Below are positions 1 to 64,000 of a stretch of DNA of 64,000 nt, piece after piece. How positions within the stretch are numbered: the stretch's first letter is position 1; every line of letters starts with the position of its first letter. A program made the translations under genes and the position numbers. This DNA is from an uncultured SAR86 cluster bacterium (lineage in GTDB: Bacteria; Pseudomonadota; Gammaproteobacteria; Magnimaribacterales; D2472): the NCBI GenBank assembly GCA_902608115.1, contig CACLMT010000003.1, forward strand, positions 40,302 to 104,301, given 5' to 3'. The notes below the pieces were generated by a model. It was not told the DNA's origin. It worked only from the letters and a program-made list of their open reading frames with translations, and ran no database searches.

Positions 1-179
1 GGCACCTGCCAGTCAAAAACATTTTCTCCACTTTCAATAGCATGAACTGTTAAATCTGGTATCAGATCTTTTATATAATTAAGAGTTTTCCGGACACCTG
101 AACCAGTTAGACTTCTACAAATTGGATATAAGTCTTGAGCCCACTTGTACATATCTCGACCTTCTGAAGATTTTTTCAT
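1..179 (-). CDS. Partial CDS (N-terminal 59 codons; the gene runs off the window edge). Aminopeptidase-like domain protein (DUF4910/DUF2172-type) of a polysaccharide locus.
   Basis: Read by hand on the minus strand. The ATG at 179-177 lies 5 nt downstream of the pseI-like stop and opens MKKSSEGRDMYKWAQDLYPICRSLTGSGVRKTLNYIKDLIPDLTVHAIESGENVFDWQV..., with no stop before the edge. It is missing from the ORF track because it is truncated. The family assignment is from memory of similar N-termini. Confidence 0.45.
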   Translation of the reverse strand, partial: MKKSSEGRDMYKWAQDLYPICRSLTGSGVRKTLNYIKDLIPDLTVHAIESGENVFDWQV

Positions 180-184
180 ATTAT

Positions 185-1249
185 TTAAATAATTGGTTTT
201 TCTAGGGATTGATTTTTGACTGGGGTATTTTTTAAAACATCATGTTTAATCTTTTGTCCAATAATGTCTTTTAAATATTTTGGTGGAATTCCAAATCCAG
301 GCCTAACACTTCTTACAGCATCCTCTGAAATGATATCACCAGACTTCATATCTTTAACAAAATATAAAGATCTCCTGAACTGAACATTTGCTTCTTCGCT
401 AGATTTTCTAGAAAAATTTATATCCCCTAAAGCGCTCCAAGCAACATTAGCTCCTTTGCATAACTCTGCCATTTCAGATGGCTCTAAAGAGAAACTATCA
501 TCTGGGCCACCGCCTTTTCGATCAAGTGTGAAATGCTTCTCAATGATAGAGGCGCCAAGAGCTACGCTTGCAATTGCAGTATTATTATCTAATGTATGAT
601 CAGATAAGCCTATAACCAATCCAAATTTATCTCTCATATGTGAAATAGTTTTTAAATTGTAATCTTCTGCTGGAGCTGGATATCCGCTAACACAATGCAG
701 AATTGCTAATTCAGAGCAGCCTCCACTTCTAGCGGCTTCAATTGCCTCTTCAATTTCTTCTTCATTAGCCATGCCAGTTGAAATTATCATTGGCTTATTG
801 GTGCTTGCAACGTATTCAATTAAAGGAAGATCAATTACTTCAAAAGAAGCAATCTTATATGCAGGCGCATTGAGATCTTCTAATAAATCTACTGCTGTAT
901 TATCAAAAGGAGAACTAAAAATTGAAATCCCAACTTTCTGTGCGTGTTTAAAAAGAATTTCGTGCCATTCCCATGGCATATGCGCTTCATCATATAAATC
1001 AAAGAGAGTTTTTCCATCCCATAATCCTCCATGGATTTGAAAATCTGAATCATTAGAATTTAATGTAATTGTTTCTGCTGTATAGGTCTGCAATTTCACC
1101 GCATCAGCGCCAGCCTTCTTTGCTTCTTCTATTATTTTCATAGCAGTTTCAATATTTCCATTGTGATTTGCTGAAAGCTCAGCAATTACATATGGAGAAT
1201 GATTCGCAGAAATAATGCGTTTATTAATTTCTATTTTAGGTTCAGACAT
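185..1249 (-). CDS. pseI: Pseudaminic acid synthase (PseI-type nonulosonic acid synthase)
   Basis: The 354-aa ORF carries IAELSANH, KLQTYT..TLNS..DF.I.GGLW, KIASFE, GLSDHT and a C-terminal SAF-like domain (RSLYFVKDMKSGD...VRSVRPG). It is collinear with Campylobacter PseI as recalled. Confidence 0.85.
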   Translation of the reverse strand: MSEPKIEINKRIISANHSPYVIAELSANHNGNIETAMKIIEEAKKAGADAVKLQTYTAETITLNSNDSDFQIHGGLWDGKTLFDLYDEAHMPWEWHEILFKHAQKVGISIFSSPFDNTAVDLLEDLNAPAYKIASFEVIDLPLIEYVASTNKPMIISTGMANEEEIEEAIEAARSGGCSELAILHCVSGYPAPAEDYNLKTISHMRDKFGLVIGLSDHTLDNNTAIASVALGASIIEKHFTLDRKGGGPDDSFSLEPSEMAELCKGANVAWSALGDINFSRKSSEEANVQFRRSLYFVKDMKSGDIISEDAVRSVRPGFGIPPKYLKDIIGQKIKHDVLKNTPVKNQSLEKPII

Positions 1250-1757
1250 CTTTATGAGCCAATTTTCTTATCCAATCTTCACGCAAAAAACTATAGCAAA
1301 TTATATCTTGATATTTTAAGCCTTGTTTAGATTGCTCTCTGAGAACTCCCTCCTCAATAAAACCCAATTTTAAATGAAAATTTACAGATGCTTTATTAGA
1401 ACTTAGAGCTTGGCCACAAACTTTATCAAGATTTAATTTTTTAAAAGCATAATCAAGAGCGCTTAACCCCAATCTTGTGCCAGTTCCTTTAGGAGAATCT
1501 GGGGCTGAATAAAACCCCCAATTAGCCGAGGAGCTTTCAGGAATTATATTAAAATTTACATATCCTAATGGAACACCATCCTCTTCATAAATCATTGGAT
1601 ATTTATTAACATCTGATTGAATAGATTTAAACCAATCAGTATGTTCAGATAAAGATATCTCATGCTGTGTTAGCATGCTTCGACGAATAGATGGATGATT
1701 TCTCCATCTTAAAACGTTATCTAAGTCACTCTCCTCCATTGGTCTAATAATGCCCAT
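1242..1757 (-). CDS. pseH: GNAT acetyltransferase, PseH-like (UDP-4-amino-4,6-dideoxy-N-acetyl-beta-L-altrosamine N-acetyltransferase)
   Basis: The 171-aa ORF begins IRPMEESDLDNVLRWRNHPSIRRSM, typical of PseH. It has a GNAT core and sits between the pseG and pseI homologs, overlapping pseI by 8 nt. Confidence 0.7.
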   Translation of the reverse strand: MGIIRPMEESDLDNVLRWRNHPSIRRSMLTQHEISLSEHTDWFKSIQSDVNKYPMIYEEDGVPLGYVNFNIIPESSSANWGFYSAPDSPKGTGTRLGLSALDYAFKKLNLDKVCGQALSSNKASVNFHLKLGFIEEGVLREQSKQGLKYQDIICYSFLREDWIRKLAHKDV

Positions 1758-1759
1758 AA

Positions 1760-2812
1760 TTACTTTTGAATATGCTCTATAACTCTTTTCGCTCCATATC
1801 CATCCACTAAATCAGCAGATACCTTGGAAGCTGCAATCAAGTTTCTTGCATTAGCAAAAAAAGCTATTGCACTTTCGAAATTATGACCATCGCTAAACTC
1901 TTGGTCTATTACAATTGAACCTTTAGATTGATGTAATGCTATTGCCCCAGGCTTTTGATTTTCAGCGAGTACTACTGAAATTGAAGGAATTCCAAGACAG
2001 CACCTTTCCCAAGCAGAAGTTCCCACCGCACCAATTACAAGGTCTTGAGTTGCAAGAAGTTCAGCCATGTGCTGAACATCTACATAAATTTTAGTTTCCC
2101 AAGGCATTTTAGATAACTGTTCCTTAACTGAAGAAATATGAGGAGATGCTCCCCCTAAGAGAATTGAAATTTTAGCATCAATACTAATAGTGCAATTATT
2201 TAACCTCTGTAATATTTTAGTTGTAATATTTTTGGGGTCACTGCCACCCATGCTAATGAGAATATTTTTTAAATCTGTATTCTCTCTATATTGAAGAGAA
2301 GCAGATCTCATGTTAATAAACTCATCTCTAATTAAACAATAATCTAAACCTGTTAATATGTTAGATTTTTCAGGTACTAGATTTACATAATCAAGATTTG
2401 TCCTTCCTAAATTTTGATCCAATAAAACATCGCAATCATGCGCCCTATTTGCAAGATCATCAATAACCATTAATTTTTTATTTTTTGATTTTAGCTTTTG
2501 CTCCCAAAGGTAATCTATAGAGTAATGATCAACAATTAACCATTTAATATTTAATGAATCAACAATTTCTTTTGTTAATGCTGAGTCCTTTTCCCAATCA
2601 AAAGATTCATTGATAGGGGTTGGTAAAATAAATAATTCATGACCCATTGAGGTAACTTTAGAATGTAAACTCTCACTCAGCTCCCTTGATACAAAACAAG
2701 AATTTAAAGACTTTTTGCTTAACATGTCTGCAATGGTTAAGCACCGCATAAGATGGCCATGGCCTATTTCAGTGGAGGCATCCACTCTAAATGCATAACT
2801 AAACACAGTCAT
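1760..2812 (-). CDS. pseG: UDP-2,4-diacetamido-2,4,6-trideoxy-beta-L-altropyranose hydrolase (PseG)
   Basis: The 350-aa ORF has the N-terminal FRVDASTEIGHGHLMRCLTIADML signature of PseG, a GT-B-like fold, and a pseC-pseG-pseH-pseI context. Confidence 0.8.
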   Translation of the reverse strand: MTVFSYAFRVDASTEIGHGHLMRCLTIADMLSKKSLNSCFVSRELSESLHSKVTSMGHELFILPTPINESFDWEKDSALTKEIVDSLNIKWLIVDHYSIDYLWEQKLKSKNKKLMVIDDLANRAHDCDVLLDQNLGRTNLDYVNLVPEKSNILTGLDYCLIRDEFINMRSASLQYRENTDLKNILISMGGSDPKNITTKILQRLNNCTISIDAKISILLGGASPHISSVKEQLSKMPWETKIYVDVQHMAELLATQDLVIGAVGTSAWERCCLGIPSISVVLAENQKPGAIALHQSKGSIVIDQEFSDGHNFESAIAFFANARNLIAASKVSADLVDGYGAKRVIEHIQK

Positions 2813-2815
2813 GAA

Positions 2816-3979
2816 TTAAACAATAATTTTTTTAAGTGTATTAATTACGTGATCTTGTTCTTCTTGGGTTAAAGTTGGATAAATCGGAATACTTAATGCT
2901 TCCCGATGATAACCTTCAGATTCAAGGCAATAACCTGCTTCAAAGCCCATTTTTTCATAAAAGGGCTGTCTATAAACAGGTATATAATGAAGATTTACCA
3001 TTATCCCAAGATCACATAACTCATCATGAATTTGAGGTTGAGTCTTTGTAATTTTCTCTAAATCAAGTCTTATAATATAAAGATGGTAGCTTGAAAATGT
3101 ATCTGGGTGTTGCCATGGTGTTCGTAAAGGCAATGAATTAAGCTCCTGATTATATCGATCTGCAATCTTATGTCTTTGTTTGATAATTTCTTTAAGCCTC
3201 TTTATTTGACTAAGACCTAAGGATGCTGCTATATCAGTCATTCTGTAGTTATAACCTAAGCGTATTTGTTGATAATTCCATATTTCATTATCAGGTCTCT
3301 CTATCATTTCTTTGGGATTTGATGTAATACCATGACTCCGATGCTGGCGTAACTTATTTGCAAGAATAGAATCATTAGTTAATGCCATTCCACCCTCACC
3401 CGTAGTAATAATTTTTACAGGATGAAAACTAAATACAGTTATATCACTATAAAAACAACTTCCTACCGGCATGTTTTTATAGGTACCTCCTATTGCATGG
3501 GATGCATCCTCAATAATCTTAAAACCGTATTTTTTACTTAAAGATTTAATCTCTTTCATCTCACAAGATTGTCCACTTAAATGAACTGGAACTAGGATTT
3601 TTGGTAAATTTTTATTTTGTTCTGCTATTTCTAATTTCTTTTTTAACTTCTCCACGCTGATGTTATAAGTTTGTGGGTCAATATCAACAAAATCTATTTT
3701 TGCACCACAATAAAGCGCGCAGTTTGAAGTGGCTACAAAAGTATTAGGGCAAGTCCATAGCCAGTCACCTGGTCCTAAATCAAGCGCCATACATGCAATA
3801 TGCAATGCTGATGTTGCACTATTAACTGCCACAGCATGCTTTGCACCAGTATACTCACATGTCACTTTTTCAAAAGATGGAACCACCGGTCCTTGAGTCA
3901 ATAAATCAGAGTTTAAAACGTCAACAACAGCAGCAACATCATCCTTTGTTATTTCTTGCCTTCCATATTTAATTTTCAT
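2816..3979 (-). CDS. pseC: PLP-dependent sugar aminotransferase, PseC-like (DegT/DnrJ/EryC1 family)
   Basis: The 387-aa ORF contains KYGRQEI...LLTQGP...NSATSALH...FVDID and SFHPVK (the PLP lysine), which is the PseC pattern. Confidence 0.85.
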   Translation of the reverse strand: MKIKYGRQEITKDDVAAVVDVLNSDLLTQGPVVPSFEKVTCEYTGAKHAVAVNSATSALHIACMALDLGPGDWLWTCPNTFVATSNCALYCGAKIDFVDIDPQTYNISVEKLKKKLEIAEQNKNLPKILVPVHLSGQSCEMKEIKSLSKKYGFKIIEDASHAIGGTYKNMPVGSCFYSDITVFSFHPVKIITTGEGGMALTNDSILANKLRQHRSHGITSNPKEMIERPDNEIWNYQQIRLGYNYRMTDIAASLGLSQIKRLKEIIKQRHKIADRYNQELNSLPLRTPWQHPDTFSSYHLYIIRLDLEKITKTQPQIHDELCDLGIMVNLHYIPVYRQPFYEKMGFEAGYCLESEGYHREALSIPIYPTLTQEEQDHVINTLKKIIV

Positions 3980-3986
3980 TACTATC

Positions 3987-4829
3987 TTAAACCTCGGTTG
4001 AATGCTCTATGGGAAGTATCCGTCCGTGGTATTGCCCCATTTCATATGCATTATTTAGAATTAATAAATTATCATTAGTTACTATTTCTGTATTTTCTCT
4101 ATATTTTAAAGAAGCTCCTGTATATGTTTCATAATCAGTACAGGGTATCCAGCAATCTACTTTAAAATCAGATATTGCCTCAAGATTAATTTGAGATGAG
4201 CAGCTTTTTAGCAACATTTCATATGGGTTTAAACCATCATCTTTACCTAATTTGGGTTGAGCATAAAAATGGCCATAAGATTTTGGTTTCATAAGATAAT
4301 CACAGCCGACTAGAATTGCTTTTTTAAAACCTAAGCTTATTGCAAGTCCAATAGCTGCATATAAACCGCCAGCTAGATAACTAAATTCCGAACATATATC
4401 TAAGTAATTTGAATGAGGATCTCTTTTCCCAAAATGATGGAGATAATGAGTATTCTTTAATGGTGCACCTAACATATTTGTAAAACTAGTAAAAAGATTT
4501 AATTCTGGAAATTTTGCAATCTCAGATCTAAATAAATTACCCATAATATTCTTTTCATATTTTTGTTTATAAGGGTTTTTGAAATAATGATAAAACGAAA
4601 AAGGTTCTGGTAATGTATAACAACAAGTATCAAGAAGATAAAAATCTTTATGCAAAACTAGATGATTAATCCCAATGGTTGGATAATTAGTAAAATGTGA
4701 AAAGTCTATGCTTTTCAAGGAAGCTCCATTTCCAAAAATATAACAAGTTTGATCGATGAAACTATTCTTAAAAAGAAAGTTTCTTCTGAACACAGGCTCT
4801 AATGCTTTATGAAGCAAATTATTCTTCAT
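3987..4829 (-). CDS. Cst-II-like (GT42 / DUF115-like) putative nonulosonic-acid (sialyl/pseudaminyl) transferase
   Basis: In this 280-aa ORF, CYIFGNGASLKSIDFSHF...IGINH parallels Cst-II IIAGNGPSLKEIDYSRL...FRCNQ. YLAGGLYAAIGLAISLGFKKAILVGCDYL parallels ITSGVYMCAVAIALGYKEIYLSGIDFY. The Cst-II sequences are recalled. The gene is embedded between the acetamidino genes and pseC. Confidence 0.55.
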   Translation of the reverse strand: MKNNLLHKALEPVFRRNFLFKNSFIDQTCYIFGNGASLKSIDFSHFTNYPTIGINHLVLHKDFYLLDTCCYTLPEPFSFYHYFKNPYKQKYEKNIMGNLFRSEIAKFPELNLFTSFTNMLGAPLKNTHYLHHFGKRDPHSNYLDICSEFSYLAGGLYAAIGLAISLGFKKAILVGCDYLMKPKSYGHFYAQPKLGKDDGLNPYEMLLKSCSSQINLEAISDFKVDCWIPCTDYETYTGASLKYRENTEIVTNDNLLILNNAYEMGQYHGRILPIEHSTEV

Positions 4830-4844
4830 GATTTGTGAGTTTAG

Positions 4845-5495
4845 CTAAATATTTAAAAAATTTTTTAACATCTGTAAACCTATTTTTCCGCTTTTTTCTG
4901 GATGAAATTGGCAACCTATAACATTCTCAGATTGAATAACTGCCGGAATAAAATTATCTCCATACAAACAACCAGCAATTAAGTGTTTAGAATCTTCTGG
5001 CTGAGCCATGTAAGAATGAACAAAATATAGGGCAGAATCTTCTTTGGTGTCTTCCAAAAGAGTTCCCTTCCAACTAACTCCTTCTTCTTTGGGTTTAACT
5101 AAATTGTTCCAACCAATATGTGGAATTTTTAATTTACTACCATCTTTAGCATGAGAAGGAACAGCTGTAACTTTACCTGATATTAAACCTAAACCGTCTG
5201 TTAAACCAAATTCTTCGCTCTCATCAAGCAAAAACTGCATCCCCAAACATATTCCTAGCAAAGGTGTACCTTTAGAAGTTAAGTCATGAATTAAAGAAAT
5301 GAAATCTCTTTTATCTAATTCAGCCATCCCATCCGCAAATGCACCAACACCTGGTAAAACCACCCTATCAGATTGAAATATTTCTTCAGGGTCTCCAGTA
5401 ACTTTTACCAATGCATCGTTATATTCTAAACCTCTCCTTACACTTAAGAGGTTCCCTACACCATAATCTATGACTGTAACAGTTTTAAGCGTCAT
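4845..5495 (-). CDS. HisH-like glutamine amidotransferase subunit (WbuY-type, sugar acetamidino formation)
   Basis: The 216-aa ORF has VIDYGVGNL, GICLGMQ (catalytic Cys) and FHPEKS. It is paired with a HisF-like gene (11-nt overlap) inside a polysaccharide locus, not a his operon. Confidence 0.8.
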   Translation of the reverse strand: MTLKTVTVIDYGVGNLLSVRRGLEYNDALVKVTGDPEEIFQSDRVVLPGVGAFADGMAELDKRDFISLIHDLTSKGTPLLGICLGMQFLLDESEEFGLTDGLGLISGKVTAVPSHAKDGSKLKIPHIGWNNLVKPKEEGVSWKGTLLEDTKEDSALYFVHSYMAQPEDSKHLIAGCLYGDNFIPAVIQSENVIGCQFHPEKSGKIGLQMLKNFLNI

Positions 5496-6258
5496 ATTTT
5501 CTTACACCTATATCTGCTTTATTTGCCTCTTCTCTGATTAAATTAATTGTTGATCGCTCATAATGCAAAATATCAGCCATCGCAATTGCATCTGCTCCAC
5601 CTTCTTCAATTGCAAATCTAATATGCTCCTCAGACCCCATACCACCACTAGCTATAACCGGAATATTAACTGCATCGGTTATTTTTTTGATTAGATCAAT
5701 ATCAAAACCTTTTCTCGTACCCTCATAATCTATAGAAGTTAGTAAGATTTCTCCGGCACCTTGCTCCACGCCTTCTTTTGCCCAATCTACGACGTCTATT
5801 CCTGTTTTTTCTCTTCCAGAATCTGTGTAAACTTCCCACATAGTATCAGACTGTTTTTTAGCCTCGATTGATAAAACCATACATTGAGAGCCAAATCTCC
5901 TGGAAACTTCATTTATGAGGCTTGGTCTTTGAACTGCAGCAGTATTAATTGCCACTTTATCTGCTCCAGCTCTTAATAACTCTCTTACATCCTCAATGTT
6001 TCGAATTCCGCCTCCGACAGTTAAAGGGACAAAAACATTTTCTGCAGTTCTAGAAACTATTTCTGGTAATTTGCTCCTACCATATAAGCTTGCAACGATA
6101 TCAATATATATTAATTCATCAGCGCCTTGCTCATAATACTTTTTAGCATGCTCTTGTGGGTCTCCAATAACCCTTAGCCCCTCTAGATGAATTCCTTTAA
6201 TAAGATTTGGTCCTTTAATATCAAGCCTCGCTATTAATCGAACTTTCTTATGCTTCAT
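5485..6258 (-). CDS. HisF-like cyclase subunit (WbuZ-type acetamidino modification protein)
   Basis: The 257-aa ORF has RLDIKG, ADELIYIDI, TVGGGIR and ASGG, the TIM-barrel HisF motifs. Its context is the amidotransferase trio. Confidence 0.8.
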   Translation of the reverse strand: MKHKKVRLIARLDIKGPNLIKGIHLEGLRVIGDPQEHAKKYYEQGADELIYIDIVASLYGRSKLPEIVSRTAENVFVPLTVGGGIRNIEDVRELLRAGADKVAINTAAVQRPSLINEVSRRFGSQCMVLSIEAKKQSDTMWEVYTDSGREKTGIDVVDWAKEGVEQGAGEILLTSIDYEGTRKGFDIDLIKKITDAVNIPVIASGGMGSEEHIRFAIEEGGADAIAMADILHYERSTINLIREEANKADIGVRKYDA

Positions 6259-6265
6259 TTTTTTC

Positions 6266-7489
6266 TTAATCTAATCTTTTTTGATCATGCCAAACTGCTC
6301 TTTTTAAATTCCACTCATCTCCTTCCTTCTCCCAAAGATGAGGAGAGCGAAATTTATCAACAGTTTCATGGAACTCATCTTCAGTTAAAGAAATATATTC
6401 CAAAAATTCCTTAAAATATTTCTTTGGAAACTCTTCATCAAATTTCTTAACTAACTGCGCCCCTTCTTCTCTTGTAATTTTGTTATTTCTAATTTCTTGT
6501 GCAGCATCATAAGTTGCTCTACCAATACCAAATTTTACAAGTGTGGTGTAGTAATGAAACATATCTATACGGTCATCTATGCTGCTATATTTAGAATAAG
6601 TTCCTTCTGTTCTCTCAGTATTAGATTGAAATCCAGTATGCTCAGTAGCATAGTAGTAACATTCCTGAGGGTCCCATTTAAGGTAATAACCAAGATAATG
6701 AACCTCTACATTCTTTGATTCAAGATAATCTGCACTGGGAGGAATATAGGGTGCAAAATCATTTAAAGTAAAGTCAGTTTCCTCCAAGATATCTCTTATC
6801 TTCTTACCACCAAGAACAATATCAAGAGGATCACTAATCGAGAAAAACTTCCTATCCATTGTAGGAATATAATTATCATCTACATTATTTCCATATTCAG
6901 CTTGATTCTCACCATACATAACTAACTCAACACCAAACTTTGCTGCCATAGATGGTCCAATAATCCTCTGTCCAACAATAAAAGGCTGGAAAGGATGTAA
7001 AAGATTAATAAATGCTTGCTTAGTTAAATATCTATGAAGTCGTCCATTAGGTGTAAGCAACATGTTATCTAAGCCGCCCACATGAATCCAATTCTCAAAA
7101 TTCTTCCATCCAATTTCAGTATACTTATGAGGCGCCCAAGTTACCGTAAGAGGATTCATACCATATTTATATTTCAGTATATGAGATGTATACGCGCTAT
7201 CTTTACCTCCACTTCCAGGAATTACAATGTCATAACTTCCATCATGTTTCCTATACTTCTCACAGAGTTCAGCAAGGGTATCCTCCCTATCTTTCCAATT
7301 AATAGAATTCGCTTTAGTTTCCTGATAATGACAAGCAGCACAAACTCCATTATTGTCAAAACCTATGGTTGATTTTTTTTCATCTTTTGAATGCTTGAAT
7401 TCAACTGTAGAGCTTGGTCGCTGATTGGAGATTACACAGCGTTTGCAAAAAATAACCTCTGAAGGCAATCCAAAGAATGTATCTGTCAT
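6266..7489 (-). CDS. N-acetyl sugar amidotransferase (PP-loop family; WbuX/PseA-like)
   Basis: The 407-aa ORF has an N-terminal Cys-rich segment (CKRCV...CAACHY) and a PP-loop-like SGGKDS motif (PGSGGKDSAY). It lies immediately upstream of the HisF/HisH-like pair, like Cj1316c-1315c-1314c as recalled. Confidence 0.75.
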   Translation of the reverse strand: MTDTFFGLPSEVIFCKRCVISNQRPSSTVEFKHSKDEKKSTIGFDNNGVCAACHYQETKANSINWKDREDTLAELCEKYRKHDGSYDIVIPGSGGKDSAYTSHILKYKYGMNPLTVTWAPHKYTEIGWKNFENWIHVGGLDNMLLTPNGRLHRYLTKQAFINLLHPFQPFIVGQRIIGPSMAAKFGVELVMYGENQAEYGNNVDDNYIPTMDRKFFSISDPLDIVLGGKKIRDILEETDFTLNDFAPYIPPSADYLESKNVEVHYLGYYLKWDPQECYYYATEHTGFQSNTERTEGTYSKYSSIDDRIDMFHYYTTLVKFGIGRATYDAAQEIRNNKITREEGAQLVKKFDEEFPKKYFKEFLEYISLTEDEFHETVDKFRSPHLWEKEGDEWNLKRAVWHDQKRLD

Positions 7490-7595
7490 TTTATAGCTCC
7501 TTAAAAAAATACATTATACGTTTTTAAAATCTCTTAAAAATAATTTATTTCTTAAACAAATTTATTGCTGAAATAATTCTTAAGGCAAATCGATT

Positions 7596-8726
7596 TTAAT
7601 TAAGATCAACAAAAAATTTCTGCTTTGGCATATTCCAAAATTCTTTGTTATTAATTATTTCATAGAACTTCTGCGCACTATTACCATCACCAAAAATCAT
7701 AGACGGTTCATAATTTTTACCTTCAACACCTTGTATTGCTTGAGAAATATCATCTAAATTAAAGTCTGAGTCAGTAATACTGGGTAAAGATACTCTATTA
7801 TTCTGTCTAGAGCCTAAATTAATAGTTGGGACCCCAAAATGAGGGGCTTCTCTAACACCAGCACTCGAATTACCAATCATAAAGTCAGCATTTTGAAGCA
7901 ATTGCAAAAAATGCTCGAATCTCATTGATGGAAAAACTCTAAAATTTTTATGATTAGATAAGTTTTCATATGCATCAAAAATTATCTCTGAGCCATGATC
8001 ATTATTTGGATAGATTACAACATAGTTCTTCTTAGATTGAATTAATCCGTCAATTAGAATCTGAATATGATTTTTTAAATTATCCAATTCTGTTGTTACA
8101 GGATGAAAAATTGCGACTGCATAATTATCATAATCAATCTCATATCGTTTTTTTACTTCTTCTAATGAGGGTAAAGAACTTGAATTCATAATATCAATAT
8201 CAGGGGAGCCAATTACATATGTAGATTCTGTTCTCTCTCCTAACTGCAACAGCCTTTTTTGAGCATCTTCATTTGCTACAAAATGAGCATGAGATAATTT
8301 TGTTACAGCATGGCGAATAAGCTCATCTACTGTTCCAGAAACCTCTCCGCCCTCTATATGACCTGTTAAGACATTATTTAATGCTCCAACGGTTGCACCA
8401 GCTAATGCCTCTACTCGATCACCATGAACAATAATTAAATCTGGATTAATTTCTCTAACATAGTCTGATAAACCTAAAATTGATTTAGCTAATACATGAT
8501 CCATTCCATCTGAAACATTCTGATTTATAAATTTATGAATATTCTGAAAATTAGCTTTTTCAACTTCTTCACATGTATAACCATATTTAGCTAGCATATG
8601 CATGCCAGTAACAAAAACATGAAGCTGAAAGTTAATGTCGTCTTGAATAATTTTCATCAAAGACTTTAACTTTCCAAAATCAGCTCTAGTACCTGTAACA
8701 AAAATTATCTTTTTTTGATTTTGCAT
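7596..8726 (-). CDS. neuC: Hydrolysing UDP-N-acetylglucosamine 2-epimerase (NeuC/LegG family)
   Basis: The 376-aa ORF has IIFVTGTRADFGKLKSLM...VTGMHM...HGDR.E, the NeuC pattern. It lies adjacent to the neuB and neuA homologs. Confidence 0.8.
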   Translation of the reverse strand: MQNQKKIIFVTGTRADFGKLKSLMKIIQDDINFQLHVFVTGMHMLAKYGYTCEEVEKANFQNIHKFINQNVSDGMDHVLAKSILGLSDYVREINPDLIIVHGDRVEALAGATVGALNNVLTGHIEGGEVSGTVDELIRHAVTKLSHAHFVANEDAQKRLLQLGERTESTYVIGSPDIDIMNSSSLPSLEEVKKRYEIDYDNYAVAIFHPVTTELDNLKNHIQILIDGLIQSKKNYVVIYPNNDHGSEIIFDAYENLSNHKNFRVFPSMRFEHFLQLLQNADFMIGNSSAGVREAPHFGVPTINLGSRQNNRVSLPSITDSDFNLDDISQAIQGVEGKNYEPSMIFGDGNSAQKFYEIINNKEFWNMPKQKFFVDLN

Positions 8727-8727
8727 A

Positions 8728-9768
8728 TCACTTCTCTACATGAGATTTTGTCAATTGTTCGCCAGCTTTTATTGGGGCAAGGATCGGTTTACCAATTAAA
8801 TTTTCATAATCAGCTGCAGAGTAATCTCCTTCGCCTGGTCTACGCACCCATATATTTTCTTCACTTAATAACTCACCCCCTTCAATATCTTTTATTGCAA
8901 CGACTGAAGCAAAAGCAAACGCTATAGTTGCCTCCTCTTCGGGTACTGGGTGTTTGTCACCACCTCTTTCGGTAAAAAGGATTTTTGATCCATGAATTAA
9001 TTCAGATAAGGAATTAGGATCCATAGAGCATACAATATCTGGTCCCGGTCTATCTAATGAATCTGTAAAATGTCTCTCAAGGATAGATGCTCCTAAGGCG
9101 ACAGCGCCAAAGCATGCCAAATTGTCTGTTGTATGATCAGACAATCCAACCACTGCATCAGGAAACTCAGATTGTAAAACTTTCATTGCTCCCAGCCTTA
9201 CTAACTCTGGAGGAGTTGGATATATGTTTGTCGTGTGTAATAAAGCATATGGAATACTGAATTTACGTAAAATTTCAACTGCTGGTCTAATTGAATCAAT
9301 TGAATTCATTCCAGTGCTTAAAATAATTGGTTTACCTGATCTTGCAATATGTTTTATTAAGGGGTAATTATTGCATTCTCCGGAACCAATTTTATATGCA
9401 GGTACATTAAATCTTTCTAATCTATCAGCTGCGGCTCGTGAAAAAGGAGTGCTAATAAAAATACAATTTCTTGATTTAATGTGCTCCATTAAAACATGCT
9501 CTTCCTCTTCATTAAGAGCGCATCTAGCCATAATTTCATATATAGAAACATCCGCGTTACCAGGAACAACTTCTTTTGCCTCAGCTGACATCTCGTCCTC
9601 AACAATATGAGTTTGATGCTTTATAATTTCAGCTCCTGCTTCAATTGCTGCATCTGCCATTGAGATTGCTAGATCTAAACTACCCTCATGATTAATACCA
9701 ATCTCAGCTATTACAACAGGAGGATGATTGTCTCCTATTATTCTGTTATTAATTTTTATTTCAGGCAT
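8728..9768 (-). CDS. neuB: NeuB/LegI-family nonulosonic acid synthase (second NulO synthase in the locus)
   Basis: The 346-aa ORF has [30 protein letters not shown] and a C-terminal SAF domain. It is clearly a separate paralog from the PseI-type ORF at 185-1249. Confidence 0.8.
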
Positions 9769-9770
9769 TT

Positions 9771-10466
9771 TTACTTCCCCATTAAAGCTTCTGCTCTCTT
9801 TAAATCTTCTTTCTCATCTATATCAATACTATCATCTTCAGTCATTACAAAAGGCATGCTTCCATTAGAAGGAAAACCTTTTCTATCAAGAAAATCTTCA
9901 ATTGAAAAAATATATATAGCACCATTAGGTATATACACATCTTGAAGGTCTTGCCTTCGAGCATTTGATAGCTTTTCTTCAAAGAGCGATTCCAACCGTC
10001 CAGAATTTGAAATAATGAATGACTTAAATGGAGATTTCCTCATATGCATAACACTGATAAGTGATTCTTCTTTATTCTCAAGTAAGCTCATTATGGCTTT
10101 ATCAATGTGTTTAGAATTACGTAAAGGTGAAGTTGGCTGAAGATAAACAATAAAATTATTCTTATGATTAATATTTTTTGGAAGAGAATCAATAAAATGA
10201 TTAACCACGTCTATTGCTGAAGATTCATCGGTAGCAAATTCTACTGGTCTTAAGAGTGTTTTTGCTTTTAATGAATCAGCCAATGATAGCACTCTTAAAT
10301 CATCTGAAGACACCCATACCTCACCTATCAAAGAAGAATGAAGGGCTGCATGAATAGTATGTTGTACCAAAGGCTTACCATTAAGATTGAGCATGTTTTT
10401 GTCTATTAAACCTTTTGAACCCTTTCTTGCAGGAATAAGGCCTATAAAGCTTGATCTAGAAGTCAT
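9771..10466 (-). CDS. neuA: Acylneuraminate (nonulosonate) cytidylyltransferase, NeuA/LegF/PseF family
   Basis: The 231-aa ORF starts with the [15 protein letters not shown] motif of CMP-NulO synthetases. Its start overlaps the upstream ABC gene stop as ATGA. Confidence 0.8.
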
Positions 10467-12256
10467 GTGATAGTTTTGTTTTGATTGATTATTTCTTCAT
10501 ATGATCCAACTCGAAGAATTTTACCCTGATCTAATTCAATAATATGTGTACAACTTTCTAACGTAGTTAATCTATGAGCTACAATAATTAAGGTTAATTC
10601 TTGACCAAGGTTTCTGATTGCATCCATTACTACTTTTTCTGTTTCGTTATCTAGAGAGCTAGTTGCTTCATCAAAAACTATAATATTTGCCTTTTTATAC
10701 AATGCTCTAGCAATACCAATTCGCTGTCTTTGCCCGCCACTTAGTCTAACCCCTCTTTCACCAACTACTTCCTGATATCCATTTGGTCTATTGTCAATAA
10801 AATCTGAAATCATTGCTTTTTTAGCCGCATCTTTCACTCTAGACATATCAATTTTTTCTGGCATAACTCCAAATGCAATATTTTCTGCTATTGATGTATC
10901 AGCTAAGAAAATACTTTGAGGGACATGGGCTACTGTCTGACGCCACGCTCTAATTAAACTATCATCAATCTTTTGGTTATCTACTATTAGTTCTCCATTC
11001 GTTGGTTCTAGCAAACCCATAATTAAATCAAGTGTTGTGCTCTTACCACTTCCAGTGCTTCCTATTAACCCAATTCTTGAACCCTTTTTAATTTCTAAAG
11101 AAATATTATCTAAAACCAATGGGGTAATTTCACTATAACGAAAACTTAAATTACGAACTGAGAACGAATCTTTAATCTCTAATGGTTGGGGCTCATTTTC
11201 ATAATAGTACTGAGGAAAAGGTTGATCAAGGAGTTCTACAACATCATTGAGGGCTGCATGACTACCAGCTACTAATGACCAATTACCATAAATCTGTTGC
11301 ATTAATGGAAGTAATCTTTGAGCTCCTAGTGCTAACATACCCAATAGGGGAAGAGCTGCTGTAACACCTCCTGATCTATTAGTTAAAGCTAATACAAAAA
11401 TCGCTATCAATACCATTCCCAATGATTCCATTGCGTATCTGGGTGCCTGATTCATAAATCTATTTTCACCATTTGCTTTCATTAAAAGAAGAATCGCTTT
11501 TCTATAAATGCCAGTATAAATACGCTGAGTAGCATCTAAAATTACATCTCTAATTGCACCTAAACCTTCCTGCAAGGCTTTAACTACTTGAGTTTGTTGA
11601 GATGCAATTGATCTGCTATTTAACTCAAATCTTTTACTAGTTAAAAATGCAATTACGACATATGCAGACCCAAAGCTTAGACCCGCAACAATGGTAACTA
11701 ATGGATCAACAATCAACATTGTCATCATAATTGACATAAATAAAAAAGAAGACGTAATAATGGAAGTAACAGCTAACAAAACACCAGTCGCAGCGGTAAC
11801 CTTTTGAGTTATCCCGCTAATAATTTCACTGCTACTCCTCTCTATATGAACTTTAAATGGCTGATACAAAGTTCTTTCATAAACTTCAATACTTAAATCT
11901 GCTCCAGTCGCATTAGAGAGCTTTATGCTAACCCACAATAATAATAACCTTAAAGATCCAGCAATAATTGCCGCTAATCCAAAAGCAACAGTCAGTGGCA
12001 ATATAAGCTGATCACCGGAATTAATACCAAAAAAAATAATAAAATCTGCAAGCCATGGTGATTGAAAAACTTGCTCCGGCTGAGTAAGAATTCCAATAAA
12101 TGGAAGTACGGCACCTAAACTTGCAACTTCGGCGACAGAAGCAACCAATGTTAATATCAATAAGAAAATAAAATGTATTTTTCTTCTCTTACCAATATGG
12201 GTCCAAAGATCTTTAAATAACTTTGTTAATGAATTGTGGTTAATATTTTTGTTCAT
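10463..12256 (-). CDS. ABC exporter, fused permease/ATPase (MsbA-type half transporter)
   Basis: The 597-aa ORF has six predicted N-terminal TM helices, Walker A GSTGSGKST, the signature LSGGQRQR and Walker B IIVFDEATS. Confidence 0.85.
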   Translation of the reverse strand: MNKNINHNSLTKLFKDLWTHIGKRRKIHFIFLLILTLVASVAEVASLGAVLPFIGILTQPEQVFQSPWLADFIIFFGINSGDQLILPLTVAFGLAAIIAGSLRLLLLWVSIKLSNATGADLSIEVYERTLYQPFKVHIERSSSEIISGITQKVTAATGVLLAVTSIITSSFLFMSIMMTMLIVDPLVTIVAGLSFGSAYVVIAFLTSKRFELNSRSIASQQTQVVKALQEGLGAIRDVILDATQRIYTGIYRKAILLLMKANGENRFMNQAPRYAMESLGMVLIAIFVLALTNRSGGVTAALPLLGMLALGAQRLLPLMQQIYGNWSLVAGSHAALNDVVELLDQPFPQYYYENEPQPLEIKDSFSVRNLSFRYSEITPLVLDNISLEIKKGSRIGLIGSTGSGKSTTLDLIMGLLEPTNGELIVDNQKIDDSLIRAWRQTVAHVPQSIFLADTSIAENIAFGVMPEKIDMSRVKDAAKKAMISDFIDNRPNGYQEVVGERGVRLSGGQRQRIGIARALYKKANIIVFDEATSSLDNETEKVVMDAIRNLGQELTLIIVAHRLTTLESCTHIIELDQGKILRVGSYEEIINQNKTIT

Positions 12257-13293
12257 TATGATCTTATCTTAAAATTCCAAGCTGAACTGCACATCTCTTC
12301 TACCCCCTTTGTTGCAATCCATTTAAATGCTTGGGCGGATCGATGCACATCTGCATAACAGCTAGCCACATCTCCAGGTCTTCTAGATGCAAATTTATAT
12401 GGGATCTTTACATTATTAACTTCTTCAAAGGTACGTATTAACTCTAAAACGCTACAACCTTTCCCAGTACCAATATTAAAAATATGAAATCCTGCTTTGG
12501 CAATTGAAGAAAGCTCAATATCTTCATGATTAATTACTTTCAACCCTATATAATTTAATGCTAATAGATGAGATTCTGATAAATCCATAATATGGACATA
12601 ATCTCTAACTCCAGTCCCATCAATTGTGTCGTAATCATTACCGTAAATATTAATATGTGGTAATTCTCCATTGGCTACATTTACAATATGCGGCATAAGA
12701 TTATTAGGTATGCCTCGAGGGTTTTCTCCAATTAGCCCACTTTCATGAGCTCCAACTGGATTAAAGTACCTAAGACAAACAATCTTCCATCCATCCTCTG
12801 CTTCTGAGATACTTCTAAGCTCTTCTTCAATTTTTAGCTTTGTTTCTGCGTATGGATTATTGCTCGATAATGGATGCTTCTCATCTATTGGCAAGTACCT
12901 TGGAATTCCATATACAGTTGCACTACTGCTATAAATTAAATTTTTAACTCCAAAAGATCTCATCACAGAAAGCAAGCATGATGTACCATTGCAGTTATTC
13001 TTAAAGTACTCATTCGGCTTAAGAATTGATTCAGATACTGATTTTAAAGCAGCCAAATGAATCACTGCATCAAAACTATGTTTTGTAAAAATTCTGTTTA
13101 ACTCGGTTTCATCAGATATATTACTTTGATAAAAAGTAATTTTCCTACCCATTAAATTCTCTAAATCATCAATAGACTCTGAGCTGCTATTGGAGAAATT
13201 ATCTATTATTACAACATCATGCCCACTATCTAGTAAAAGAAAAGCAATATGAATGCCGATATATCCAGCTCCGCCAGGTATTAAAAAATTCAT
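12256..13293 (-). CDS. galE: UDP-glucose/UDP-GlcNAc 4-epimerase (GalE family SDR)
   Basis: The 345-aa ORF has GGAGYIG, SSSATVYG and YAETK (YxxxK), and is GalE-like over its full length. Confidence 0.8.
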   Translation of the reverse strand: MNFLIPGGAGYIGIHIAFLLLDSGHDVVIIDNFSNSSSESIDDLENLMGRKITFYQSNISDETELNRIFTKHSFDAVIHLAALKSVSESILKPNEYFKNNCNGTSCLLSVMRSFGVKNLIYSSSATVYGIPRYLPIDEKHPLSSNNPYAETKLKIEEELRSISEAEDGWKIVCLRYFNPVGAHESGLIGENPRGIPNNLMPHIVNVANGELPHINIYGNDYDTIDGTGVRDYVHIMDLSESHLLALNYIGLKVINHEDIELSSIAKAGFHIFNIGTGKGCSVLELIRTFEEVNNVKIPYKFASRRPGDVASCYADVHRSAQAFKWIATKGVEEMCSSAWNFKIRS

Positions 13294-13336
13294 TTAATTA
13301 AGCTGTTTAAACTTGAGGTTATAGACTGAACTAAAA

Positions 13337-14245
13337 CTAATCTATCTTTCTAAACAAATAATGGTTTGTTAGGATAAAAAATATGCTGAGCATGAATCCT
13401 ATAAATGTTCCGGCTATACAAATCATTGACCTAACAGGCGCAGATTTCTTTTCAGGCACATAAGCTGAATCAAGAGGCCGTAGAAGATAGTCTTTACGAA
13501 CATTTGCAAGCATTTCAGTTTCAAGTTGAGATTGAATTAATGCGTTGATTGAATTTCTTATATCTGCAACCCTATATATATTAAGTTGATCATTCAAATA
13601 TGTCTTTGATCTTTGAGCCTCAGCAATATCCCTATTTCTTTCAATATTGTTTAATTCATTAATAATCAAATCTAAAAAAGACTTTGCAAAATATGGTGAT
13701 TGGTGTTCTACGCTGATTGCCAAGAACCCTGTATCAATATCAATAAAAACATCTACTATTGAAAGAAATTTTTTATACACTTCATTTTCAGAAGGTAAAT
13801 TAACTAACCATTTTTGATCAGTTGTGTCATAAATTTCCTCATCAAAATTTATAGATTTGGATGCTGGATCGTATCCCTTCAAAGCCATTAATGCCGGAAG
13901 CACCCCATCAAAAGATGAAATATGCTTTACAAAATCTCTAGATCTTATGGTGTGCTTTGCAAGATCTGCTTTTTCATCTGTACCTCCACCTGATCCTAGG
14001 TTCACTCCAGCCAAAGCCGCTATACTTCCAAATTGAGAATTAGTGGATACTGTGCTTCCACTTGAACCTGCCACTTTTAAAACTACATCTGATTTATATA
14101 TATTTGGCAAGGACAATGAATAGAAAACAGAGCTTACAGCAAAAATAAATGAGATGATTATAATTAATCTCTTCTTTTCCCATACGATTGAGAATAATTC
14201 ACTAAGATTTATTTCATCATTGCTAGAGGCGGCATTATTTGACAT
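13337..14245 (-). CDS. wzz: Polysaccharide chain-length determinant (Wzz/PCP family)
   Basis: The 302-aa ORF has the N-terminal Wzz motif (INLSELFSIVWEKKRLIIIISF..., TM1), a periplasmic coiled region and a C-terminal TM (ICIAGTFIGFMLSIFFIL). Confidence 0.7.
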   Translation of the reverse strand: MSNNAASSNDEINLSELFSIVWEKKRLIIIISFIFAVSSVFYSLSLPNIYKSDVVLKVAGSSGSTVSTNSQFGSIAALAGVNLGSGGGTDEKADLAKHTIRSRDFVKHISSFDGVLPALMALKGYDPASKSINFDEEIYDTTDQKWLVNLPSENEVYKKFLSIVDVFIDIDTGFLAISVEHQSPYFAKSFLDLIINELNNIERNRDIAEAQRSKTYLNDQLNIYRVADIRNSINALIQSQLETEMLANVRKDYLLRPLDSAYVPEKKSAPVRSMICIAGTFIGFMLSIFFILTNHYLFRKID

Positions 14246-14300
14246 TTTTTATGGCTCCTAATTAATATTTCTTATCGATTTTATCATGAACATTAATCAT

Positions 14301-14387
14301 TGGTGCCCAGAGCCGGACTTGAACCGGCACGAAGTTGCCTTCGAGGGATTTTAAGTCCCTTGTGTCTACCAATTCCACCACCTGGGC
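14301..14387 (-). tRNA. tRNA-Leu (anticodon UAA), class II with long variable arm, CCA encoded
   Basis: The reverse complement is GCCCAGGTGGTGGAATTGGTAGACACAAGGGACTTAAAATCCCTCGAAGGCAACTTCGTGCCGGTTCAAGTCCGGCTCTGGGCACCA. It has anticodon loop CTTAAAA and T-loop GGTTCAAGTCC, and is close to E. coli leuZ as recalled. Confidence 0.9.
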
Positions 14388-14411
14388 AAAATATAAAGTT
14401 TAAATCCTCCA

Positions 14412-14485
14412 TGGAGGCTGAAGCCGGAATCGAACCGGCGTAAACGGCTTTGCAGGCCGCTGCATAACCACTCTGCCATCCAGCC
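14412..14485 (-). tRNA. tRNA-Cys (anticodon GCA), CCA encoded
   Basis: The reverse complement is GGCTGGATGGCAGAGTGGTTATGCAGCGGCCTGCAAAGCCGTTTACGCCGGTTCGATTCCGGCTTCAGCCTCCA. It has anticodon loop CTGCAAA and T-loop GGTTCGATTCC. Confidence 0.9.
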
Positions 14486-14539
14486 ACTGCGTGATTATAG
14501 CAAAGCATTACTGATTTTAACTGAAACAATGGAACTTAA

Positions 14540-14887
14540 TTAAATTAAATTATTTTTATCTTCTTCCGCCTTTAAGGCTTCAATTTCAGTCTTAAGAGCC
14601 TCATATTCTTTCTCTTTTCTTTCAATAAAACTTTGCGTAATTTTCAATTTTTCACTTAAACCTGATGGGGTCAAAATATAGGCATAATTTTTTTTATTTT
14701 TAGCATTCTTGAAATTCTCAAACTTTAAAAATCCAACCTCTATCAATTGATTAACAACATAATTTACCTTTCCTAAACTGAATTTTGTTTGATCAGCAAT
14801 ACTTCTTTGATTTGAAATATCTGATTTACTAATTACATCCAAAACTTTGAATTTAGTTTCTATATCTATTTTCGTTTTATCGTTCAT
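14540..14887 (-). CDS. MarR-family EPS-associated transcriptional regulator (small winged-helix plus C-terminal coiled coil)
   Basis: The 115-aa ORF contains NQRSIADQTKFSLGKVNYVVNQLIEVGFLKFENF...NYAYILTPSGLSEK...EKEYEALKTEIEALK. This matches the MarR_EPS family pattern as recalled. Confidence 0.7.
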   Translation of the reverse strand: MNDKTKIDIETKFKVLDVISKSDISNQRSIADQTKFSLGKVNYVVNQLIEVGFLKFENFKNAKNKKNYAYILTPSGLSEKLKITQSFIERKEKEYEALKTEIEALKAEEDKNNLI

Positions 14888-14935
14888 AAAAAGTGAGGTT
14901 TGTGATTGTTTTTTAAAGAAAGTAGCTAAGAATTA

Positions 14936-14947
14936 ACAGCTACCGCA
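14936..14947 (-). promoter_or_regulatory. ops-like element (candidate RfaH recruitment site) in the locus leader
   Basis: The minus strand reads TGCGGTAGCTGT, against E. coli ops GGCGGTAGCGTG (GGCGGTAGnnTG). Positions 2-9 (GCGGTAGC) are identical. It is in the sense orientation, 82 nt downstream of the RfaH-like stop and 49 nt upstream of the MarR-EPS start. Confidence 0.35.
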
Positions 14948-14965
14948 GAACAAAGGTACTTGTTT

Positions 14966-14994
14966 GTTCAACGTTGTACTGTTCAATGTTGTAC
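14966..14994. repeat. Two tandem 14-bp near-palindromic direct repeats (candidate operator pair)
   Basis: GTTCAACGTTGTAC (14966-14979) and GTTCAATGTTGTAC (14981-14994) are 13/14 identical with a 15-bp period. The first is a palindrome apart from one mismatched pair, around an AACGTT core. They lie in the 141-bp rfaH-like/marR-like intergenic leader. Confidence 0.45.
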
Positions 14995-15028
14995 ATTGTG
15001 AAGATTTATATAAATTAGTCAAGTTTTT

Positions 15029-15532
15029 TTATTTCTTTGAGATAATACTAGTGTCTACCTGAATGGTATGAGCTCTATTTAATAAAGAAAAGAGGATTTC
15101 AACCCTTTGCTCAGATATTGTCGCTGTAATGATTGCTTCCTGATCTTTTAAAGGCCCAGTAAGAATTTCTATAAATTCTCCGATTCTGTAAGACTCTTTG
15201 TTTGGATTATTAATGGATTCAAGCTCCACTTCTTTAAAAGACTGAATGACTTGATTATCAAGAACAGGATACTTGTCTCCAAAACGGATGATCTTAATCA
15301 CTCCTCGAGTAGATCTCACTGGTTTTATCTCTAGGTTGGGTTCTGATTTAAGAAATGCATAACCAGGAAACATAGCTTGTTTTTTTATTACTGTTTTGGT
15401 CTTGGATAATAGACTGGAATGTAAAACTGGAAAATAGGGTTCATATCCCTGATTTAAAAGATTTTCCTCTGCTCTTTTTCCTTCCTTGGGCTTGATATTT
15501 AAAACAAGCCAACCAAATTGTAATAATGACAT
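15029..15532 (-). CDS. RfaH-like NusG paralog (NGN + KOW) transcription antiterminator
   Basis: The 167-aa ORF has an NGN-like N-terminus (WLVLNIKPKEGKRAEENLLNQGYEPYFPV...FPGYAFL) and a KOW-like C-terminus (IGEFIEILTGPLKDQEAIITA...RVEILFSLLNR). It is not in the secE-nusG-rplK context and sits at the head of a polysaccharide locus. Confidence 0.7.
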   Translation of the reverse strand: MSLLQFGWLVLNIKPKEGKRAEENLLNQGYEPYFPVLHSSLLSKTKTVIKKQAMFPGYAFLKSEPNLEIKPVRSTRGVIKIIRFGDKYPVLDNQVIQSFKEVELESINNPNKESYRIGEFIEILTGPLKDQEAIITATISEQRVEILFSLLNRAHTIQVDTSIISKK

Positions 15533-15538
15533 CTTCTA

Positions 15539-16093
15539 TTATTCGCTTTCTTCATTTTTTAAGTTAAATGAATTTAAAGTATATTGAAGCCCTGTTAATA
15601 AACTAATAATTAGGGCAAAAAACAAAAAGAAATCTGAGATAAATAATAAGAATGCATTTCCCAGGAATAGGGCTAAAAGGTAAAATGAAACTACAAACAT
15701 CAGTATAGAAGTTTTTATTTTGGCTAATAAAGTTACTTTTGTTCTATCAGATTGAGATAAGCGTGCATTAAACTCTCTGATTCCGTTAACCCAAATATCT
15801 CTTGAAATCATTAAAGCGCCCACAAAAGCAATGAATGCACTATTAAGCTCAATTGCAAGTGCAAATAAGAGAAAAATTATAATAATTTTATCTGAAATGG
15901 GATCTAAAATTTCCCCTATAACCGATGTAGCATCATACTTTCTTGCGAAATAACCATCTAAGTAATCGCTAATAGCAACAAAGAAAAACAAGAGCAGTGC
16001 AAAACCAAATAACTGAAAAAATACAATTAAAATAAATATCAGAGGTGCAAAAATAATTCTGCTAACTGTGAGAAAAGTAATAAATTTTTCCAT
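15539..16093 (-). CDS. pgsA: CDP-diacylglycerol--glycerol-3-phosphate 3-phosphatidyltransferase
   Basis: The 184-aa membrane ORF carries the CDP-alcohol phosphatidyltransferase motif DGYFARKYDATSVIGEILDPISDK and follows uvrC as in E. coli. Confidence 0.85.
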   Translation of the reverse strand: MEKFITFLTVSRIIFAPLIFILIVFFQLFGFALLLFFFVAISDYLDGYFARKYDATSVIGEILDPISDKIIIIFLLFALAIELNSAFIAFVGALMISRDIWVNGIREFNARLSQSDRTKVTLLAKIKTSILMFVVSFYLLALFLGNAFLLFISDFFLFFALIISLLTGLQYTLNSFNLKNEESE

Positions 16094-16096
16094 GTC

Positions 16097-17884
16097 TTAT
16101 TTTAATCCCTGTTGAATACGTTCGCATAATTTTTTATTTACTCCTTTAACTAACATTAGATCTTTAGAAGAAGCATTTTTTATATTTTTTATATTTTTAT
16201 ACTTTTTTATAAGTCTTCTTTTCATTACAGGTCCAATTCCTTCAATCAAATTTAAAGCAGAATATTTAGTTTCTTTATATTTCTTTTTTCGGGAATTTTT
16301 TAAAGCAAAACGATGCGATTCATCTCTCACTTGTTGCAATAATCTAAATCCGCCGCTCTCCTTGGGCATTTCTATCGTGCCTTTTTGAGAGAGAATAGTC
16401 TCAGTAGCACGCACTCTTTTTAAACCCTTTACAATACTTAATACGATTGGTAAATTTGCCTTCATTGAGTTAAAAACATTTAAGGCAGTATTTAGTTGCA
16501 AATTACCGCCATCTATCAAAATAATATCTGGCAAAGGGTTACTTTTTATTTTGAGAATTCTTTTATTTAAAGCGTATTCTAAAGAGCCTGTATCATTACC
16601 TGATAGTTCAGCGGGAATGTTATATGTTCGATAGAATTTTTTATCTGGACCTCCTTCATTAAACCGAATGCATGAAGCAACTGCATTGGTTCCTGATAAG
16701 TGACTGATATCATATCCCTCAATAGTTAAATTTTGCTTTTTAACACCTAAAATATTTTTTAAATCTAAAACTGCATGAAGATATCTATCTGATACTTTAG
16801 TTTTATTTTCAATGATTTGCTTGGCATTAAGAATTGATAATTTAGATAATTGCTTTGCTGCTACAGGCACTCTAGAAGAAATAGGAATAGATTCATTAAA
16901 TTTTATTTCTATGGCTTGTTTTATTAAAAATAAATTATTTGGTTTAAAGGTTAATAAAATTTTATCAGGAAGCGAAAAAGAATTTTGATAATAAGAAAAA
17001 ATTAAGCTTTGGAGAATTTGATCCATTTCCTTGGAATAATCATCTTTAAAGTAATATGTTTTTGTACCTCTAATCTTCCCTTCCCTTACAGATAAAATAC
17101 ATGCACCAGTTCGACCATGAATAATGATGCAAGAAAAAAAATCAACACTTGTAAGATGGCTATTAAAAGATTGCTCTTGATGTAAAACATCCAAAGTAGA
17201 AAGTCTTTTTTTTATATCATTTGCTTTCTCAAAATTTTGTTGATCAGCATATTTTTTCATTTGCAATAGCATTGATTTTTTTGCCTTATCTCCTGAAGAA
17301 GAAACGTAGTGCTTAGCAAAAGAAATATCATCTTTATAATTAGTTTCTGAAATTAAACCGACACATGGTCCAGAACATCTCTTCATTTGATATTCGATAC
17401 AGGGTCTAGACCTATTACTAAAAGTGCTATCACTACAATTTCTTATATTATAAATTTTTTGTAGATCCTTGATTGTTCTCTTCACAGCATGAGCGCTAAT
17501 AAAAGGTCCAAAATGATTTTTTGAAACTGCATGTTTAGAACGCTTCATGCTGATACTAGGAAATTGATGATCCATTGAAAAATGAATATATGGATATGTC
17601 TTATCATCCCGTAGAAGAATATTGAAGCGAGGTAAATTTTCTTTAATCAAAGACTGCTCTAATAATAATGCATCAGCTTCAGTTTGCGTTGAAAAAGTCT
17701 CAATTTTATCTGTAAGAAGTTTTATTTTCTGCGTCTTTCTATCCTTTATAGATTGACCAAAATATGAAGAAACTCGAGTTTTTAAATTTTTTGCTTTACC
17801 AATATAAATAATTTTATTATTAGAAAAAAATTTATAAATTCCTGGAGTTTTGGGAATTTGTTTTAAATTAAGCTCCATTCTCAC
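16097..17884 (-). CDS. uvrC: Excinuclease ABC subunit C
   Basis: The 595-aa ORF has a GIY-YIG N-terminus (PGIYKF...IIYIGKAKNLKTRV), a UVR domain, an endonuclease V-like domain and a C-terminal (HhH)2. Confidence 0.9.
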   Translation of the reverse strand: MRMELNLKQIPKTPGIYKFFSNNKIIYIGKAKNLKTRVSSYFGQSIKDRKTQKIKLLTDKIETFSTQTEADALLLEQSLIKENLPRFNILLRDDKTYPYIHFSMDHQFPSISMKRSKHAVSKNHFGPFISAHAVKRTIKDLQKIYNIRNCSDSTFSNRSRPCIEYQMKRCSGPCVGLISETNYKDDISFAKHYVSSSGDKAKKSMLLQMKKYADQQNFEKANDIKKRLSTLDVLHQEQSFNSHLTSVDFFSCIIIHGRTGACILSVREGKIRGTKTYYFKDDYSKEMDQILQSLIFSYYQNSFSLPDKILLTFKPNNLFLIKQAIEIKFNESIPISSRVPVAAKQLSKLSILNAKQIIENKTKVSDRYLHAVLDLKNILGVKKQNLTIEGYDISHLSGTNAVASCIRFNEGGPDKKFYRTYNIPAELSGNDTGSLEYALNKRILKIKSNPLPDIILIDGGNLQLNTALNVFNSMKANLPIVLSIVKGLKRVRATETILSQKGTIEMPKESGGFRLLQQVRDESHRFALKNSRKKKYKETKYSALNLIEGIGPVMKRRLIKKYKNIKNIKNASSKDLMLVKGVNKKLCERIQQGLK

Positions 17885-19211
17885 GAAGATATTTTTTTGT
17901 ATAAATCTTTCCTGATCTCACGCCAAATTGATCAAAAGGATTAATTTGTAGCATTACTGAAGTTATAAATGTTCTGTGCTCCCAAGTTGCAATTAAATAT
18001 CCTAAAGTAAAAGGATCTAATTTCTTTAGTAAAAACAGATTTACAGGAACATCTCCATTTATTTTTTCTGATTCTTGCAATAAATCATCAGCTCCAGAAG
18101 ACAATAATTTTGCCTGAGTAATAGCCTGAGCATAAGCTAGACTACTTGGATCCTCCTGAACGGCAAGAATATCTGCACAAATATTTTGTGTGCCCTGATG
18201 AAGTAATTGAAAATATGAATGTTGGGCTGTAGGTCCATAGCCTCCAAATATTATTTGACCAGTCGCTTTGAATTCAGAATTCTTGTTTGGTTGCTTTCCT
18301 AAAGACTCCATCTCAAGTTGCTGAACATAATCTGCAAATGATCTTAATCTCCAGCTATATGATAAAACTGCTCTAGTTTTCTTGCTTTTAACATTGTTGA
18401 GCCAGATATCTGAGAAAGACAATCTTTTTAAAAATCCTAAATAATCTTGGTCTTTGACGAGATCTTTGTCAGCTCTAGCCCCACCTTCAAGAAAGCTTTC
18501 AAAGGCAGAGTCGCCCATTTTTATATTGGCTGGATATGATGCACAAGACCATATTGAATATCTTCCACCTATTTCAGGTTCTAATTCAATAATTTTAAGA
18601 AAATTATATTGCTCTGCTGCTTTAGGGTTTGCAGTAATGGCAGCAAAATTCTTTGGATCTCCAGACCACTCTAATGCATATTTTAAACTTTCAAGAGTCT
18701 CATCGGTAGTAAATGATTTTGAGACAACAAAGAAAAATGTTTTTTCTTTTATTAAATCAAAGTTATTTAATTTAAACCTAATTTCTTCAGGATCTGATCC
18801 CGTAATAAATATTGGATCTCTAGGAGTTTCATTAGTAGAATCTACATCTCTTTTATTTAAATTAATATTAAAACATTCTGTTAATAATTTTGTGCCCTCG
18901 AACGAACCACCAATACCAAGAACAACAATCTCCCATCCCAAATCTGAATTAATCCTTGAATCTATAAGATCCATGCTCTTTGGATAATGCTTCTTTAAGT
19001 TTCTTACTTGACTATGAATGGCTGATTGATCCTCTGATAAATTGACTTTTTCACCATTCAAAAGATCGTCTATTTGTTTAGAAAGGTTAAGTTTTTTAGC
19101 CGTTAAATCAAATTCCTGAAATAACTTTTCTGAAAAATCATTCATATAAGCTTCATAACTCAATATGTCATTTTCAAAGGTTTTAAAATCTACAAAAAGT
19201 TTTTTATTCAT
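17868..19211 (-). CDS. pgi: Glucose-6-phosphate isomerase (short ~450-aa type)
   Basis: The 447-aa ORF has IGIGGS, SKSFTT.ET, GGRYS.WS and QLLHQG motifs. Confidence 0.85.
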   Translation of the reverse strand: MNKKLFVDFKTFENDILSYEAYMNDFSEKLFQEFDLTAKKLNLSKQIDDLLNGEKVNLSEDQSAIHSQVRNLKKHYPKSMDLIDSRINSDLGWEIVVLGIGGSFEGTKLLTECFNINLNKRDVDSTNETPRDPIFITGSDPEEIRFKLNNFDLIKEKTFFFVVSKSFTTDETLESLKYALEWSGDPKNFAAITANPKAAEQYNFLKIIELEPEIGGRYSIWSCASYPANIKMGDSAFESFLEGGARADKDLVKDQDYLGFLKRLSFSDIWLNNVKSKKTRAVLSYSWRLRSFADYVQQLEMESLGKQPNKNSEFKATGQIIFGGYGPTAQHSYFQLLHQGTQNICADILAVQEDPSSLAYAQAITQAKLLSSGADDLLQESEKINGDVPVNLFLLKKLDPFTLGYLIATWEHRTFITSVMLQINPFDQFGVRSGKIYTKKYLRENGA

Positions 19212-19882
19212 TTGATTTGTTCGCTCAAATCATTTAATGATTTAGAAATATTATTTGATTCTGTAATAGGTCTTCCAATGACTATGAAATCTGCGCCTAA
19301 TTCAATTGCTTGTTTTGGAGTCATAATCCTTCTTTGATCATCATCAGATGGCGTGAACCGAATGCCTGGTGTTATAGATAAAAGCGAACTTCTTGGAGTT
19401 ACTAAATGAAGCTCATGGGGAGAGCAAACAATCCCGTCAATACGAGCCTCTTCAGCTAAATCAAGCATTGCTTTTACTTGATCTTGAGCTTCTCTTCTAA
19501 AAATATAGTTTGTATCCTCATCAGACAGACTAGTTAAAACAGTAACGCCAAAGATTTTAATTTCTATATCTTTAACTACCTGCATCGCAGCTTGCATCAT
19601 CTTGATACCTCCAGAAGTATGAATGGTTAGCATTTTGATAGGCAAGGTTATTAAACCCTCTATAGATTTTTGAACTGTATTAGGAATGTCATGAAGTTTC
19701 AGGTCTAAAAATATTTCAAAGCCCTTACCATGAGCTAGATATATAAATTCTTTTCCCAAAGAATTAAATGTAATACTTCCTATTTTTATCATGCATAAGG
19801 ATGGATTTAACTGTTCTAAGATATGGGATGCTTGATCATACTCATATGAATCAATTGCAATAATAATTTTGGAATTAGCCAT
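19208..19882 (-). CDS. pyrF: Orotidine 5'-phosphate decarboxylase
   Basis: The 224-aa ORF has IIAIDS, FLDLKLHDIPNT and IVIGRPI motifs. Confidence 0.85.
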   Translation of the reverse strand: MANSKIIIAIDSYEYDQASHILEQLNPSLCMIKIGSITFNSLGKEFIYLAHGKGFEIFLDLKLHDIPNTVQKSIEGLITLPIKMLTIHTSGGIKMMQAAMQVVKDIEIKIFGVTVLTSLSDEDTNYIFRREAQDQVKAMLDLAEEARIDGIVCSPHELHLVTPRSSLLSITPGIRFTPSDDDQRRIMTPKQAIELGADFIVIGRPITESNNISKSLNDLSEQIK

Positions 19883-20165
19883 CTGAATTTAATAATTTTT
19901 TTGACGATTTGAAATGCATAGAAGCAGTTTCCCCCAAATATCCAATTTCCTTAGTCTTAGGATTCATAAATCTTCTTGGTCTAATATATTTTTTTGAAAA
20001 AACTCCAAAGCCTCGAATTTCTATATTTTTACCTAAAGCAACATTAATAGTGATATCAGAAATTAAATTCTCAATACATAAAAGCACAATAGATTCTGGC
20101 ATATCTAATTTTTTAGAAATTGAAAAAGCTAAATCAGATTTATTAAAATTAACTATTTTGTTCAT
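19875..20165 (-). CDS. ihfB: Integration host factor beta-like subunit (HU/IHF family)
   Basis: The 96-aa ORF has NIEIRGFGVFSKKY..PR...NPKT, matching IhfB RIEIRGFGSFSLHY..PR.GRNPKT. It lies downstream of rpsA, as ihfB does in gammaproteobacteria. Confidence 0.7.
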   Translation of the reverse strand: MNKIVNFNKSDLAFSISKKLDMPESIVLLCIENLISDITINVALGKNIEIRGFGVFSKKYIRPRRFMNPKTKEIGYLGETASMHFKSSKKLLNSDG

Positions 20166-20175
20166 TAAAGATCAC

Positions 20176-20454
20176 TTAATTCAACATATTCTTTGTCTTT
20201 TTTGCTGGTGCAAATTTTACCTTTTCTATAGATGGTATTGGAAAACTTTCTTTTGTTTTCGGGTTACGACCAATCCTTGGCTTAGTATAAAACTTAATAA
20301 AAGTACCAAATCCTGAAATTTTTACTTTTGAATTTTTATTCAGGGCTTTAGCTAAAGAAATAAAAAATTCATCTACAAAAACTGAAGACTCTTCTTTAGA
20401 AAGATTTACTTCCTCTTTTAAAGAATAAGATAAATCTTTTTTAGTAATGTTCAT
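20176..20454 (-). CDS. HU/IHF-family DNA-binding protein, IhfA-like
   Basis: The track ORF (to 20481) begins at a TTG. The ATG at 20454 gives MNITKKDLSYSL..., comparable to IhfA MALTKAEMSEYL. VKISGFGTFIKFYTKPRIGRNPKTKESFPIPSIEKVKFAPAKKTK resembles IhfA [45 protein letters not shown] (recalled). Confidence 0.6.
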   Translation of the reverse strand: MNITKKDLSYSLKEEVNLSKEESSVFVDEFFISLAKALNKNSKVKISGFGTFIKFYTKPRIGRNPKTKESFPIPSIEKVKFAPAKKTKNMLN

Positions 20455-20578
20455 AACATTTCCATTTAAATCATTTCTCAATAATACAGAAAAATCTAAA
20501 TGATGGTTAAATCAGGAGTTTATCTTATTGCAAGAAAGTTTACTAATAAAGATAAGTAACCCTTATAGGTAAGAACAA

Positions 20579-21886
20579 CTACGCGCTTAATTTTAATGAA
20601 ATTCGTTCTCGTTCAGCATCAATACCAAAGATAATGCATGATAGTTTGTCACCTTTTTTGAAATTTTGTATTGCTTCTGTTGGGTCTTCATCTTCAGTTA
20701 CATCAGATAAATGAATTAATCCATCTATATCACCTTCAAGACCAACAAAAATACCAAAGTCTGTGACTGATTTAATATTTCCTTCTACAGAATCACCTAA
20801 ACTATATTTATTAGAAAATTCTGTCCACGGATTTGGTTTTGTTTGTTTTAGCCCAAGAGAAATTCTTCTCTTGTCATGGTCTATTTCTAAAACCATAACT
20901 TTAATTTTTTCTTCTAAATCCACTACCTTTGAAGGATGAATGTTTTTATTTGTCCAATCCAATTCAGATAAATGGATAAGCCCTTCCACGCCCTGCTCTA
21001 ATTCAGCAAAACATCCATAATCGGTTATATTGGATACAATTGCTTCATAGATGCCGCCTACTGAGTATTTGCCTTCGATAGTTTCCCATGGGTCGTTCTG
21101 AATTTGTTTTAATCCCAATGAAACTCTTAGTTTCTCTTTATCAAAACTTAAAATCTTGACATCAATCTCTTCACCTAGACTTAAAACTTCTGAGGGATGG
21201 GTAACTCTTGACCATGAAATATCAGTAATGTGAAGCAATCCATCTAGCCCTCCAAGATCAACAAAAGCTCCATAATCAGTAAGATTTTTAACAACCCCTT
21301 TTACAATTTGACCTTCATCAAGGTTTTTGAGTAACTCAACTTTTTCAGCTGAATTTTTCTTTTCTAGCACCGCTTTTCTAGACAAAACAACATTATTTCT
21401 CTTGTAATCAAGCTTAATAACTTTGAAATCCTGAACAGTGTTTTCAATTTCTGGCGCTTCTTTCACTGGCCTTACATCTACCAATGAACCTGGTAAAAAA
21501 GCTTTCACAACATCAACTTCAATTGAATAACCACCCTTAACTCTTGTTAGAACTTTGCCCTCAACAAATTCACCTGTTTCTAATGCTTCTTCAAGTTTTT
21601 TCCAAGTCCCAATCTTTCTAGCTTTCTCTCTTGAGATTCTTGTTTCACCATAGCCATCTTCAACAGCTTCTAAAGCCACCTGGACTTCATCTCCGGCTTT
21701 AATTTCAACTTTACCATCATTATTTCGGAACTCATCTAGCGATATAACGCCCTCTGATTTAAGACCAACATGAACAGTTACCCATTCTTTATCTACATCA
21801 AGAACAACGCCTGTAACAATTGATCCAGGCTGCATTTCTAATGTACTTAGACTGTCATTTAATAGCGTGGCAAAATTTTCTGACAT
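20579..21886 (-). CDS. rpsA: 30S ribosomal protein S1, five-domain form (lacks the sixth S1 domain)
   Basis: The 435-aa ORF is collinear with E. coli S1 residues 1-~437 and ends ...DAERERISLKLSA, exactly where E. coli domain 5 ends (DAERERISLGVKQL). Only 97 bp separate its stop from the next gene. Confidence 0.9.
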   Translation of the reverse strand: MSENFATLLNDSLSTLEMQPGSIVTGVVLDVDKEWVTVHVGLKSEGVISLDEFRNNDGKVEIKAGDEVQVALEAVEDGYGETRISREKARKIGTWKKLEEALETGEFVEGKVLTRVKGGYSIEVDVVKAFLPGSLVDVRPVKEAPEIENTVQDFKVIKLDYKRNNVVLSRKAVLEKKNSAEKVELLKNLDEGQIVKGVVKNLTDYGAFVDLGGLDGLLHITDISWSRVTHPSEVLSLGEEIDVKILSFDKEKLRVSLGLKQIQNDPWETIEGKYSVGGIYEAIVSNITDYGCFAELEQGVEGLIHLSELDWTNKNIHPSKVVDLEEKIKVMVLEIDHDKRRISLGLKQTKPNPWTEFSNKYSLGDSVEGNIKSVTDFGIFVGLEGDIDGLIHLSDVTEDEDPTEAIQNFKKGDKLSCIIFGIDAERERISLKLSA

Positions 21887-21891
21887 ATTTT

Positions 21892-22566
21892 TTAACTTTC
21901 CGCTGTTTGTATTCTATATATCCCTAAAGCTTTTTTTAGTACTTCTTGAGGAGTCAGATTAGTTGAATCAAGTTCTATAGAATCTTCAGCAGCAATTAAA
22001 GGAGAAATCTCTCTTGCTTGATCTGCCTTATCTCTTAATCTAATGTCTTCAATTAGATCGCGCATATTAACGTCTTGATTGCTTTTCTGCAACTCTAAGA
22101 GCCTTCTCTTCGCTCTTATTTCAACATCGGCATTTAAAAATATTTTAGTTGCCGCATCTGGAAAAACCACAGTTCCCATATCTCTTCCATCTGCCACCAA
22201 ACCATTCTCATTGATAAGATTTCTTTGAAAAGTTATTAAATTATCTCTTGTTTCTTTTTCGCTGCTTATTTTTGAGGCTGATTTAGCAACTTTCTCATCT
22301 CTTAAAAAAGATGTAATTTCATTTTTATCTTCAAAGACCTTCATTTCGCCCAAGACATTTTCTATAAGTAATTCAGAAAAAAAATTTACTGCATCTGAAT
22401 GATTGCCTGTTTGGATAAAGCTATATGAATAAGCTCTATAGAGCAACCCGCTATCCAAAAGCAGAAAATTTAGTTCACGTGCAAGGCTCTTAGCTAGAGA
22501 CCCTTTCCCAGATGCAGATGGACCATCAATCGTTATAATTTTGTTATTTTTCAATTTGATATCCAA
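21892..22566 (-). CDS. cmk: Cytidylate kinase
   Basis: The 224-aa ORF has the P-loop ITIDGPSASGKGS and sits between aroA and rpsA. Confidence 0.85.
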   Translation of the reverse strand: MDIKLKNNKIITIDGPSASGKGSLAKSLARELNFLLLDSGLLYRAYSYSFIQTGNHSDAVNFFSELLIENVLGEMKVFEDKNEITSFLRDEKVAKSASKISSEKETRDNLITFQRNLINENGLVADGRDMGTVVFPDAATKIFLNADVEIRAKRRLLELQKSNQDVNMRDLIEDIRLRDKADQAREISPLIAAEDSIELDSTNLTPQEVLKKALGIYRIQTAES

Positions 22567-23860
22567 GAGATGATGTTAATTCAATAAAATTTGGAAACGA
22601 TGTAAAAATATTCATACATTTTGTGACTGTTATAGGTTTATTGCATTTTAGTCCTGCAATTAAAAAACTCATAGCAATTCTATGGTCGTCATATGAATCT
22701 ATTGAAATTGGATTTGATAAAATTAATGATGCAGGGTTTCCATAAATTTTAATTCCGTCATCAAAATTTTTATACTTAACTCCAAGCTTGTTAAAACCAG
22801 CAGAAATAGCCTTCAAACGATCTGATTCTTTAACTCTCAACTCGGATGCATCTCTAATTATGGTCTCTCCTTCTGCAAAAGCAGCAGCAATAGAAATTAT
22901 AGGAATTTCATCAATAATATTAGGGATAATACTGCCTCTGAGCTCCACACCTTTGAGGTGAGACTCATGAACAACTATATCTGCAAGAGGTTCTCCAGAT
23001 TCAACCCTAAGATTAGTTATATGAATGTTTGCTCCCATTTGGTCTAGAACTTTCAATATCCCAGTTCTAGTAGAATTCATTCCAACATCTAAAATTTTAA
23101 GTTTTTTCGACTTAGATATTAGAGCACCCACAATTAAAAAAGAAGCTGATGAGATATCTCCCACAACTTGATAGTCTTTGGCATGCAAAGACGATCCTTC
23201 TTTAAGGTGAATAACATTTTTACCTTCAATAGAATTGATCTCAAGCTTAGCTCCAAAGTTTTTTAGCATTCTCTCAGTGTGATCTCTAGTCTGGATTGGT
23301 TCTATTACAGTTACAGAATTTCCTGACGCTAATCCTGCCAATAAAATGCATGATTTAACTTGCGCGCTTGCAATGGGCAATTCATAAATAAAGCTTCTTT
23401 TTAATTTTGATGGGAAAATTTTAATGGGTAACATCTCATTTAAAGACTCCATACTTACCCCCATTTTTATCAAAGGTTTAATTACTCGACCCATCGGTCT
23501 ACTAGATAAAGATGTATCACCTTGAAAAGATAACTCAAGACCTAGACCAGAAGTCATTCCAAGCATTAACCTTAAACCTGTTCCAGAATTTCCTAGATCT
23601 AAAGGTTTCTTTGAATTTATGAATGGTTTCTTTCTTTTTTTGATTCTAATAATTCCTTTCTTATCAATCTCTATATCTGCTCCAATCTGATTAAGAGATG
23701 ACAAAGTGCACAAAGGATCATCAGCATGAAGAAAACCTCTAATTTTCATTTGATCATTAATCAAAGAAGCAATCATAAGAACTCTTTGAGAAATTGATTT
23801 ATCTCCAGGGCAGTTTGCAACTCCGTGCAATGAACAATTTGGGGTTGATGTTATATTCAA
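22544..23860 (-). CDS. aroA: 3-phosphoshikimate 1-carboxyvinyltransferase (EPSP synthase)
   Basis: The 438-aa ORF has PGDKSISQR, LGNSGT and RVKESDR motifs. Confidence 0.9.
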   Translation of the reverse strand: MNITSTPNCSLHGVANCPGDKSISQRVLMIASLINDQMKIRGFLHADDPLCTLSSLNQIGADIEIDKKGIIRIKKRKKPFINSKKPLDLGNSGTGLRLMLGMTSGLGLELSFQGDTSLSSRPMGRVIKPLIKMGVSMESLNEMLPIKIFPSKLKRSFIYELPIASAQVKSCILLAGLASGNSVTVIEPIQTRDHTERMLKNFGAKLEINSIEGKNVIHLKEGSSLHAKDYQVVGDISSASFLIVGALISKSKKLKILDVGMNSTRTGILKVLDQMGANIHITNLRVESGEPLADIVVHESHLKGVELRGSIIPNIIDEIPIISIAAAFAEGETIIRDASELRVKESDRLKAISAGFNKLGVKYKNFDDGIKIYGNPASLILSNPISIDSYDDHRIAMSFLIAGLKCNKPITVTKCMNIFTSFPNFIELTSSLGYQIEK

Positions 23861-24699
23861 TAGTTTTCTTCTTTAAAATTTTTTAAATCCAATAATAAAG
23901 CCTCAATCTCTTGATTATCTTTATTAATCTTAAATTTAAGAATATCTAGATTTTCTTCTAAAGCATCAATAGCTGAAATAATATTTTCTTTATTCAAAGT
24001 AAAAATATCTGCCCACATTTCAGAAGACGAAGATGCAAGCCTTAAAAATTCACCTAGGCCTCCTCCAGAAAATTTTGATATATCTGTTTGATCAAGATTC
24101 TTTAATGTCATAAGTAAGGCATATGAAACAACATGAGGTAAATGGCTTGAATGTGCAAAAACATAATCATGAACATTGCTTTCAAGGTTAAATATTCGAG
24201 CATTCATGCTCTTCCATAGATTTCGGACCTTTTCTATATGCTTACTTAAAACTGACTGACTATAAGAAAGGATTACCTCTTTATTCTTAAACAAGCCTTT
24301 CAACGAATTTTCTTGGCCAGATAGATGAGATCCAGCAATCGGATGAGACAAAACTATATTGTTTGGATATTTAAATTCTAAAAGAATTTCCTCTAAAGCA
24401 GATTTAGTACTGGAAGTATCGGTAATAGTAATATTTGAATTAAATAAAAAGCTTAATGCTCCTAGGATCTCAAGAGAAGCTCTTGGAGGGGTTGCAATGA
24501 TAACTAAAGAATCATTATATTTTTCTATAGTCAGCTCATCTAAGTTGTCTATAAATCCATTAATAGTTTTATTGGCTAAAGCATTTTCTATACTGTGATG
24601 ATTCTTATCAAATGCAAGTATATTGATATCTTTGATCTCACTGAGCTCCTTTGCAATTGAACCGCCTATTAAACCAAGACCTATTATTACGATATTCAT
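23857..24699 (-). CDS. tyrA: Prephenate (arogenate) dehydrogenase
   Basis: The 280-aa ORF has a Rossmann N-terminus (IVIIGLGLIGGSIA) and an HP.AG motif. Its context is hisC-tyrA-aroA. Confidence 0.75.
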   Translation of the reverse strand: MNIVIIGLGLIGGSIAKELSEIKDINILAFDKNHHSIENALANKTINGFIDNLDELTIEKYNDSLVIIATPPRASLEILGALSFLFNSNITITDTSSTKSALEEILLEFKYPNNIVLSHPIAGSHLSGQENSLKGLFKNKEVILSYSQSVLSKHIEKVRNLWKSMNARIFNLESNVHDYVFAHSSHLPHVVSYALLMTLKNLDQTDISKFSGGGLGEFLRLASSSSEMWADIFTLNKENIISAIDALEENLDILKFKINKDNQEIEALLLDLKNFKEENY

Positions 24700-25793
24700 A
24701 ATAATTCTTCCAATGCTTTGAGAAATCTTGAATTATCTTTTTTATTCCCAATAGTAACCCTAAGAAAATCTGGCATATCATATACATCAATTGGCCTAAC
24801 AATGATCCCTCTTTCCAGTAACTTTTTAAACATCTCTTGACCTACAAAGGGTCCTTTAAAGGATATAAAATTAGCGACCGAAGGAATACACTCCATACCC
24901 AGATTTGTCAATTTATCAAAAAGCTTATTGCCTTCTAGTGAATTAAGTTTGACACTTTGTTCTATGTGTTGTGCATCACATATGGCAACGCGAGCTAATT
25001 CCTGAGCTAATGAATTAACATTAAATGGTTGTCTTATTCTATTGAGAACTTCTATTAATGCTGAGTTAGCTATTCCATAACCAATACGAATACTAGCTAA
25101 GCCTTGAATCTTAGAAAATGTCTTTGTGACAACCAAATTTTGAAATTCTTTTAGAAGAGCTAAGGGATCAACATAATCATTCTTGGTAACATATTCAAAA
25201 TAAGCACAATCTAAAACAACTAATACTGAAGAAGGTATATCTCTAAGCAATTTATAAACTTCATCATGAGAATTATATGTTCCTGTAGGGTTGTTAGGAT
25301 TAGCAATGAAGATAACTGTTGTATTTTCTTCAAGATAGGTTGGAAATTTCTTAAGTTGATGCCCCCATTTCTCTGTTGGAACCTCTATTAATTTCGCGCC
25401 TGTTGCTTGTGAGACAATTTTATAAATAGCAAATGCATGACAGGAAACCATTGAAGAAGTTTGAGGATTTAAAAATGCCCTAGCTACCAATTCAAGGATT
25501 TCATTTGAGCCATTTCCAAGAATAATATTTTCATCTAATAGACCCTCATGATCAGCTATCACTTCTTTAAGCTTGGAACCATTCCCGTCAGGATAAAGAT
25601 GTAATTCATGCTTATTATTCTCAAGAATCTCTAAAGCTTTTGGAGAAGCGCCTAATGGATTTTCATTGCTAGCAAGTTTAACTACTTCTGAGTGTCCATA
25701 TTTTAACATTACCTCATCAATGGTCTTGCCCGGCTCATATGGATGTAAACCCTTAATCCCAGGATTAAGATTTTGAAGAATGTCTGAAATCAT
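24696..25793 (-). CDS. hisC: Histidinol-phosphate / aromatic aminotransferase
   Basis: The 365-aa class-II aminotransferase ORF has LASNENPLG, NPNNPTG and TFSK (the PLP lysine). Confidence 0.85.
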   Translation of the reverse strand: MISDILQNLNPGIKGLHPYEPGKTIDEVMLKYGHSEVVKLASNENPLGASPKALEILENNKHELHLYPDGNGSKLKEVIADHEGLLDENIILGNGSNEILELVARAFLNPQTSSMVSCHAFAIYKIVSQATGAKLIEVPTEKWGHQLKKFPTYLEENTTVIFIANPNNPTGTYNSHDEVYKLLRDIPSSVLVVLDCAYFEYVTKNDYVDPLALLKEFQNLVVTKTFSKIQGLASIRIGYGIANSALIEVLNRIRQPFNVNSLAQELARVAICDAQHIEQSVKLNSLEGNKLFDKLTNLGMECIPSVANFISFKGPFVGQEMFKKLLERGIIVRPIDVYDMPDFLRVTIGNKKDNSRFLKALEELL

Positions 25794-26896
25794 TGTTCTG
25801 TTGGATATGAGCCTAAAATTCTTATAAAAGCTCCTGACTTTTTAAGATCATTGATAACATGTTTAAGCTTAGTATCATTCTGATGACCATCACTATCTAT
25901 AAAAAAATTATGTGTTTTGATTGATTCCCTTGAAGGTCTTGTCTCAATTCTACTTAAATTAATTTTTCTTTTTTGAAATGGTTTAAGTAAATCTACTAAG
26001 GCACCTGGTTTATTTTCAGTCTGAATTAAAAATGAAGTTTTATCCTTCGAGCTCTTTTCCACAACTAGATTCCCTATAACTAAAAACCTTGTTTGATTAT
26101 TAGTGAAATCCTCTATGTCTTTATGATGTTGATAAAGTTTGTATCGCTTGATAGCTAGCGAGCTAACTATACATAAACTATTCTTATTTTTTTTAGCAAA
26201 TTTAGCTGCTTCAGAAGTACTAGATGTTAGTTTTCGTTTCACATGAGGTAAATTTGTATCAAGCCATGTGCTACATTGCCCGAGAGCTTGAGGATGAGAA
26301 GCAACAACTTTAGCATCTGATAAATTGATTTTTTTTACAGAAGCTAATTGATGGTGAATAGGCAAATAGGTTTCTCCACATATATTTAATTCTTCATCTG
26401 CCAAACCATTCAACGTTGCATTTACAACCCCTTCAGAGGAGTTTTCAACTGGTACAAGACCAAAATTTGCTGCTCCAGTTCTTACCTGATGGAAAACATC
26501 CTCTATTGTTGGTCTTGGATCTTTTAAAACAGAAGAACCAAAATGCTTAATTAAAGCCGCTTCCGAATAGGTGCCTTCTGGCCCTAAATATGCAACAGTA
26601 AGCTGTTCTTCTAAAAATAAACAAGCTGATATAATTTCTTTAAATATGTGCTTAACTTTATCATCAGGAATTACACCATCACTAAGTTTGACCACATTAC
26701 GTAAAATCTCTACTTCACGATCAGGTTTATATAATGATGAGTTTGAGGTAACTAAACTCTTTAATTCTCCAACTTTTTGAGCAAGAGACCCTCTTTTTTG
26801 AATTAGTTCTATAAGCTGATGATCAATGGCATCAATTTTATCTCTAATAATTTTTATCTTATTCTTTTTCACTTGTCTATCTATGCTTGGATTCAA
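25790..26896 (-). CDS. pheA: Bifunctional chorismate mutase / prephenate dehydratase (P-protein)
   Basis: The 368-aa ORF has an N-terminal CM helix (IRDKIDAIDHQLIELIQKR), a PDT domain (YLGPEGTYSE) and a C-terminal ACT domain (ESRP-like IETRPS). Confidence 0.85.
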   Translation of the reverse strand: MNPSIDRQVKKNKIKIIRDKIDAIDHQLIELIQKRGSLAQKVGELKSLVTSNSSLYKPDREVEILRNVVKLSDGVIPDDKVKHIFKEIISACLFLEEQLTVAYLGPEGTYSEAALIKHFGSSVLKDPRPTIEDVFHQVRTGAANFGLVPVENSSEGVVNATLNGLADEELNICGETYLPIHHQLASVKKINLSDAKVVASHPQALGQCSTWLDTNLPHVKRKLTSSTSEAAKFAKKNKNSLCIVSSLAIKRYKLYQHHKDIEDFTNNQTRFLVIGNLVVEKSSKDKTSFLIQTENKPGALVDLLKPFQKRKINLSRIETRPSRESIKTHNFFIDSDGHQNDTKLKHVINDLKKSGAFIRILGSYPTEQ

Positions 26897-27950
26897 ACTC
26901 CTCCATAAAGCTTATTAATGCATCTACAGCATCTTGTGGGATCGCATTATAGATGCTTGCTCGCATTCCTCCAACTGATCGATGGCCTTTTAAGTTTAAT
27001 AAGCCTGCATTATAAGACGCTTGTAGGAATTCAACATCTAAATCTGAATTATTTAAAATAAATGGGATATTCATTTTAGACCTATTATCTTTTGAGACTG
27101 GATTAAAGTACAAATCAGACTGATCTATATATTCGTATAAGGTCTTTGCTTTTGTATTATTAATTTTAGCAATTGCCTCTAAACCACCTAATGATTTTAA
27201 CCAAGCAAAAACTTTCCCTGACATATACCATGCAAAAGTTGGGGGTGTATTAAGCATAGAGTCTGCATTTGCATGCTCTGAGTATTGAAGCATGGCAGGC
27301 AGATCAGTATGGGCAGTATCTAATAATTCTTGTTTAATAATACAAACGGTTAGTCCTGCTGGACCAATATTTTTTTGAGCGCCAGCATAAATCATTGAGA
27401 ATTTTGATACATCAATAGGCTCACTAAGAACTACAGATGACATATCTGCTATAAGAGGTGATTTACTCTTCGGTGGCTGATGTAATGCTATTCCTTGAAT
27501 TGTTTCATTAGCAACATAATGAAAATATGCAGCATCTTCGGATTCATCAAAATTTTCTTGGCTAGGCGCCTCGGTAAAATTACATGCTTCAGAACTTGCT
27601 GCAATATTTACTGCTGTGATTTTAGAAGCCTCATTTATAGCTTTTTTAGACCAAGTACCTGTTAAAAGATAATCTGCAATTTTTTGATCAGCAAAGTTCA
27701 TGGGAATCATTGAAAACTGAAGAGTTGCTCCTCCTTGAAGAAAAAGCACTTGATAATTATTTGGGATATTTAATAGATCAATTAAATCTTGACGAGCTTT
27801 ATTTGCTAAAGATTTATATTCTGAGGAACGATGGCTCATCTCCATAATTGACATACCTGAATCTTTCCATTCTAAGAGCTCTGCTTGAGCCTCAGAGAGT
27901 ACTTCTTCAGGAATAGCAGCCGGTCCAGCAGAAAAATTCCACTTTCTCAT
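26877..27950 (-). CDS. serC: Phosphoserine aminotransferase
   Basis: The 357-aa ORF begins NFSAGPAAIPEEVL and contains GAQKNIGPAG, canonical for SerC. Confidence 0.9.
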   Translation of the reverse strand: MRKWNFSAGPAAIPEEVLSEAQAELLEWKDSGMSIMEMSHRSSEYKSLANKARQDLIDLLNIPNNYQVLFLQGGATLQFSMIPMNFADQKIADYLLTGTWSKKAINEASKITAVNIAASSEACNFTEAPSQENFDESEDAAYFHYVANETIQGIALHQPPKSKSPLIADMSSVVLSEPIDVSKFSMIYAGAQKNIGPAGLTVCIIKQELLDTAHTDLPAMLQYSEHANADSMLNTPPTFAWYMSGKVFAWLKSLGGLEAIAKINNTKAKTLYEYIDQSDLYFNPVSKDNRSKMNIPFILNNSDLDVEFLQASYNAGLLNLKGHRSVGGMRASIYNAIPQDAVDALISFMEEFESKHR

Positions 27951-30487
27951 TAATCTACCTCTTCTTCAGGGGGAATCCTAACCCCCTCAATCAACTTTTC
28001 TCCTTCTTTAGGGGTTATCACTTTTACACCTTGTGTATTCCTTCCTAGAACGGGGATCTGACTTATTGCAGTTCTTATAAGTGTCCCTTTATCACTGATT
28101 AACATAACTCCATCATCTTCATTAACAGCAACAGCTGAAACCATATTACCATTTCTCTCACTTGTTTTAAGAGCTATTACACCCTGCCCACCTCTATTAT
28201 AAGTAGGGAAATCTTCAAACTTAGTTTTCTTACCAAATCCATTTTCAGATAAACATAAAATTGTCTTATTCTGCTCGCCAATAAGTAAAGAAATAACTTT
28301 CATACCCTCTTTAAGCCTGATTCCTCTTACACCTCTAGCAATTCTTCCCATTGGGCGAACCCTAGATTCATGAAATCTTATTAACTTTCCAGATGAAGAA
28401 GAAAGTAAAATATCATTATCACCATCTGTTATAACTGTTCCCACCAACTTATCATCATCATCTAACCTAATTGCCTTGATACCGGATTTATATTTTTTAT
28501 GAAATAAATTTAAATTTGTTTTTTTTACAACTCCATTACGGGTTGCCATAAAGACATATTTATCTTCAGTAAATTTATCTACAGGCAAAATTTGTGTAAC
28601 AGTCTCATCATCATCTAGCTTTAACATATTAACCAACGGTCTGCCTTTAGATGTTCTACTAGCAACTGGAACTTCATAAACCTTAAGCCAAAATACTTTA
28701 CCCTTAGTAGTGAAACATAAAAGCTGGCTATGAGAACTCAAAACATATAAATTCTGAATTAAATCTTCTTCCTTTACAGATGCTCCAGCCTTTCCCACAC
28801 CACCACGTCGCTGCTCTCTATACTCATCAAGTGGTTGAGTTTTTGCGTAGCCACTTCTAGATAAAGTTAAAACACGGATTTCTTCCGGAATTAAATCTTC
28901 ATTTGAAATGTCATGACGAGTATCGTTTATATTTGTTTTTCTTTCATCTCCAAAATTTTCTCTAACTTGAATCAACTCATCTTTGATTAAAGTCAACATC
29001 GTTTGTTTATCATCTAATATTTTCTGAAGCTCTAAGATTGCTTCTAATATTTCATCAAACTCATCTGATAATTTTTCTTGCTCTAAGCCAGTTAATCTAG
29101 CTAATCTAAGCTCAAGAATTGATTTAGCCTGATCAGGAGACAGTTTGTAATTTTTTCCTTTAATTCCATAATCCTTTGAAAGATTTTTTGGTTTGCAAAC
29201 ATCTTTCCCAGCTTTTTTTAGTATTGCCTCAATAGGTCCTGCCTTCCAAGATTTCTTACATAGCTCAACGACAGCAATCTTTGGATCTTTTGATTTCTTG
29301 ATTATAGTAATCACAGAATCAATATTGGCTATTGCTACCATCAAACCCTCTACGATATGACCTCTTTCCTTAGCTTTTTTTAAATCAAATTTTGTTCTTT
29401 TGGTGACTACGTCTTTTCGATGTTTAATAAACTCTTGTAATATCTCTTTAATATTCAAAACACGTGGTTGGCCACCTACTAAAACAGTGAAATTAATTCC
29501 AAACGATTGCTCTAACTGCGACTGAGCAAATAAATTATTCTCTAAAACCTCAACTGATTCTCCCTTTTTTACCTCTATAACTACTCGCAAACCATCTTTA
29601 TCAGATTCGTCTCTAATCTCACTAATACCATCAATTTTTTTCTCTTTCACGAGTTCAGCAATTTTTTCAAGCATCCTTGCTTTATTAACCATATAAGGTA
29701 TTTCATTGATAATAAGAGAGCTTTTACCAGACTTATCTTCTTCAGTTGCAGTTTTGGCACGAACATGAATAATTCCTCTCCCTGTCTTGTATCCTTCATA
29801 TATCCCAATTCGACCATCAATTGTTCCTCCAGTTGGAAAATCAGGCCCTTTAATAACTTGAATAATTTGATCAATACTTGCCTTGGGGTTATCTAATAAC
29901 AATAAACAACCATTGAGAACTTCAGTAAGATTATGGGGAGGGACATTTGTAGCCATCCCAACTGCTATACCAGATGAGCCATTAACCAAGAGTGTTGGGA
30001 TTCTTGTCGGCATAACATCTGGAATTTGTTCTGTTCCATCATAATTTGGTGAAAAACTGACAGTATCTTTTTCTATGTCATTTAAAATCATGTCGGTTAT
30101 TTTTGCCATTCTAACTTCGGTATATCTCATGGCGGCTGGTGAATCACCATCAATAGAACCAAAATTTCCCTGTCCTTCAACCAGGGGATATCTCATAGAA
30201 AAATCTTGAGCCAACCTGACCATTGCTTCATACACAGCAGAATCACTGTGAGGATGATATTTACCTATTACATCCCCAACGACTCTGGCAGATTTTTTGT
30301 ATGATTGTCGATATGTATTTCTGAGAATATGTTGAGCGTATAGAATCCTTCTATGAACTGGTTTTAAACCATCTCTAACATCAGGTAAAGCTCTACCATG
30401 AATAACGCTCATGGCATAACTTAAATATGAGGTTTTTAACTCATCTTCAATATTTATTGGTAGGATTTCTTTGGCGAAATCGGTCAT
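27950..30487 (-). CDS. gyrA: DNA gyrase subunit A
   Basis: The 845-aa ORF has the QRDR region [16 protein letters not shown], the active-site AAMRYTE and C-terminal beta-pinwheel repeats. Confidence 0.95.
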
Positions 30488-30569
30488 TTATATAGCCTAA
30501 AAACGTTATTTTTAATATGTAGAAAAATCTCTTATTTAAGGCTATATTTTAGCATAATTCAGGGTTTTT

Positions 30570-31964
30570 TTAGTCTTTAAATTCCGAGACAATTTGACTA
30601 ATAGACTCCTTTGCGTCTCCAAATAACATTCTAGTATTTTCTTTAAAAAATAAGGGATTTTGAACGCCAGCAAAACCCGATGACATTGATCTTTTAAGTA
30701 CAAAAACTGTTTTTGCCTTATGGGTTTCTATTATTGGCATCCCGTAAATAGGACTTCCCTCCTCTTCAGTTGCAGATGGGTTCACCACATCATTTGCCCC
30801 GATTACCATTGCAACGTCAATTGAATCCATTGATGGGTTAACATCATCAGGTTCAGCGAGAAGATCATAAGAAACATTTGCTTCAGCTAACAACACATTC
30901 ATATGCCCAGGCATTCTTCCCGCAACAGGATGAATTCCATATTTAACCTCTGTCCCATTTGCTTCTAAGAGTTCTCCCATTTCTCTAACTACATGCTGAG
31001 CTTGCGCCACAGCCATACCATAACCTGGAACAACTAACACAGATGATGCATTTTCTAAGATTAAGTATGCATCATCTGCTGAAATTGGCTTAACCTCTCC
31101 CTGTTCCTCAGAAAAAGATGAGGAGGAGGAAGTTGATGCATAACCAACGAATAAAATATTACCAATGGTTCTATTCATTGCCTTGGCCATAATAATTGTA
31201 AGTATTAAACCACTAGCACCAACTAATGAACCTGCAACAATAAGAACATTATTCAGAAGCAATAATCCTGCAAAAGCTGCAGCAATGCCAGAAAAAGAAT
31301 TTAATAAAGAAATAACTACTGGCATATCGCCACCTCCAATAGGCATTACAAAACCCAGTCCTGCTATTAAAGTTAATCCTAGAAAAATAAAGAAATAAGA
31401 AGAAAATTGGGGTATGAACTGAGATATAAATGGTTCACAAATAACATAAAGTAAAGCAGGAAAACTTAAATAAAAAAAAGATATCAAAATATTTGTAATC
31501 CATGACCCTTTTCCAAGCTTCAATATCTCTGAAAGCTTTCCATATGCAACCAATGATCCGGCAAAAGTTATTCCACCAATATAAACCGTTAACATTATCA
31601 AAACATGTTGAAAGAAACTGTTATTTGGAGAATTAAATTGAGACCATGCAATCAAGAAAGTTGCTAAACCTCCAAACCCATTAAATAAAGCAACCATTTC
31701 TGGAATTGCTGTCATCTTAACTTTTATAGCTATTAAGGATCCTATAAATCCACCAAGTAATATTCCTGAAATTATAATTTTTATATCAATGCCTAAGTTA
31801 AGACACGTGATACCAACCGCTAAAAACATCGCTATGGCTGATAAATAATTCCCCCTAACAGCAGTAGCTTCTTTCCCAAGCATTTTGATACCAAAAATAA
31901 AAAGAATAGAAGATGCAATATAAACAATATTTTGTATCGCGCTTACGTTAGTAATCGAATCCAT
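30570..31964 (-). CDS. pntB: NAD(P) transhydrogenase subunit beta
   Basis: The track ORF extends to 32054, but the ATG at 31964 (MDSITNVSAIQNIVYIASSILFIFGIK) lies 4 nt after the pntAB stop and matches PntB N-termini. The C-terminal dIII domain has VPGYGMAVAQAQ and GANDVVNP. Confidence 0.85.
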   Translation of the reverse strand: MDSITNVSAIQNIVYIASSILFIFGIKMLGKEATAVRGNYLSAIAMFLAVGITCLNLGIDIKIIISGILLGGFIGSLIAIKVKMTAIPEMVALFNGFGGLATFLIAWSQFNSPNNSFFQHVLIMLTVYIGGITFAGSLVAYGKLSEILKLGKGSWITNILISFFYLSFPALLYVICEPFISQFIPQFSSYFFIFLGLTLIAGLGFVMPIGGGDMPVVISLLNSFSGIAAAFAGLLLLNNVLIVAGSLVGASGLILTIIMAKAMNRTIGNILFVGYASTSSSSSFSEEQGEVKPISADDAYLILENASSVLVVPGYGMAVAQAQHVVREMGELLEANGTEVKYGIHPVAGRMPGHMNVLLAEANVSYDLLAEPDDVNPSMDSIDVAMVIGANDVVNPSATEEEGSPIYGMPIIETHKAKTVFVLKRSMSSGFAGVQNPLFFKENTRMLFGDAKESISQIVSEFKD

Positions 31965-31968
31965 AAAA

Positions 31969-32241
31969 TTACTTCTTCTTAAACATGCTAAGCATTCTAT
32001 TGGTAACCAGATAGCCTCCAAAAACATTAATGGAAGCAAATAGAATTGCTCCAAATGCTAAGATAGTTTGAGTTTGATCTTCTGAAGAAAGCATTAAAGC
32101 ACCTACTAATGCAATTCCAGATATTGCATTTGCACCTGACATAAGAGGAGTATGAAGGGTGCTTGGAACTTTTGATATAAGCTCAAGACCAAGAAATATA
32201 GATAGAAGCAATACAAATCCTAATAAAACATATATTTCCAT
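31969..32241 (-). CDS. pntA: NAD(P) transhydrogenase subunit alpha part 2 (membrane dII piece)
   Basis: This 90-aa, three-TM ORF lies between the alpha-1 and beta genes, as in split three-gene transhydrogenases. Confidence 0.8.
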   Translation of the reverse strand: MEIYVLLGFVLLLSIFLGLELISKVPSTLHTPLMSGANAISGIALVGALMLSSEDQTQTILAFGAILFASINVFGGYLVTNRMLSMFKKK

Positions 32242-33362
32242 TATATAAACCTCTCATTTTTAATTTCACCATCATAAACCAACACACTGTTTTGAATAAT
32301 TTCATCTTCAAAGTCAAAGTTTATAGACCCTAATTCAAGATTATAAAAGTCTGTAATCCAATTAATAATATTATTGGAAAGAGAAAATGAGGCATGATTT
32401 GAAACCTTTGAAGACAGATTTGAAATACCAACAATTTTAACTCCATTCATATCAATAACTTCATCGACTTGTGAGCCCTCAACATTACCACCAGTCTCTA
32501 CAGCCATATCTAAAATTACACTTCCAGGTTTCATTTTTCTAATTGTGTCTCTATCAATTATTTTTGGAGCAGGTCTCCCAAAAATTTGTGCAGTTGTAAT
32601 AACTATATTTGATCTTTCACAAACTAAACTTTGTAATTCTTTTTGCTTTTCAATTTGTTCAGAAGTCAGTTCTTTTGCATAACCCTGGTCAGTTTCACCC
32701 GTTTCACCTAAATCAATTTTTACAAACTTGGCACCCAAAGACTTAACCTGTTCCTCAACTATATCTCTTGTATCGAACGCTTCTACTCTTGCCCCTAGCC
32801 TCTTTGCTGTAGCTATAGCTTGTAATCCTGCTACCCCAACTCCAATAACAAACACCTTGGCTGGTTTAAGAGTTCCAGCAGCGGTCATCATCATTGGAAA
32901 CGATGAATTTAAATATCTTGCAGCTTCCAATACTGCAGCATAACCAGCAAGATTAGCTTGTGAACTCAATACATCCATTTTCTGAGCTCTTGTAATTCTT
33001 GGAATAAACTCCATGCTAACTGCATTTACATTTGCTTTAGCTAATAGCTTTAATTCATCTTGTGCATAAAAAGGATTTAACATACCAATGACTGAACTCC
33101 CGACTTGAATTAGACCTACATCTTCACGATTCAAGGGAGAGGGAGTAATTATCATATTAGATGTCGATAAGCACTCTTCTCTAGATGACGATATTAATCC
33201 TAGATTAATAAGCTCTTCATCGGACACATTAATCCCTGCACAAATTCCAGTTTCAAATTTAACTGAAATGCCTTCCAACTCAGTTAATCTTGATATTGTT
33301 TCTGGATGAATAACTGATCGAAGGTCTTTTAAGTCAGAAGGTTTTAATGCTGATATGATCAT
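32241..33362 (-). CDS. pntA: NAD(P) transhydrogenase subunit alpha part 1 (dI, NAD(H)-binding)
   Basis: The 373-aa ORF has an alanine-dehydrogenase/PNT fold and VIGVGVAGLQAIATAKRLGA. Confidence 0.85.
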   Translation of the reverse strand: MIISALKPSDLKDLRSVIHPETISRLTELEGISVKFETGICAGINVSDEELINLGLISSSREECLSTSNMIITPSPLNREDVGLIQVGSSVIGMLNPFYAQDELKLLAKANVNAVSMEFIPRITRAQKMDVLSSQANLAGYAAVLEAARYLNSSFPMMMTAAGTLKPAKVFVIGVGVAGLQAIATAKRLGARVEAFDTRDIVEEQVKSLGAKFVKIDLGETGETDQGYAKELTSEQIEKQKELQSLVCERSNIVITTAQIFGRPAPKIIDRDTIRKMKPGSVILDMAVETGGNVEGSQVDEVIDMNGVKIVGISNLSSKVSNHASFSLSNNIINWITDFYNLELGSINFDFEDEIIQNSVLVYDGEIKNERFI

Positions 33363-33400
33363 AGAAAATATTGTATGTCAGTTTCTTTATATTCAGAATT

Positions 33401-34174
33401 TTATAAATTTAAACTAACTCCCCCATCAACAGTAATGATCTGACCTGTAACAAGGCTAGAGTTATCAATCAGACTAAATATCACTTCAGAAATTGATTCA
33501 GGAGTACAAGTTTTTTTTAAAGGGGCTGTATTTTCTATATGACTCTTTGTGGCTTCATACACCTCATGACCCATGCCATTTTTTAACCATTCACCTTCTA
33601 TAAAACCAGGGCAAATTGCATTTACTCTAATGGGGCCAAGGTTTCTAGCCATAGATAAAGTCATTGTATTCAAAGCCCCTTTTGAAGAAGCGTAAGCAAT
33701 AGAGCTACCAATTCCCTTAATTCCTGCAATTGAAGAAATATTTACAATACTAGGATTATTACTTTTTAATAAAAAAAATTTTGCTGCTTTCACCATTTGG
33801 AATGGCCCTATAAGATTCACTAAATAAATACTTTGAAAGTCTTCAGCATTTAATAAATCAAGATTGGAATGATCCCATGCAAATTTTGTTGTACCCGCAT
33901 TATTCACTAAAGCATCTATTCTTCCCCATTTTTTAATCGCAGCATCAATTGTATTAATGCAATCATCATTGCTTGCTACGTCTGCTTTCATTGCAATTAC
34001 TTCTGAAGATTCAGACGTGCATTCTTGAGCAACAATATTGGCATCTTCTATAGATGAAGAGCAAGTAATAACAACATTCCAACCTTTAGAAGAAAGATTT
34101 TTAGCTGTCGCTGCACCAACTCCTCTGCTACCACCTGTAACTATTGCAACTGGATTATCTGACATAACTAACAC
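33401..34174 (-). CDS. SDR-family oxidoreductase (3-oxoacyl-ACP reductase-like)
   Basis: The 257-aa ORF has TGGSRGVG, NNAG and YASSK (YxxxK). Confidence 0.7.
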   Translation of the reverse strand: MLVMSDNPVAIVTGGSRGVGAATAKNLSSKGWNVVITCSSSIEDANIVAQECTSESSEVIAMKADVASNDDCINTIDAAIKKWGRIDALVNNAGTTKFAWDHSNLDLLNAEDFQSIYLVNLIGPFQMVKAAKFFLLKSNNPSIVNISSIAGIKGIGSSIAYASSKGALNTMTLSMARNLGPIRVNAICPGFIEGEWLKNGMGHEVYEATKSHIENTAPLKKTCTPESISEVIFSLIDNSSLVTGQIITVDGGVSLNL

Positions 34175-34247
34175 TCCATGGTATAAAAATATTAACTATT
34201 CTTGCATGCAATGATGTAATCTTCCACTTTTAGAAAATAAACATTGT

Positions 34248-34949
34248 ATGAAACAAAATATTGATCAAAATGAAGTAAATAAATTTGAAGCTATTGCAGA
34301 GAGTTGGTGGGATCCATTGGGAGATTTTAAACCTCTACATGTGATTAATCCTGTAAGGGCAAATTATATTAACAATAAAGCTCCATTAAATGGGTTGAAA
34401 GCTTTAGATGTGGGCTGTGGTGGTGGCCTGTTAGCGGAAGCCCTAGATTCAAGAGGTGCACAAGTTACTGCAATTGATGTATCCGAAGCAAATATAGAGA
34501 TAGCTAAATTACATGCAAAGAAAGAAAAAAAAGAAATAAATTATCAACACATTACAGTTGAAGAATTAGCCAATATTAACATTGAGCATTTTGATGTTGT
34601 TACATGTTTAGAGGTAGTTGAACATGTTCCTGATCCTAGCAAACTAATTTTATCTTGTGTACAGCTATTAAAACCTAAAGGTCAATTATTCCTATCTACC
34701 TTGAATAGAAACCCTAGATCCTTTATTACAGCTATATTAGGTGCAGAATATATTTTTAATATTCTGCCTAAAGGCACTCACGAATGGAATAAATTTATTA
34801 AGCCTTCAGAATTAGAAAAATACATGCGCTTAGCAGGGGTAAAGTTAGTAGAAAGCAAGGGTATGTCTTATAACCCTATTTTGCACACCGCTAATCTCAA
34901 TGATGATTTGGGGGTAAATTACATAATGCATGGAACTAAAAATGCCTAA
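34248..34949 (+). CDS. ubiG: Ubiquinone biosynthesis O-methyltransferase
   Basis: The 233-aa ORF has FEAIAESWWDP, the SAM motif DVGCGGGLL and EVVEHV. Confidence 0.85.
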   Translation: MKQNIDQNEVNKFEAIAESWWDPLGDFKPLHVINPVRANYINNKAPLNGLKALDVGCGGGLLAEALDSRGAQVTAIDVSEANIEIAKLHAKKEKKEINYQHITVEELANINIEHFDVVTCLEVVEHVPDPSKLILSCVQLLKPKGQLFLSTLNRNPRSFITAILGAEYIFNILPKGTHEWNKFIKPSELEKYMRLAGVKLVESKGMSYNPILHTANLNDDLGVNYIMHGTKNA

Positions 34950-35592
34950 AGGAGTCCTATTTGATCTAGATGGAACCCTTCTAGATTCAGCGCCTGATTT
35001 TATAGTAAGTTTAAATAATTTATTAAAAAAATATGGAAAACCCAAATTAGACTCAGAAATTATTCGTACAAATGTTTCTGATGGAAGTTGGAAGTTAATT
35101 AGTTTGGGTTTTCAAATTGAGAGATCCCATAAAGATTGCAAAAAATTAAGAGAGGAATTATTAAATGAGTATGAAAGAAACTTACTGGCCTATGGAGGGG
35201 TTTTTGACGGAGTATCAGACATACTTGAATCATTAAAATTATCAAATATTCCTTATGGGATTGTAACAAATAAGCCTTTGAGGTTTGCTAAATCAATTAT
35301 AAAAAAGGAAATAGTTTTTGAGGATTGTAAAGCTCTAATATGTTCTGATCATTTAACGAATATGAAGCCCGATCCAGAAGGTATTTTAAAGGGATGTAAA
35401 GAGCTTGGAATTCACCCTGCTGAATGTGTCTATGTAGGAGATCACATAAATGATTTAGAGGCTGGAATAAATGCAGGAACTAAAATTCTTGCTTGTTATT
35501 ATGGTTATTCACTAAATCAAGGCCGTCATGCAAGACATATCATGGGAGCTAATCAACCTCGAGACCTTATTAAACTAATTGCCTCTTTATGA
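34930..35592 (+). CDS. HAD-IA hydrolase (phosphoglycolate phosphatase / MupP-like)
   Basis: The 220-aa ORF has motif I FDLDGTLLDS and motif III-IV VGDHINDLEAG. It follows ubiG as in Pseudomonas. The start may be the ATG at 34942 (MPKGVLF). Confidence 0.7.
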   Translation: MELKMPKGVLFDLDGTLLDSAPDFIVSLNNLLKKYGKPKLDSEIIRTNVSDGSWKLISLGFQIERSHKDCKKLREELLNEYERNLLAYGGVFDGVSDILESLKLSNIPYGIVTNKPLRFAKSIIKKEIVFEDCKALICSDHLTNMKPDPEGILKGCKELGIHPAECVYVGDHINDLEAGINAGTKILACYYGYSLNQGRHARHIMGANQPRDLIKLIASL

Positions 35593-36341
35593 AAATAGAT
35601 CTAGTAAATAAAACAATTCTTATTACTGGATCATCAGATGGAATTGGTAAAATGTTAGCTATAGAACTTTCTAAGCTTGGCGCTAATATTATTTTACTGG
35701 GTAGAAATCAAAAAAAATTAAATAATGTTTACGATCAATTAAATACTTCAACTTCTCTTCAAAAACATCTAATTATAGAGACTGATCTCAATACATTAAA
35801 TAATATAACAGCAGATGAAATGTTTATTGCAATTAACCAAGAATTTAATGATATAGATGGTTTAATCCATAATGCTGCAATTCTTGGAACAATGACCCCT
35901 TTAAGAGATTACGACATGTCCATATGGAATCAAGTAATCCAAACCAATCTAACAGCGCCATTTCTTTTAACTAAGGCTTTATTACCAATGCTAGCTACCT
36001 CATCCTTGCCAAGAATTATTTTTACGTCTTCAGGAGTTGCAAATATAGGTAAAAGTTTTTGGGGGGCCTATTCTGTTTCAAAATTTGGACTAAAGGGTTT
36101 GGCAGAAATTTTTGCTGATGAACTTGAGTCAACATCTCCAATCAAAGTTTTTAATTTTGATCCTGGTCCTACTAGAACTAATATGAGAGCTTCAGCTTAT
36201 CCAGCAGAAGATCCTAATAAAGTAAAGCCTACATTTGAATTGTTAAATTGTTATTTATGGTTTTTTAGCAAAGAAAGCATAGAAAGTAATGAAAATTATT
36301 TTGAATTCTCTGATCTATCTAAGAAAGTGAATTCCACATAA
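35589..36341 (+). CDS. SDR-family oxidoreductase (YciK-like)
   Basis: The 250-aa ORF has ITGSSDGIGK, HNAA and YSVSK. Confidence 0.65.
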   Translation: MKIDLVNKTILITGSSDGIGKMLAIELSKLGANIILLGRNQKKLNNVYDQLNTSTSLQKHLIIETDLNTLNNITADEMFIAINQEFNDIDGLIHNAAILGTMTPLRDYDMSIWNQVIQTNLTAPFLLTKALLPMLATSSLPRIIFTSSGVANIGKSFWGAYSVSKFGLKGLAEIFADELESTSPIKVFNFDPGPTRTNMRASAYPAEDPNKVKPTFELLNCYLWFFSKESIESNENYFEFSDLSKKVNST

Positions 36342-36903
36342 ATAAACTTAAATATGTTCTCCAGGGTTTAAAAACCTCATAAAAAGATTTGTCTAGCTTG
36401 TGCTCTGGAAAAAGCTTTTCATGAGCATGTTTAATGCCAAGATCGTTAATAGGGAATATATCTGAATCACCTAAATAAAACATTCTTGCCATGTGGACCG
36501 ACCATGGCCCTATTCCATAATTTGACAGTAACAGTTTTTCAAATTCTTCTTTGGGCATACTAATCAAAGCTTGCCTATCAAATTCTAATAGCTTTTTATT
36601 CTCTAAAAGACCTAATACATATCTTGTTTTAGACTGAGATAAGCCTGCTGTTTGAAGAAGCATATTAAAATCAACTAATTCATGATTTTCTTCAATAACT
36701 TTATGTACTCTTTTCCAAATTGTGTCAGCTGCTTTAGTGGAAAGTTGCTGACTTACAACAACTGAAATTAAATAATAAGTAAATGACAAAGAAGAAATTC
36801 TTATTTTTATTGGCTCAGACTTGTTCAAGTGATCTTCTAATTTATTAAAATTATTTTGTTTTGCTATTTTTAACAAGCTTCTAAAAGCTTCATTACTTTC
36901 CAT
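36319..36903 (-). CDS. HhH-GPD DNA glycosylase (DNA-3-methyladenine glycosylase II-like)
   Basis: The 194-aa ORF has VVSQQLSTKAA, the HhH motif GIGPWSVHM, and a catalytic Asp context (FPINDLGI). Confidence 0.65.
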   Translation of the reverse strand: MESNEAFRSLLKIAKQNNFNKLEDHLNKSEPIKIRISSLSFTYYLISVVVSQQLSTKAADTIWKRVHKVIEENHELVDFNMLLQTAGLSQSKTRYVLGLLENKKLLEFDRQALISMPKEEFEKLLLSNYGIGPWSVHMARMFYLGDSDIFPINDLGIKHAHEKLFPEHKLDKSFYEVFKPWRTYLSLFMWNSLS

Positions 36904-37615
36904 ATTTTTTAAGTTGCTCTATCTGAGATTCAGTTAGACGTAAGTATGTGCCTTCTTTAAGAGTAGACGGTAAAAAAATTGGGCCAATACGCACCCTCTT
37001 TAATCGACTGACTTGTAAATCTTGCGATTGAAATATCTTTCTCACTTCTCTGTTTTTCCCTGTTAGCATACAAACAGTAAACCATTGATTGGAACTTTTC
37101 TTTTCACCTATTACTATGTCAGAAAATTTATAAATCTGACCTTCAATTTTTACTCCAGACAGCATATTTTGTCTAATTTGTTCATCAAAATGTCCTCTTG
37201 CCCTTACTAAATATTCACGATCAATTTGATATGAAGGGTGCATTAATTGATGAGCCAAAGTTCCATCATTTGTAAACAGCATAAGTCCTGAGGTATTAAT
37301 ATCTAATCTACCAACAGCAATCCATTCAGGCTCATCATTAGTGTTGGGTAAAAAATCAAAAACTATTTCAATCTTTTTCTCTCGTTTTCTAGAAGACAAA
37401 ACTCCTGGAGGCTTATTTAACATAATTACTTTGAGTTCAGAGAACTGAAAAATAATCCTCTTTCCTTCGTAGCTTACTTCGTCGTCTTCAGAAACTTTTG
37501 CTCCCAATAAAGCAATAGATCCATTAATGGTAATTTTTCTATCTTTGATAAGTTTCTCACAGTATCTTCTTGAGCCTAGCCCTGATTGGGCTAAGAATTT
37601 CTGCAGACGCAGCAT
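36893..37615 (-). CDS. rluB: 23S rRNA pseudouridine synthase, RluB/RsuA family
   Basis: The 240-aa ORF has an S4 domain (LQKFLAQSGLGSRR) and the catalytic GRLDINTSGL. It lies downstream of scpB as in many gammaproteobacteria. Confidence 0.75.
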   Translation of the reverse strand: MLRLQKFLAQSGLGSRRYCEKLIKDRKITINGSIALLGAKVSEDDEVSYEGKRIIFQFSELKVIMLNKPPGVLSSRKREKKIEIVFDFLPNTNDEPEWIAVGRLDINTSGLMLFTNDGTLAHQLMHPSYQIDREYLVRARGHFDEQIRQNMLSGVKIEGQIYKFSDIVIGEKKSSNQWFTVCMLTGKNREVRKIFQSQDLQVSRLKRVRIGPIFLPSTLKEGTYLRLTESQIEQLKKYGK

Positions 37616-37619
37616 GTTC

Positions 37620-38183
37620 TTAACCTACTTCTAATTGATCTAAAGTCGCTTCAACTTGTAGAGCTTCTGGTAAGGCGGGTAAATCATTTATTGATTTTAG
37701 GTTAAGATCATTAAGAAATGTTTTAGTTGTCTCATATAGTACTGGTCTACCTGGAACATCTCTATAACCAACCGCTTTGATCCAATCTCTATCTAATAAA
37801 GATCTCATAATTTGGGTGCTAGCACTTACACCTCGAATCTCTTCAATATCTCCTCTAGTCACCGGTTGCTTATAGGCAATTATTGAAATTGTTTCCATTA
37901 GAGCGTTAGAAAGCTTATGTGAGCTATCATGCCAAAGAGGATATAGAAAATCACCATACTCATTTCTAATTTGTAAGCGATAACCAGATGCTACTTCTTT
38001 TAATTCAAGAGAACTAGAGATATATCGATCCTCTATTTCATTGAGGGCAACTTTAATATTAGGTAAATCTATGTCCATACTTTGAGATCCAAGTAAGGCT
38101 TTAATCTCTGATATTCTCAATGGACGTCCAGCCCCAAAGAGAATAGATTCAACAACATTTATTAAATTTTCAGGAAAATTCAT
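37620..38183 (-). CDS. scpB: Segregation and condensation protein B
   Basis: The 187-aa ORF has VESILFGAGRPL and IIAYKQPVTRGDIEEIRGV, the double winged-helix ScpB pattern. Confidence 0.8.
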   Translation of the reverse strand: MNFPENLINVVESILFGAGRPLRISEIKALLGSQSMDIDLPNIKVALNEIEDRYISSSLELKEVASGYRLQIRNEYGDFLYPLWHDSSHKLSNALMETISIIAYKQPVTRGDIEEIRGVSASTQIMRSLLDRDWIKAVGYRDVPGRPVLYETTKTFLNDLNLKSINDLPALPEALQVEATLDQLEVG

Positions 38184-38978
38184 TTAATGAAATCCTCGAT
38201 TGACAGATTTAAGATAAAGTTGATTTGAATCTTTATTTTGAATGAGCTCAACAAGACCATCCTTAGCAAGATCTAATGATGCTAAAAGAGAAACCGCAAC
38301 CCCTTGATGACCCTCTGATTTTTGAAAAATTTGAAAAAACTGAACTATATTTCTTTTTTTAAAAATAGATAGAATCAAAGCAATTCTTTCTTGAGTAGAA
38401 AGCTCTTCAAAATGTATTTGGTGATTTTCCTTAAATCTTGGTCGTGTTGATACTTTATAAAAAATATCAGTAATATCATTAGCATTAATTTCAACTTGAG
38501 GTTGTTGATCTTTAAATTTTGGCAATGCTGCTGATGCAAGAAAAAAATCTCTATCCACTCTTGGAAGATTTGAAACAGATTCTGAAACACTTTTATACCT
38601 TTGATATTCCTGTAATCTTCTAATCAATTCTGAACGCGGATCCATCTCCTCATCTTCTTCCTCAGATTGAGGAATCAACATTCTAGATTTAATATGTGCT
38701 AGCGTTGCTGCCATTACAAGATAATCAGCAGCAAGTTCAATTTTTAAAACATCCATAAATTCAATATATTGAATGTACTGATCCGTGATCTCTGAAATAT
38801 CTAATTCTAGAATATCAATATCTTTTTTCTGGATCAGATAAAGCAGCACATCCATCGGACCAGAAAAATCTTCTAAATAAATTTCTAATGCTTCAGGAGG
38901 AATAAATAAATCTTCAGGTAATCGAGTTAAAGCCTCGCCTTTTAAAAGAGGAAAATCTAGTTGTGATCGAGCCTTCAT
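38184..38978 (-). CDS. scpA: Segregation and condensation protein A (kleisin)
   Basis: The 264-aa ORF has FSGPMDVLLYLIQKKDIDI and EYLVMAATL-like (DYLVMAATLAHIKS) motifs. It lies immediately upstream of scpB. Confidence 0.8.
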   Translation of the reverse strand: MKARSQLDFPLLKGEALTRLPEDLFIPPEALEIYLEDFSGPMDVLLYLIQKKDIDILELDISEITDQYIQYIEFMDVLKIELAADYLVMAATLAHIKSRMLIPQSEEEDEEMDPRSELIRRLQEYQRYKSVSESVSNLPRVDRDFFLASAALPKFKDQQPQVEINANDITDIFYKVSTRPRFKENHQIHFEELSTQERIALILSIFKKRNIVQFFQIFQKSEGHQGVAVSLLASLDLAKDGLVELIQNKDSNQLYLKSVNRGFH

Positions 38979-39033
38979 AAGTTCAATTAGTACAAGATAG
39001 TGTAATTATAAGTCGTTTTTAATACAACATCTT

Positions 39034-39053
39034 GTGTTTTTAGATAAAAACAC
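39034..39053. promoter_or_regulatory. 20-bp palindrome in the scpA / DAHP-synthase divergent intergenic region (candidate operator)
   Basis: GTGTTTTTAGATAAAAACAC has 9-bp arms (GTGTTTTTA / TAAAAACAC) around a 2-nt centre. It lies 101 nt upstream of the DAHP synthase ATG. Confidence 0.3.
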
Positions 39054-39153
39054 TGATTTAAAGGGTATGAATTAAACTAATAAAAAAACTGTCTTGATTA
39101 ATTAAAAGCTACTTTTTTTACATGGTTGATTTAAGATAAGCATTTTAAAGCTA

Positions 39154-40200
39154 ATGGATTACCAAACTGACAATACCCGAATAGTTGAGAGGTTAGATAT
39201 AATCCCTCCTATCAATCTTTTAGAAGAAATGCCTATTTCTGAAAAAATTTCTAGCTTAGTTTACGGTACTAGAAATGAGATTAGTAGCATTTTACATGGT
39301 AAAGACGATAGATTATTAGTTGTATGCGGACCTTGCTCAATACACAATCCCGATTCTGCAATTGAGTATGCAACAAAACTAAAAGAGCAATATGAGTTGC
39401 TAAATAAAGATTTGCTGATAGTTATGAGAGTTTATTTTGAAAAACCTCGTACGACAGTTGGTTGGAAAGGTTTAATTAATGATCCAGATTTAAATGGAAC
39501 ATTTGATATAAATAAGGGTATCCGTTTATCTAGATCTCTTCTGTTAGAATTTGGCAAGATGGGTTTACCGTGTGGTACAGAGTTTTTAGATTTAATTAGT
39601 CCTCAATATATTGCCGATTTAATTTCTTGGGGAGCTATTGGAGCAAGAACTGCTGAGAGCCAAACCCATAGAGAGCTAGCATCAGGAATGTCGTGCCCCA
39701 TAGGAATTAAAAATGGAACAAACGGAGCTCTAAAACCTGCAATTGATGGCATCCAAGCAGCCAATCATTCTCATGTATTTTTTTCTACAACTAAAGAAGG
39801 AAATGTATCAGTTTTTCGAACATCAGGGAATTCTGATTCACACATCATCTTGAGAGGTGGCAAAAAACCAAATTTTTCAAAAAATGATATAGAGAAAACT
39901 CTAACAGCACTTACAGAAGCAGATGTAAATAAATCAATCATGGTCGATGCTAGTCATGGAAACAGTCAAAAACAATTTAAAAAACAAATAGAGGTTATAA
40001 ATGATTTAGCCGAACAAATTTCTGGGGGAAATGGCTCTTTAAGAGGTTTAATGCTGGAAAGCAATTTAGTAGAAGGAAACCAAAGTATTTCAGATAATTT
40101 AACGTATGGGCAAAGTATTACCGATGCATGTATGAATTGGTCAGATACACTAGAATGCCTTCAAGTTGTTAGTGAGGCTGTTAAAAAAAGGCGGGGTTAA
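39154..40200 (+). CDS. 3-deoxy-7-phosphoheptulonate (DAHP) synthase, class I (AroF/G/H type)
   Basis: The 348-aa ORF has DDRLLVVCGPCSIH, KPRTTVGWKGL and IGARTAESQ.HRE motifs. The isozyme cannot be assigned. Confidence 0.9.
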   Translation: MDYQTDNTRIVERLDIIPPINLLEEMPISEKISSLVYGTRNEISSILHGKDDRLLVVCGPCSIHNPDSAIEYATKLKEQYELLNKDLLIVMRVYFEKPRTTVGWKGLINDPDLNGTFDINKGIRLSRSLLLEFGKMGLPCGTEFLDLISPQYIADLISWGAIGARTAESQTHRELASGMSCPIGIKNGTNGALKPAIDGIQAANHSHVFFSTTKEGNVSVFRTSGNSDSHIILRGGKKPNFSKNDIEKTLTALTEADVNKSIMVDASHGNSQKQFKKQIEVINDLAEQISGGNGSLRGLMLESNLVEGNQSISDNLTYGQSITDACMNWSDTLECLQVVSEAVKKRRG

Positions 40201-41013
40201 TTGGATAAAAAAAACTTTACTTTTTCGATTCAAGAAGCTGAAACATTAGGCGTTGAGTGCGCTACTGTACTGGCTGCTACAAAAAAAATAGATACGCTAT
40301 CTTTATCAGCTCAAGAAATATCTAATCATGTAGAAAATACTCTAAGTTTTTTAAGCGCTACTCAAGTCCTAAATAATGTTAAACGCTTGATTGACTTAAA
40401 ATTAATTAGATCAAAGACATCAATATCTAAAAAAAGTAACCACAAACCCAATATCTATAAATTAAAACTTCCAAGCAATAATAATACTGGTAAACGTATT
40501 CTTGAAAGCTCATGGATACCTTCTGATCATGCCTATGAAGTATTGAATATGGGCGGAGTGAATAAAAATTTTATCAACAACAAGATAGATGAATTTAAAA
40601 TGTATTGGCTAGAGAAGAATCAAATGCGTGATAATTGGAATGTGCTATTTGTTGATTTTATTAGGCGTGAATGGATAAAAGAAAATTCTTCCAATAAAGG
40701 CATGCCATTTTGTATAAATAATGAATGGATGCCTACATCTGATGCCTTTGATGTTCTAGAATTAGCAAATGTATCAAAAAATGATGCGTTAAAACATTTG
40801 AAGGAGTTTATACTCTACTGGAAGGAGAATGGAACAGCCTTAAAATCTTGGAATTCAAAATTTGTAGATTTTGTTAAACGAAAAGAACTTATAGGATCGT
40901 ACGAAGAAATTAATGACAAAAAAACTAAAAGACATAATGAACCCGGAGAATTTTCCAAAAAATTCAATGAAAGAACTCAAGATGAATCATGGGCAGAAAA
41001 TTTCGAGCTCTGA
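40201..41013 (+). CDS. Protein with a putative N-terminal winged-helix and two tandem DnaT-C-terminal-like (ssDNA-binding) domains; phage O/DnaT-like replication protein
   Basis: The 270-aa ORF starts at a TTG directly after the DAHP synthase stop. It has an internal duplication: WIPSDHAYEVLNMGGVNKNF..IDEFKMYWLEKNQMRDNWNVLFVDFIRREW and WMPTSDAFDVLELANVSKND..LKEFILYWKENGTALKSWNSKFVDFVKRKE. Both follow the E. coli DnaT pattern DWQPDADFIRLAALWGV...[24 protein letters not shown] (recalled). Confidence 0.5.
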   Translation: MDKKNFTFSIQEAETLGVECATVLAATKKIDTLSLSAQEISNHVENTLSFLSATQVLNNVKRLIDLKLIRSKTSISKKSNHKPNIYKLKLPSNNNTGKRILESSWIPSDHAYEVLNMGGVNKNFINNKIDEFKMYWLEKNQMRDNWNVLFVDFIRREWIKENSSNKGMPFCINNEWMPTSDAFDVLELANVSKNDALKHLKEFILYWKENGTALKSWNSKFVDFVKRKELIGSYEEINDKKTKRHNEPGEFSKKFNERTQDESWAENFEL

Positions 41014-41560
41014 ACGTAAAGCTTTTATCAAAGCTATTGATAATCTCTTCTTAAAACTAGAGCTATCTTATCATTATCAATTCTACAAAGTTTTTGGCAC
41101 AGACAAGAGATTAAAAGAAGCAAAAAGACTTTGGGCAGAAAGCTTAAAAAGATATTCTCCAACCTGTATTTATTCAGCAACAGAAACTGTTGTTAAAACA
41201 AACGACTACTTGCCAACATTAACTGAAGTTATTAAAGCTTGTGGAGAGTCAATTGATGTCTTAAACATCCCATCTACCCAAGAAGCATTTATTGAAGCAC
41301 AGAAATCATCTGCTCCTAGAAAAGAATATAATTGGACTACTCCAATTATTTACTGGGCCGCAAGAGAGGTTGGATGGGATATTATCAACTCTTCCAATAA
41401 CCCAAACACTTTCAAACTATTCTCAAAGGTATATGCACGCCTTGCTAATAAAATGAATGAAGGTCAGTCCTTTGATATCTCTGTTGAAGAACCTAATGCA
41501 GAAGTAAAGCCATTAGATAAAGAGCTACTTAAAAACTTAAGAAAAAAGCATAACTTATAG
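40913..41560 (+). CDS. Lambda replication protein P-like protein (candidate helicase-loader family, no Walker motifs)
   Basis: This is the maximal ORF (215 aa); in-frame ATGs at 40937, 40967 and 40982 are alternative starts. It is collinear with lambda P as recalled: KRLWAESL / RRQWVLAF, DYLPTLTEVIKACGE / PFLPSPGQFVAWCRE, LNIPSTQEAF / GLPNVSELV, YNWTTPIIYWAA / YPWKSNAHYWLV, KMNEGQSF / RINRGEAI. Confidence 0.5.
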   Translation: MTKKLKDIMNPENFPKNSMKELKMNHGQKISSSERKAFIKAIDNLFLKLELSYHYQFYKVFGTDKRLKEAKRLWAESLKRYSPTCIYSATETVVKTNDYLPTLTEVIKACGESIDVLNIPSTQEAFIEAQKSSAPRKEYNWTTPIIYWAAREVGWDIINSSNNPNTFKLFSKVYARLANKMNEGQSFDISVEEPNAEVKPLDKELLKNLRKKHNL

Positions 41561-41641
41561 TATCTAAAAAGAATTTTACAAGAGAATAAACTATAATCAC
41601 TTTCCTTGGTCAAATAGAGTATTGAGTAAATTAAAAAAATT

Positions 41642-42523
41642 ATGTCAAAAAATGTAAGGATATCTTTATACATTCTTATTCCAGTCATTGGATGGATGAT
41701 TTCTGGTCAATTTGTTAAGGAAAATATTACAAATGAAAGGATTGAAAAAACTCTTTCATCAGTTGTTATATCAGAAAGCTCTCCATCTTTTTTCTCTCCA
41801 AAAATTGTACTAAATGCATCAGCTACTTCTGAAAAGCGAGTTAATGTTATGGCCAAAACATCGGGTGAGGTAATGCCAAACAATGTATTACAAGGGGATT
41901 GGGTAAAAAAAGATCAAGTGCTTTGTAGATTAGGTGTTGTTGAGCTTAATAGAACTGAAGTGAAGGCACCTTTTAGAGGGTATGTGGAAAAAATTGTAAA
42001 GCCAGGCAATTTGCTTAATCGAGGAGAAATATGTGCAATTATTATTGAGTTAGATCCTTTAACTTTTGTTGCAGAAGTCCCTGAAGCTGAAATTAAAAGC
42101 ATTGTTAAAGGTCAAAAAGTTTTAATTGAACTAGTAACTGGTGAGACAATTACAAGCAAATTAAGTTTTGTTTCAAAAAGCGCAACACCCGCAACTAGAA
42201 GTTTCAGAGTAGAAGCAGAAGTCGAAAACTCCAAAGGAGTAATACGTGATGGCATTACCGGAACAATGAAAATTTATACAAATAAAATTCTTGCTCACAA
42301 AATTTCACCTTCAATTCTTTTATTATCTGATAACGGAACTATAGGAGTAAAAAGTGTTAACAATAATAACATTGTAGAATTTCTTCCTATAAAAATTATT
42401 GAAGATACTAATGATGGAATTTGGGTAACTGGAATACCAAACTTAAGTAATTTAATAGTGGTTGGTCAAGGCTTTGTTGAAAATGGCCAAGAAGTTGCCG
42501 TTACAAGCTTGGCTAAATTATGA
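41642..42523 (+). CDS. RND efflux periplasmic adaptor (MFP) lacking the alpha-helical hairpin
   Basis: The 293-aa ORF has an N-terminal TM anchor. The lipoyl half-motifs VMAKTSGEV...VKKDQVLCRL and VKAPFRGYVEKI..PGNLLNRGE are joined by only ~9 aa (GVVELNRTE). Beta-barrel and MP domains follow. It overlaps the RND gene by 4 nt. Confidence 0.75.
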   Translation: MSKNVRISLYILIPVIGWMISGQFVKENITNERIEKTLSSVVISESSPSFFSPKIVLNASATSEKRVNVMAKTSGEVMPNNVLQGDWVKKDQVLCRLGVVELNRTEVKAPFRGYVEKIVKPGNLLNRGEICAIIIELDPLTFVAEVPEAEIKSIVKGQKVLIELVTGETITSKLSFVSKSATPATRSFRVEAEVENSKGVIRDGITGTMKIYTNKILAHKISPSILLLSDNGTIGVKSVNNNNIVEFLPIKIIEDTNDGIWVTGIPNLSNLIVVGQGFVENGQEVAVTSLAKL

Positions 42524-45500
42524 CAAAAATAGTAGATTTTGCTTTATCAAAAGCAAAAACTACCCTTGCGTTAGCCTTGATGGTGATAATTGCAGGCTCA
42601 TATGCAAGATCTACTATTAGTGTTGCATCTGATCCTAATATTCAACTTCCTCTTGTAAGTGTTTCAGTTTTTTTAAGTGGGGCTTCTCCAGAAGATGCAT
42701 CTAGATTAATTGCTAGACCACTTGAGACTAGATTAAGAAGTGTTCCTGGTATCAAAGAATTATCATCATCTGCGCGTCTAAGTTATGCCAGAATCGTTGC
42801 AGAATTTGAAGTTGGATATGACATAGATACTGCACTTAGAGATATTAAACAAGCCGTTGAGGAAGTTAAGTTTAAGCTACCACGTGAAGCAGAAGACCCC
42901 CAAATAAGAGAGTATTCTTTTGCAATGTTTCCAGTGATGAATTTAAGCCTAATTGGATCTGCTTCTTTAAGACAAAAGGTATTTATTGCAAGAGAACTCC
43001 AAGATCGACTTGAGGCAGTTAATGAAGTTCTTGCAGCTGATCTTGAGGGCGCTCCTGAAGAAGTTCTTGAAGGAATTATAGATAAGTCCAAGATGGAAAC
43101 TTACGGAATTACCCTAAGTCAATTATACAGAGCAATCTCAAATAATAATTTAATAATTCCTGGAGGAGCACAAGATACAGGATCTGGGAAATTTAATATT
43201 GAAGTACCGAGTATTTTTGAAACAGCTGAAGATGTTTACAACATACCTATAAAGGTTACACAAGATGCAGTCGTAACCTTAAGTGATATAGGAGAAATAA
43301 GGAGGACATTTAAAGATTATTCCTCATTTGCAAAGGTAAATGGAGAAGATGCTGTAACCCTCGAAATAAGATTAAGAGTAGGCGCAAATGCACTTAATGC
43401 TAAAACTAAAATAATGAAAGTTAAAGAAGAGTTTGAGAAAACTTTACCTGAAAATCTTTCAATAGTTAGAACTAATGATGAAACTGTATGGGCAGAAGTC
43501 ATGGTCTCCGAACTAGAGGGCAATATTATAACTGCAATTTTTCTTGTTATGATCCTAGTGATTGCAAGTATGGGGGTTAGAGTTGGATTGATGGTAGGAC
43601 TTTCAATCCCTTTTTGTTTTCTCTTGACATTTATAATTCTTAAGGTCGCAGAAATAGAATTTAATTTCTTGGTCATGATGGGGCTTTTACTTGGTTTAGG
43701 TATGCTTATTGATGGAGCAATAGTTGTAACAGAATATGCTGATAGAAAAATCTCAGAAGGGTTAGATCGATTAGAAGCCTATCGTCTAGCTTCAAAAAGA
43801 ATGTTCTATCCAATACTTTCATCAACAGCAACAACGATAGCTGCATTTACACCACTTGTTTTTTGGCCAGGATTTACTGGTCAATTTATGCGTTACTTAC
43901 CTATAACTGTTTTTATAGTACTGAGTGCATCGCTTGTTTACGCAATGATTATTACGCCAGTTATTGGATCAATATTTGGACAAAGAAGATCTACATTAGT
44001 ATCAGGTGAAAATGAGCAAACTGGGGAAATTATTTTTGATAAAATATCAGGTTTTTATGGACCATGGTTAAGAAAATTTGTTAATAACCCTGGAGAAACC
44101 ATAATTGCTGTGTTGATGGTTCTGTGGTTTTTTGGATTTGCTATGTATGGGAATTTTGGTAAAGGATCGATTTATTTTGCAGATATAGACCCTGTTGCTG
44201 CAGATATATCAATAAGAGCTAGAGGTAATTTTTCTTCACTAGAAGAAAAAGAAATAATGGAGCAAGTAGAATCTAAAATCTCTAAAATTCAAGGCATTGA
44301 AAATTTATATTTAACTACTGGAACCCAATGGTTTAATTCTGGTGGAGACACAATGGCAAGAGGATTTCTTGAAATAGTTGGGTCTGAGGGTAAAAAACTT
44401 AAAGAACGTCGTACATATACAGGCAATGAGGTCATTAGCTTGGTTCAACAAGCAACTTCTAATATTCCTGGCATTATTGTAGAAGTAACCCCAGAAGAAG
44501 GAGGACCCTCTTTTTCTTCACCTATAGAACTAGGTATTTTTGGCGATAATGAAGATCAAGTTGCAAAAGTTACTCAAACAATAGAACAATATATGCAAAA
44601 TGATGTAGAGGGCTTGGTTAATATTAGGTCAACTCTTCCCTACCCATTAATTGAGTGGAGAGTTGAAGTTAATAAACAAAAAGCTGCTCAGCTTGGGGTG
44701 AGTATTGGTGATATTGGTGCGCTTGTTCAAATGCTAACTAATGGATTTAAAGTTGGAGAGTATAGGCCTGATGATTCAAAGGATGAAATTGAGATAAGGG
44801 CTAGATTTGGTAGTCAACTTAGATCATTGAGCGGAATTGAAGATCTAAGAGTCAATTCAATTAATGGTCTTATTCCAATTAGTACCTTTATTAAATTAGT
44901 GCCAGTAGAAAATCGTCAATCAGTTGTGAGAAGAAATGGAAAGTTCTTCCATGAAATAGGTGTAGCAATTGACAAAGAGAAAGCTGCAGCAGGTGGGTAT
45001 AATGTTGCCGACAAAGTAAAAGAAATGGATCAATGGCTTTCTGAGCAGGATTTTGGAACAGGAATTACAACTAAATTTAGAGGCCAACAAGAAGAAACTG
45101 AGGAAGTTATTGAATTCTTAACTATTGCGGCCATAACTGCCCTTGCGTTAATGTTAATCTTACTGGTCACTCAATTTAATAGCTTTTATCAATCCTCGCT
45201 TGTTTTAAGTGCTGTCTTTATGTCAGTAGTTGGTGTATTAATTGGTCTGTTAATTAGAGGTGAGCCATTTAGTACTACCATGACAGGCATTGCAGTGGTT
45301 GCTCTGTCTGGGATTGTAGTCAATAACAATATCGTATTAATTGATACATTCAATAGGCTAAAAGGGGAATTTCCAAATTTAACAAGAGAAGATGTCATCA
45401 TTAAAACTTGTAAACAAAGATTGCGTCCTATTTTGCTTACGACTGCAACAACTATCTTTGGATTAATGCCTTTAGCAATAGGTCTAAGTATTGATGTATT

Positions 45501-45690
45501 AGATAGAGAAATTATGGTTGGGAGTCGTGTAGTTAGTTGGTGGCAAAATTTAGCCTCCTCTATTGTTTTTGGTTTAGGCTTTAGCACAATTCTAACTTTA
45601 ATTTTTACCCCAGCAGCCCTTATACTTCCCTCAAGAATTAAATCATTTTTACAAAATAGGTTTGGGTTATTTAATGCACAAGTAGAGTGA
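42520..45690 (+). CDS. RND efflux transporter, inner-membrane permease (AcrB/HAE1-like)
   Basis: The 1056-aa ORF has a 12-TM architecture with two large periplasmic loops and typical motifs (LGLGMLIDGAIVVTE, GIVVNNNIVLID). Confidence 0.9.
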   Translation: MTKIVDFALSKAKTTLALALMVIIAGSYARSTISVASDPNIQLPLVSVSVFLSGASPEDASRLIARPLETRLRSVPGIKELSSSARLSYARIVAEFEVGYDIDTALRDIKQAVEEVKFKLPREAEDPQIREYSFAMFPVMNLSLIGSASLRQKVFIARELQDRLEAVNEVLAADLEGAPEEVLEGIIDKSKMETYGITLSQLYRAISNNNLIIPGGAQDTGSGKFNIEVPSIFETAEDVYNIPIKVTQDAVVTLSDIGEIRRTFKDYSSFAKVNGEDAVTLEIRLRVGANALNAKTKIMKVKEEFEKTLPENLSIVRTNDETVWAEVMVSELEGNIITAIFLVMILVIASMGVRVGLMVGLSIPFCFLLTFIILKVAEIEFNFLVMMGLLLGLGMLIDGAIVVTEYADRKISEGLDRLEAYRLASKRMFYPILSSTATTIAAFTPLVFWPGFTGQFMRYLPITVFIVLSASLVYAMIITPVIGSIFGQRRSTLVSGENEQTGEIIFDKISGFYGPWLRKFVNNPGETIIAVLMVLWFFGFAMYGNFGKGSIYFADIDPVAADISIRARGNFSSLEEKEIMEQVESKISKIQGIENLYLTTGTQWFNSGGDTMARGFLEIVGSEGKKLKERRTYTGNEVISLVQQATSNIPGIIVEVTPEEGGPSFSSPIELGIFGDNEDQVAKVTQTIEQYMQNDVEGLVNIRSTLPYPLIEWRVEVNKQKAAQLGVSIGDIGALVQMLTNGFKVGEYRPDDSKDEIEIRARFGSQLRSLSGIEDLRVNSINGLIPISTFIKLVPVENRQSVVRRNGKFFHEIGVAIDKEKAAAGGYNVADKVKEMDQWLSEQDFGTGITTKFRGQQEETEEVIEFLTIAAITALALMLILLVTQFNSFYQSSLVLSAVFMSVVGVLIGLLIRGEPFSTTMTGIAVVALSGIVVNNNIVLIDTFNRLKGEFPNLTREDVIIKTCKQRLRPILLTTATTIFGLMPLAIGLSIDVLDREIMVGSRVVSWWQNLASSIVFGLGFSTILTLIFTPAALILPSRIKSFLQNRFGLFNAQVE

Positions 45691-45720
45691 TCATAAAAAA
45701 ATGATAAGTTACAATAAGAA

Positions 45721-45939
45721 ATGGTAAAAAAAGATACAACTAATTTTGAAGCATCATTAAAAAAACTAGAGAAAATTGTTCTCAAACTAGAGGATGGTGA
45801 TATCAGCTTGGAAGATAGCGTAAAATCTTTTGAGGAAGGCATTGGGTTAGTAAAAGAATGTCAGAAACAATTATCAGAAGCCGAATTAAAAGTTAAAAAA
45901 CTTTTGGGTAATGGTGAGTCAGTAGATCTAAAAAATTAA
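45721..45939 (+). CDS. xseB: Exodeoxyribonuclease VII small subunit
   Basis: The 72-aa ORF has FEASLKKLEKIVLKLEDGDISLEDSVKSFEEG and the xseB-ispA-dxs context. Confidence 0.85.
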   Translation: MVKKDTTNFEASLKKLEKIVLKLEDGDISLEDSVKSFEEGIGLVKECQKQLSEAELKVKKLLGNGESVDLKN

Positions 45940-45948
45940 AAGTAAAAA

Positions 45949-46818
45949 ATGTCTGCAACCTTTTTATCTGCATGCAAAGAAAGGGTATTTAATAAAATAA
46001 ATTCTCTTCTTGTTGAAGATGATAAAGTTACATCATCTATGAAATATTCAGCATTAGCTGATAGCAAATGTATCAGAGCTGGATTAGTTTTTGCTTCCGG
46101 AAATCTCAAAAAAAATCTCAATGATTCAGCTTTAACCGATTTAGCCACCAGCATTGAGCTTATGCATACCTATTCATTAATTCATGATGACCTTCCTTCC
46201 ATGGATAACGATGATATGAGACGAGGACAACCCTCAAACCATATAATTTTTCATGAAGCAACTTCTATTTTAGCTGGAGATGCTTTGCAAGCATTAGCAT
46301 ATGAAGTTATAGCATCCTCTAAAGATATTAAAGATAAGCAAAAGATTGAGATCATTAAAACACTCACTTCATCATGTGGACATCAAGGTATGATTTTAGG
46401 ACAACAATATGACTTAGATGCTGAAAAAGATGAATACCATGACATTAAGAAAATTCACCTACTTAAAACAGCCAAGTTAATTCAAGCCGCAATCACTTTG
46501 CCATACTTGGGCTTATATGAATATAAAGATACATATAAGATACTGCAAAAGCTAGGAGAAAAACTAGGTCTAGCTTTTCAAATTATGGATGATGTCCTTG
46601 AAATATCTTCTAATTCTGAAACGCTAGGTAAAAACAACAACTCAGATATAAAAAACTCCAAAATGACCTATGTAAGCGTTTTTGGGTTAGAAGAGTCTAT
46701 TCAACAAGCTGAAAAAATCTCTAATTCATGTATCAATGAAATAAAGAAAAAATTTTCTAGCAAAGAATCAAAAGAATTAATTGAATTGGCTAATTATATG
46801 GTTGCAAGAACTCATTAA
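45949..46818 (+). CDS. ispA: (2E,6E)-farnesyl diphosphate synthase
   Basis: The 289-aa ORF has the first Asp-rich motif LIHDDLPSMDNDDMRRG and the second FQIMDDVLE. Confidence 0.85.
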   Translation: MSATFLSACKERVFNKINSLLVEDDKVTSSMKYSALADSKCIRAGLVFASGNLKKNLNDSALTDLATSIELMHTYSLIHDDLPSMDNDDMRRGQPSNHIIFHEATSILAGDALQALAYEVIASSKDIKDKQKIEIIKTLTSSCGHQGMILGQQYDLDAEKDEYHDIKKIHLLKTAKLIQAAITLPYLGLYEYKDTYKILQKLGEKLGLAFQIMDDVLEISSNSETLGKNNNSDIKNSKMTYVSVFGLEESIQQAEKISNSCINEIKKKFSSKESKELIELANYMVARTH

Positions 46819-46819
46819 A

Positions 46820-48691
46820 ATGAAAATATTTTCAAAAATACCCACAACTATCCCGGAAACTCCTATTCTAAATAAGATTAAAAGCCCTGAAGATATAAAA
46901 AATCTTTCTCCTATTGAATTAAAAACTCTAGCAGATGATGTAAGGGCATACATGCTCTATTGTGTTGGGCAAAGTGGCGGTCATCTTGGCGGGGGTCTAG
47001 GGGTTGTAGAGCTTACTGTGGTATTGCAATATCTTTACCATACACCTGAAGATAAAATTATATGGGATGTTGGTCATCAAGCCTATCCACATAAGATCCT
47101 AACAGGAAGAAAGGATAGATTAATTAGTATTCGACAGAAAAATGGATTAGCCCCTTTTCCAAGCAGATCAGAAAGCCAATATGATGCATTTGGCGTTGGA
47201 CATTCAAGCACTTCTATCAGTGCTGCCCTTGGAATGGCAATTGCAAATAAAGAAACAAATAAAAAAGTAGTAGCTGTAATTGGCGATGGCGCAATGACTG
47301 CTGGAATTGCTTTTGAGGGCTTAGCTCATACCGGTCACATTAAACCAAATATGCTTATTATCTTAAATGATAACGATATGTCTATTTCAGAAAATGTTGG
47401 AGGATTAAATAATTATTTCTCAAGAATATGGGCTTCAAAACTATATAAAGGCATTAGGAAAAGTGGTAAAAGTTTTTTAGAGAATTTACCTCAAGCTCAT
47501 CATATTGCTAGAAAAGTTGAAACTCAAATGAAAGCAATGGTTGCTCCTGGGAGTATTTTTGAGGAATTAGGGTTAAATTATATAGGTCCAATTGATGGTC
47601 ACAATGTGAGTGAATTAATATCTGTTATAGGTAACCTTAAAGATTTTGAAGGGCCTCAGTTCCTACATATCATCACAAAAAAAGGGGCTGGTCTTGATCA
47701 GGCAGAAGCAGATAGGATTGGCTTTCATGCAATTGGGAAAATTAAACCCCTTGATTCAACTCCTAAGAAAAATCAAGGACCTAAATATCAAGATGTTTTT
47801 GGAGATTGGATTGTTGATATGGCAAAAGAAGATGAAAACCTCCTTGCTGTAACGCCTGCTATGAGAGAAGGCTCAGGCTTAGTAAAATTTAGCAAAGAGT
47901 TCCCTGATAGATTTTTTGATGTTGCCATTGCAGAACAGCATGCAGTAACTCTTGCAGCAGGAATGGCATGTGAAAACAAAAAACCTGTTGTTGCAATTTA
48001 TTCAACTTTCTTACAAAGAGCCTATGACCAGCTAATACATGATATTGCACTCCAGAATCTTAATATTTTATTTGCCATAGATAGAGCTGGGTTAGTTGGA
48101 GAAGATGGACCCACTCATTCAGGAAATTATGATCTAAGTTATTTAAGATGTATTCCAAATATGGTTATTGCTGTACCTGCAGATGAAGATGAAACAAGAA
48201 AACTTTTAACAACAGCTTATCATCATAAAGGACCTGCTGCTGTGAGATATCCAAGAGGGGGCGGGCGAAATACAGCTATCAGCCCTGAGCTAAAGAAAGT
48301 TCCTTTAGGTAAGGGACGATTAATTAACGAAGGAACTTCAAATATTTTAATTTTAAATTTTGGGGCACTTATCGTAACAGCTGAGAAAGTGGCAAAAAAA
48401 TTAAATTCAACAATATTAGATATGAGATTTGTAAAACCACTAGATGAAAATCTGATAGCTAAATACGCTGCAAATAAAAAAATAATTGTAACAATTGAAG
48501 ATGGCTCAATATCTGGAGGTGCTGGCTCGGCTGTGAATGAATGGATGCAACTTCAAGATAATCAAATTCAGGTTTTGATATGCGGGATTCCTGATAAATT
48601 TATTGAACATGCAAGCAGAGAAGAAATGCTAGACATGGCTGAATTAGATACAAAAGGTATATTAAAAAAGATAAAAAAATATTCAGCTTAA
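46820..48691 (+). CDS. dxs: 1-deoxy-D-xylulose-5-phosphate synthase
   Basis: The track ORF starts at 46781 inside ispA. The ATG at 46820, 1 nt after the ispA stop, gives [27 protein letters not shown], the typical Dxs N-terminus. The ORF has GHLGGGLG, the TPP motif GDGAMTAG and [13 protein letters not shown]. Confidence 0.9.
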
Positions 48692-49267
48692 ATGTCCAAG
48701 CTTATCTCGTTTGGTTTGTAAATAACCTTTATTATTATCATTTGCACCAACATGCAAAGAGGTTCGTTGAGCAATAGTAATCCCCGCATCCTCTAAGGCT
48801 TCAACTTTCTTCGGATTATTAGTTAAAAGATTTACAGAGGAAATTTTAAAATAATTTAAGATATCTGAGCATATTTGATAATTTCTTAAATCTGCTGCAA
48901 ACCCTAATAATTCATTTGCTTCAACAGTGTCATGGCCCTGATCTTGCAAAGCAAAAGCTTTAATTGTATTAACTAACCCAATACCTCTTCCCTCTTGCCT
49001 AAGATAGAGCAAAATACCAGATTTATTTTTGGCAATCATTTTTAAACCTGCTTGAAGCTGTGGGCCACAATCACATCTTAAACTTAATAATGCATCACCA
49101 GTTAAGCACTCAGAATGTACTCTACATAAAACAACACCCTTTCCTTCTATATCACCAAAGGTTAATGCTAAATGCTCTTTTCCATCAGGTTCCTCAAATG
49201 CACAAAGAGTAAATTCTCCATACTGAGTTGGAAGTTTGGATTGTGTTACAAATTTGCAGTCGCTCAT
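48683..49267 (-). CDS. ribA: GTP cyclohydrolase II
   Basis: The 194-aa ORF has the zinc motif [19 protein letters not shown], plus [10 protein letters not shown]. Confidence 0.85.
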
Positions 49268-49272
49268 TAGAT

Positions 49273-49734
49273 TTAGATCAAACTAAAAAATACAAAAATT
49301 ATAACGCCCGAGAATAAACCGGCTAACACATCATCAAAAAGAATACCCCAGCCCCCTTTAAGATTAATATCCGCCCAAGCAATTGGTCCAGGTTTCCAAA
49401 TATCAAATAATCTAAATAAAATGAATGCTGCTATATACATCAAAAAATTATTTTCAACAAATGATAAAGCTATCAACATACCTACAACCTCATCTATCAC
49501 AATAGACGGGTGATCATCTGTTTCACTGTCTTCATCTGCTTTTATGCAAACATACAAAGAAAGGATTACAAATAATGGAATAATAATTATGGTCCATGAA
49601 TGTAAGAAATCTAAAAAATACCATCCAATTGCAGCCATTAAACTACCCCAAGTTCCAGGAGCAGGCCTTAACAAGCCAACACCAAACCATGTTGCTAATA
49701 TATGAGAGGGTTTTTTAAAATTTGGAAAAGGCAT
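49273..49734 (-). CDS. pgpA: Phosphatidylglycerophosphatase A
   Basis: The 153-aa membrane ORF has [17 protein letters not shown] and DIWKP motifs. It lies downstream of thiL as in E. coli. Confidence 0.8.
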
Positions 49735-49735
49735 A

Positions 49736-50668
49736 TTAACTAAAATGGTTCCACCCTTTAAGGGATTGAAAAGAATTATTCAAAATTTCTAACTTCTTTC
49801 CATTCATGACGCCTATAGTATGGCATTTTTTATTAATAGACTTTAGTGATCTCTTTAATGAAGCAAGTCGCTTAGGTGGAACCGTATAAAGTAATTGATA
49901 ATCATCACCAAATTCGAGACATTGTTTAAAAAATTTTGAACTGATAACAGGAACTTTCAATAAATCAATCGTACATCCTATTTGTGATCTATCTATAAGA
50001 TGGGATAAATCCTGAATAAGTCCATCAGAGATATCAATTGCAGATGTTGCGTAAGAAGAAATGACCTTACCATAATTAATTTGAGCCTTTGGAAAAAGAT
50101 AGGGTCTAGTTTTTTGATTGATCATTTTTGAAGTTTTAAATTGCTTAAATCCAATATAAGCCTTCCCAAGCTCATCAGAGACACAAAGAATATCCCCTTT
50201 TTTAGCGCCACTTCTCAAAAGAATTTTCTTTCCTGGTTTTCCTAAGACTGTAACGCTGATTTGTAAAGAGCCTTTGCATAAATCTCCCCCAGTCAATACT
50301 ATTTGATATTCTTTAGAAATCTTTTGTAATCCTTTTTTGAAAACAGACATCCAAGTTGAGTTAGCTCTTGGTATGGTTAATGAAAGATTATAGGCAATTG
50401 GAATTCCGCCCATTGCTGCAATATCGCTAAGAGCTATTGCTACAGCCCGGTATGCAATAAGATCGGGTTGCATTGATTTTAAAAAATGCACCCCTTCAAC
50501 AGATGTATCAGTGCTGATTAATAATTTAGATTTAGCTGCTATAACTGCGCAATCATCTCCGACTGATAATTTAATACCATTTTGTTTTAGATAAGAAGCA
50601 CCTATACCAGTTAGGTACTTCTTAATAATTGAAAATTCAGAATCTATCTTAACTTGGATATCTTTCAA
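49736..50668 (-). CDS. thiL: Thiamine-monophosphate kinase
   Basis: The track ORF runs to the ATG at 50701, 53 nt inside the thiolase gene. Homologs begin near EF.LI (here SEFSIIKKY), so the in-frame TTG at 50668 is more plausible, but the start remains uncertain. Supporting motifs are GDDCAVI and the AIR-synthase-like fold. Confidence 0.75.
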   Translation of the reverse strand: MKDIQVKIDSEFSIIKKYLTGIGASYLKQNGIKLSVGDDCAVIAAKSKLLISTDTSVEGVHFLKSMQPDLIAYRAVAIALSDIAAMGGIPIAYNLSLTIPRANSTWMSVFKKGLQKISKEYQIVLTGGDLCKGSLQISVTVLGKPGKKILLRSGAKKGDILCVSDELGKAYIGFKQFKTSKMINQKTRPYLFPKAQINYGKVISSYATSAIDISDGLIQDLSHLIDRSQIGCTIDLLKVPVISSKFFKQCLEFGDDYQLLYTVPPKRLASLKRSLKSINKKCHTIGVMNGKKLEILNNSFQSLKGWNHFS

Positions 50669-51842
50669 ATAAACCAGATGCGCCCATACCCCCTCCAACA
50701 CACATGGTTACAATACCGAATTGTTTATCTTGATTTTGAAGCTCTCTAACAATATGACCAACCTGTCTAGACCCAGTCATACCAAATGGATGCCCAATTG
50801 AAATGGAGCCACCATTCACATTAAGCTTGTCCATTGGAATGCCTAATTGATCTCGACAATAGGCAACCTGAACTGCAAAAGCTTCATTTAACTCCCATAA
50901 ATCAATATCTTCAACACCCATATTAGTAGATTTTAATAACTTGGGAACTGAGAAAACTGGGCCAATTCCCATTTCATCTGGTTCGCAACCCATAGTAGTA
51001 AACCCTCTGAAATATGCTAAAGGTTTTAAGCCTAGTTCAAGAGCTTTATCCTCACTCATTACAAGAGTAACGGATGCTCCATCTGATAATTGAGAAGAAT
51101 TACCAGCAGTAACTGAGCCATTCTCAGGATCAAATACTGGTTTTAAACCAGCCAAGGCTTCCATAGTAGTCCCAGGTCTGTTGCATTCATCTTTTTCAAC
51201 AACATAATCTACTTCTTTTGAATCCCCTGTTTCTTTGTTTATCAATAACATTTTTGTTGCCATTGAAATAATTTCATCAGCAAATTTCCCAGCTTCTTGT
51301 GCAGCAGCTGTTCTTTTTTGACTTTCGAATGCTATCTCATCCTGAGTTTCTCTAGATACCTTATAACGTTTTGCAACTGTTTCAGCAGTAATACCCATTG
51401 GAAGATATATCCCAGGCAGTTCCTCTAATAATTTATCATTCACAAATCCTTCCATATTTTGCTTGCCTGAAAGCATGGTAATTTGCTCTACACCTCCAGC
51501 TATGATGGTGTCATAGCATCCGGCCATAATCTGGCTAGCTGCCATCGAAACAGTCTGAAGCCCAGATGAGCAATAACGATTTACCGTTGTGCCTCCAGTC
51601 GTTACAGGAAGATTGGATAATACCGCAGCATTTCTACCAATATTATGGCCCATAGGCCCTTCTGGATTACCACAACCCATAATAATATCCTCAACCATCT
51701 CAGGAGCTAAGTTGGGATTTCTTTCCAACATAGCATTGATAATGTGTGCCAACATATCGTCTGCGCGAGTGATGTTAAAACCTCCACGATGTGATTTTGC
51801 TAGACCTGTTCTAACACTATCCACAATTACCGCTGTTTTCAT
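50649..51842 (-). CDS. Acetyl-CoA C-acyltransferase (3-ketoacyl-CoA thiolase)
   Basis: The 397-aa ORF has the active-site NRYCSSGLQ, GHPFGMTG and CVGGGMG motifs. Confidence 0.85.
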   Translation of the reverse strand: MKTAVIVDSVRTGLAKSHRGGFNITRADDMLAHIINAMLERNPNLAPEMVEDIIMGCGNPEGPMGHNIGRNAAVLSNLPVTTGGTTVNRYCSSGLQTVSMAASQIMAGCYDTIIAGGVEQITMLSGKQNMEGFVNDKLLEELPGIYLPMGITAETVAKRYKVSRETQDEIAFESQKRTAAAQEAGKFADEIISMATKMLLINKETGDSKEVDYVVEKDECNRPGTTMEALAGLKPVFDPENGSVTAGNSSQLSDGASVTLVMSEDKALELGLKPLAYFRGFTTMGCEPDEMGIGPVFSVPKLLKSTNMGVEDIDLWELNEAFAVQVAYCRDQLGIPMDKLNVNGGSISIGHPFGMTGSRQVGHIVRELQNQDKQFGIVTMCVGGGMGASGLFERYPS

Positions 51843-51868
51843 ATTTTTACTCCAAAATTAGTAACGGC

Positions 51869-52186
51869 TTATTCTAAACGATCATCATCATTACTTAAAG
51901 ACTTATACCAGTTTGGTATTAAATCTATATTTAATTCTTTGGCTTTAGAGAAAATAAAAGGAAGAGTGACTGGGCTAAAAGGAAGAATTAATAAAATACC
52001 TAGTCCAAGATTTTTAAAGATCTGCTGAAGTTGAAAGTTTGCTGCATCGAGCTCCTCCTCAGATACAGAACCTTCAGCATACTTAATATAAGCATCCAAC
52101 ATCCTTTTATTTTCACGATTCTCAATAAGAAAACTCTCTTGGAGTTTTGATAAAGTCCTATTAAATCTTTTGGTAAATATCTTCAT
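51869..52186 (-). CDS. Small hypothetical membrane-associated protein (weak LETM1-like motif)
   Basis: This is a 105-aa product from the ATG at 52186; the track start at 52189 is a TTG. GLGILLILPFSPVTLPFIF...LIPNWY loosely recalls the LETM1 hydrophobic segment. The function is unknown. Confidence 0.4.
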   Translation of the reverse strand: MKIFTKRFNRTLSKLQESFLIENRENKRMLDAYIKYAEGSVSEEELDAANFQLQQIFKNLGLGILLILPFSPVTLPFIFSKAKELNIDLIPNWYKSLSNDDDRLE

Positions 52187-52187
52187 C

Positions 52188-52215
52188 AAAAAAAAGCCCG
52201 GAAAAAATCCGGGCT
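52188..52215 (-). terminator. Rho-independent terminator downstream of the TonB-dependent receptor gene
   Basis: The minus strand reads AGCCCGG-ATTTTTT-CCGGGCT followed by TTTTTTT: a 7-bp GC-rich stem, a 7-nt loop and a T-tract. It lies 25 nt after the receptor stop. The T-tract ends 1 nt before the next ATG. Confidence 0.65.
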
Positions 52216-52240
52216 TTGTTATAGCTAAATGATTAAAAGA

Positions 52241-55111
52241 TTAAAAGTTTCTTCCAAACTTAATACCCCAGATCTTAGGATCCATGGCAACACCATTTTG
52301 GAAACCTCCAACCGTTACATCTGTTGAATAATATGCATATACATGTTCATTATCACCTACGTTTCTTACATAGGCTCCAACATACCAATCTTCACTTGAT
52401 GGAGTATATTGAAGAGATAGATCCATCATAGTAACTGAATCTACGTGCTCTCTCTTACGATTAAAGATTGTGCTGTAAACATCATCACGATATGAATAAT
52501 CAGCTCTAAATGTCCATGTTCCTTGAGCAGTATCTACAAACTTAGTAATGCCTAAACGATAGTTTAATTCAGCATTGAAAGGCAATTGATTACCACTTAA
52601 ATCTTGCTCAACACCATCAGTTACTGGACAAGGTAATGTAGTTGAATCCAAACCAAAGAATGGCACAGTACATAGAGGTCCAAAAGATTTGAATATGTAA
52701 CCAGCATCTGTTGGGGTGTATAAAACCAAAGCTCCAAGCAGAGGATTTTGCGCTGCTAGTCCAAGATAACAATCAGCTGAAGGAGCTGCTTGTCCTACAA
52801 AGACCAATGGATTACAAGTTGCTATCAAAGGTGCAAAGTCAGAAAAGAACCCTGTTGCTCCAGCTGGAAGCGGAAGTTTTGTAGTCGCAGCATTTGGATT
52901 AAGAGGATCTACAGACGCAAATTTATCTATAGTCGCATCAGTATGAGCAAAAAAGCCATCAATCATTAAGGTTGGGCTTAAGAATAAAGTAAACTCAGCC
53001 TCAAGACCCTCGATGGTCGCATCAGCATTATCATTCAATGATGCTCTCTGAACAATTTTAGAAAGCTGTAAACCTTCATATTCATTCGTATAAGCAGATA
53101 CGTTTAATTGCAATGCTCCGTCCAATAGAGTATTTTTCATACCAATCTCAAACACGTTTGCTATCTCAGGATCAAAATGTTGTAAACCAACAATATCCGT
53201 TGTATTAAACCCACCTGGTTTGAAACCAGTTGAATAGGTTGCATAAACCATTTGATTATCATTCAAAACATGATCGATACCTATTTTATAAGTAGATTCT
53301 TCTGCAGAATAGCTTCTTCCAACAGGAGCTGGTTTCACACCGGCATAGTATCCTGCGCCTAAATTTTGAAGGTCAAGAAGCGAGTTAAATGCAAAATCAT
53401 TAATTGCATATTCTGTGTATCTCCCACCAAGAGTTACAGTTGTTACATCGCTCACATCAATATACACCTCACCATAAAGCGCTTTTGTATCTCTGTTTAA
53501 ATTACTATCTGCATGAAAGTATTTCTGCCATGGCGCAAGTTGTAATGGTCCACCGGCAGCAGCATTAGAAGCTCCCATAGCGCCATTAGCTGCAAGTTGT
53601 AAGGTGTAACCTAATGCTGCTGAAGCTGGGATTGCACCGGCCATCACAGCTGCAGTTGCTTGAGCACTAGCTACAGGTAGAGTTTGGAACCATCCAACCC
53701 AAAAAGGTGCTCCTCCATAAGGTGCAGTAGCAGGGAAAATTTTACCCACTGGACCAGCTCCCACATTACCCCAATATTCCATATAAGGGGTTGCAATATT
53801 ATAATTGGTCTCACTTGTTGATTCAGATGCGAATAAACCAAAGGTATAATTTATAATTCCATCATAATCAGATGAGAATCTTAACTCAGTTTGGCTCCAC
53901 TCTGCTTCATTCACAGATCTATCAGCAGCCTGATCACTCGTATAAACTTTTTTTCCTAGACCCATATGATTTTTGTATGGATCGTAGAAGAAATTAGCCT
54001 CTATAGGACCAACTGCATATGGAACAACGCTTACTGCATGATCGTAGTCAGCATAATCTGCATAGTCTCTTGTATGATAAGAATAAGTGAATACCATTTG
54101 CATGGTATCTGATATTGCACTATCAATTTCAAATACAGTATTTTGTAAAGTAGTTTCATGAGAAGGCGTAAAATCAATATCAACTGATCGAATATCTGAA
54201 GAAGGATTGTTTCTATAGACTGTGTAATCTAAAGAAGTGTTTTGGTATTGAAGATATGGAACCCAATGCCCATAACTTCCTGGAGACCAAACTGCATCCA
54301 TGCCATTTTCAAATGGGCTACAACCATAAAATGTATCTTGTTTACAGAATTGTCTTGCTGCTCTCATCCTCTGGTCATCTGCTTTAGTAGTCTCATAGAT
54401 TAAAGTCATGACAGTATCATCAGAATAATCCCACTCAAAAGTAGCCCTACCAGCTATAGTGTTCCTATCATCTAATTCTTCATTGTTATAACTATTAGTA
54501 ACAAAACCGCCTCTTTTCAAAGATGCGAAAGCAAACCTTGCGCGGAGAGTATCAGACATAGGGAGATTAACTGCGCCTGACATTCTTGTTGAGTCATAAT
54601 CACCCAAATCAACTTTGATATTGCCTCCAACTTCTGCATCTGGTCTCTTAGAAAGCATCTGCACTACACCACCAGTTGTTCCAGCTCCAAACAATGAACC
54701 CTGAGGTCCTCTTAATACCTCAACACGCTCAACATCAAAAAGTTCGGCTTCGTACAAACCCGATATTGAAGCAGATTGTCCATTCCAGAAATAACCGATA
54801 GCAGCACTAGTTGAATTACCAACTGCAAAGTTACCTATACCTCTTAGAGTAATACCTGAACCAGAATAAGCACCCTTGGCAAAGCCAAGCGTTGGCACTG
54901 CAAACTGAAGATCCTCAAAGTTTTCGATTTGCCTTACTTCTAAATCCTCTGAAGTAATAGCTGTAATAGTAATCGCAGTATCCTGCAAAGTGGTTTCTTT
55001 TCTTAAAGCTGTAACAACAACCTCTTCAACCTCACGAACTGTGTCTTGAGCATATGCTGAAGTAACGCTAAAAGAAAATGCTAATAAAAAAGCATAAAAA
55101 TATCTGTTCAT
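52241..55111 (-). CDS. TonB-dependent outer-membrane receptor
   Basis: The 956-aa ORF has a signal peptide (MNRYFYAFLLAFSFSVTSAYA), a TonB-box/plug (EEVVVTA...VEVLRGPQGSLFG), a long beta-barrel and a C-terminal ...KFGRNF ending in Phe. Confidence 0.9.
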   Translation of the reverse strand: MNRYFYAFLLAFSFSVTSAYAQDTVREVEEVVVTALRKETTLQDTAITITAITSEDLEVRQIENFEDLQFAVPTLGFAKGAYSGSGITLRGIGNFAVGNSTSAAIGYFWNGQSASISGLYEAELFDVERVEVLRGPQGSLFGAGTTGGVVQMLSKRPDAEVGGNIKVDLGDYDSTRMSGAVNLPMSDTLRARFAFASLKRGGFVTNSYNNEELDDRNTIAGRATFEWDYSDDTVMTLIYETTKADDQRMRAARQFCKQDTFYGCSPFENGMDAVWSPGSYGHWVPYLQYQNTSLDYTVYRNNPSSDIRSVDIDFTPSHETTLQNTVFEIDSAISDTMQMVFTYSYHTRDYADYADYDHAVSVVPYAVGPIEANFFYDPYKNHMGLGKKVYTSDQAADRSVNEAEWSQTELRFSSDYDGIINYTFGLFASESTSETNYNIATPYMEYWGNVGAGPVGKIFPATAPYGGAPFWVGWFQTLPVASAQATAAVMAGAIPASAALGYTLQLAANGAMGASNAAAGGPLQLAPWQKYFHADSNLNRDTKALYGEVYIDVSDVTTVTLGGRYTEYAINDFAFNSLLDLQNLGAGYYAGVKPAPVGRSYSAEESTYKIGIDHVLNDNQMVYATYSTGFKPGGFNTTDIVGLQHFDPEIANVFEIGMKNTLLDGALQLNVSAYTNEYEGLQLSKIVQRASLNDNADATIEGLEAEFTLFLSPTLMIDGFFAHTDATIDKFASVDPLNPNAATTKLPLPAGATGFFSDFAPLIATCNPLVFVGQAAPSADCYLGLAAQNPLLGALVLYTPTDAGYIFKSFGPLCTVPFFGLDSTTLPCPVTDGVEQDLSGNQLPFNAELNYRLGITKFVDTAQGTWTFRADYSYRDDVYSTIFNRKREHVDSVTMMDLSLQYTPSSEDWYVGAYVRNVGDNEHVYAYYSTDVTVGGFQNGVAMDPKIWGIKFGRNF

Positions 55112-55208
55112 AATCTTCCCCCTTGATAGTTGAATGAACTCGTAAAAGAAATGATATACCTAATGGTTTTCCTATTCAAATGGTATTAGATAGGAGGAAT
55201 GTTGATAA

Positions 55209-55226
55209 TTTTACTTATAAGTAAAA
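55209..55226. promoter_or_regulatory. Perfect 18-bp palindrome between the acyl-CoA dehydrogenase stop and the TonB receptor start (candidate operator or weak AT-rich hairpin)
   Basis: TTTTACTTATAAGTAAAA is 9+9 with no spacer. It lies 12 nt downstream of the ACAD stop and 97 nt upstream of the receptor ATG. Confidence 0.3.
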
Positions 55227-55238
55227 AATTACTACTTT

Positions 55239-56435
55239 TTATTTTAATTCACTTGAACTTTTACCCAAGACTTGACGCGCCACTATAAGCTGTTGGATTT
55301 GTTGAGTACCTTCAAAAATATCTAAAATCTTTGAATCTCTCGAGAACTTTTCAAGCAGATGATCCTCAGAAAACCCTTTCATTGAGCATAGTTCAACGCA
55401 TTTCAAGGAGATTCTATTACCAATTCTTCCTGCCTTAGCTTTTCCCATTGAAGCCTCTTTTGAATTTGGCATTTTGTTATCCATCATCCAAGCTGATTTG
55501 TAAACCAACAATCTAGCAGCTTCTAATTCAGCCTCAAGCATTTCAAGCTCATTTTGAATGGCAGTTTGTTGCCCGATAGAAGCTCCAAATTTATCTTCAT
55601 AACCCTCCTCAGCAAGCAAAGCTCTTGTCATATCTAATGCTGCTTGCCCAAGACCAATTGCCATTCCAGCAACCATGGGTCTTGTATTATCAAAAGTTTG
55701 CATTGCCCCTCCAAAAGATTTTTTTGCTGCATCTACATCCTTGTCAATTTCTTCTTTACCACCTAATAAATTCTCTCTGGGAATTCTGCAATTTTGAAAA
55801 ATTAAAGTAGCTGTATCAGATGCCCTTATACCCAGTTTTTTTTCAAGACGAGTCACTTCAAAACCTGGTGTGCCTTTTTCAATAATAAAGGATCGAATTG
55901 CTGTCTTGCCCATTGCTTTATTAAGTGTTGCCCAAACCACTACGCAATCACATCTATCACCATCAGTTACATAAATTTTTTCACCATTAATAACCCACTC
56001 TTCTCCATCTAGCTCTGCTGTAGTGGAAATATTTTTTGAATCAGACCCTGCATCGGCTTCTGTAATTGCCATAGCTACCCAACGCTTACCCCATTTAGTT
56101 TTTTGCTCAGAATCTCCTACTGCCATGATTGCAGCATTACCTAGACCAGTTCCGGGTCTAGCAAGAAATAATCCAACATCTCCCCAACACATCTGTTCTA
56201 AAGCAATAACAGCCCACAAATTTCTTCCACCAAGATCCATAGATTTAACTGAATCATCTTCAACCTCGGAGTTTTTTTGATCAGCTGCTGCTTGATTTAA
56301 TTGTTCCATTTCTACAGGTGGTTCATGTTCAGCTTTATCATACTTTCTTGAAATAGGTCTTAAGATAAACTCAGCAGCCATTCGCATGGTTTCTTGAGTT
56401 TTTTGTAATTGATTTGGCAATAATGGATGAATCAT
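55239..56435 (-). CDS. Acyl-CoA dehydrogenase, FAD-binding catalytic subunit type
   Basis: The track start at 56459 is a TTG. The ATG at 56435 (MIHPLLPNQ) lies 1 nt after the upstream stop and is preceded by GGAG. The canonical AITEADAGSD FAD motif and C-terminal IFEGTQQIQQL (catalytic Glu) are present. Confidence 0.85.
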   Translation of the reverse strand: MIHPLLPNQLQKTQETMRMAAEFILRPISRKYDKAEHEPPVEMEQLNQAAADQKNSEVEDDSVKSMDLGGRNLWAVIALEQMCWGDVGLFLARPGTGLGNAAIMAVGDSEQKTKWGKRWVAMAITEADAGSDSKNISTTAELDGEEWVINGEKIYVTDGDRCDCVVVWATLNKAMGKTAIRSFIIEKGTPGFEVTRLEKKLGIRASDTATLIFQNCRIPRENLLGGKEEIDKDVDAAKKSFGGAMQTFDNTRPMVAGMAIGLGQAALDMTRALLAEEGYEDKFGASIGQQTAIQNELEMLEAELEAARLLVYKSAWMMDNKMPNSKEASMGKAKAGRIGNRISLKCVELCSMKGFSEDHLLEKFSRDSKILDIFEGTQQIQQLIVARQVLGKSSSELK

Positions 56436-56436
56436 T

Positions 56437-57558
56437 TTAAACTCCAGCGCCCCCTTCAAAGATCCCTATAGCCCTTAAATTTCTATACCAAAGCTCAACT
56501 GGATGTTCATGAGTAAAGCCATGACCTCCGAGCAACTGCACGCCATCCGTTCCAATCTTCATAGCGTAATGAGCAGCAAAACGATTGGTAAGCGATGATT
56601 GTTTATGGAAATCTTCGCCTAAATCTTTTAAAGCTGATGCTTTATACACCATCAAACGAAGTGCTTCTATTTCAATAGCCATATCAGCAATTAAAAAAGC
56701 AACAGATTGTCGATTGGAGATTGGCTCATCAAAAGCTATCCTTTCGTTGGTATAAGGCACCACATAATCCAATACTGCCTGACAAACACCAACAGCCATT
56801 GCGGCCATACCAATTCTAGTTGAATCTATTAAAGATTCATAATTCAATGAATAATTATGACCGCCTAATGTTTGAGAAGATTTAATTTTGCAATTTTTTA
56901 ATGAAATCTCACACCAAGAATTAGTTTTTAAACCCATAAATTCTTTGGTTTCAATTTGTACACCAGCCATATCCTTTTGTACAAAATATAAATTACAATC
57001 GCCTTGATCGTTTGAGCCTGAAATTAAAAATACTTCAGCATCTTCTCCATAAGCAATTCCTGTTTTTGAGCCATTTAAAATTAATTCATCTCCATTGTCT
57101 TTGACAGAAACGCTTGACTGATAAGTATCCACTAATGCATTTGTATTATTTATCCCTAGACCAACATGAAACATTGAACCAGAAGAAAATTTAGTTAGAT
57201 AATCTTCTTTCTGGTCTTCACTACCATGATCAGAAATAATACTAGCTGTTAGTAAAGGCAATGAAACTGACATCGCTAAAGATAAATCACCATAAGCCAA
57301 TGCTTCAAGAGAAATTGCCCGTGAAACAGAGTCTTGTTTAAGACCCATGCCCCCAAATTGCTCTGGAATAATCAGCGAAACTAAATCAAGGGCTTTAAAC
57401 TTTTCTAGCAAATCTTTTGAAGGCATTCCATCTTCTTCAGCTTTACGAGCATTTGGTCGCATTTCCAATTCAGCAAATTTTTTTAATGTATCCCAAGTCA
57501 TTTGCTGTTCTTCAGTTAATCTGATATCAAAAGGATGTTCAGTTTTGTAATCCTGCAT
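56437..57558 (-). CDS. Acyl-CoA dehydrogenase-family protein lacking the canonical FAD-binding motif (candidate non-FAD partner subunit)
   Basis: The 373-aa ORF has the ACAD fold throughout. Where TE..AGSD is expected the sequence is GLGINNTNALVD. The protein ends right after IFEGGAGV, so the last helix is missing. Confidence 0.75.
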   Translation of the reverse strand: MQDYKTEHPFDIRLTEEQQMTWDTLKKFAELEMRPNARKAEEDGMPSKDLLEKFKALDLVSLIIPEQFGGMGLKQDSVSRAISLEALAYGDLSLAMSVSLPLLTASIISDHGSEDQKEDYLTKFSSGSMFHVGLGINNTNALVDTYQSSVSVKDNGDELILNGSKTGIAYGEDAEVFLISGSNDQGDCNLYFVQKDMAGVQIETKEFMGLKTNSWCEISLKNCKIKSSQTLGGHNYSLNYESLIDSTRIGMAAMAVGVCQAVLDYVVPYTNERIAFDEPISNRQSVAFLIADMAIEIEALRLMVYKASALKDLGEDFHKQSSLTNRFAAHYAMKIGTDGVQLLGGHGFTHEHPVELWYRNLRAIGIFEGGAGV

Positions 57559-57659
57559 TAAAAGTTAATCCTGAGATTTAAATAAGTTACGTCATTTTAA
57601 CACTTGTAAATCCAATATGCTGTGTGAAGATAGTAACCAAGTAAAATTAAATTTAGAAA

Positions 57660-58313
57660 ATGAACAAAGCTGAAAGAGCTGCTATTGTCTTTAAAATTTT
57701 AGAAAAGAATTACCCGAAAACACCCGTGCCTCTTAGGCATACGAATAACTATACTTTGTTGATTGCCGTTTTACTCTCGGCTCAATGCACTGATGAAAGA
57801 GTGAACCAAATAACTCCAAAACTTTTTACCTTAGCAGACAACCCAAAAGATATGTCTAAACAAACCCCTGAAACAATTTATGAGATTATCAAGCCATGTG
57901 GACTGGGTCCTCAAAAATCAAAAGCTATTATTGAACTTTCTTGTATGCTACAAAATTTATACGATGGTAAAGTTCCTAAAGATATTAAGGCTTTAGAGAA
58001 ACTTCCTGGCGTTGGTCATAAGACAGCATCAGTTGTTATCAGTCAGGGGTTTGGTCAGCCAGCATTTCCTGTTGATACACATATCCATAGACTTGCACAG
58101 AGATGGGGCCTAACAAAAGGTAAGAATGTTAAAGAAACTGAAGAAGATTTAAAAAAACTGTTTCCAGAAGAATCTTGGAATAAGCTTCATTTACAAATTA
58201 TTTTTTGGGGAAGAGAATTTTGCCCAGCTAGGCAATGTTATGGACTTGAATGTGAAATTTGTAAAGCGACTTATCCAAAAAGATCTCGACCTTTTTCCCA
58301 CAAAAAGCCATAG
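57660..58313 (+). CDS. nth: Endonuclease III (DNA glycosylase/AP lyase)
   Basis: The 217-aa ORF has LIAVLLSAQCTDERVN, the HhH motif LPGVGHKTA, VDTHIHR and a C-terminal four-Cys cluster. Confidence 0.85.
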   Translation: MNKAERAAIVFKILEKNYPKTPVPLRHTNNYTLLIAVLLSAQCTDERVNQITPKLFTLADNPKDMSKQTPETIYEIIKPCGLGPQKSKAIIELSCMLQNLYDGKVPKDIKALEKLPGVGHKTASVVISQGFGQPAFPVDTHIHRLAQRWGLTKGKNVKETEEDLKKLFPEESWNKLHLQIIFWGREFCPARQCYGLECEICKATYPKRSRPFSHKKP

Positions 58314-58374
58314 ATAATTTAAAATAAGCATTTCCGATCACATAAAAAATTAATTTATATATTTGGATTAACCA

Positions 58375-59649
58375 ATGAAATCAAAAGCCGATTCAATTTT
58401 TTCTAATAGCCAATCAATTAAGAGCTATGATTCTGATTTATGGCAAGCTTTAAGAAATGAGTCAATTAGACAAGAAGAACATATTGAGCTGATCGCATCA
58501 GAAAACTACGCAAGTAAAAGGGTAATGGAGGCTCAGGGGACTATTCTAACCAATAAGTATGCTGAAGGTTATCCGAATAAAAGATATTACGGAGGCTGTG
58601 AAAATGTAGATGTTGCTGAAGAATTAGCAATTGATAGAGCAAAAAAATTATTTGGAGCAGACTATGTAAATGTCCAGCCTCACTCTGGATCTTCAGCAAA
58701 CACTGCTGCATTCTTAGCTTTGCTGGAGCCCAATGATACTATTTTAGGAATGAGCCTTGATCATGGTGGACATTTAACTCATGGAGCCAAAGTAAACTTT
58801 TCAGGGAAGAACTATAATGCATTTCAATATGGGCTACATCCTGAAACTCATGATATTGATTATGCTCAAGTCAGAGATCTAGCTAAAAAACATAATCCAA
58901 AAATGATAATAGCTGGATTTTCTGCTTTTTCTGGAATTGTGGATTGGAAAATTTTTAGAGAGATATGTGATGAAGTGGGAGCCTATTTACTGGTAGATAT
59001 GGCTCATGTATCTGGTCTTATTGCTGCAGGACTTTACCCTTCTCCCATTCCCCATGCAGACGTAGTAACATCAACAACCCATAAAACCTTAAGAGGACCC
59101 CGCTCAGGCATTATCCTTGCAAGAGGAAATGAAACTCTTGAAAAAAAATTAAATTCTGCAGTATTTCCTGGCTCTCAAGGGGGTCCATTAATGCATGTCA
59201 TTGCTGCAAAAGCAGTATGTTTCAAAGAAGCGCTTGAACCAGAATTTAAAATCTATACTCAAAAAGTTATAGATCATGCAAAGCTTATGTGTGAGATCAT
59301 TCAAGATCGTGGGATTGATGTAGTTACAGGCAAAACTGATAATCATATAGTACTAGTAGATCTTAGAAGCAAAGATCTTACTGGCAAAGATTGTGAACTT
59401 GCTCTAGGTCAAGCAAATATTACTGCCAATAAAAATACTGTTCCGAACGATCCTCAATCTCCATTTGTAACATCAGGTATTAGATTAGGAACTGCAGCAG
59501 TGACAACTCGAGGGTTTGGAATGAATGAAATTGAAAAATTAAGTAACTGGATATGTGATATTGTTCTTAATTTAGATAATAAAGATCAAATTCAAAAAAT
59601 AAAAAATGAAGTAATAAGTATGTGCAAAAATTTTCCTGTATATAAATAA
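58375..59649 (+). CDS. glyA: Serine hydroxymethyltransferase
   Basis: The 424-aa ORF has [21 protein letters not shown] and [12 protein letters not shown] (the PLP lysine). Confidence 0.95.
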
Positions 59650-60128
59650 TGTTCTGTCCATTCTGTCAAGCTCAAGATACTAAAGTTATTGATTCAAGGC
59701 TTGTTGGAGATGGTTCTCAAATTCGTAGAAGAAGAAAATGTGAGGTCTGCCATGCTAGATTTACAACTTTTGAAACAGCTGACCTAGCTTTACCTAGAAT
59801 TATTAAGAGCGATGGTGAGCGTCAGCCCTTCAATGGTGTCAAGTTAAAAGCTGGCATGTTAAGAGCCCTTGAAAAAAGGCCTTTGTCATCAGAAGAAGTA
59901 GATGGTTTATTTGGAAGCATCTTAACTGAGATTCGCCAACTAGGCGAAAGAGAAATTAAATCACGTCAATTGGGTGAAATTGTAATGAGGAACCTAAAAA
60001 AAATTGACCAAGTTGCATACGTTAGATTCGCCTCAGTCTACAGAGATTTTCAAGATATAGATGAATTTGCTCAAGAAATTTCTACTCTAACCAAGGAGAC
60101 CAAAAAAAAATCCTCTAAAAAGAAATAA
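59649..60128 (+). CDS. nrdR: Transcriptional repressor NrdR
   Basis: The 159-aa ORF has the zinc ribbon MFCPFC...VIDSR...RRRR.C..C..RFTT.E and an ATP-cone. Confidence 0.9.
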
Positions 60129-60136
60129 AAGATATT

Positions 60137-60556
60137 GTGAGTAAAAATCTTAGTAAATATAAAAAAGAGTTGAAAACTCGAGAATGTTTAGTTCAAGCTA
60201 TTTATCAATTTATTTTTCAAAGTACACCCATGCATTTTTTAATTGAACAATTCTTAAATGAAAACTCTTCAAAAAATATCAACTATGAATACTTTAAAGA
60301 AAGACTAGAGCATATCTATGCTCAATCTAATAGCCTAAAAAAAATTACCAGGAATGCAAAAAATCTAGAAGAAGAAAGTATTGAAATGATTGATGAAGCA
60401 ATTATTTGGCTGGGTATTGTTGAAATTAAAGCAGATAATTTACCTCAAGCTGTCGTCATAGATGAATGTATACGATTAGCAAAAAAGTTTTCGAACCCAA
60501 ACTCATTTAAGTTCATAAATGCAAAACTTGATGGTTGGCTCAAAGAAAATTCATGA
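60137..60556 (+). CDS. nusB: Transcription antitermination factor NusB
   Basis: The 139-aa ORF has a GTG start, RECLVQAIYQ near the N-terminus and a C-terminal FINAKLD-type motif. It follows nrdR; the usual ribD/ribH neighbours are absent here. Confidence 0.75.
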   Translation: MSKNLSKYKKELKTRECLVQAIYQFIFQSTPMHFLIEQFLNENSSKNINYEYFKERLEHIYAQSNSLKKITRNAKNLEEESIEMIDEAIIWLGIVEIKADNLPQAVVIDECIRLAKKFSNPNSFKFINAKLDGWLKENS

Positions 60557-60563
60557 TTATCCC

Positions 60564-62795
60564 TTAAGAAGAATAATTTAGAAATATTGGGCTAGACCAA
60601 GCCCTATGTTCTGCAGGTGCTATACACTCTCCACGATTTTTATGAATTCCTACCCTACATATTTCTGCACTAATACATTGACCATTCTCATCAAATTCAC
60701 AACCTAATGGATCAGCAGAAAGCGTTGAAGACTCTTCTTCAATTGCTCGCACATAATATATTGCATCACGACGACCAGTTGAAAAATCTTCATCTTCAAA
60801 AGAAATTTTACAAGTAGTTTTGTTGCATGCGAAGGATTTCCAAACATCTTTAACTAAACCCTGAACGGGCTCATTCTCAAACTGTTGTGGCAAAATCTTA
60901 ATAACCTCAATGCGAGAAATTAAACGCCTTTCATTGCTTGGGTTGTAACATTCCGAATTACAAATTTTCTCTAATCTCTCTTTAGAAAGGCTATCATTAC
61001 TATAATCGGGGCATCCAGGTATTTGTTTCAAAGATCCAGCAGCCCTTACTATAAATACAGGAGATTGTTTTGAATTAATTTCCGAACCCATTGGTAATAT
61101 ATCTGATCCCGTTTTGGCATCAAACCATAATAAAATTCTTGGACCAGAAGTAGCATATACTTCTTTCTTTTCAAGAGCATCCCAAATAGACTGCCGGTCT
61201 CGTGAAGTTGCATGGGCTGCAACTAAACCACCTGACATAAAATATGCACTTTGTCTTTCTGAATCGGTTGCAATATTTAAATCCATAATACTTGTAAGGG
61301 TTCTTTCGCCTAAATTTAAATAAGTTGAGGTTAACTTTCCTTTCTCTCTACTTAGATCACTTAGTAAATTAAAAAACTTACTATTAAAACCATTTGCCTC
61401 AGTATTATAAAGACGATCAATTTCTTTATATCCTGTACCAGGTCTGGCTCCATGATTATCACTAGATCCAATAAAACCAAATTTAAAACTCTTAGGATTC
61501 TCTTTATTTGCAAAATCTCTCAAGGCTAAAACATATTGGGCGGAACCAAGGGGTCTATAATTAAATGACGGTAAAAAGCAATCGTTACATTGACCAGCAT
61601 TTAAAAACTCATTTGGATGAGCTTCATTAACTGAAAGATGCGCAGAGCTACCCATGTTTACTGCATTGGACTTAACCAAGTTTACTAAGTCATTGCAGGC
61701 ATCCGCATCCATACCAGAATCCTGGCATCTTAAAGCCATAATCTTTCCTGCTTGCTGACATGTGGGTAAAAAATCCTCTGTAACTTTTGGACAAAATAAA
61801 TTACCACTTTGATCAATTGCCGCATCATTCCAAGAACGATATTCTTCAGAATTTCCATGACCTGAATAAATTTCAAATAAAAATTGTGAATCATCATCTT
61901 GAAAGTTTTGAAGTTGTTTTTTCCAATCTGCGGTTGCAGGAGTGTAATAACCCCATGTAGTTCCATGAGGTATAACCATGTATGGGGTCTCCCATGCTTT
62001 CAATTTCTTAAATAAAATATTTGGATCTTCTGCTTCTTCATAACAATTTATAGGTAAATCTTTCGTTTCAACATCCTTAGAGCAAATGGGGGTATCTTTT
62101 ATCTCTTCAAAAAATTTATTAAATGCAAAAAATCTGTCTCTATTTTTTAGATCTAAAGTTGCTGGTAAAGCAGACATAGTCCAAGGCAATCCAAGACGCA
62201 TAACAAGCGGAGCTAATCCCCCTGAACCAATAGCTCTAGGAGGAACTAAAACATCATCTGTCTCTAAAAACATTACATTTTTATGGCCAAAATGAGTATC
62301 TGGATTTCTGTCAACTTGGGTCCACTCCCAACCCAAAAAACTAACTAAATCATTACTCCCCTGAGATAAATTATTACATTGTTGGATACTCTTTTTAGTA
62401 TCGAGCCATTTTCTAGGAGTACTAGCTTCTGCGTGATCATTAATAGACCAAAAATCTAATGAAGAACAAAATCTTGCAAAATCACATGCATCAGCTATAG
62501 GGGACGCTCCTTTACCATTTAAAAATGGGAGTGACCACATAAAAGCATCTGTTGAGTAAGTAGTATGCACATGCAAGTCACCAAAAAGGATCTGCTTTTC
62601 ATCTGAAATACTTAATTTATCTTTAACTAAATTTATTTTTGAAGCTTTATCTTTTAAAACCTCCACGGGCAATGCTTTTCCTTTAATAGTTCCAGGGCCA
62701 TCTAAAGCCCCGAATTGCTTGAAAAGTGCTCCTACAAAGAAAATAGAAAAACTAAAAATAAATAATAATAAAATTGAAAGTATAAATTTTTTCAT
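60564..62795 (-). CDS. Secreted DUF3604-like protein (PHP-like metal-dependent hydrolase fold), Cys-rich
   Basis: The 743-aa ORF has a signal/anchor (MKKFILSILLLFIFSFSIFFVGA), then FGDLHVHTTYSTDAF and CDFARFCSSLDFWSINDHAE, the HxH and DH metal motifs typical of DUF3604 as recalled. Many Cys residues are scattered through the protein. Confidence 0.6.
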   Translation of the reverse strand: MKKFILSILLLFIFSFSIFFVGALFKQFGALDGPGTIKGKALPVEVLKDKASKINLVKDKLSISDEKQILFGDLHVHTTYSTDAFMWSLPFLNGKGASPIADACDFARFCSSLDFWSINDHAEASTPRKWLDTKKSIQQCNNLSQGSNDLVSFLGWEWTQVDRNPDTHFGHKNVMFLETDDVLVPPRAIGSGGLAPLVMRLGLPWTMSALPATLDLKNRDRFFAFNKFFEEIKDTPICSKDVETKDLPINCYEEAEDPNILFKKLKAWETPYMVIPHGTTWGYYTPATADWKKQLQNFQDDDSQFLFEIYSGHGNSEEYRSWNDAAIDQSGNLFCPKVTEDFLPTCQQAGKIMALRCQDSGMDADACNDLVNLVKSNAVNMGSSAHLSVNEAHPNEFLNAGQCNDCFLPSFNYRPLGSAQYVLALRDFANKENPKSFKFGFIGSSDNHGARPGTGYKEIDRLYNTEANGFNSKFFNLLSDLSREKGKLTSTYLNLGERTLTSIMDLNIATDSERQSAYFMSGGLVAAHATSRDRQSIWDALEKKEVYATSGPRILLWFDAKTGSDILPMGSEINSKQSPVFIVRAAGSLKQIPGCPDYSNDSLSKERLEKICNSECYNPSNERRLISRIEVIKILPQQFENEPVQGLVKDVWKSFACNKTTCKISFEDEDFSTGRRDAIYYVRAIEEESSTLSADPLGCEFDENGQCISAEICRVGIHKNRGECIAPAEHRAWSSPIFLNYSS

Positions 62796-62818
62796 CCTTC
62801 CCCCCGGGGTTATAACTT

Positions 62819-64000
62819 TTAGCTCTTATAAATGGTCTGATCTCTAGACGGTCCAACAGAAATAATATCTACTGGGCATCTCAAATAAGTTTCAATGAAT
62901 AGTATATATTCCTGAGCTTCTTTGGGTAAATCTGTAAAAGTTTTAATATTAGAAATTTGCGTTTTCCAACCTATAAATGTTTTATAAATAGGATCCTGGT
63001 TTTCATCATAATCAATACAAATTTTTATTTCTTTAAATCTATCCAACACATCCAATTTTGTAACACAAAGGCTGGTAACAGAGTTTACAAACATAATTTT
63101 TTCTAATGCTTTTAAATCTAGCCATCCACATCTTCTAGGTCTTCCAGTAGTAGCGCCAAACTCATGCCCTATTTTTGCAAGCTGTTTAGCATTTTCATCA
63201 AATAATTCTGTTGGAAAAGGACCCTCGCCCACTCTTGTTGTATAAGCTTTAGTAATTCCTAAAATAGAATCTATATATTTTGGACCTATCCCTAGGCCTG
63301 TTAAAAGACCTCCGGCTGTTGTACTCGAAGAAGTAACATATGGATATGTTCCATGATCTATATCTAGCATTGATCCCTGAGCGCCTTCAAAAATAATTTT
63401 TTTATTATCTTGAACCCATTCGCTTAACAGTTCTTGCGTTGGGGTATGAAATTTATCATACAATTTTTGATGCTCTACTAACTCTTCTTCAACATCTTTA
63501 AATGGCACAGGATCTGAATCATATAAATGCATTAAGATTTTATTATGATACTCAACTAATATTTTTAATTTAGGTTTAAGGAATGAAAGGTCTTTTAAAT
63601 CGCCAAAGCGAATTGCCCTTCTAGCAACTTTATCCTCATATGCTGGACCGACGCCTTTACCAGTGGTACCAATTCCCTCGGACTTGTCCCTAACTTTATC
63701 AATTTGAATATGTGTTGGTAGAATTAGACAACAATCATTACTAATATAAAAACGATCTTTAAAATTAATTCCGCTCTTTTCTAGCTCTAAAATTTCTTCT
63801 GATAATGCTCTTAAAGATAAGACAAGCCCATTACCCAAGACACAATCAATTGATGGATGAAGGATGCCTGATGGCACTAGATGTAAGACTTTCTCTTCAC
63901 CGTCAACTTTTATTGTATGTCCTGCATTGTGACCACCCTGAAATCTACAAACTACTTCAGAATTTTCAGCAAGAGCATCTACGATTTTTCCCTTTCCTTC
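62819..64000 (-). CDS. purA: Adenylosuccinate synthetase (partial; N-terminus lies beyond the window edge)
   Basis: The track ORF starts at an internal GTG (63877). The frame stays open to nt 64000, reading EGKGKIVDALAENSEVVCRFQGGHNAGHTIKVDGEEKVLHLVPSG, the PurA P-loop region. GIGTTGKGVGPAYEDKVARR is also present. Confidence 0.9.
   Translation of the reverse strand, partial: EGKGKIVDALAENSEVVCRFQGGHNAGHTIKVDGEEKVLHLVPSGILHPSIDCVLGNGLVLSLRALSEEILELEKSGINFKDRFYISNDCCLILPTHIQIDKVRDKSEGIGTTGKGVGPAYEDKVARRAIRFGDLKDLSFLKPKLKILVEYHNKILMHLYDSDPVPFKDVEEELVEHQKLYDKFHTPTQELLSEWVQDNKKIIFEGAQGSMLDIDHGTYPYVTSSSTTAGGLLTGLGIGPKYIDSILGITKAYTTRVGEGPFPTELFDENAKQLAKIGHEFGATTGRPRRCGWLDLKALEKIMFVNSVTSLCVTKLDVLDRFKEIKICIDYDENQDPIYKTFIGWKTQISNIKTFTDLPKEAQEYILFIETYLRCPVDIISVGPSRDQTIYKS

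Follow-up and report, generated by a model that had tools for sequence, protein, structure and literature searches.

A predicted two-pathway nonulosonate locus in a single-strand glycan cluster is a compact form of known systems

The window, meaning the whole 64-kb stretch of DNA analysed, carried at positions 185-15532 the promoter-proximal part, approximately the first third, of one glycan cluster lying on a single strand. The remaining genes of the window were housekeeping genes. The original prediction had treated the locus as a stand-alone unit of 10 kb, which was not borne out. Metagenome contigs with 99.9% identity to the window, and one with 98.3% for the last part, allowed the cluster to be followed to its end; its length from a Wzz-like gene to the last gene was approximately 38.4 kb. 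It was bordered by pgsA/RfaH on one side and by pdxH-infC-rpmI-rplT-pheST on the other, ending at pdxH-infC 24.4 kb past window position 1, and it resembles an O-antigen or capsule cluster. The host is a marine gammaproteobacterium of low GC content, not in culture and probably related to SAR86. Eleven genes, all on the minus strand, were recovered among the window open reading frames at or near the positions originally predicted, and families were called by NCBIfam profile scores against the curated cut-offs. From the GalE gene to the gene after pseI, the intergenic gaps ranged from -11 to +15 bp, and only the one separating neuC from the amidotransferase gene was wider, at 106 bp; this spacing fits one operon. 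The exact PseI protein occurred in 135 indexed blocks of the assembly collection. The six places examined all lay on marine-metagenome contigs, each carrying the same genes intact.

The cluster head, also on the minus strand, comprised an RfaH-like NusG paralogue (15029-15532; TIGR01955, 108 bits, under the cut-off of 144.5) and a MarR_EPS regulator (14540-14887; TIGR04176, 116 bits, cut-off 88). Next on this strand were a Wzz-like chain-length protein (13337-14245) with an N-terminal match only, a GalE-type 4-epimerase (12256-13293; TIGR01179, 372 bits, cut-off 262) and a fused, PglK/MsbA-like ABC exporter (10463-12256). The GalE-type protein was ruled out as a dehydratase, as its score with the PseB model was only 30 bits. 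A homologue of the ABC exporter stands before neuA in several related loci. At the other edge of the window, the start of the next cluster gene, encoding a DUF4910/DUF2172 protein, was present on the minus strand (1-179) and continued past the edge.

Two different nonulosonate synthases were present in this one locus, as had been predicted. The product of the gene at 8728-9768 (minus strand) was a NeuB of the Neisseria meningitidis type (TIGR03569, 371 bits; 493.9 bits to the solved structure 1xuu), 65.7% identical to the proven N. meningitidis sialic acid synthase (NmNeuB). The gene at 185-1249 (minus strand) encoded a pseudaminic acid synthase, PseI (TIGR03586, 504.6 bits, cut-off 340), whose top match among solved structures was PseI 8h2c, with 299.7 bits versus 181 for NmNeuB. 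It was 65.6% identical to the PseI of E. coli O165, in which pseudaminic acid is a component of the O antigen. The identity between the two synthases was 35.8%. By these comparisons the two belong to different functional types rather than to one functional clade.

Flanking neuB on the minus strand were genes for a NeuC-type hydrolysing 2-epimerase (7596-8726; TIGR03568, 425 bits, cut-off 236) and a NeuA-family CMP-nonulosonate synthetase (CTP_transf_3; 9771-10466). NeuC was 47-66% identical to the NeuC proteins beside NmNeuB-type synthases in 60-odd genomes, but only 32-33% identical to Legionella NeuC/LegG and E. coli O145 NeuC; its matches to A. baumannii LegG (212 bits) and human GNE (222 bits) were weak. 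It was equidistant (32-35%) from validated UDP-GlcNAc enzymes and validated bacillosamine enzymes, and UDP-GlcNAc is its putative substrate as suggested by genomic context. NmNeuB-type synthases were also found beside a different NeuC-like gene and a CBS-nucleotidyltransferase, so that members of the clade may differ in their substrate. The predicted absence of Leg-type precursor genes held in a tblastn search of the 64-kb window and in the cluster, and a PglD/NeuD-type acetyltransferase was likewise not found in either. In this first branch, NeuC, NeuB and NeuA would take UDP-GlcNAc to CMP-Neu5Ac.

Between the neu and pse sets were four minus-strand genes (3987-7489) which the original prediction did not mention. 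Three of them encoded a HisH-type glutaminase (WbuY; 4845-5495; TIGR01855, 208.7 bits), a HisF-type cyclase-like subunit (WbuZ; 5485-6258; TIGR03572, 297.7 bits; TIGR00735, 300.4 bits) and an N-acetyl sugar amidotransferase of the WbuX/PtmG family, Legionella subtype (NASAT; 6266-7489; TIGR03573, 372.9 bits), which matched the solved structure 8wex with 535.8 bits. Together with neuABC they form a six-gene block conserved across phyla, the synteny being present in 19 of 80 loci of NeuB relatives; DegT, PglD and FnlBC were absent within 10 kb in at least 13 of 17 six-gene loci. Judged on these relationships, the trio most likely modifies the CMP-sugar by changing an N-acetyl into an acetamidino group, with HisH/HisF acting as ammonia donor to the Legionella/PtmG-type amidotransferase in the first branch. 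The fourth gene (3987-4829) encoded a 280-aa GT42/MptE-like protein, annotated as 'hypothetical' in GenBank. Its family profile matched the sialyltransferase 9c08 (E 8.7e-6), and 50 of the 70 family members matched Pfam MptE-like. The AlphaFold2 model had a pLDDT of 95.4, and each of the top 10 Foldseek matches was a sialyltransferase (Cst-I, Cst-II or that of P. multocida). This protein is a candidate CMP-nonulosonate transferase for one of the CMP-sugars.

The predicted PseC, PseG, PseH and PseI set was present, with every member above its NCBIfam cut-off. On the minus strand alongside pseI were genes for PseH, a GNAT N-acetyltransferase (1242-1757; TIGR03585, 125.1 bits, cut-off 93.1), PseG, a UDP-sugar hydrolase (1760-2812; TIGR03590, 284.9 bits, cut-off 153.6), and PseC (2816-3979; TIGR03588, 521 bits, cut-off 423.5). 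PseC was 54% identical to that of E. coli O165, and PseG 31% identical to the PseG portion of the O165 protein. PseC was the sole DegT-family aminotransferase of the cluster; no second one was found by tblastn of the whole 64-kb window or in the cluster to its end. In the second branch, PseC, PseH, PseG and PseI would build pseudaminic acid.

A PseB/FnlA-type dehydratase was not found in the 64-kb window by tblastn. In the region past position 1, neither pseB nor pseF lay directly beyond the window edge, and on the near-identical contigs PseB was missing throughout the cluster as far as its pdxH-infC end. The cluster did carry fnlA-fnlB-fnlC, with FnlB and FnlC coming after FnlA. FnlA, encoded 18.6 kb past pseI (L087:15071-16105), was the only UDP-GlcNAc 4,6-dehydratase/5-epimerase of the cluster, of the CapE/WbjB type (555 bits to A. 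baumannii WbjB 4j2o and 478 to CapE), and contained the TDK..M..K motif. Enzymes of this type and PseB yield one and the same 4-keto sugar, and FnlA therefore most likely supplies PseC, standing in for PseB: it would make UDP-4-keto-6-deoxy-L-AltNAc, the PseC substrate, which would also feed FnlB/FnlC for L-FucNAc. The original description of the locus as lacking pseB thus stands for the gene, in cluster and window, but not for the PseB step, as FnlA catalyses that reaction. A documented case of FnlA supplying PseC was not found in the literature.

No dedicated second cytidylyltransferase was found by tblastn of the 64-kb window, in agreement with the original prediction, and PseF was absent from the whole cluster to its end and from the rest of the window. 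The NeuA-family enzyme, the only one in the cluster, scored 143.8 bits on the PseF model, under the cut-off of 205.7, and its top match among solved structures was the V. cholerae CMP-Neu5Ac synthetase 6ifd (171.6 bits). CMP-activation of pseudaminic acid would fall either to this enzyme or to one encoded at another place in the genome. Pseudaminic acid and Neu5Ac differ in configuration at C5, C7 and C8, and dual use of the enzyme would therefore be unusual. The relative L032 has its neuA (67-70% identical) immediately next to the GT42-like gene, pseC and pseI; the neuB/neuC/NASAT block was not seen between or after these genes.

Judged from the genes, there is a slightly better than even chance that the cluster encodes two separate nine-carbon-sugar branches, one comprising the neu set with the amidotransferase trio and the other the pse set with FnlA. 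Of the three readings originally offered, two distinct sugars was the best supported; a shared CMP-activating enzyme is possible, and a hybrid route applies only as a dehydratase shared with the L-FucNAc branch. The trio might instead make L-FucNAm from UDP-L-FucNAc, as proposed for E. coli O145, with both nonulosonic acids remaining N-acetylated. Every O145 biosynthetic gene family (neuABC, the amidotransferase trio and fnlABC) is in the cluster, and Neu5Ac and L-FucNAm are both in the O145 antigen. This is nevertheless doubtful: NASAT was 55% identical to Legionella NASAT over its full length versus 27% over 133 aa to O145 WbuX, and HisF 66% versus 30%. For HisH, identity was 53% with the HisH of the Legionella LPS locus and 39% with WbuY. 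The O145 trio abuts fnlA, whereas here it abuts neuC, approximately 24.7 kb from fnlA, and in the 19 other loci it is joined to neuABC, mostly with no fnlBC nearby. The Legionella likeness could suggest a module making Leg5Am7Ac from UDP-diNAc-bacillosamine, with the precursor coming from the dehydratase, aminotransferase and acetyltransferases of the cluster or from genes elsewhere. The gene content is that of the L. pneumophila LPS locus (NASAT-HisF-HisH-NeuA-NeuB-NeuC), the dehydratase of Legionella is itself encoded outside the locus, and some NmNeuB-type synthases occur in Campylobacter-like Leg contexts. However, NeuB was only 34% identical to the proven legionaminic acid synthase LegI, and NeuC and NeuA 33% and 35% to the validated Legionella enzymes. 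The missing PglD/NeuD-type acetyltransferase, the strong PseC identity of the sole DegT protein, and the absence of DegT and PglD near most six-gene modules also make this quite improbable.

It is also conceivable, but unlikely, that the Pse pathway is an ordinary complete one, with PseB and/or PseF elsewhere on the chromosome and FnlA serving L-FucNAc only. Split pathways are known (Legionella lpg0966 and B. subtilis spsM), the NeuA-family enzyme is unlike PseF, and the inspected sequence covers about 88 kb of the genome. Against this, all other glycan genes lie within one 38-kb operon-like cluster, FnlA already makes the required intermediate, so that a separate PseB would be redundant, and L032 retains neuA right beside pseC and pseI. 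Two of the six canonical pse genes are absent, and the set could be a non-functional remnant of a formerly complete pathway. This is very improbable, given four intact, tightly packed reading frames scoring over equivalog cut-offs, at least 99% identical over the six metagenome contigs compared and still 75-83% identical to their orthologues in diverged relatives.

The two-pathway locus is genuine, and is a compact form of known systems rather than a new kind, since the likely PseB stand-in lies within the same cluster. E. coli O145 (nnaD-neuB-neuA-neuC ... wbuX-hisH-hisF2-fnlA-fnlB-fnlC), which makes Neu5Ac and L-FucNAm, shares the sialic acid trio, the amidotransferase with its HisH/HisF partners, and fnlABC with a GT4 glycosyltransferase gene after it; its FnlA, FnlB and FnlC were 74, 52 and 67% identical to those of the cluster. 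Different subfamilies are represented by its NeuB, its NeuC and its amidotransferase trio (27-39% identity), and it has Wzx and no Pse genes, whereas the present cluster has an ABC exporter, the pse set and approximately 10 further genes. The Legionella pneumophila LPS locus (poly-Leg5Am7Ac) shares NASAT-HisF-HisH beside NeuA-NeuB-NeuC (53-66% identity for the amidotransferase set) and a dehydratase gene set apart from the rest of the pathway, and also holds a second neuB-family gene. Its NeuA, NeuB and NeuC are Leg enzymes (33-35% identity), and after them come PglD-type and DegT genes, which the present cluster lacks. With the canonical PseB-C-H-G-I-F pathway of H. pylori and C. jejuni, the cluster has PseC, PseH, PseG and PseI in common. 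The E. coli O165 cluster is ordered pseB-pseC-pseF-pseG-pseI; the closest proteins here to its PseB and PseF were FnlA (42%) and the NeuA-like cytidylyltransferase (27%). Precedents for a PseB replaced or encoded apart are Pen/Pal of B. thuringiensis and SpsM of B. subtilis, which is apart from spsC-G; these are dedicated enzymes, whereas the supplier proposed here catalyses the opening step of a second pathway, that to L-FucNAc. Leptospira and Campylobacter provide known examples of loci with multiple nonulosonic acids, and L. interrogans and C. jejuni share with this cluster the presence of several synthases per organism or locus. They duplicate the aminotransferase and the CMP-nonulosonate synthetase for each pathway, whereas one of each was present here.

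Seventeen open reading frames were found between positions 185 and 16093, every one on the minus strand. The enzymes of the pseudaminic acid (Pse) pathway, namely PseI (185-1249; NCBIfam score 504.6, cut-off 340), PseH (1242-1757; 125, cut-off 93), PseG (1760-2812; 285, cut-off 154) and PseC (2816-3979; 521, cut-off 423.5), all scored above their equivalog cut-offs. They are followed, in order of coordinates, by a 280-aa protein without an NCBIfam family and annotated as 'hypothetical' in GenBank (3987-4829), HisH (4845-5495; 208.7, cut-off 105.4), a HisF or WbuZ protein (5485-6258; 300.4 against a cut-off of 294.6 for hisF, and 297.7 against 299.7 for WbuZ) and a WbuX-type N-acetyl sugar amidotransferase (NASAT; 6266-7489; TIGR03573 score 373, cut-off 203). 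Next are a NeuC-like protein (7596-8726; TIGR03568 score 425, cut-off 236), a NeuB-like protein (8728-9768; TIGR03569 score 371, below the cut-off of 399.65) and a CTP_transf_3 cytidylyltransferase (9771-10466; 143.8 on the PseF model, below the cut-off of 205.7). A PglK/MsbA-like ABC exporter (10463-12256; under all NCBIfam cut-offs), GalE (12256-13293; 372, cut-off 262), a Wzz-like protein matched at its N-terminus only (13337-14245), MarR_EPS (14540-14887; 116, cut-off 88) and an RfaH-like protein (15029-15532; 108, below the cut-off of 144.5) complete the series. Intergenic gaps measured -11 to +15 bp over the stretch from GalE to the first gene past pseI, and only the gap separating neuC from the amidotransferase gene was larger, at 106 bp. 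Because these positions and NCBIfam assignments agree with it, the original prediction was correct in its coordinates and gene calls, but it had missed the four genes in 3987-7489. A search for the RfaH ops element gave a single chance-level match, inside uvrC. The G+C content of the glycan cluster was 33-35%, the same composition as its flanks, and a value of 28.8% was recorded at 16001-18000 (uvrC/pgi), compared with 32-35% around it.

The cluster was followed beyond position 1 on other contigs. The exact PseI protein was indexed in 135 blocks of a public assembly collection, and all six of the places examined were marine-metagenome contigs with the same gene set. Locus L001 on one of these other contigs was 99.9% identical to window positions 1-11100; L087 lies on the same 128-kb scaffold, and L171, which was 98.3% identical to L087, reaches the end of the cluster. 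The genes after pseI encode, in order, a DUF4910 protein, an HpcH/HpaI-family protein, an AAC(3)-like N-acetyltransferase, a LIC12162-family transferase, an FkbM methyltransferase, a second LIC12162-family transferase, a GFO/IDH/MocA oxidoreductase, a GmhA-like SIS protein, a second FkbM methyltransferase, a TIGR04326 protein, a CDP-glucose 4,6-dehydratase, a 141-aa protein, a glucose-1-phosphate cytidylyltransferase, a short-chain dehydrogenase-family (SDR) protein, a GT2 glycosyltransferase, a Wzy_C protein, a GT1 glycosyltransferase, FnlA, FnlB and FnlC (L087:15071-18348), a GT1/GT4 glycosyltransferase and a UDP-sugar dehydrogenase. As the housekeeping genes pdxH, infC, rpmI, rplT, pheS and pheT follow the latter, the cluster ends 24.4 kb past pseI, and it is about 38.4 kb long counted from the Wzz-like gene. 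A WbpM/PglF-type dehydratase closing the cluster, as in Pseudomonas, was considered and rejected, since the last gene is the UDP-sugar dehydrogenase and pdxH and infC come next. No PseB, PseF, second DegT aminotransferase or PglD/NeuD-type acetyltransferase was present in the cluster; the other 48 kb of the window hold housekeeping genes, and tblastn revealed no paralogues there. The predicted absence of pseB and of a dedicated second cytidylyltransferase from the 64-kb window thus holds, and for PseB and PseF it extends over the 24.4 kb from there to the end of the cluster, with 9771-10466 as the sole candidate for PseF; neither pseB nor pseF is located right past the window edge.

A block of genes without an assigned role, from the DUF4910 to the TIGR04326 gene (L001:11071-20309 and L087:5734-8491), came after pseI or pseC in every relative examined. 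At the homologous loci L011, L012 and L028, pseC adjoins the DUF4910 gene without pseG, pseH or pseI, which raises the possibility that PseC supplies a second, uncharacterised sugar as well.

The original prediction of two nonulosonic acid synthases of different kinds was borne out, as the two proteins do not fall in one clade. The synthase at 8728-9768 matched the solved Neisseria meningitidis NeuB (NmNeuB), a proven Neu5Ac synthase, over its full length with 494 bits and 65.7% identity, compared with 35.8% identity to the PseI of the window, 34% to the biochemically validated legionaminic acid synthase of the Legionella pneumophila LPS locus and only 166 bits to Bacillus subtilis SpsE. For the synthase at 185-1249, the best solved-structure match was PseI 8h2c (300 bits, versus 181 for NmNeuB), and its identity to the PseI of Escherichia coli O165 was 65.6%. 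The O antigen of that strain includes a pseudaminic acid derivative (reference list of PMC7685785). The scores of the TIGR03569 and TIGR03568 models were dropped as a means of discriminating sialic (Neu) from legionaminic (Leg) acid enzymes, because the validated Legionella LegI (459) outscores NmNeuB (399, at the cut-off) on TIGR03569; the validated Legionella LegG scored 441 on TIGR03568. These 'NeuB' and 'NeuC' models fail to distinguish Neu from Leg enzymes, and automatic names derived from them give no indication of which nonulosonic acid is made. E. coli O145 produces Neu5Ac, and its NeuB shares only 33% identity with NmNeuB; Neu5Ac synthases thus do not form a single tight clade, and 'Neu type' for 8728-9768 is to be read as 'N. 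meningitidis type'. When 84 NeuB-family proteins were placed in a neighbour-joining tree, genomic-context classes were not separated inside the NmNeuB-type clade.

In the NeuA-NeuB-NeuC trio, NeuC (7596-8726) was 32-33% identical both to Legionella NeuC/LegG, a bacillosamine enzyme, and to O145 NeuC, a GlcNAc enzyme, and it matched Acinetobacter baumannii LegG with 212 bits and human GNE with 222 bits, equally weakly. Among the 80 closest relatives of NeuB in GTDB genomes (62-73% identity, from many phyla), a NeuC with 47-66% identity to that of the window is present in about 60, and in about 50 of these 60 loci DegT is absent within 10 kb, which fits synthesis from UDP-GlcNAc. This context favours UDP-GlcNAc as the probable substrate of NeuC. 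In favour of a legionaminic acid pathway, some NmNeuB-type synthases adjoin a different NeuC-like gene, a CBS-nucleotidyltransferase and an SDR, a layout which we take to resemble the Campylobacter leg/ptm genes. Against it, identity to the validated Legionella NeuA, NeuB and NeuC is low (33-35%), with 34% for the synthase to LegI and 33% for the epimerase to LegG rather than the resemblance of orthologues; the cluster has no PglD-type acetyltransferase and its sole DegT is a strong PseC. Leg-type genes (retaining 4,6-dehydratase, PglE/LegC aminotransferase, PglD/LegH acetyltransferase) were absent from the window, as originally predicted, and from the cluster. Synthases 64-72% identical to the NeuB of the window were observed in a different context at about 10 homologous loci besides L094, L110, L145 and L134, the last from a SAR86 single-cell genome, together with an SDR of about 285-300 aa, a NeuC-like protein about 30% identical to that of the window and a CBS-nucleotidyltransferase.

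The NASAT, HisF and HisH proteins were 55, 66 and 53% identical to those of the Legionella LPS locus, and NASAT matched the solved structure 8wex with 536 bits; identities to WbuX, WbuZ and WbuY of E. coli O145 were 27% (over 133 aa), 30% and 39%. Formation of CMP-Leg5Am7Ac is attributed to the Legionella NASAT (PMC3766260), and that of L-FucNAm to the O145 proteins (PMC10607449). With fnlABC in the cluster, the O145-like alternative, in which the trio gives FucNAm, retains a low probability. Neither neuCBA nor the amidotransferase region matched E. coli genomes at the DNA level, and the E. coli references were reached through fnlA. The order neuA-neuB-neuC-NASAT-hisF-hisH, located at 4845-10466 in the window, was syntenic in 19 of the 80 loci with NeuB relatives, with NASAT 66-78% identical; this six-gene module is found across many bacterial phyla, in groups including Betaproteobacteria, Fibrobacteria, Flavobacteriaceae and Anaerolineae (among the loci are L090, L093, L098, L103, L104, L106, L109, L113, L147, L149 and L157). 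In at least 13 of 17 six-gene loci, DegT, PglD, FnlB and FnlC were absent within 10 kb, and neuB, neuC and the NASAT, hisF and hisH genes are missing together from L032, a diverged relative of the cluster. This synteny, the lack of the other sugar genes nearby and the joint absence from L032 point to a nonulosonic acid as the putative acceptor of the amidotransferase, most simply the NeuABC product.

With the NeuABC product as acceptor, the trio would yield an acetamidino sialic acid, and the joining of the amidotransferase block to a Neisseria-type trio points to this possibility. It is tentatively proposed that the six-gene module makes CMP-5-acetimidoyl-neuraminic acid (CMP-Neu5Am) and that the pseudaminic branch borrows FnlA and NeuA. 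As a variant of sialic acid, Neu5Am would be charge-neutral, and it is not yet established as a component of any glycoconjugate. A 2026 preprint describes mass peaks that fit CMP-Neu5Am in Campylobacter jejuni, and notes that acid hydrolysis turns the amidino group back to the N-acetyl form (bioRxiv 10.64898/2026.04.20.719630), so that an acetamidino sialic acid would be easily overlooked.

For the PseB step, the start of FnlA (L087:15071-16105) lies 18.6 kb beyond the stop codon of pseI. FnlA scored 555 bits with A. baumannii WbjB, 478 with Staphylococcus aureus CapE and 229 with Helicobacter pylori PseB, and has the CapE-type TDK..M..K motif. FnlA, FnlB and FnlC are adjacent and 74, 52 and 67% identical to the E. 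coli O145 proteins. A close homologue of the cluster FnlA scored 308 on the PseB model, under the cut-off of 408; the homologues at L012 (72-83% identical) scored 619 on the FnlA model (below the cut-off of 730) and 545 on WbcJ (above 500), and the wecB model was matched. The FnlA product is UDP-4-keto-6-deoxy-L-AltNAc, and the NCBI name of FnlB, 'UDP-2-acetamido-2,6-beta-L-arabino-hexul-4-ose reductase', refers to the same intermediate. This intermediate is the substrate of PseC, and FnlA would stand in for PseB. We infer from this that one dehydratase feeds two branches, through FnlB and FnlC to L-FucNAc and through PseC, PseH, PseG and PseI to pseudaminic acid. No published case of such sharing was found; a displaced or replaced first enzyme has precedents in Legionella lpg0966, B. 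subtilis SpsM and Bacillus thuringiensis Pen/Pal.

For the PseF step, the NeuA-family protein at 9771-10466 is the only CMP-nonulosonate synthetase of the cluster. It was closest to the Vibrio cholerae CMP-Neu5Ac synthetase (172 bits), and was 35% identical to Legionella LegF and 27% to E. coli O165 PseF. At L032:5-3906, where neuB, neuC and the amidotransferase trio are missing, neuA (67-70% identical) directly precedes the homologue of the 280-aa protein gene, pseC, pseI and the DUF4910 gene, which suggests that the NeuA-type enzyme may act on the PseI product in this lineage. The suggestion is weak, since pseG and pseH are missing there too and the 4 kb upstream of the locus lie outside the visible sequence. 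Alternatively, a PseF may be encoded elsewhere in the genome. If FnlA feeds PseC, completeness rules demanding pseB miss producers of pseudaminic acid, and if one NeuA-type enzyme serves both sugars, rules requiring pseF do likewise; environmental-genome surveys would then undercount these sugars.

The 280-aa protein (3987-4829) belongs to a family of proteins of about 270 aa with 436 representatives. A single-sequence search of solved structures gave no match, and the family profile matched the GT42 CMP-Neu5Ac sialyltransferase 9c08 (E 8.7e-6), aligned across an N-terminal GNGxS motif of which G33, G35 and S37 are conserved in the family. The Pfam MptE-like model was matched by 50 of 70 members. 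A Foldseek search of the Protein Data Bank with the AlphaFold2 model (pLDDT 95.4) gave Cst-I, Cst-II or Pasteurella multocida sialyltransferases, all of GT42, in the first ten places, with probabilities of 0.98-1.0 and TM-scores of only 0.35-0.47. The predicted structure resembles the GT42/MptE-like (Maf) fold, and membership is not claimed, as the C-terminal half aligns too weakly for the catalytic His and the CMP-binding residues of Cst-II to be located. In a Polynucleobacter locus a homologue adjoins the NASAT gene, after it. The protein is a candidate transferase for one of the CMP-sugars.

All enzyme families of the cluster are already known, and several nonulosonic acid synthases in one locus have precedents in Leptospira and Campylobacter; the Legionella locus also has a second neuB-family gene. 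One dehydratase, one aminotransferase and one CMP-synthetase would serve two nonulosonic acids and L-FucNAc, which is unusual, as is the Legionella-type amidotransferase set fused to a sialic acid trio of the Neisseria type. Upstream of the cluster lies gyrA-serC-pheA-hisC-tyrA-aroA-cmk-rpsA, an order which we take to be gammaproteobacterial and to recall the Pseudomonas O-antigen site, and relatives of the source bacterium are labelled SAR86. The organism recurs across marine metagenomes, as the 135 PseI blocks indicate, and its surface sugars may thus plausibly determine how phages and grazers in the ocean recognise it. Elsewhere in the window, a pair of ORFs that overlap at 40201-41560, between aroG and an RND efflux operon, carries domains of DnaT DNA-binding and lambda-P-like replication proteins, and no other phage genes were seen. 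The ribosomal protein S1 gene (20579-21886) encodes 435 aa with three S1-domain stretches above the Pfam threshold; S1 of E. coli has 557 aa and six domains, and the same length of 435 aa is annotated in the GenBank metagenome-assembled genome.

Follow-up and report, generated by a model that had tools for sequence, protein, structure and literature searches.

A probable RfaH/ops-type control region with a putatively autoregulated MarR_EPS repressor at the head of a SAR86 surface-polysaccharide locus

The marine gammaproteobacterial clade SAR86 is represented in the present analysis by metagenomes and metagenome-assembled genomes (MAGs) only. The 64-kb stretch of SAR86 DNA analysed here (hereafter, the window) carries a long string of polysaccharide and nonulosonic-acid genes, preceded on the same strand by two small regulatory genes, one coding for a 167-aa NusG paralog and the other for a 115-aa MarR-type protein. 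This raises the question of how the two regulators may control the sugar genes. The original prediction was that of a locus-dedicated, possibly switchable RfaH-like antiterminator, which would form with its partner an analogue of the UpxY/UpxZ pairs of Bacteroides capsule loci. The genes concerned are the following:

15029..15532, reverse strand: rfaH-like gene (167 aa; NGN and KOW domains), ATG start, ORF confirmed
14540..14887, reverse strand: marR_EPS gene (115 aa), ATG start; winged helix-turn-helix followed by one 40-residue C-terminal helix (model)
14412..14485, reverse strand: tRNA-Cys (GCA)
14301..14387, reverse strand: tRNA-Leu (UAA)
13337..14245, reverse strand: wzz-like chain-length determinant, which opens the polysaccharide string; strong ribosome-binding site TAGGAG
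185..13293, reverse strand: polysaccharide and nonulosonic-acid genes (galE, PglK/MsbA-like ABC exporter, neuA/B/C-like, WbuX/Y/Z-like and pseC/G/H/I-like)

The string downstream of both regulators comprises 14 same-strand ORFs over more than 14 kb, from wzz to position 185, and the genes at 185..13293 are the presumed target of the control region. The regulators had been placed immediately upstream of the string; strand and length of the latter were confirmed, whereas the immediacy was not, since tRNA-Cys, tRNA-Leu and promoter-like elements lie in between. The rfaH-like gene codes for the sole NusG-family ORF of the window and starts 6 nt past the pgsA stop codon, in a uvrC-pgsA and not a secE/rplK context. 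The uvrC-pgsA unit probably ends with this gene. Close pgsA-rfaH-like linkage was retained in the homologous loci L003-L015, as was the gene order from the regulators to neuC. It should be added that E. coli shows an equal neighbourhood, uvrC-pgsA-tRNA-Gly-tRNA-Cys-tRNA-Leu. A Shine-Dalgarno sequence is missing ahead of marR_EPS, as it is ahead of most genes of this genome, and for this reason its absence was rejected as a mark of RfaH-assisted ribosome loading.

The 167-aa protein matched the Pfam NusG/NGN model with 46.5 bits (cutoff 22.2), which, together with its uvrC-pgsA neighbours, bears out the predicted NGN-KOW paralog outside the secE-nusG-rplK context. Family placement was based on HMM scores. 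The best NCBIfam family was RfaH (TIGR01955, E 4.4e-31, 108 bits), leading the next-best family by more than 50 bits; UpxY (NF033644) scored 52.2 bits against a cutoff of 100, LoaP 39.1 bits against 125, and NusG 37 bits. The RfaH scores themselves are below the equivalog cutoffs (108 vs 144.5 for TIGR01955 and 82.3 vs 124 for NF006534). Top sequence matches were E. coli RfaH PDB chains, aligned over residues 7-154. In this alignment K14, R20, Q28, T75, R76, F60, F84, I96, L151 and N152 are equivalent to RfaH K10, R16, Q24, T72, R73, F56, F81, I93, I146 and N147, correspondingly, and all ten are invariant in 24 of 24 clade members. RfaH-like residues had been named as a test in the original prediction, and the equivalents of K10, R16, Q24, T72, R73, F56, F81 and I93 are indeed kept. 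F60 occupies the place of F56, the residue for tight RNA polymerase binding; L150-L151-N152 aligns with RfaH L145-I146-N147, so that the Rho-binding loop of NusG (I164-F165-G166) is lost, with LLN instead of IFG.

The ops-contacting positions K10, R16, H20, R23, Q24, T72 and R73 read K, R, N, N, Q, T and R in the window protein, and all except R23 are invariant within the clade. Two T6-pocket residues are changed (N at both H20 and R23), and EIK stands in place of the HTT motif. Along with the sub-cutoff RfaH scores, these changes are counted against an RfaH/ops reading; the H20 to N exchange is also usual in neighbouring, cutoff-passing RfaHs that occur beside canonical ops. In RfaH, residues E48, I93 and F130 form the interface with an autoinhibited, alpha-helical KOW domain that can refold to a beta-barrel; these positions are Q, I and I in the window protein, and by eye the E48 position is E in about half of the clade. 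In the AF2 model, residues 131-159 of the KOW domain had a pLDDT below 50, which is too low to judge whether this domain is helical, as in the autoinhibited state. Altogether, the sequence supports the assignment of the protein as a specialised NusG paralog of RfaH type and not as housekeeping NusG.

With 116.2 bits, the 115-aa protein exceeds the cutoff of 88 of the equivalog model TIGR04176 ("MarR family EPS-associated transcriptional regulator", MarR_EPS), in agreement with its prediction as a MarR-type EPS regulator, and it stands at a polysaccharide locus, as would be expected from the name of the family. Its AF2 model (mean pLDDT 80.7) shows a winged helix with a long C-terminal helix and is devoid of the N-terminal dimerisation helix of classical MarR proteins; the top Foldseek matches were MarR-family structures or cores (E 2e-5, TMq ~0.6). 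The modelled fold fits a DNA-binding dimer.

The two regulatory genes are separated by a spacer of 141 nt, overlooked in the original prediction, which holds the proposed control elements proper, namely a promoter, two palindromic boxes, a hairpin and an ops-like element. A second hairpin follows the latter:

14995..15022, reverse strand: sigma-70-type promoter-like site (TTGACT, 16-nt spacer, CACAAT)
14980..14995, reverse strand: MarR_EPS box 1, TGTACAAcaTTGAACA, with 1 mismatch to TGTTCAA-N2-TTGAACA; its first T is common to the -10 hexamer
14965..14980, reverse strand: MarR_EPS box 2, AGTACAAcgTTGAACA, with 2 mismatches, in tandem with box 1
14944..14973, reverse strand: leader hairpin 1, CGT-TGAACAAA ... 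TTTGTTC-T-GCG, from the 3' half of box 2 as far as bases 1-3 of the ops-like element
14936..14947, reverse strand: ops-like element TGCGGTAGCTGT, positions 2-9 of which equal E. coli ops GGCGGTAGCGTG, the C3-G8 core included
14911..14944, reverse strand: hairpin 2, GGTAGCTgttaattcTTAGCTACT, then TTCTTT; terminator-like, with the 3' half of ops as its 5' arm

Across 20 SAR86-type variants this spacer is nearly invariant, while the RfaH-like proteins diverge down to 47% identity. Both hexamers of the promoter are kept in these variants. Box 2 is invariant as well, but the variants were retrieved with a 17-mer located inside it. The two boxes form a tandem 15-mer repeat overlapping the -10 hexamer and the likely start site, and they are the two best palindrome matches of the whole window.

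The core GCGGTAGC was found once in the 64 kb, against 0.15 expected, and appeared by chance in 15 of 100 window shuffles. In 13 homologous loci and 20 spacer variants it likewise occurred once, always in the homologous rfaH-marR_EPS spacer, the sequence 3' of it being free to vary among the variants. All six core bases required by E. coli RfaH, as defined in PMC5995543, are kept. A search with the 12-mer ops at up to three mismatches missed the site (four mismatches, all in the flanks) and returned chance-level matches only, whereas a search with the 8-mer core found it. The 3' end is without the T11-G12 pause dinucleotide of E. coli, with TGT in the window and TAT in the majority of SAR86 variants; this is counted against the RfaH/ops reading, and pausing at the site is at most putative. 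No match to Rfam JUMPstart was obtained at 13000-16500 (E <= 10), nor at gathering threshold in 12 other MarR_EPS loci; the same held at the leader for any Rfam family, at the same thresholds.

Hairpin 1 was predicted in 19 of 19 leader variants (-5.4 to -8.4 kcal/mol); its stem bases are invariant, and no covariation support can therefore be derived. Hairpin 2 is lineage-variable, as a hairpin that begins in ops occurs in no more than about two thirds of the 19 variants and a T-rich tail in only five, and on these grounds it was rejected as a conserved attenuator. Its resemblance, in the window, to a weak terminator just past ops also counts against the RfaH/ops reading. With the linkage present in every SAR86-type locus fetched and the conserved ops-like element directly 3' of the gene, the sequence data nevertheless favour the part of the original prediction that an RfaH-like antiterminator is encoded in cis to the polysaccharide locus.

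A survey of 80 species-level MarR_EPS loci was performed to place these elements in a wider context. On the same strand, GCGGTAG was present no more than 450 nt ahead of the gene in 57 of them (~3 expected), and the full 12-base E. coli ops occurred in many betaproteobacterial MarR_EPS loci and in one metagenomic locus (L018). The only non-ops 7-mer strongly enriched upstream of marR_EPS was TGTTCAA (32/80 loci vs 1.9 expected). The palindrome TGTTCAA-N2-3-TTGAACA was detected at up to two mismatches in 31 of the 80 loci (0.006 expected per locus) and at up to three in 51 (0.06 per locus, ~5 in total). It touches or overlaps a -10-like hexamer in many MarR_EPS loci and lies 5' of ops in 36 of the 38 loci having both, at a median of 84 nt. 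This conserved palindromic candidate operator at the MarR_EPS promoter points to autoregulation. An RfaH gene was located within 6 kb in 19 loci, and 61 were without a NusG paralog over that distance. RfaHs adjoining MarR_EPS were found in Beta-, Alpha- and other Gammaproteobacteria, those of Beta- and Gammaproteobacteria passing the TIGR01955 cutoff (152-171 bits); the pair is hence not peculiar to a streamlined gammaproteobacterium. In other lineages, ops and MarR_EPS stand directly ahead of sugar genes, and in L018 the MarR_EPS gene and the first sugar gene share 4 nt, so that MarR_EPS belongs to that operon.

Between marR_EPS and wzz, two further promoter-like elements were recognised:

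14494..14502, reverse strand: extended -10 (TGCTATAAT) of a tRNA promoter, 8 nt ahead of mature tRNA-Cys
14278..14286, reverse strand: extended -10-like motif TGATAAAAT, located past tRNA-Leu and ahead of wzz; probably a separate promoter of wzz

The block AATGCTTTGnTATAAT at the tRNA promoter is shared without change by 18 of 19 variants. Only the extended -10 is claimed here, and TTGACT was dropped as a -35, because in relatives it lies 20 nt from the -10 by our own count. A match to TGnTAnn(A/T)T was found 14-20 nt past tRNA-Leu in 10 of 13 variants, the other three having TAGAAT, TAAAAT or TATAAT. A terminator scan of 13200-16200 yielded no site between hairpin 2 and wzz, the sole other site being inside galE, which makes read-through from the ops leader across the tRNAs into wzz plausible. 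By eye, the downstream spacers are AT-rich and without an obvious GC-rich hairpin.

Considering the above, we judge it fairly probable from the sequence that RfaH/ops elongation control and an autoregulated MarR_EPS repressor head this SAR86 surface-polysaccharide locus. The RfaH-like protein would be co-produced with the housekeeping uvrC-pgsA genes, given the mere 6 nt behind pgsA. A MarR_EPS dimer would bind the tandem boxes and repress its own promoter, forming a negative feedback in which a ligand may take part. RNA polymerase would pass the small hairpin and be captured by the RfaH-like protein at GCGGTAGC, ~50 nt past the promoter. The modified polymerase would then transcribe marR_EPS, continue through tRNA-Cys, tRNA-Leu and the spacer, and read wzz and the string of more than 14 kb, resisting Rho-dependent polarity. 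Transcripts from the tRNA promoter and the probable wzz promoter, being without RfaH, would provide basal, promoter-proximal expression only.

The strongest competitor to this reading is that the regulators and the sugar genes are separate units: the ops leader would serve marR_EPS only, perhaps boosting the tRNAs, the sugar genes would depend on promoters of their own past tRNA-Leu and within the cluster, and the RfaH-like protein would have little effect there or act elsewhere in the genome. The tRNA promoter, the motif ahead of wzz with its counterparts in the 13 variants, and a TATAAT found together with AAGGAG in the 7490-7595 gap of the string mean that the sugar genes could be transcribed without ops, and the strong ribosome-binding site of wzz, rare in this genome, points the same way. 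Furthermore, the tRNA pair by pgsA is ancestral synteny, shared with E. coli, so the regulators may have been acquired on one side of it independently of the sugar genes on the other. Against this stand the lack of a terminator-like site from hairpin 2 to wzz in the scan, the direct position of ops and MarR_EPS ahead of sugar genes in other lineages, and the order rfaH-ops-marR-tRNAs-wzz-galE-ABC-neuABC, which was retained in all SAR86-type loci fetched, down to 47% RfaH identity. A processivity factor of RfaH type would, moreover, be needless for a single-gene unit of 350 nt. We hold separate units to be rather unlikely.

The UpxY/UpxZ-like hierarchy, where a NusG paralog antiterminates its own locus and a small partner blocks the antiterminators of rival loci, limiting the cell to a single glycan at any moment, fared much worse and is considered highly improbable. 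Its resemblance to the SAR86 locus, a NusG paralog and then a small gene heading a glycan locus, is superficial, and the 52-bit match to the UpxY model is far under the cutoff and half of the RfaH score. The paralog gene lies upstream of the promoter and is not first in the target operon. The partner is a MarR_EPS winged-helix protein, for which neither NCBIfam nor Pfam gave a UpxZ-type family at E <= 0.01, and the candidate operator at its own promoter points to autoregulation instead of antagonism towards foreign antiterminators. Most MarR_EPS loci of the survey also do without a nearby NusG paralog. Neither a second such locus nor an invertible promoter was found in the window: the inverted repeats there are short, AT-rich and chance-level, and an invertible-promoter switch was rejected. 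No other switch element came to light in the window, and the suggested switchability was given up along with the UpxY/UpxZ analogy. We read the locus, on this evidence, as a likely RfaH/ops system with a putatively autoregulated winged helix-turn-helix regulator, not as an analogue of UpxY/UpxZ.

That GCGGTAGC is incidental, being the 5' arm of an intrinsic terminator which closes a uvrC-pgsA-rfaH unit while the NusG paralog needs no DNA signal of its own, may draw on the terminator-like hairpin (14944-14921, then TTCTTT) and on the shuffles in which a single 8-mer arose by chance, but appears very improbable, as all 20 variants keep the 8-mer unchanged but not the 3' arm and T-tract, the hairpin is downstream of a conserved promoter and so cannot serve the upstream unit alone, and GCGGTAG precedes MarR_EPS in unrelated species far above expectation.

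Compared with RfaH and ops of E. coli and Salmonella (JUMPStart; leaders of LPS, capsule, haemolysin and tra operons), the RfaH/ops system proposed for SAR86 has in common the best match to RfaH models, the kept K10, R16, Q24, T72, R73, F56 and I93, the lost NusG Rho-binding loop, and an ops core C3-G8 in the leader of a long polysaccharide unit, between promoter and first ORF. It differs in that the SAR86 gene adjoins its presumed target, whereas the E. coli gene is unlinked, and in the sub-cutoff scores, N at H20 and R23 and absent HTT motif of the protein. The flanks of ops also differ, with T at position 1 and TGT or TAT for GTG, and Rfam JUMPstart remains unmatched. Moreover, the first gene after ops is a regulator, and two tRNA genes are inside the presumed unit.

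RfaH genes beside envelope genes have been described before. In the main text of Wang et al. 2020 (mBio, PMC7593976), RfaH clusters CL2-CL8 adjoin envelope-biogenesis genes, with an HTH regulator next to CL4 and with CL7 located within exopolysaccharide operons of Shewanella. The SAR86 locus shares with them an RfaH-like gene beside polysaccharide genes and a helix-turn-helix regulator, and the adjacency of RfaH and HTH genes is accordingly not new. That main text neither names the HTH regulator nor mentions MarR or SAR86, and no ops site or operator was encountered in its description of those loci. With the Bacteroides UpxY/UpxZ loci, the common feature is a capsule-type locus headed by a specialised NusG paralog and a second, small gene. 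The SAR86 locus differs in its NusG subfamily, in the paralog not being the first operon gene and in a winged-helix partner in place of an UpxZ-type antagonist, and within the 64-kb window it is without multi-locus hierarchy and invertible promoter. Family TIGR04176 is defined by sequence and context only, and its associations with ops and the palindrome come from the present survey; open-access papers yielded neither a characterised MarR_EPS member or operator nor any link of MarR_EPS to RfaH, ops or JUMPStart. The parts of the SAR86 locus are of known kinds, and it is their wiring, with promoter, boxes and ops in one spacer, that is added here.

As a tentative generalisation, on which we would not insist, MarR_EPS, ops and RfaH may form one conserved and so far undescribed cassette across Proteobacteria, consisting of a promoter, a palindrome at the start site, a hairpin and ops, with marR_EPS as first gene. 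Synthesis of the repressor would then depend on RfaH, giving a feedback loop that sets exopolysaccharide output. The SAR86 version would be distinguished by a doubling of the operator, by a divergent RfaH encoded alongside and matched by its ops variant, and by the inclusion of two tRNA genes in the RfaH-modified unit. If so, RfaH-type protection of an untranslated tRNA segment would be part of the SAR86 design.

Surface glycans of SAR86 probably affect its interactions with phages and grazers; no relevant paper on them was found among open-access publications. The locus offers a compact model, in which an antiterminator, a candidate loading site and a candidate feedback repressor with its predicted operator are contained within 1 kb. 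For the uncharacterised MarR_EPS family, the survey provides two checkable properties, the predicted operator TGTTCAA-N2-3-TTGAACA and the position as first gene after ops. Natural ops variants paired with divergent RfaH proteins may also be useful for understanding the evolution of non-template-strand recognition. Current understanding is not overturned by these results; they would rather extend the RfaH/ops paradigm to environmental lineages.

Both regulatory genes lie exactly at the coordinates, and have exactly the sizes, that the original prediction had given. The gene order around them is as follows.

Gene order at the locus (window coordinates)
19211-17868, minus strand, pgi
17884-16097, minus strand, uvrC
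16093-15539, minus strand, pgsA
15532-15029, minus strand, 167-aa RfaH-like ORF
between the 167-aa and 115-aa ORFs, minus strand, 141-nt spacer
14887-14540, minus strand, 115-aa MarR_EPS ORF
14485-14412, minus strand, tRNA-Cys
14387-14301, minus strand, tRNA-Leu
14245-13337, minus strand, wzz
from wzz to position 185, minus strand, 13 further genes: galE, a PglK/MsbA-like ABC exporter, neuA/B/C-like, WbuX/Y/Z-like and pseC/G/H/I-like genes

The 167-aa protein possesses a Pfam NGN domain and is the sole NusG-family ORF in the 64-kb window. Its top NCBIfam model was RfaH (TIGR01955; 108 bits, E 4e-31), followed by UpxY (52), LoaP (39) and NusG (37), and its top PDB sequence matches were RfaH crystal-structure chains. 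The 115-aa protein scored 116 bits with TIGR04176, above the curated MarR_EPS cutoff of 88. The locus also has two genes for NeuB-type synthases (8728-9768 and 185-1249), lying amid neuA/neuC-like and pseC/G/H-like genes and hisH/hisF paralogs (185-10466). It probably produces either two or more nonulosonic-acid derivatives or a modified derivative.

Residues were mapped onto E. coli RfaH, with roles taken from Zuber et al. 2018 (PMC5995543) and from sections of Wang et al. 2020 (PMC7593976). K10, R16, Q24, F56, T72, R73, F81 and I93 correspond to K14, R20, Q28, F60, T75, R76, F84 and I96 of the window protein; H20, R23, E48 and F130 are replaced by N24, N27, Q52 and I135. L150-L151-N152, the counterpart of L145-I146-N147, stands in place of the Rho-binding IFG loop of NusG. 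The mapped positions were mostly invariant in 24 clade members. RfaHs adjoining MarR_EPS in Beta- and Gammaproteobacteria (152-171 bits, above the RfaH cutoff) also have N at position 20, so the change from H20 is no ground for excluding the SAR86 protein. The proposal of an RfaH-like rather than a housekeeping factor thus held: RfaH is the best NCBIfam model and most of the mapped RfaH residues are kept. Strict membership of the curated RfaH equivalog does not extend to this protein, and it is therefore named RfaH-like. AlphaFold2 modelled its NGN domain confidently and its KOW domain with pLDDT below 50.

The spacer between both regulator genes had been left unexamined in the original prediction; it contains the following elements.

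Elements of the 141-nt spacer (window coordinates)
15022-14995, minus strand, promoter-like site TTGACT-16-CACAAT
14994-14965, minus strand, tandem 15-nt direct repeat
14973-14944, minus strand, predicted hairpin 1
14946-14939, minus strand, GCGGTAGC, single copy in the window (0.15 expected)
14944-14921, minus strand, hairpin 2 with GGTAGCT as 5' arm, then TTCTTT

Across 20 distinct SAR86-type spacers, the stretch from the -35 hexamer through GCGGTAGCTAT was almost invariant and the sequence 3' of it varied freely. Hairpin 2, judged in 19 variants, was kept in about two thirds of them, with a T-rich tail in 5; what is conserved is thus the set of promoter, repeats, hairpin 1 and GCGGTAGC, and not a terminator.

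The ops of E. coli, the RfaH loading signal on the non-template strand, reads GGCGGTAGCGTG. The window element, TGCGGTAGCTGT, is identical to it at positions 2-9 and has different flanks. RfaH recruitment requires C3, G4, G5, T6, A7 and G8, and T11 and G12 work via pausing (Zuber et al. 2018, PMC5995543). Scanning of the genome collection with the MarR_EPS alignment yielded 80 species-level loci, mainly of Alpha-, Beta- and Gammaproteobacteria; a small number of records carried labels of other phyla. In 57 of the 80, GCGGTAG was found on the coding strand within the 450 nt preceding MarR_EPS, typically 30-110 nt from the gene, where the background rate of these loci would predict about 3; MarR_EPS is thus typically the first gene after ops. 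The full canonical 12-mer occurs in many betaproteobacterial loci and in the metagenomic locus L018; the alphaproteobacterial version is GTGCGGTAGCC(T/G)(G/T). The SAR86 element, judged by its sequence, is a divergent member of the ops set preceding MarR_EPS genes.

Two alphaproteobacterial RfaH-like proteins (loci L039 and L092) scored 102-104 bits, similarly to the SAR86 protein. These three, at about 100-108 bits and below the RfaH cutoff, are paired with the ops flavour GCGGTAGC(T/C)AT; cutoff-passing RfaHs are mostly paired with GGCGGTAGCGTG, with the exception of locus L066, beside TGCGGTAGCCTG. This may reflect protein-DNA co-variation, few cases having been compared. Furthermore, ops is immediately preceded by a short hairpin in betaproteobacterial (TGCCG..CGGCA), alphaproteobacterial (GCCC..GGGC) and SAR86 (GAACA..TGTTC) leaders, among them window 14944-14973 and loci L023, L028, L030 and L037. 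With its base some 11 nt from ops position 11, this hairpin recalls hairpin-stabilised pauses.

Analysis of k-mer enrichment in the 300 nt preceding each of the 80 MarR_EPS genes returned, besides ops words, essentially one motif, TGTTCAA (32 loci, 1.9 expected), which in context forms the palindrome (T/C)GTTCAA-N2-3-TTGAAC(A/G). This was present at up to two mismatches in 31/80 loci (0.006 expected per locus) and at up to three in 51/80 (0.06 expected per locus). Many loci have it immediately after or overlapping a -10-like hexamer, e.g. TACAATGTTCAA or TAGAATGTTCAA, and of the 38 loci with both palindrome and ops, 36 have the palindrome upstream, at a median of 84 nt. Two MAGs, of Nitrosomonadales (L088, 6001-6960) and Pseudohongiellaceae (L095, 6001-6945), have the order marR_EPS, rfaH, ops; canonical ops follows the rfaH gene, downstream of both regulators, and the palindrome is still upstream of marR_EPS. 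It is thus the MarR_EPS gene, and not ops, that the palindrome accompanies. In SAR86 the tandem repeats represent this box in duplicate, TGTACAAcaTTGAACA and AGTACAAcgTTGAACA, the top two palindrome matches in the whole window, and the first T of the first copy doubles as part of the -10 hexamer, as in betaproteobacterial loci.

The AlphaFold2 model of MarR_EPS comprises a winged helix followed by a single 40-residue C-terminal helix, and the closest solved structures (Foldseek) are MarR-family cores. The most economical reading of this phylogenetic footprinting is that a MarR_EPS dimer would bind the palindrome and repress its own promoter, which is also that of the ops leader. The model is that of a minimal MarR without the N-terminal dimerisation helix; Foldseek also returned archaeal Sso10a-2, and weaker NCBIfam matches were to the archaeal Sta1 and Lrs14 families.

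The exact 167-aa protein occurred only in marine metagenomes and MAGs, as did relatives sharing as little as 47% identity, the nearest locus of the genome collection being a SAR86 MAG (L020). All longer contigs fetched kept the order uvrC, pgsA, rfaH-like, marR_EPS, a gap of about 300 nt, wzz, galE, ABC, neuA, neuB, neuC, and every marR_EPS-wzz gap inspected contained the two tRNAs. Across SAR86-type loci, pgsA and the rfaH-like gene are 3-9 nt apart or overlap. E. coli (L158, 2662-3663) has uvrC-pgsA-tRNA-Gly-tRNA-Cys-tRNA-Leu; being common to both, the pgsA-tRNA neighbourhood is probably ancestral. Comparison with window 14301-16093 placed the SAR86 regulatory block (rfaH-like, leader, marR_EPS) between pgsA and tRNA-Cys, where E. 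coli has tRNA-Gly, and the start of the sugar genes directly 3' of tRNA-Leu, which suggests that an ancestral tRNA operon received insertions on either flank.

Transcription of the sugar genes from the leader is supported by several observations. Terminator scanning of 13200-16200 returned hairpin 2 and one site within galE and no others, and visual inspection of the two AT-rich downstream spacers revealed no obvious GC-rich hairpins. SAR86-wide gene order and the 4-nt overlap of MarR_EPS with the first sugar gene in another lineage (L018) point the same way. Independent promoters for the tRNAs and sugar genes are favoured by the block AATGCTTTGnTATAAT, 8 nt upstream of tRNA-Cys and identical in 18/19 variants; by an extended -10 motif of TGnTAnAAT type 14-20 nt after tRNA-Leu in 10/13 variants (the other three having -10-like hexamers); by the wzz ribosome-binding site, among the few strong ones in the region; and by TATAAT and then AAGGAG within the 106-nt gap 7490-7595 (minus strand), just before the 407-aa WbuX-like ORF. 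Because this last element is probably a promoter within the gene string, the 14 kb may comprise more than one transcription unit. Shine-Dalgarno motifs are missing before most genes at 12256-19211. A full GGAG-type site clearly sets apart wzz and the WbuX-like ORF, each located after a promoter-like element.

Read-through from the leader into the sugar genes is, on balance, an even call. The preferred model is one of layered transcription: transcripts from the tRNA and wzz promoters would be free of RfaH and prone to polarity, and the RfaH-like factor would travel through the untranslated tRNA segment and the entire cluster only with polymerases that had started at the MarR-controlled promoter and passed ops. 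We consider the overall model of locus control moderately likely.

The analogy with UpxY/UpxZ, drawn in the original prediction, fails: the NusG subfamily, the gene position and the kind of partner are all different. The mechanism proposed for SAR86 is that of RfaH/ops in E. coli. The locus departs from it in three ways: the factor is encoded beside its target, divergence has affected the ops flanks and two pocket residues, and a regulator is the gene that directly follows ops. Apart from the enterobacterial cluster, RfaH clusters adjoin envelope-biogenesis genes, and one, CL4, adjoins an HTH regulator, according to Wang et al. 2020 (PMC7593976); the sections covered here describe neither an ops site nor an operator in those loci, and the main text mentions neither MarR nor SAR86. 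No link of MarR_EPS to ops, RfaH or JUMPStart was found in the open-access literature. The locus is probably a further instance of a kind of system already known, in which RfaH and ops govern a long polysaccharide unit; here the factor is co-located and the regulator typical of its family. No surprise to a specialist, the finding on the SAR86 control region is useful and testable: it resolves the architecture of this region in the window and adds, family-wide, that the promoters of MarR_EPS genes bear a palindromic box and that the genes themselves usually lie directly behind ops.

Follow-up and report, generated by a model that had tools for sequence, protein, structure and literature searches.

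The window, by which we mean the whole 64-kb stretch of SAR86 DNA that was analysed, carries two tightly packed genes on its plus strand, directly behind a DAHP synthase gene (aroG-like; 39154..40200, plus strand) that was recognised as an open reading frame and through the PF00793 (DAHP_synth_1) match of the identical protein at locus L001. The first gene of the pair, which is dopC-like (ORF1; 40201..41013, plus strand), has a TTG start, encodes a protein of 270 aa and matches PF17948 twice. The second, which is dopE-like (ORF2; 40913..41560, plus strand), encodes a protein of 215 aa, a putative DnaB loader of the lambda P family. The TAA stop codon of the DAHP synthase gene (40198-40200) abuts the TTG at 40201, making aroG the upstream operon partner, and aroG lies upstream of dopC wherever the contig extends that far (82 of the 84 loci compared); no terminator-like site was found between aroG and dopE. 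The neighbours rluB, scpB, scpA, the DAHP synthase gene, the RND pump, ispA and dxs were identified from the Pfam tables for syntenic loci. An earlier, sequence-only reading of this DNA had given the same stop and start positions, an overlap of 32-101 nt depending on the start chosen for ORF2, and a setting among core genes, with aroG before the pair and RND pump-xseB-ispA-dxs after it, all of which proved exact.

Read from the ATG at 40913, dopE overlaps the end of dopC out of frame by 101 nt (40913..41013, plus strand). Gene callers choose an alternative ATG at 40982, which yields a protein of 192 aa and an overlap of 32 nt and is not conserved among the 84 loci. An ATG yielding an overlap of 98-101 nt is present in 77 of the 84, a conservation partly forced by DopC since the ATG at 40913 is built from its codons N238-D239; in a subclade with a short DopE (7 of 84 loci), the start used instead gives an overlap of 74 nt. 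Neither the ATG at 40913 nor that at 40982 has a clear Shine-Dalgarno sequence in front of it. The TTG of dopC is the first start codon of its open frame in most loci.

Domains of the two proteins

The N-terminal domain of DopC (residues 1-76; 40201..40428, plus strand) is helical and winged-helix-like in the AlphaFold2 model, with a pLDDT of 84-91 at residues 10-70 and helices at 10-16, 18-27, 37-47 and 53-65. In Foldseek it weakly resembles the DNA-binding domains of Fur/PerR (probability 0.3-0.6), there is weak similarity also to phage HTH and replication proteins, and no Pfam HTH family matches it at E <= 1. Two DnaT-domain repeats follow: the first, at residues 105-158 (40513..40674, plus strand), has a Pfam stretch of its own and residues that are invariant in relatives (W105, P107, E131, F132, W136, N145 and W146), and the second, at residues 176-229 (40726..40887, plus strand), has its best Pfam stretch at 172-228. 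The internal duplication described in the sequence-only reading is real, with 20/57 identities between residues 105-158 and 176-229 and a repeat-to-repeat local alignment score of 120 against 25 +/- 5 in shuffles (z = 18.6), and the assignment of both units to the C-terminal domain of DnaT is borne out by a significant profile match (PF17948, DnaT DNA-binding domain, two stretches, E 1.7e-31). Profile positions 168-218 align with the E. coli DnaT C-terminal-domain chains 4ou6, 4ou7 and 2ru8 (residues 6-60) at E 0.17-0.48, and the best Foldseek match of the DopC model in the PDB is 4ou6, the DnaT84-153-ssDNA complex (probability 0.97, TM-target 0.56).

DopC has in common with E. coli DnaT this C-terminal three-helix ssDNA-binding domain (PF17948; Foldseek 4ou6). 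It is unlike DnaT in that the N-terminal oligomerisation domain and the acidic PriB-binding linker are undetectable, a winged-helix-like N-domain and a D.SWA tail being found instead, and its N-terminal 100 residues give no DnaT match; judged on its sequence, DopC is a protein that shares a domain with DnaT and not its orthologue. The earlier statement that DnaT is usually described only from enteric gammaproteobacteria does not extend to its domain, tandems of which are widespread beyond the enterics (727 representative clusters).

The C-terminal tail of DopC (residues 247-270; 40939..41010, plus strand) bears the conserved motif EPGEF..F.ER..D.SWA, in which P248, G249, F255, R258, D261, S263 and W264 vary little or not at all; it is disordered in the AlphaFold2 model (pLDDT < 50). 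The D.SWA tail is also seen in homologues that have no P-like gene downstream, namely L085 and L086 (Mu-like viral contigs), P0254, P0255 and P0258, and in the DopC homologue of a Porticoccaceae-type contig, L110.

DopE matches the Pfam family PF06992 (Phage_lambda_P) over residues 41-188 with an E value of 3.8e-9 (37.0 bits against a gathering score of 26) and PHROG 109, 'P-like helicase loader', at E 1.8e-16. In hhalign its residues 26-149 run collinear with 24-156 of lambda P (E 1.2e-3), and identity to lambda P itself is about 16%. With the lambda P domain limits of PMC12661323, three regions can be set out along the protein. A conserved helical region (residues 36-117; 41018..41263, plus strand) matches lambda P domain II by alignment, to about residues 35-119, and its invariant residues include I42, L45, F46, E50, Y53, H54, Q56, F57, W74, A75, P101 and T102. 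The central region (residues 118-190; 41264..41482, plus strand) matches domain III, with invariants that include P120, E128, P135, R136, W141, P144, Y147, G154 and W155. The C-terminal tail (residues 191-215; 41483..41557, plus strand) ends in a conserved helix, L..L...LRKKH.[LI], with L205, L209, R210 and K212 invariant; a helix is predicted at residues 203-212 in a low-confidence AlphaFold2 model, and the tail is a candidate 'lasso' that would contact DnaB. Of the four-part architecture of the lambda P family, which ends in a C-terminal lasso helix that binds the DnaB DH-LH elements, SAR86 DopE shows the collinearity with lambda P residues 24-156 and a conserved C-terminal helix motif; its AlphaFold2 model (22 homologues) is unreliable, at a pLDDT of 48.

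The absence of a Walker A motif from ORF2, noted earlier, stands: neither Pfam nor NCBIfam gives an AAA+ or IstB match, and there is no GxxxxGK[ST] in the 215 aa, which sets DopE apart from the AAA+ loaders DnaC and DnaI. The sequence-profile search of the PDB retrieved no lambda P chain and only SPP1 G39P (E 0.013; PDB 1NO1), which both loads and inhibits the G40P helicase and which like DopE is small, helical and ATPase-free but differs in length and overall architecture; the similarity, over DopE residues of about 64-124, is weak and below the curated threshold (Pfam PF11417, E 0.025).

The pair resembles lambda O/P in that a gene for a DNA-binding organiser is followed by a helicase-loader gene with overlapping ends, and in that ORF2 belongs to the Pfam family of lambda P, with which it is collinear, and lacks an ATPase motif. 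It is unlike lambda O/P in that no similarity to lambda O can be detected in ORF1, which has DnaT-type domains where lambda O has its C-terminal domain, and in having neither an origin inside a gene nor a phage context. Of the phage O/P-like origin suggested from the sequence alone, the P part is upheld by PF06992 and PHROG 109, and the O part goes undetected: DopC reaches PHROG 8540, 'O-like', at E 0.045 only, and its similarity to lambda O is undetectable by hhalign (E 0.48).

Kinship with published DopC and DopE

The pair is not the orphan novelty that it had seemed. DopC and DopE were proposed as a phage-derived helicase-loading pair by Brezellec et al. 2017 (Genome Biol Evol 9:1561, PMC5509034), in Cellvibrionales and some Oceanospirillales that are without dciA and dnaC, and with a gene for an HTH and a DnaT_C domain upstream of a PF06992 gene; the N-terminus of DopC was there described as a lambda-O-related HTH (HTH_36, PF13730, HHpred), and DopE is still labelled putative in the literature (PMC5509034, PMC11087808). 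The SAR86 genes share with that pair their adjacency on one strand, the order of an HTH-like and DnaT-type protein followed by a PF06992 protein, and a host-congruent, non-prophage context free of iterons and DnaA boxes: the only repeats within the pair are two-copy chance repeats, and the DnaA box TTATNCACA occurs nowhere in it and once in the whole window against 3.9 expected. They differ in lineage, SAR86 not being named in PMC5509034, and in position, the SAR86 slot running from aroG to the RND pump whereas the Porticoccaceae-type contig is radA-adjacent. The HTH_36/lambda-O-like signal reported in PMC5509034 was not reproduced in SAR86 DopC with Pfam, PHROG or hhalign. In the literature searched, no paper combines SAR86 with DopE or DciA. 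No DciA or DnaC family member was found among the 40 other window ORFs that were scanned.

L110, a metagenome contig that owes its Porticoccaceae label only to a cluster-mate, HAD10309.1 (at least 90% identity), has the two genes in the same order with an 89-nt overlap, as against 101 nt in the window. Its DopE is 32% identical to that of the window over 152 aa in a gapless BLASTP alignment (E 5e-31), and its DopC is 36% identical (E 3e-31); the DopC of the window has two DnaT repeats, and that of the Porticoccaceae-type contig has three, as do some SAR86 forms. A further candidate, P0463, a named Cellvibrio match, was rejected as a DopC: it is a protein with a DnaT domain that is encoded by an integrative conjugative element. 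The published architecture and the homologous, overlapping Porticoccaceae-type pair together identify SAR86 as a further lineage of the known DopC/DopE. Since DopC and DopE are described in Cellvibrionales and Oceanospirillales with large genomes, the pair is not tied to genome streamlining, and the link to a streamlined genome drawn by the sequence-only reading falls away.

Proposed loading reaction, restart and reduced forms

That the SAR86 pair acts as a DnaB loading system is a proposal to which we give somewhat more than even credence. DopE would bind the host DnaB hexamer and keep its ring open, as lambda P does, with a helical core behaving like lambda P domains II-III and the conserved C-terminal helix 'LRKKH.L' docking on the DH-LH elements of DnaB. 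The DNA side of the reaction would fall to DopC, whose two covalently linked DnaT-type three-helix domains would bind ssDNA in a manner that may resemble a short filament of DnaT C-terminal domains; the C-terminal domains of DnaT assemble into a filament along ssDNA of the lagging strand, marking where loading occurs (PMC13377028). In this way DopC may mark a DnaA-melted origin, PriA-processed stalled forks or both, and its winged-helix N-domain and conserved tail may recruit the DopE-DnaB complex or other partners. We infer these protein-protein and protein-DNA contacts, as well as the replacement of DciA by the pair. The two genes would be co-transcribed with aroG, and their long overlap (about 100 nt in most loci and 74 nt in the short-DopE subclade) probably couples their expression.

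Two known arrangements offer points of comparison. As in the dnaT-dnaC operon of E. coli, a gene with a DnaT domain lies directly upstream of a gene for a phage-derived DnaB loader, but the SAR86 loader is P-type and not AAA+, and DopC bears its DnaT domains in tandem on a single chain. VdhL1 and VdhL2 of the Vibrionaceae (PNAS 2024, PMC11087808) are likewise phage-derived, non-AAA+ candidate loaders that replace dciA; they are distantly linked to PF06992 and accompanied by a gene for a putative pre-primosomal partner. VdhL, however, fails PF06992 and is distributed sporadically through repeated horizontal replacement, whereas the SAR86 protein passes PF06992 and is inherited vertically in one fixed slot.

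A possible but clearly less probable emphasis, and one compatible with the loading proposal, is that the pair serves mainly in replication restart and not in initiation at the origin, DopC being the functional counterpart of E. coli DnaT that docks on PriA at abandoned forks and D-loops and takes over the ssDNA of the lagging strand, with DnaB recruited through DopE. The dominant conserved feature of DopC, its two or three domains of the DnaT C-terminal type, is what such a role would call for, the C-terminal domain of E. coli DnaT being known both to dock on PriA and to form its filaments on lagging-strand ssDNA (PMC13377028); the parallel with the enterobacterial dnaT-dnaC operon points the same way, and the possibility was also raised by Brezellec et al. 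2017 (PMC5509034). In other bacteria, DopC-like genes adjoin radA without a P-like gene, in one case within a dnaB-alr-radA block, and DopC may accordingly have a role that is independent of DopE. Tandem-DnaT proteins with the same tail also occur in Mu-like viral contigs, and Mu replication uses the restart primosome. Against a restriction to restart, a loader at the origin would still be needed, and if dciA and dnaC are absent, as is reported for organisms with DopC and DopE, DopE must serve oriC too; in addition, neither the N-terminal domain of DnaT nor its acidic PriB-binding linker has a counterpart that can be detected in DopC.

DopE also occurs in reduced form. A form of about 140 aa marks one SAR86 subclade and is seen in eight SAR86 loci; the region that aligns with lambda P domain III is missing from it, and the domain-II-like region and an LRKKH.I tail are kept. 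A further SAR86 lineage, seen in three independent assemblies, has the order aroG-dopC-MFP, with 17 nt from dopC to the pump gene, and no DopE-like ORF at the locus, including in a 1.0-Mb genome. The DopC of this lineage is missing the D.SWA tail and ends ...NFDFYIPSE..KNIVKNLRDKYKI; the DopE-tail HMM gives it 7.6 bits, a score reached by 20 of 5000 composition-matched shuffles, and gives ordinary DopC proteins 2.3 bits or less.

These variants are awkward if DopE is an essential loader, and they allow another reading, which we consider doubtful: DopC would be the indispensable core and DopE a reducible adaptor of which only the short C-terminal DnaB-binding helix is essential, delivered by a full DopE, by the 140-aa DopE or by fusion to DopC. 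The retention of the domain-II-like region and tail in the eight loci and the DopE-like tail of DopC in the lineage without dopE in its slot speak for it. However, the similarity of that tail is short and lysine-rich, with a p of about 0.004 that is uncorrected for multiple tests, the absence of dopE is a result for this locus, and in most lineages purifying selection acts on the full-length DopE. A reduction series within SAR86, from a DopE of about 215 aa through one of 140 aa to no dopE in the slot and a DopC whose C-terminus resembles the DopE helix, is unlikely. If it is real, a DnaT-repeat ssDNA binder with a short 'lasso' peptide for contacting DnaB would be the minimal helicase recruiter: a single protein that loads or recruits without an ATPase and is, in concept, convergent with DciA. 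DopC and not DopE would then form the core that is conserved, and the proteins with an HTH, three DnaT domains and a D.SWA tail that are encoded beside radA would represent a DnaT-like restart factor that has gone unrecognised outside the enterics.

Residence in SAR86 and its meaning

Relatives were found in 194 species genomes by a scan of a genome collection, from which the best 80 loci were compared; all 80 are SAR86-type, and no named Cellvibrionales genome is among them. The order aroG-ORF1-ORF2-RND pump-xseB-ispA-dxs is identical in 80/80 of these best SAR86 species loci, down to 40% protein identity, with no prophage genes at the slot, and further SAR86-type loci have identical synteny. 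Both ORFs are intact in all loci compared, and dN/dS, which is 0.085-0.17 in the neighbouring genes, lies at 0.18-0.19 in dopC and at 0.22-0.26 in dopE and indicates purifying selection. The distances among DopC and among DopE proteins track those of the flanking genes (Spearman 0.73 and 0.66, respectively; Mantel 0/999) and correlate with each other (0.76), and the GC content of the pair is 0.32 in surroundings of 0.32-0.35. A Pfam scan covered 40 other ORFs of the about 60 of at least 120 aa in the window; as the sequence-only reading had claimed for the window, no integrase, repressor, terminase or structural phage gene was found among them, and they belong to housekeeping families or have no match. 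Against 50,697 phage genomes, tblastn returned nothing for DopC and one marginal match for DopE, in a Bordetella phage (E 3e-4).

The same facts weigh on what is left of the alternatives. Brezellec et al. 2017 (PMC5509034) speculated that a domesticated loader may handicap phages that compete for DnaB, and the pair could be kept as an anti-phage device whose P-like protein sequesters DnaB from phage loaders; this is very improbable, with no PADLOC defence-system match for the pair, a fixed, core-like position in the aroG operon and not in a variable defence island, and the presence of the pair in every SAR86 species locus among the best 80 recovered. A decaying prophage remnant or a recent mobile module with no cellular role, as the membership of ORF2 in a phage protein family and the DnaT-domain tandems of viral contigs and of an integrative conjugative element might suggest, is scarcely credible given the fixed slot at such protein divergence, the intact ORFs under purifying selection, a divergence that follows the flanking genes, the native GC content and the lack of phage genes among the ORFs scanned, so that the earlier rejection of a decaying remnant was sound. 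The refuting conditions named in the sequence-only reading, namely no significant profile match to the DnaT or lambda P family, a sporadic pair flanked by prophage genes, and relaxed selection or frameshifts in relatives, were all checked, and its hypothesis withstood each of them.

The best explanation of the locus is that the pair is chromosomally resident and vertically inherited, and that its second gene descends from a phage helicase loader of the lambda P type. We are highly confident that it is a functional, resident pair of the DopC/DopE family; with the loading of DnaB added, the explanation as a whole is one that we favour with modest confidence.

SAR86 are widespread and largely uncultured marine bacteria, and every SAR86 species locus recovered, among the best 80, has DopC and DopE at a single, fixed position. 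The proposed third type of bacterial helicase loader thus reaches far outside its two original orders, and more than 80 natural sequence variants of the pair become available. Four elements stand out as conserved: the DnaT domains in tandem and the D.SWA tail on DopC, the C-terminal LRKKH helix on DopE, and the long overlap of the two genes. The natural variants in which DopE is truncated or lost are a ready-made dissection of the parts that are needed.

Layout and domains of the gene pair

The two plus-strand open reading frames that the sequence-only reading had placed directly after the DAHP synthase gene aroG are confirmed by their coordinates: the aroG stop codon (TAA, 40198–40200 by ORF reading) is followed by ORF1, or dopC, which runs from a TTG start at 40201 to 41013 and encodes 270 aa, and then by ORF2, or dopE, which extends from an ATG at 40913 to 41560 and encodes 215 aa. 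The dopC TTG abuts the aroG stop (40198–40203), and some relatives show an 8-nt overlap of aroG and dopC. With this junction and no terminator-like site found from aroG through dopE (39154–41560), two putative replication genes appear, judging from the sequence, to share a transcript with a gene of aromatic amino-acid biosynthesis.

The ORF2 frame holds more in-frame ATGs after 40913, the last at 40982; counted from 40913 or from 40982, it shares 101 nt or 32 nt with ORF1, as had been read earlier. An ATG giving a 98–101-nt overlap is present in 77 of 84 loci and is replaced in a short-DopE subclade (seven of the 84) by one with a 74-nt overlap; the ATG of the 32-nt overlap, which gene callers choose, is not conserved across these loci. 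Because the conserved ATG is formed from DopC codons N238–D239, and the ‘invariant’ DopE G27 is a by-product of DopC W264–A265, conservation of the DopE N-terminus largely mirrors constraint on the DopC tail.

The DnaT-like domain and the internal duplication proposed for ORF1 are both real. Pfam family PF17948 (DnaT DNA-binding domain) matches the protein in two stretches (E 1.7e-31), and the repeats delimited by Pfam and internal alignment, at residues 105–158 and 176–229, share 20/57 identities, with a local alignment score of 120 vs 25 ± 5 in shuffled sequence (z = 18.6). The domains of the AlphaFold2 model are confident (pLDDT 84–91), comprising a small helical N-domain (~10–70) and two three-helix units, with disordered linkers and C-terminal tail, and Foldseek ranks the E. 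coli DnaT84–153–ssDNA complex first among PDB structures (4ou6, probability 0.97). The small winged helix suspected in the first ~75 aa agrees with the modelled N-domain, a winged-helix-like unit (residues 1–76) that is followed by a linker and weakly resembles Fur/PerR winged-helix domains in Foldseek. Viral structure matches are weak (phage HTH proteins, replication proteins and ‘replisome organizers’), the ‘O-like’ match to phrog_8540 at the N-terminus is marginal (PHROGs, E 0.045), and no alignment of the ORF1 profile with lambda O was detected. The disordered tail (residues 247–270) carries the strongly conserved motif EPGEF..F.ER..D.SWA.

ORF2 likewise proved to be lambda-P-like, matching PF06992 (Phage_lambda_P) over residues 41–188 (E 3.8e-9; 37 bits vs a curated cut-off of 26) and the PHROGs family phrog_109, ‘P-like helicase loader’ (E 1.8e-16). 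The profile of its relatives is collinear with lambda P, as the earlier reading had it (residues 26–149 vs 24–156, E 1.2e-3), and ORF2 shows neither an AAA+ signal nor a Walker A motif, the latter already noted there as missing. The sole PDB profile match of these relatives is the SPP1 loader G39P (E 0.013), the ORF2 AlphaFold2 model is of low confidence (pLDDT 48), and NCBIfam and PADLOC gave no relevant match for the pair. Lambda P has four domains, and its C-terminal lasso helix binds the DH-LH elements of DnaB, probably as the first stable contact (PMC12661323). Tentatively mapped onto these four domains, DopE comprises a poorly constrained N-terminal segment encoded inside the overlap (residues 1–35), a strongly conserved helical counterpart of domain II (residues 36–117), a domain III equivalent (residues 118–190) and a C-terminal tail (residues 191–215) ending in an invariant L..L...LRKKH.[LI].

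Relationship to the DopC/DopE system

This architecture was already published in 2017, and SAR86 is a new lineage for it. Brezellec et al. searched for genes specific to those Cellvibrionales and Oceanospirillales in which dciA and dnaC/dnaI are both missing, and found dopE, a resident lambda-P-like gene, with an upstream companion, dopC, whose product combines an HTH at the N-terminus with a domain of the DnaT C-terminal type (PMC5509034). The locus was shown not to be an origin, and DopE was proposed to bring DnaB to oriC, and DopC to help in this or to work in fork reactivation (PMC5509034). Later papers cite DopE as a suggested loader only, and no paper in the literature searched links SAR86 to DopE or DciA.

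Searching 1.84 billion representative proteins by profile yielded 727 related clusters, of which the high-scoring P0259 (E 1e-64) includes a protein from a genome bin of Porticoccaceae (Cellvibrionales). On the Porticoccaceae-type metagenome contig L110, a divergently transcribed radA lies beside a pair of overlapping genes (717–2553): the first, DopC-like, encodes a 414-aa protein that carries the DnaT repeat three times and ends in ...LSDRSWAS, and the second, overlapping it by 89 nt, a 226-aa PF06992 protein. ORF2 shares 32% identity with the latter over 152 ungapped residues (E 5e-31), and ORF1 shares 36% with the DopC-like protein over the repeats (E 3e-31). Sequence homology of both proteins to those of L110 thus places the SAR86 pair in the DopC/DopE family. 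As in the 2017 system, a DnaT-domain gene lies upstream of a PF06992 gene, and neither iterons nor a DnaA-box cluster occur within the pair.

The earlier hypothesis of a domesticated phage-type module for replication restart or helicase loading is supported and coincides with the 2017 proposal, the function being putative. By analogy, the tandem repeats would serve DopC as an in-chain counterpart of a short DnaT filament on ssDNA, and DopE, through its C-terminal helix and core, would bring DnaB in and open it. The tail of DopC, its N-domain or both might connect the two proteins, which would act at oriC, at stalled forks or at both.

Residency in SAR86 genomes

With each species represented by one genome, ORF1 relatives turned up in 194 species genomes. 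The 80 best loci are all of SAR86-type sequence (40–73% identity); most are titled SAR86 cluster or Gammaproteobacteria, and two have titles that are evidently wrong. SAR86 is classed by NCBI as Gammaproteobacteria incertae sedis. The aroG-side position is kept in all best-80 loci within contig reach, in the order rluB-scpB-scpA / aroG-ORF1-ORF2-RND adaptor-RND pump-xseB-ispA-dxs, and this order recurs in additional metagenome contigs. Both ORFs are intact in all loci, with dN/dS, against a 95–97% identical relative, of 0.18–0.19 (ORF1) and 0.22–0.26 (ORF2) vs 0.085–0.17 for neighbouring genes. Among 46 complete loci, their pairwise distances follow those of the flanking genes (Spearman 0.73 for ORF1 and 0.66 for ORF2, values reached by 0/999 permutations) and each other (correlation 0.76), and both evolve ~1.3–1.4x faster than the flanks. 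Pfam searches of 40 other ORFs spread over the window returned only housekeeping families (including those of a nonulosonic-acid and polysaccharide cluster, uvrC, pgi, pyrF, rpsA, aroA, pheA, gyrA, pntAB, thiL, glyA, nrdR and nusB) or no match, in line with the phage-gene-free window described earlier, and GC content is uniform across the region. A prophage remnant is excluded by this fixed synteny, the intact ORFs, the dN/dS values, the flank-tracking divergence, the lack of phage families among the 40 ORFs scanned and the uniform GC.

A fully syntenic SAR86-type locus also occurs in public bins labelled as a Methanobacteriota archaeon, as Mesoflavibacter profundi and as a Chloroflexi bacterium (loci L010 and L031; protein P0423), which suggests that contigs were mis-binned there.

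Elsewhere in the window, a minus-strand surface-polysaccharide/nonulosonic-acid gene cluster (185–14245) encodes two NeuB-family synthases, a DegT aminotransferase, a UDP-GlcNAc 2-epimerase, a HisF-like protein, an ABC exporter, a dehydratase and Wzz. No Pfam family matches the three ORFs of this cluster at 1760–2812, 3987–4829 and 6266–7489. Adjacent minus-strand genes for tRNA-Leu(TAA) and tRNA-Cys(GCA) (14301–14485) are the sole Rfam gathering-level RNA matches, and a NusG/RfaH-like gene lies at 15029–15532.

Variants among relatives

The number of DopC repeats varies: like L110, some SAR86-type genomes encode a three-repeat protein, here in the usual SAR86 slot and upstream of dopE; in L108 (8001–9537) it has 321 aa and its gene is overlapped by the P-like gene. 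DopE is reduced to ~140 aa in eight SAR86 loci, seven of which (L054, L056, L059, L060, L065, L067 and L076; ~10680–11102) belong to a single subclade, represented by independent assemblies of single cells or metagenomes; L035 (7214–7645) is the eighth. These proteins lack an internal stretch of ~70 aa that corresponds to domain III of lambda P (residues ~118–186 of the window's DopE) and keep the domain-II-like helical region and the C-terminal LRKKH.I tail. Three independent assemblies of one SAR86 lineage (L095, 8001–8828 on the 1.0-Mb contig CP097968.1; L096; L097) have the order aroG-dopC-RND adaptor, with no dopE in the conserved slot and 17 nt separating dopC from the pump gene. In their 269-aa DopC the D.SWA tail is absent and the C-terminus reads KNIVKNLRDKYKI, to which a DopE-tail HMM gives 7.6 bits, a score reached by 20/5000 composition-matched shuffles, vs at most 2.3 bits for ordinary DopC proteins; this DopC may represent a dopC-dopE 3′-end fusion.

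Next to radA, two further loci (L093, 6001–7152; L099, 6001–7053) encode DopC-like proteins that combine an HTH-like N-terminus with three DnaT repeats and an LTD[RK]SW tail. The L099 gene lies in the block rpsF-rpsR-rplI-dnaB-alr-radA-X-ogt, where X is the DopC-like gene; neither locus has a P-like gene nearby. Two Mu-like viral contigs (L085, 7983–8507; L086, 7989–8501), which carry genes resembling Mu GemA and Mor by eye, encode 170–174-aa proteins with two DnaT domains and an LTD[RS]SWA tail, and without the N-terminal HTH. A 266-aa two-repeat DnaT-domain protein on the Cellvibrio sp. KY-GH-1 chromosome (L101, 8001–8801) sits in an apparent integrative conjugative element (ParA, DUF2857, AcaB, TraI_2_C, SSB, topoisomerase and TraT) and is not the DopC of that strain.

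As leads, these variants suggest that DopC is part of a chromosomal DnaT-like family wider than that described in 2017, and that DopE may be partly dispensable. The interest of the SAR86 pair lies in the abundance of SAR86, in a clean comparative data set and in a natural series of DopE reduction.
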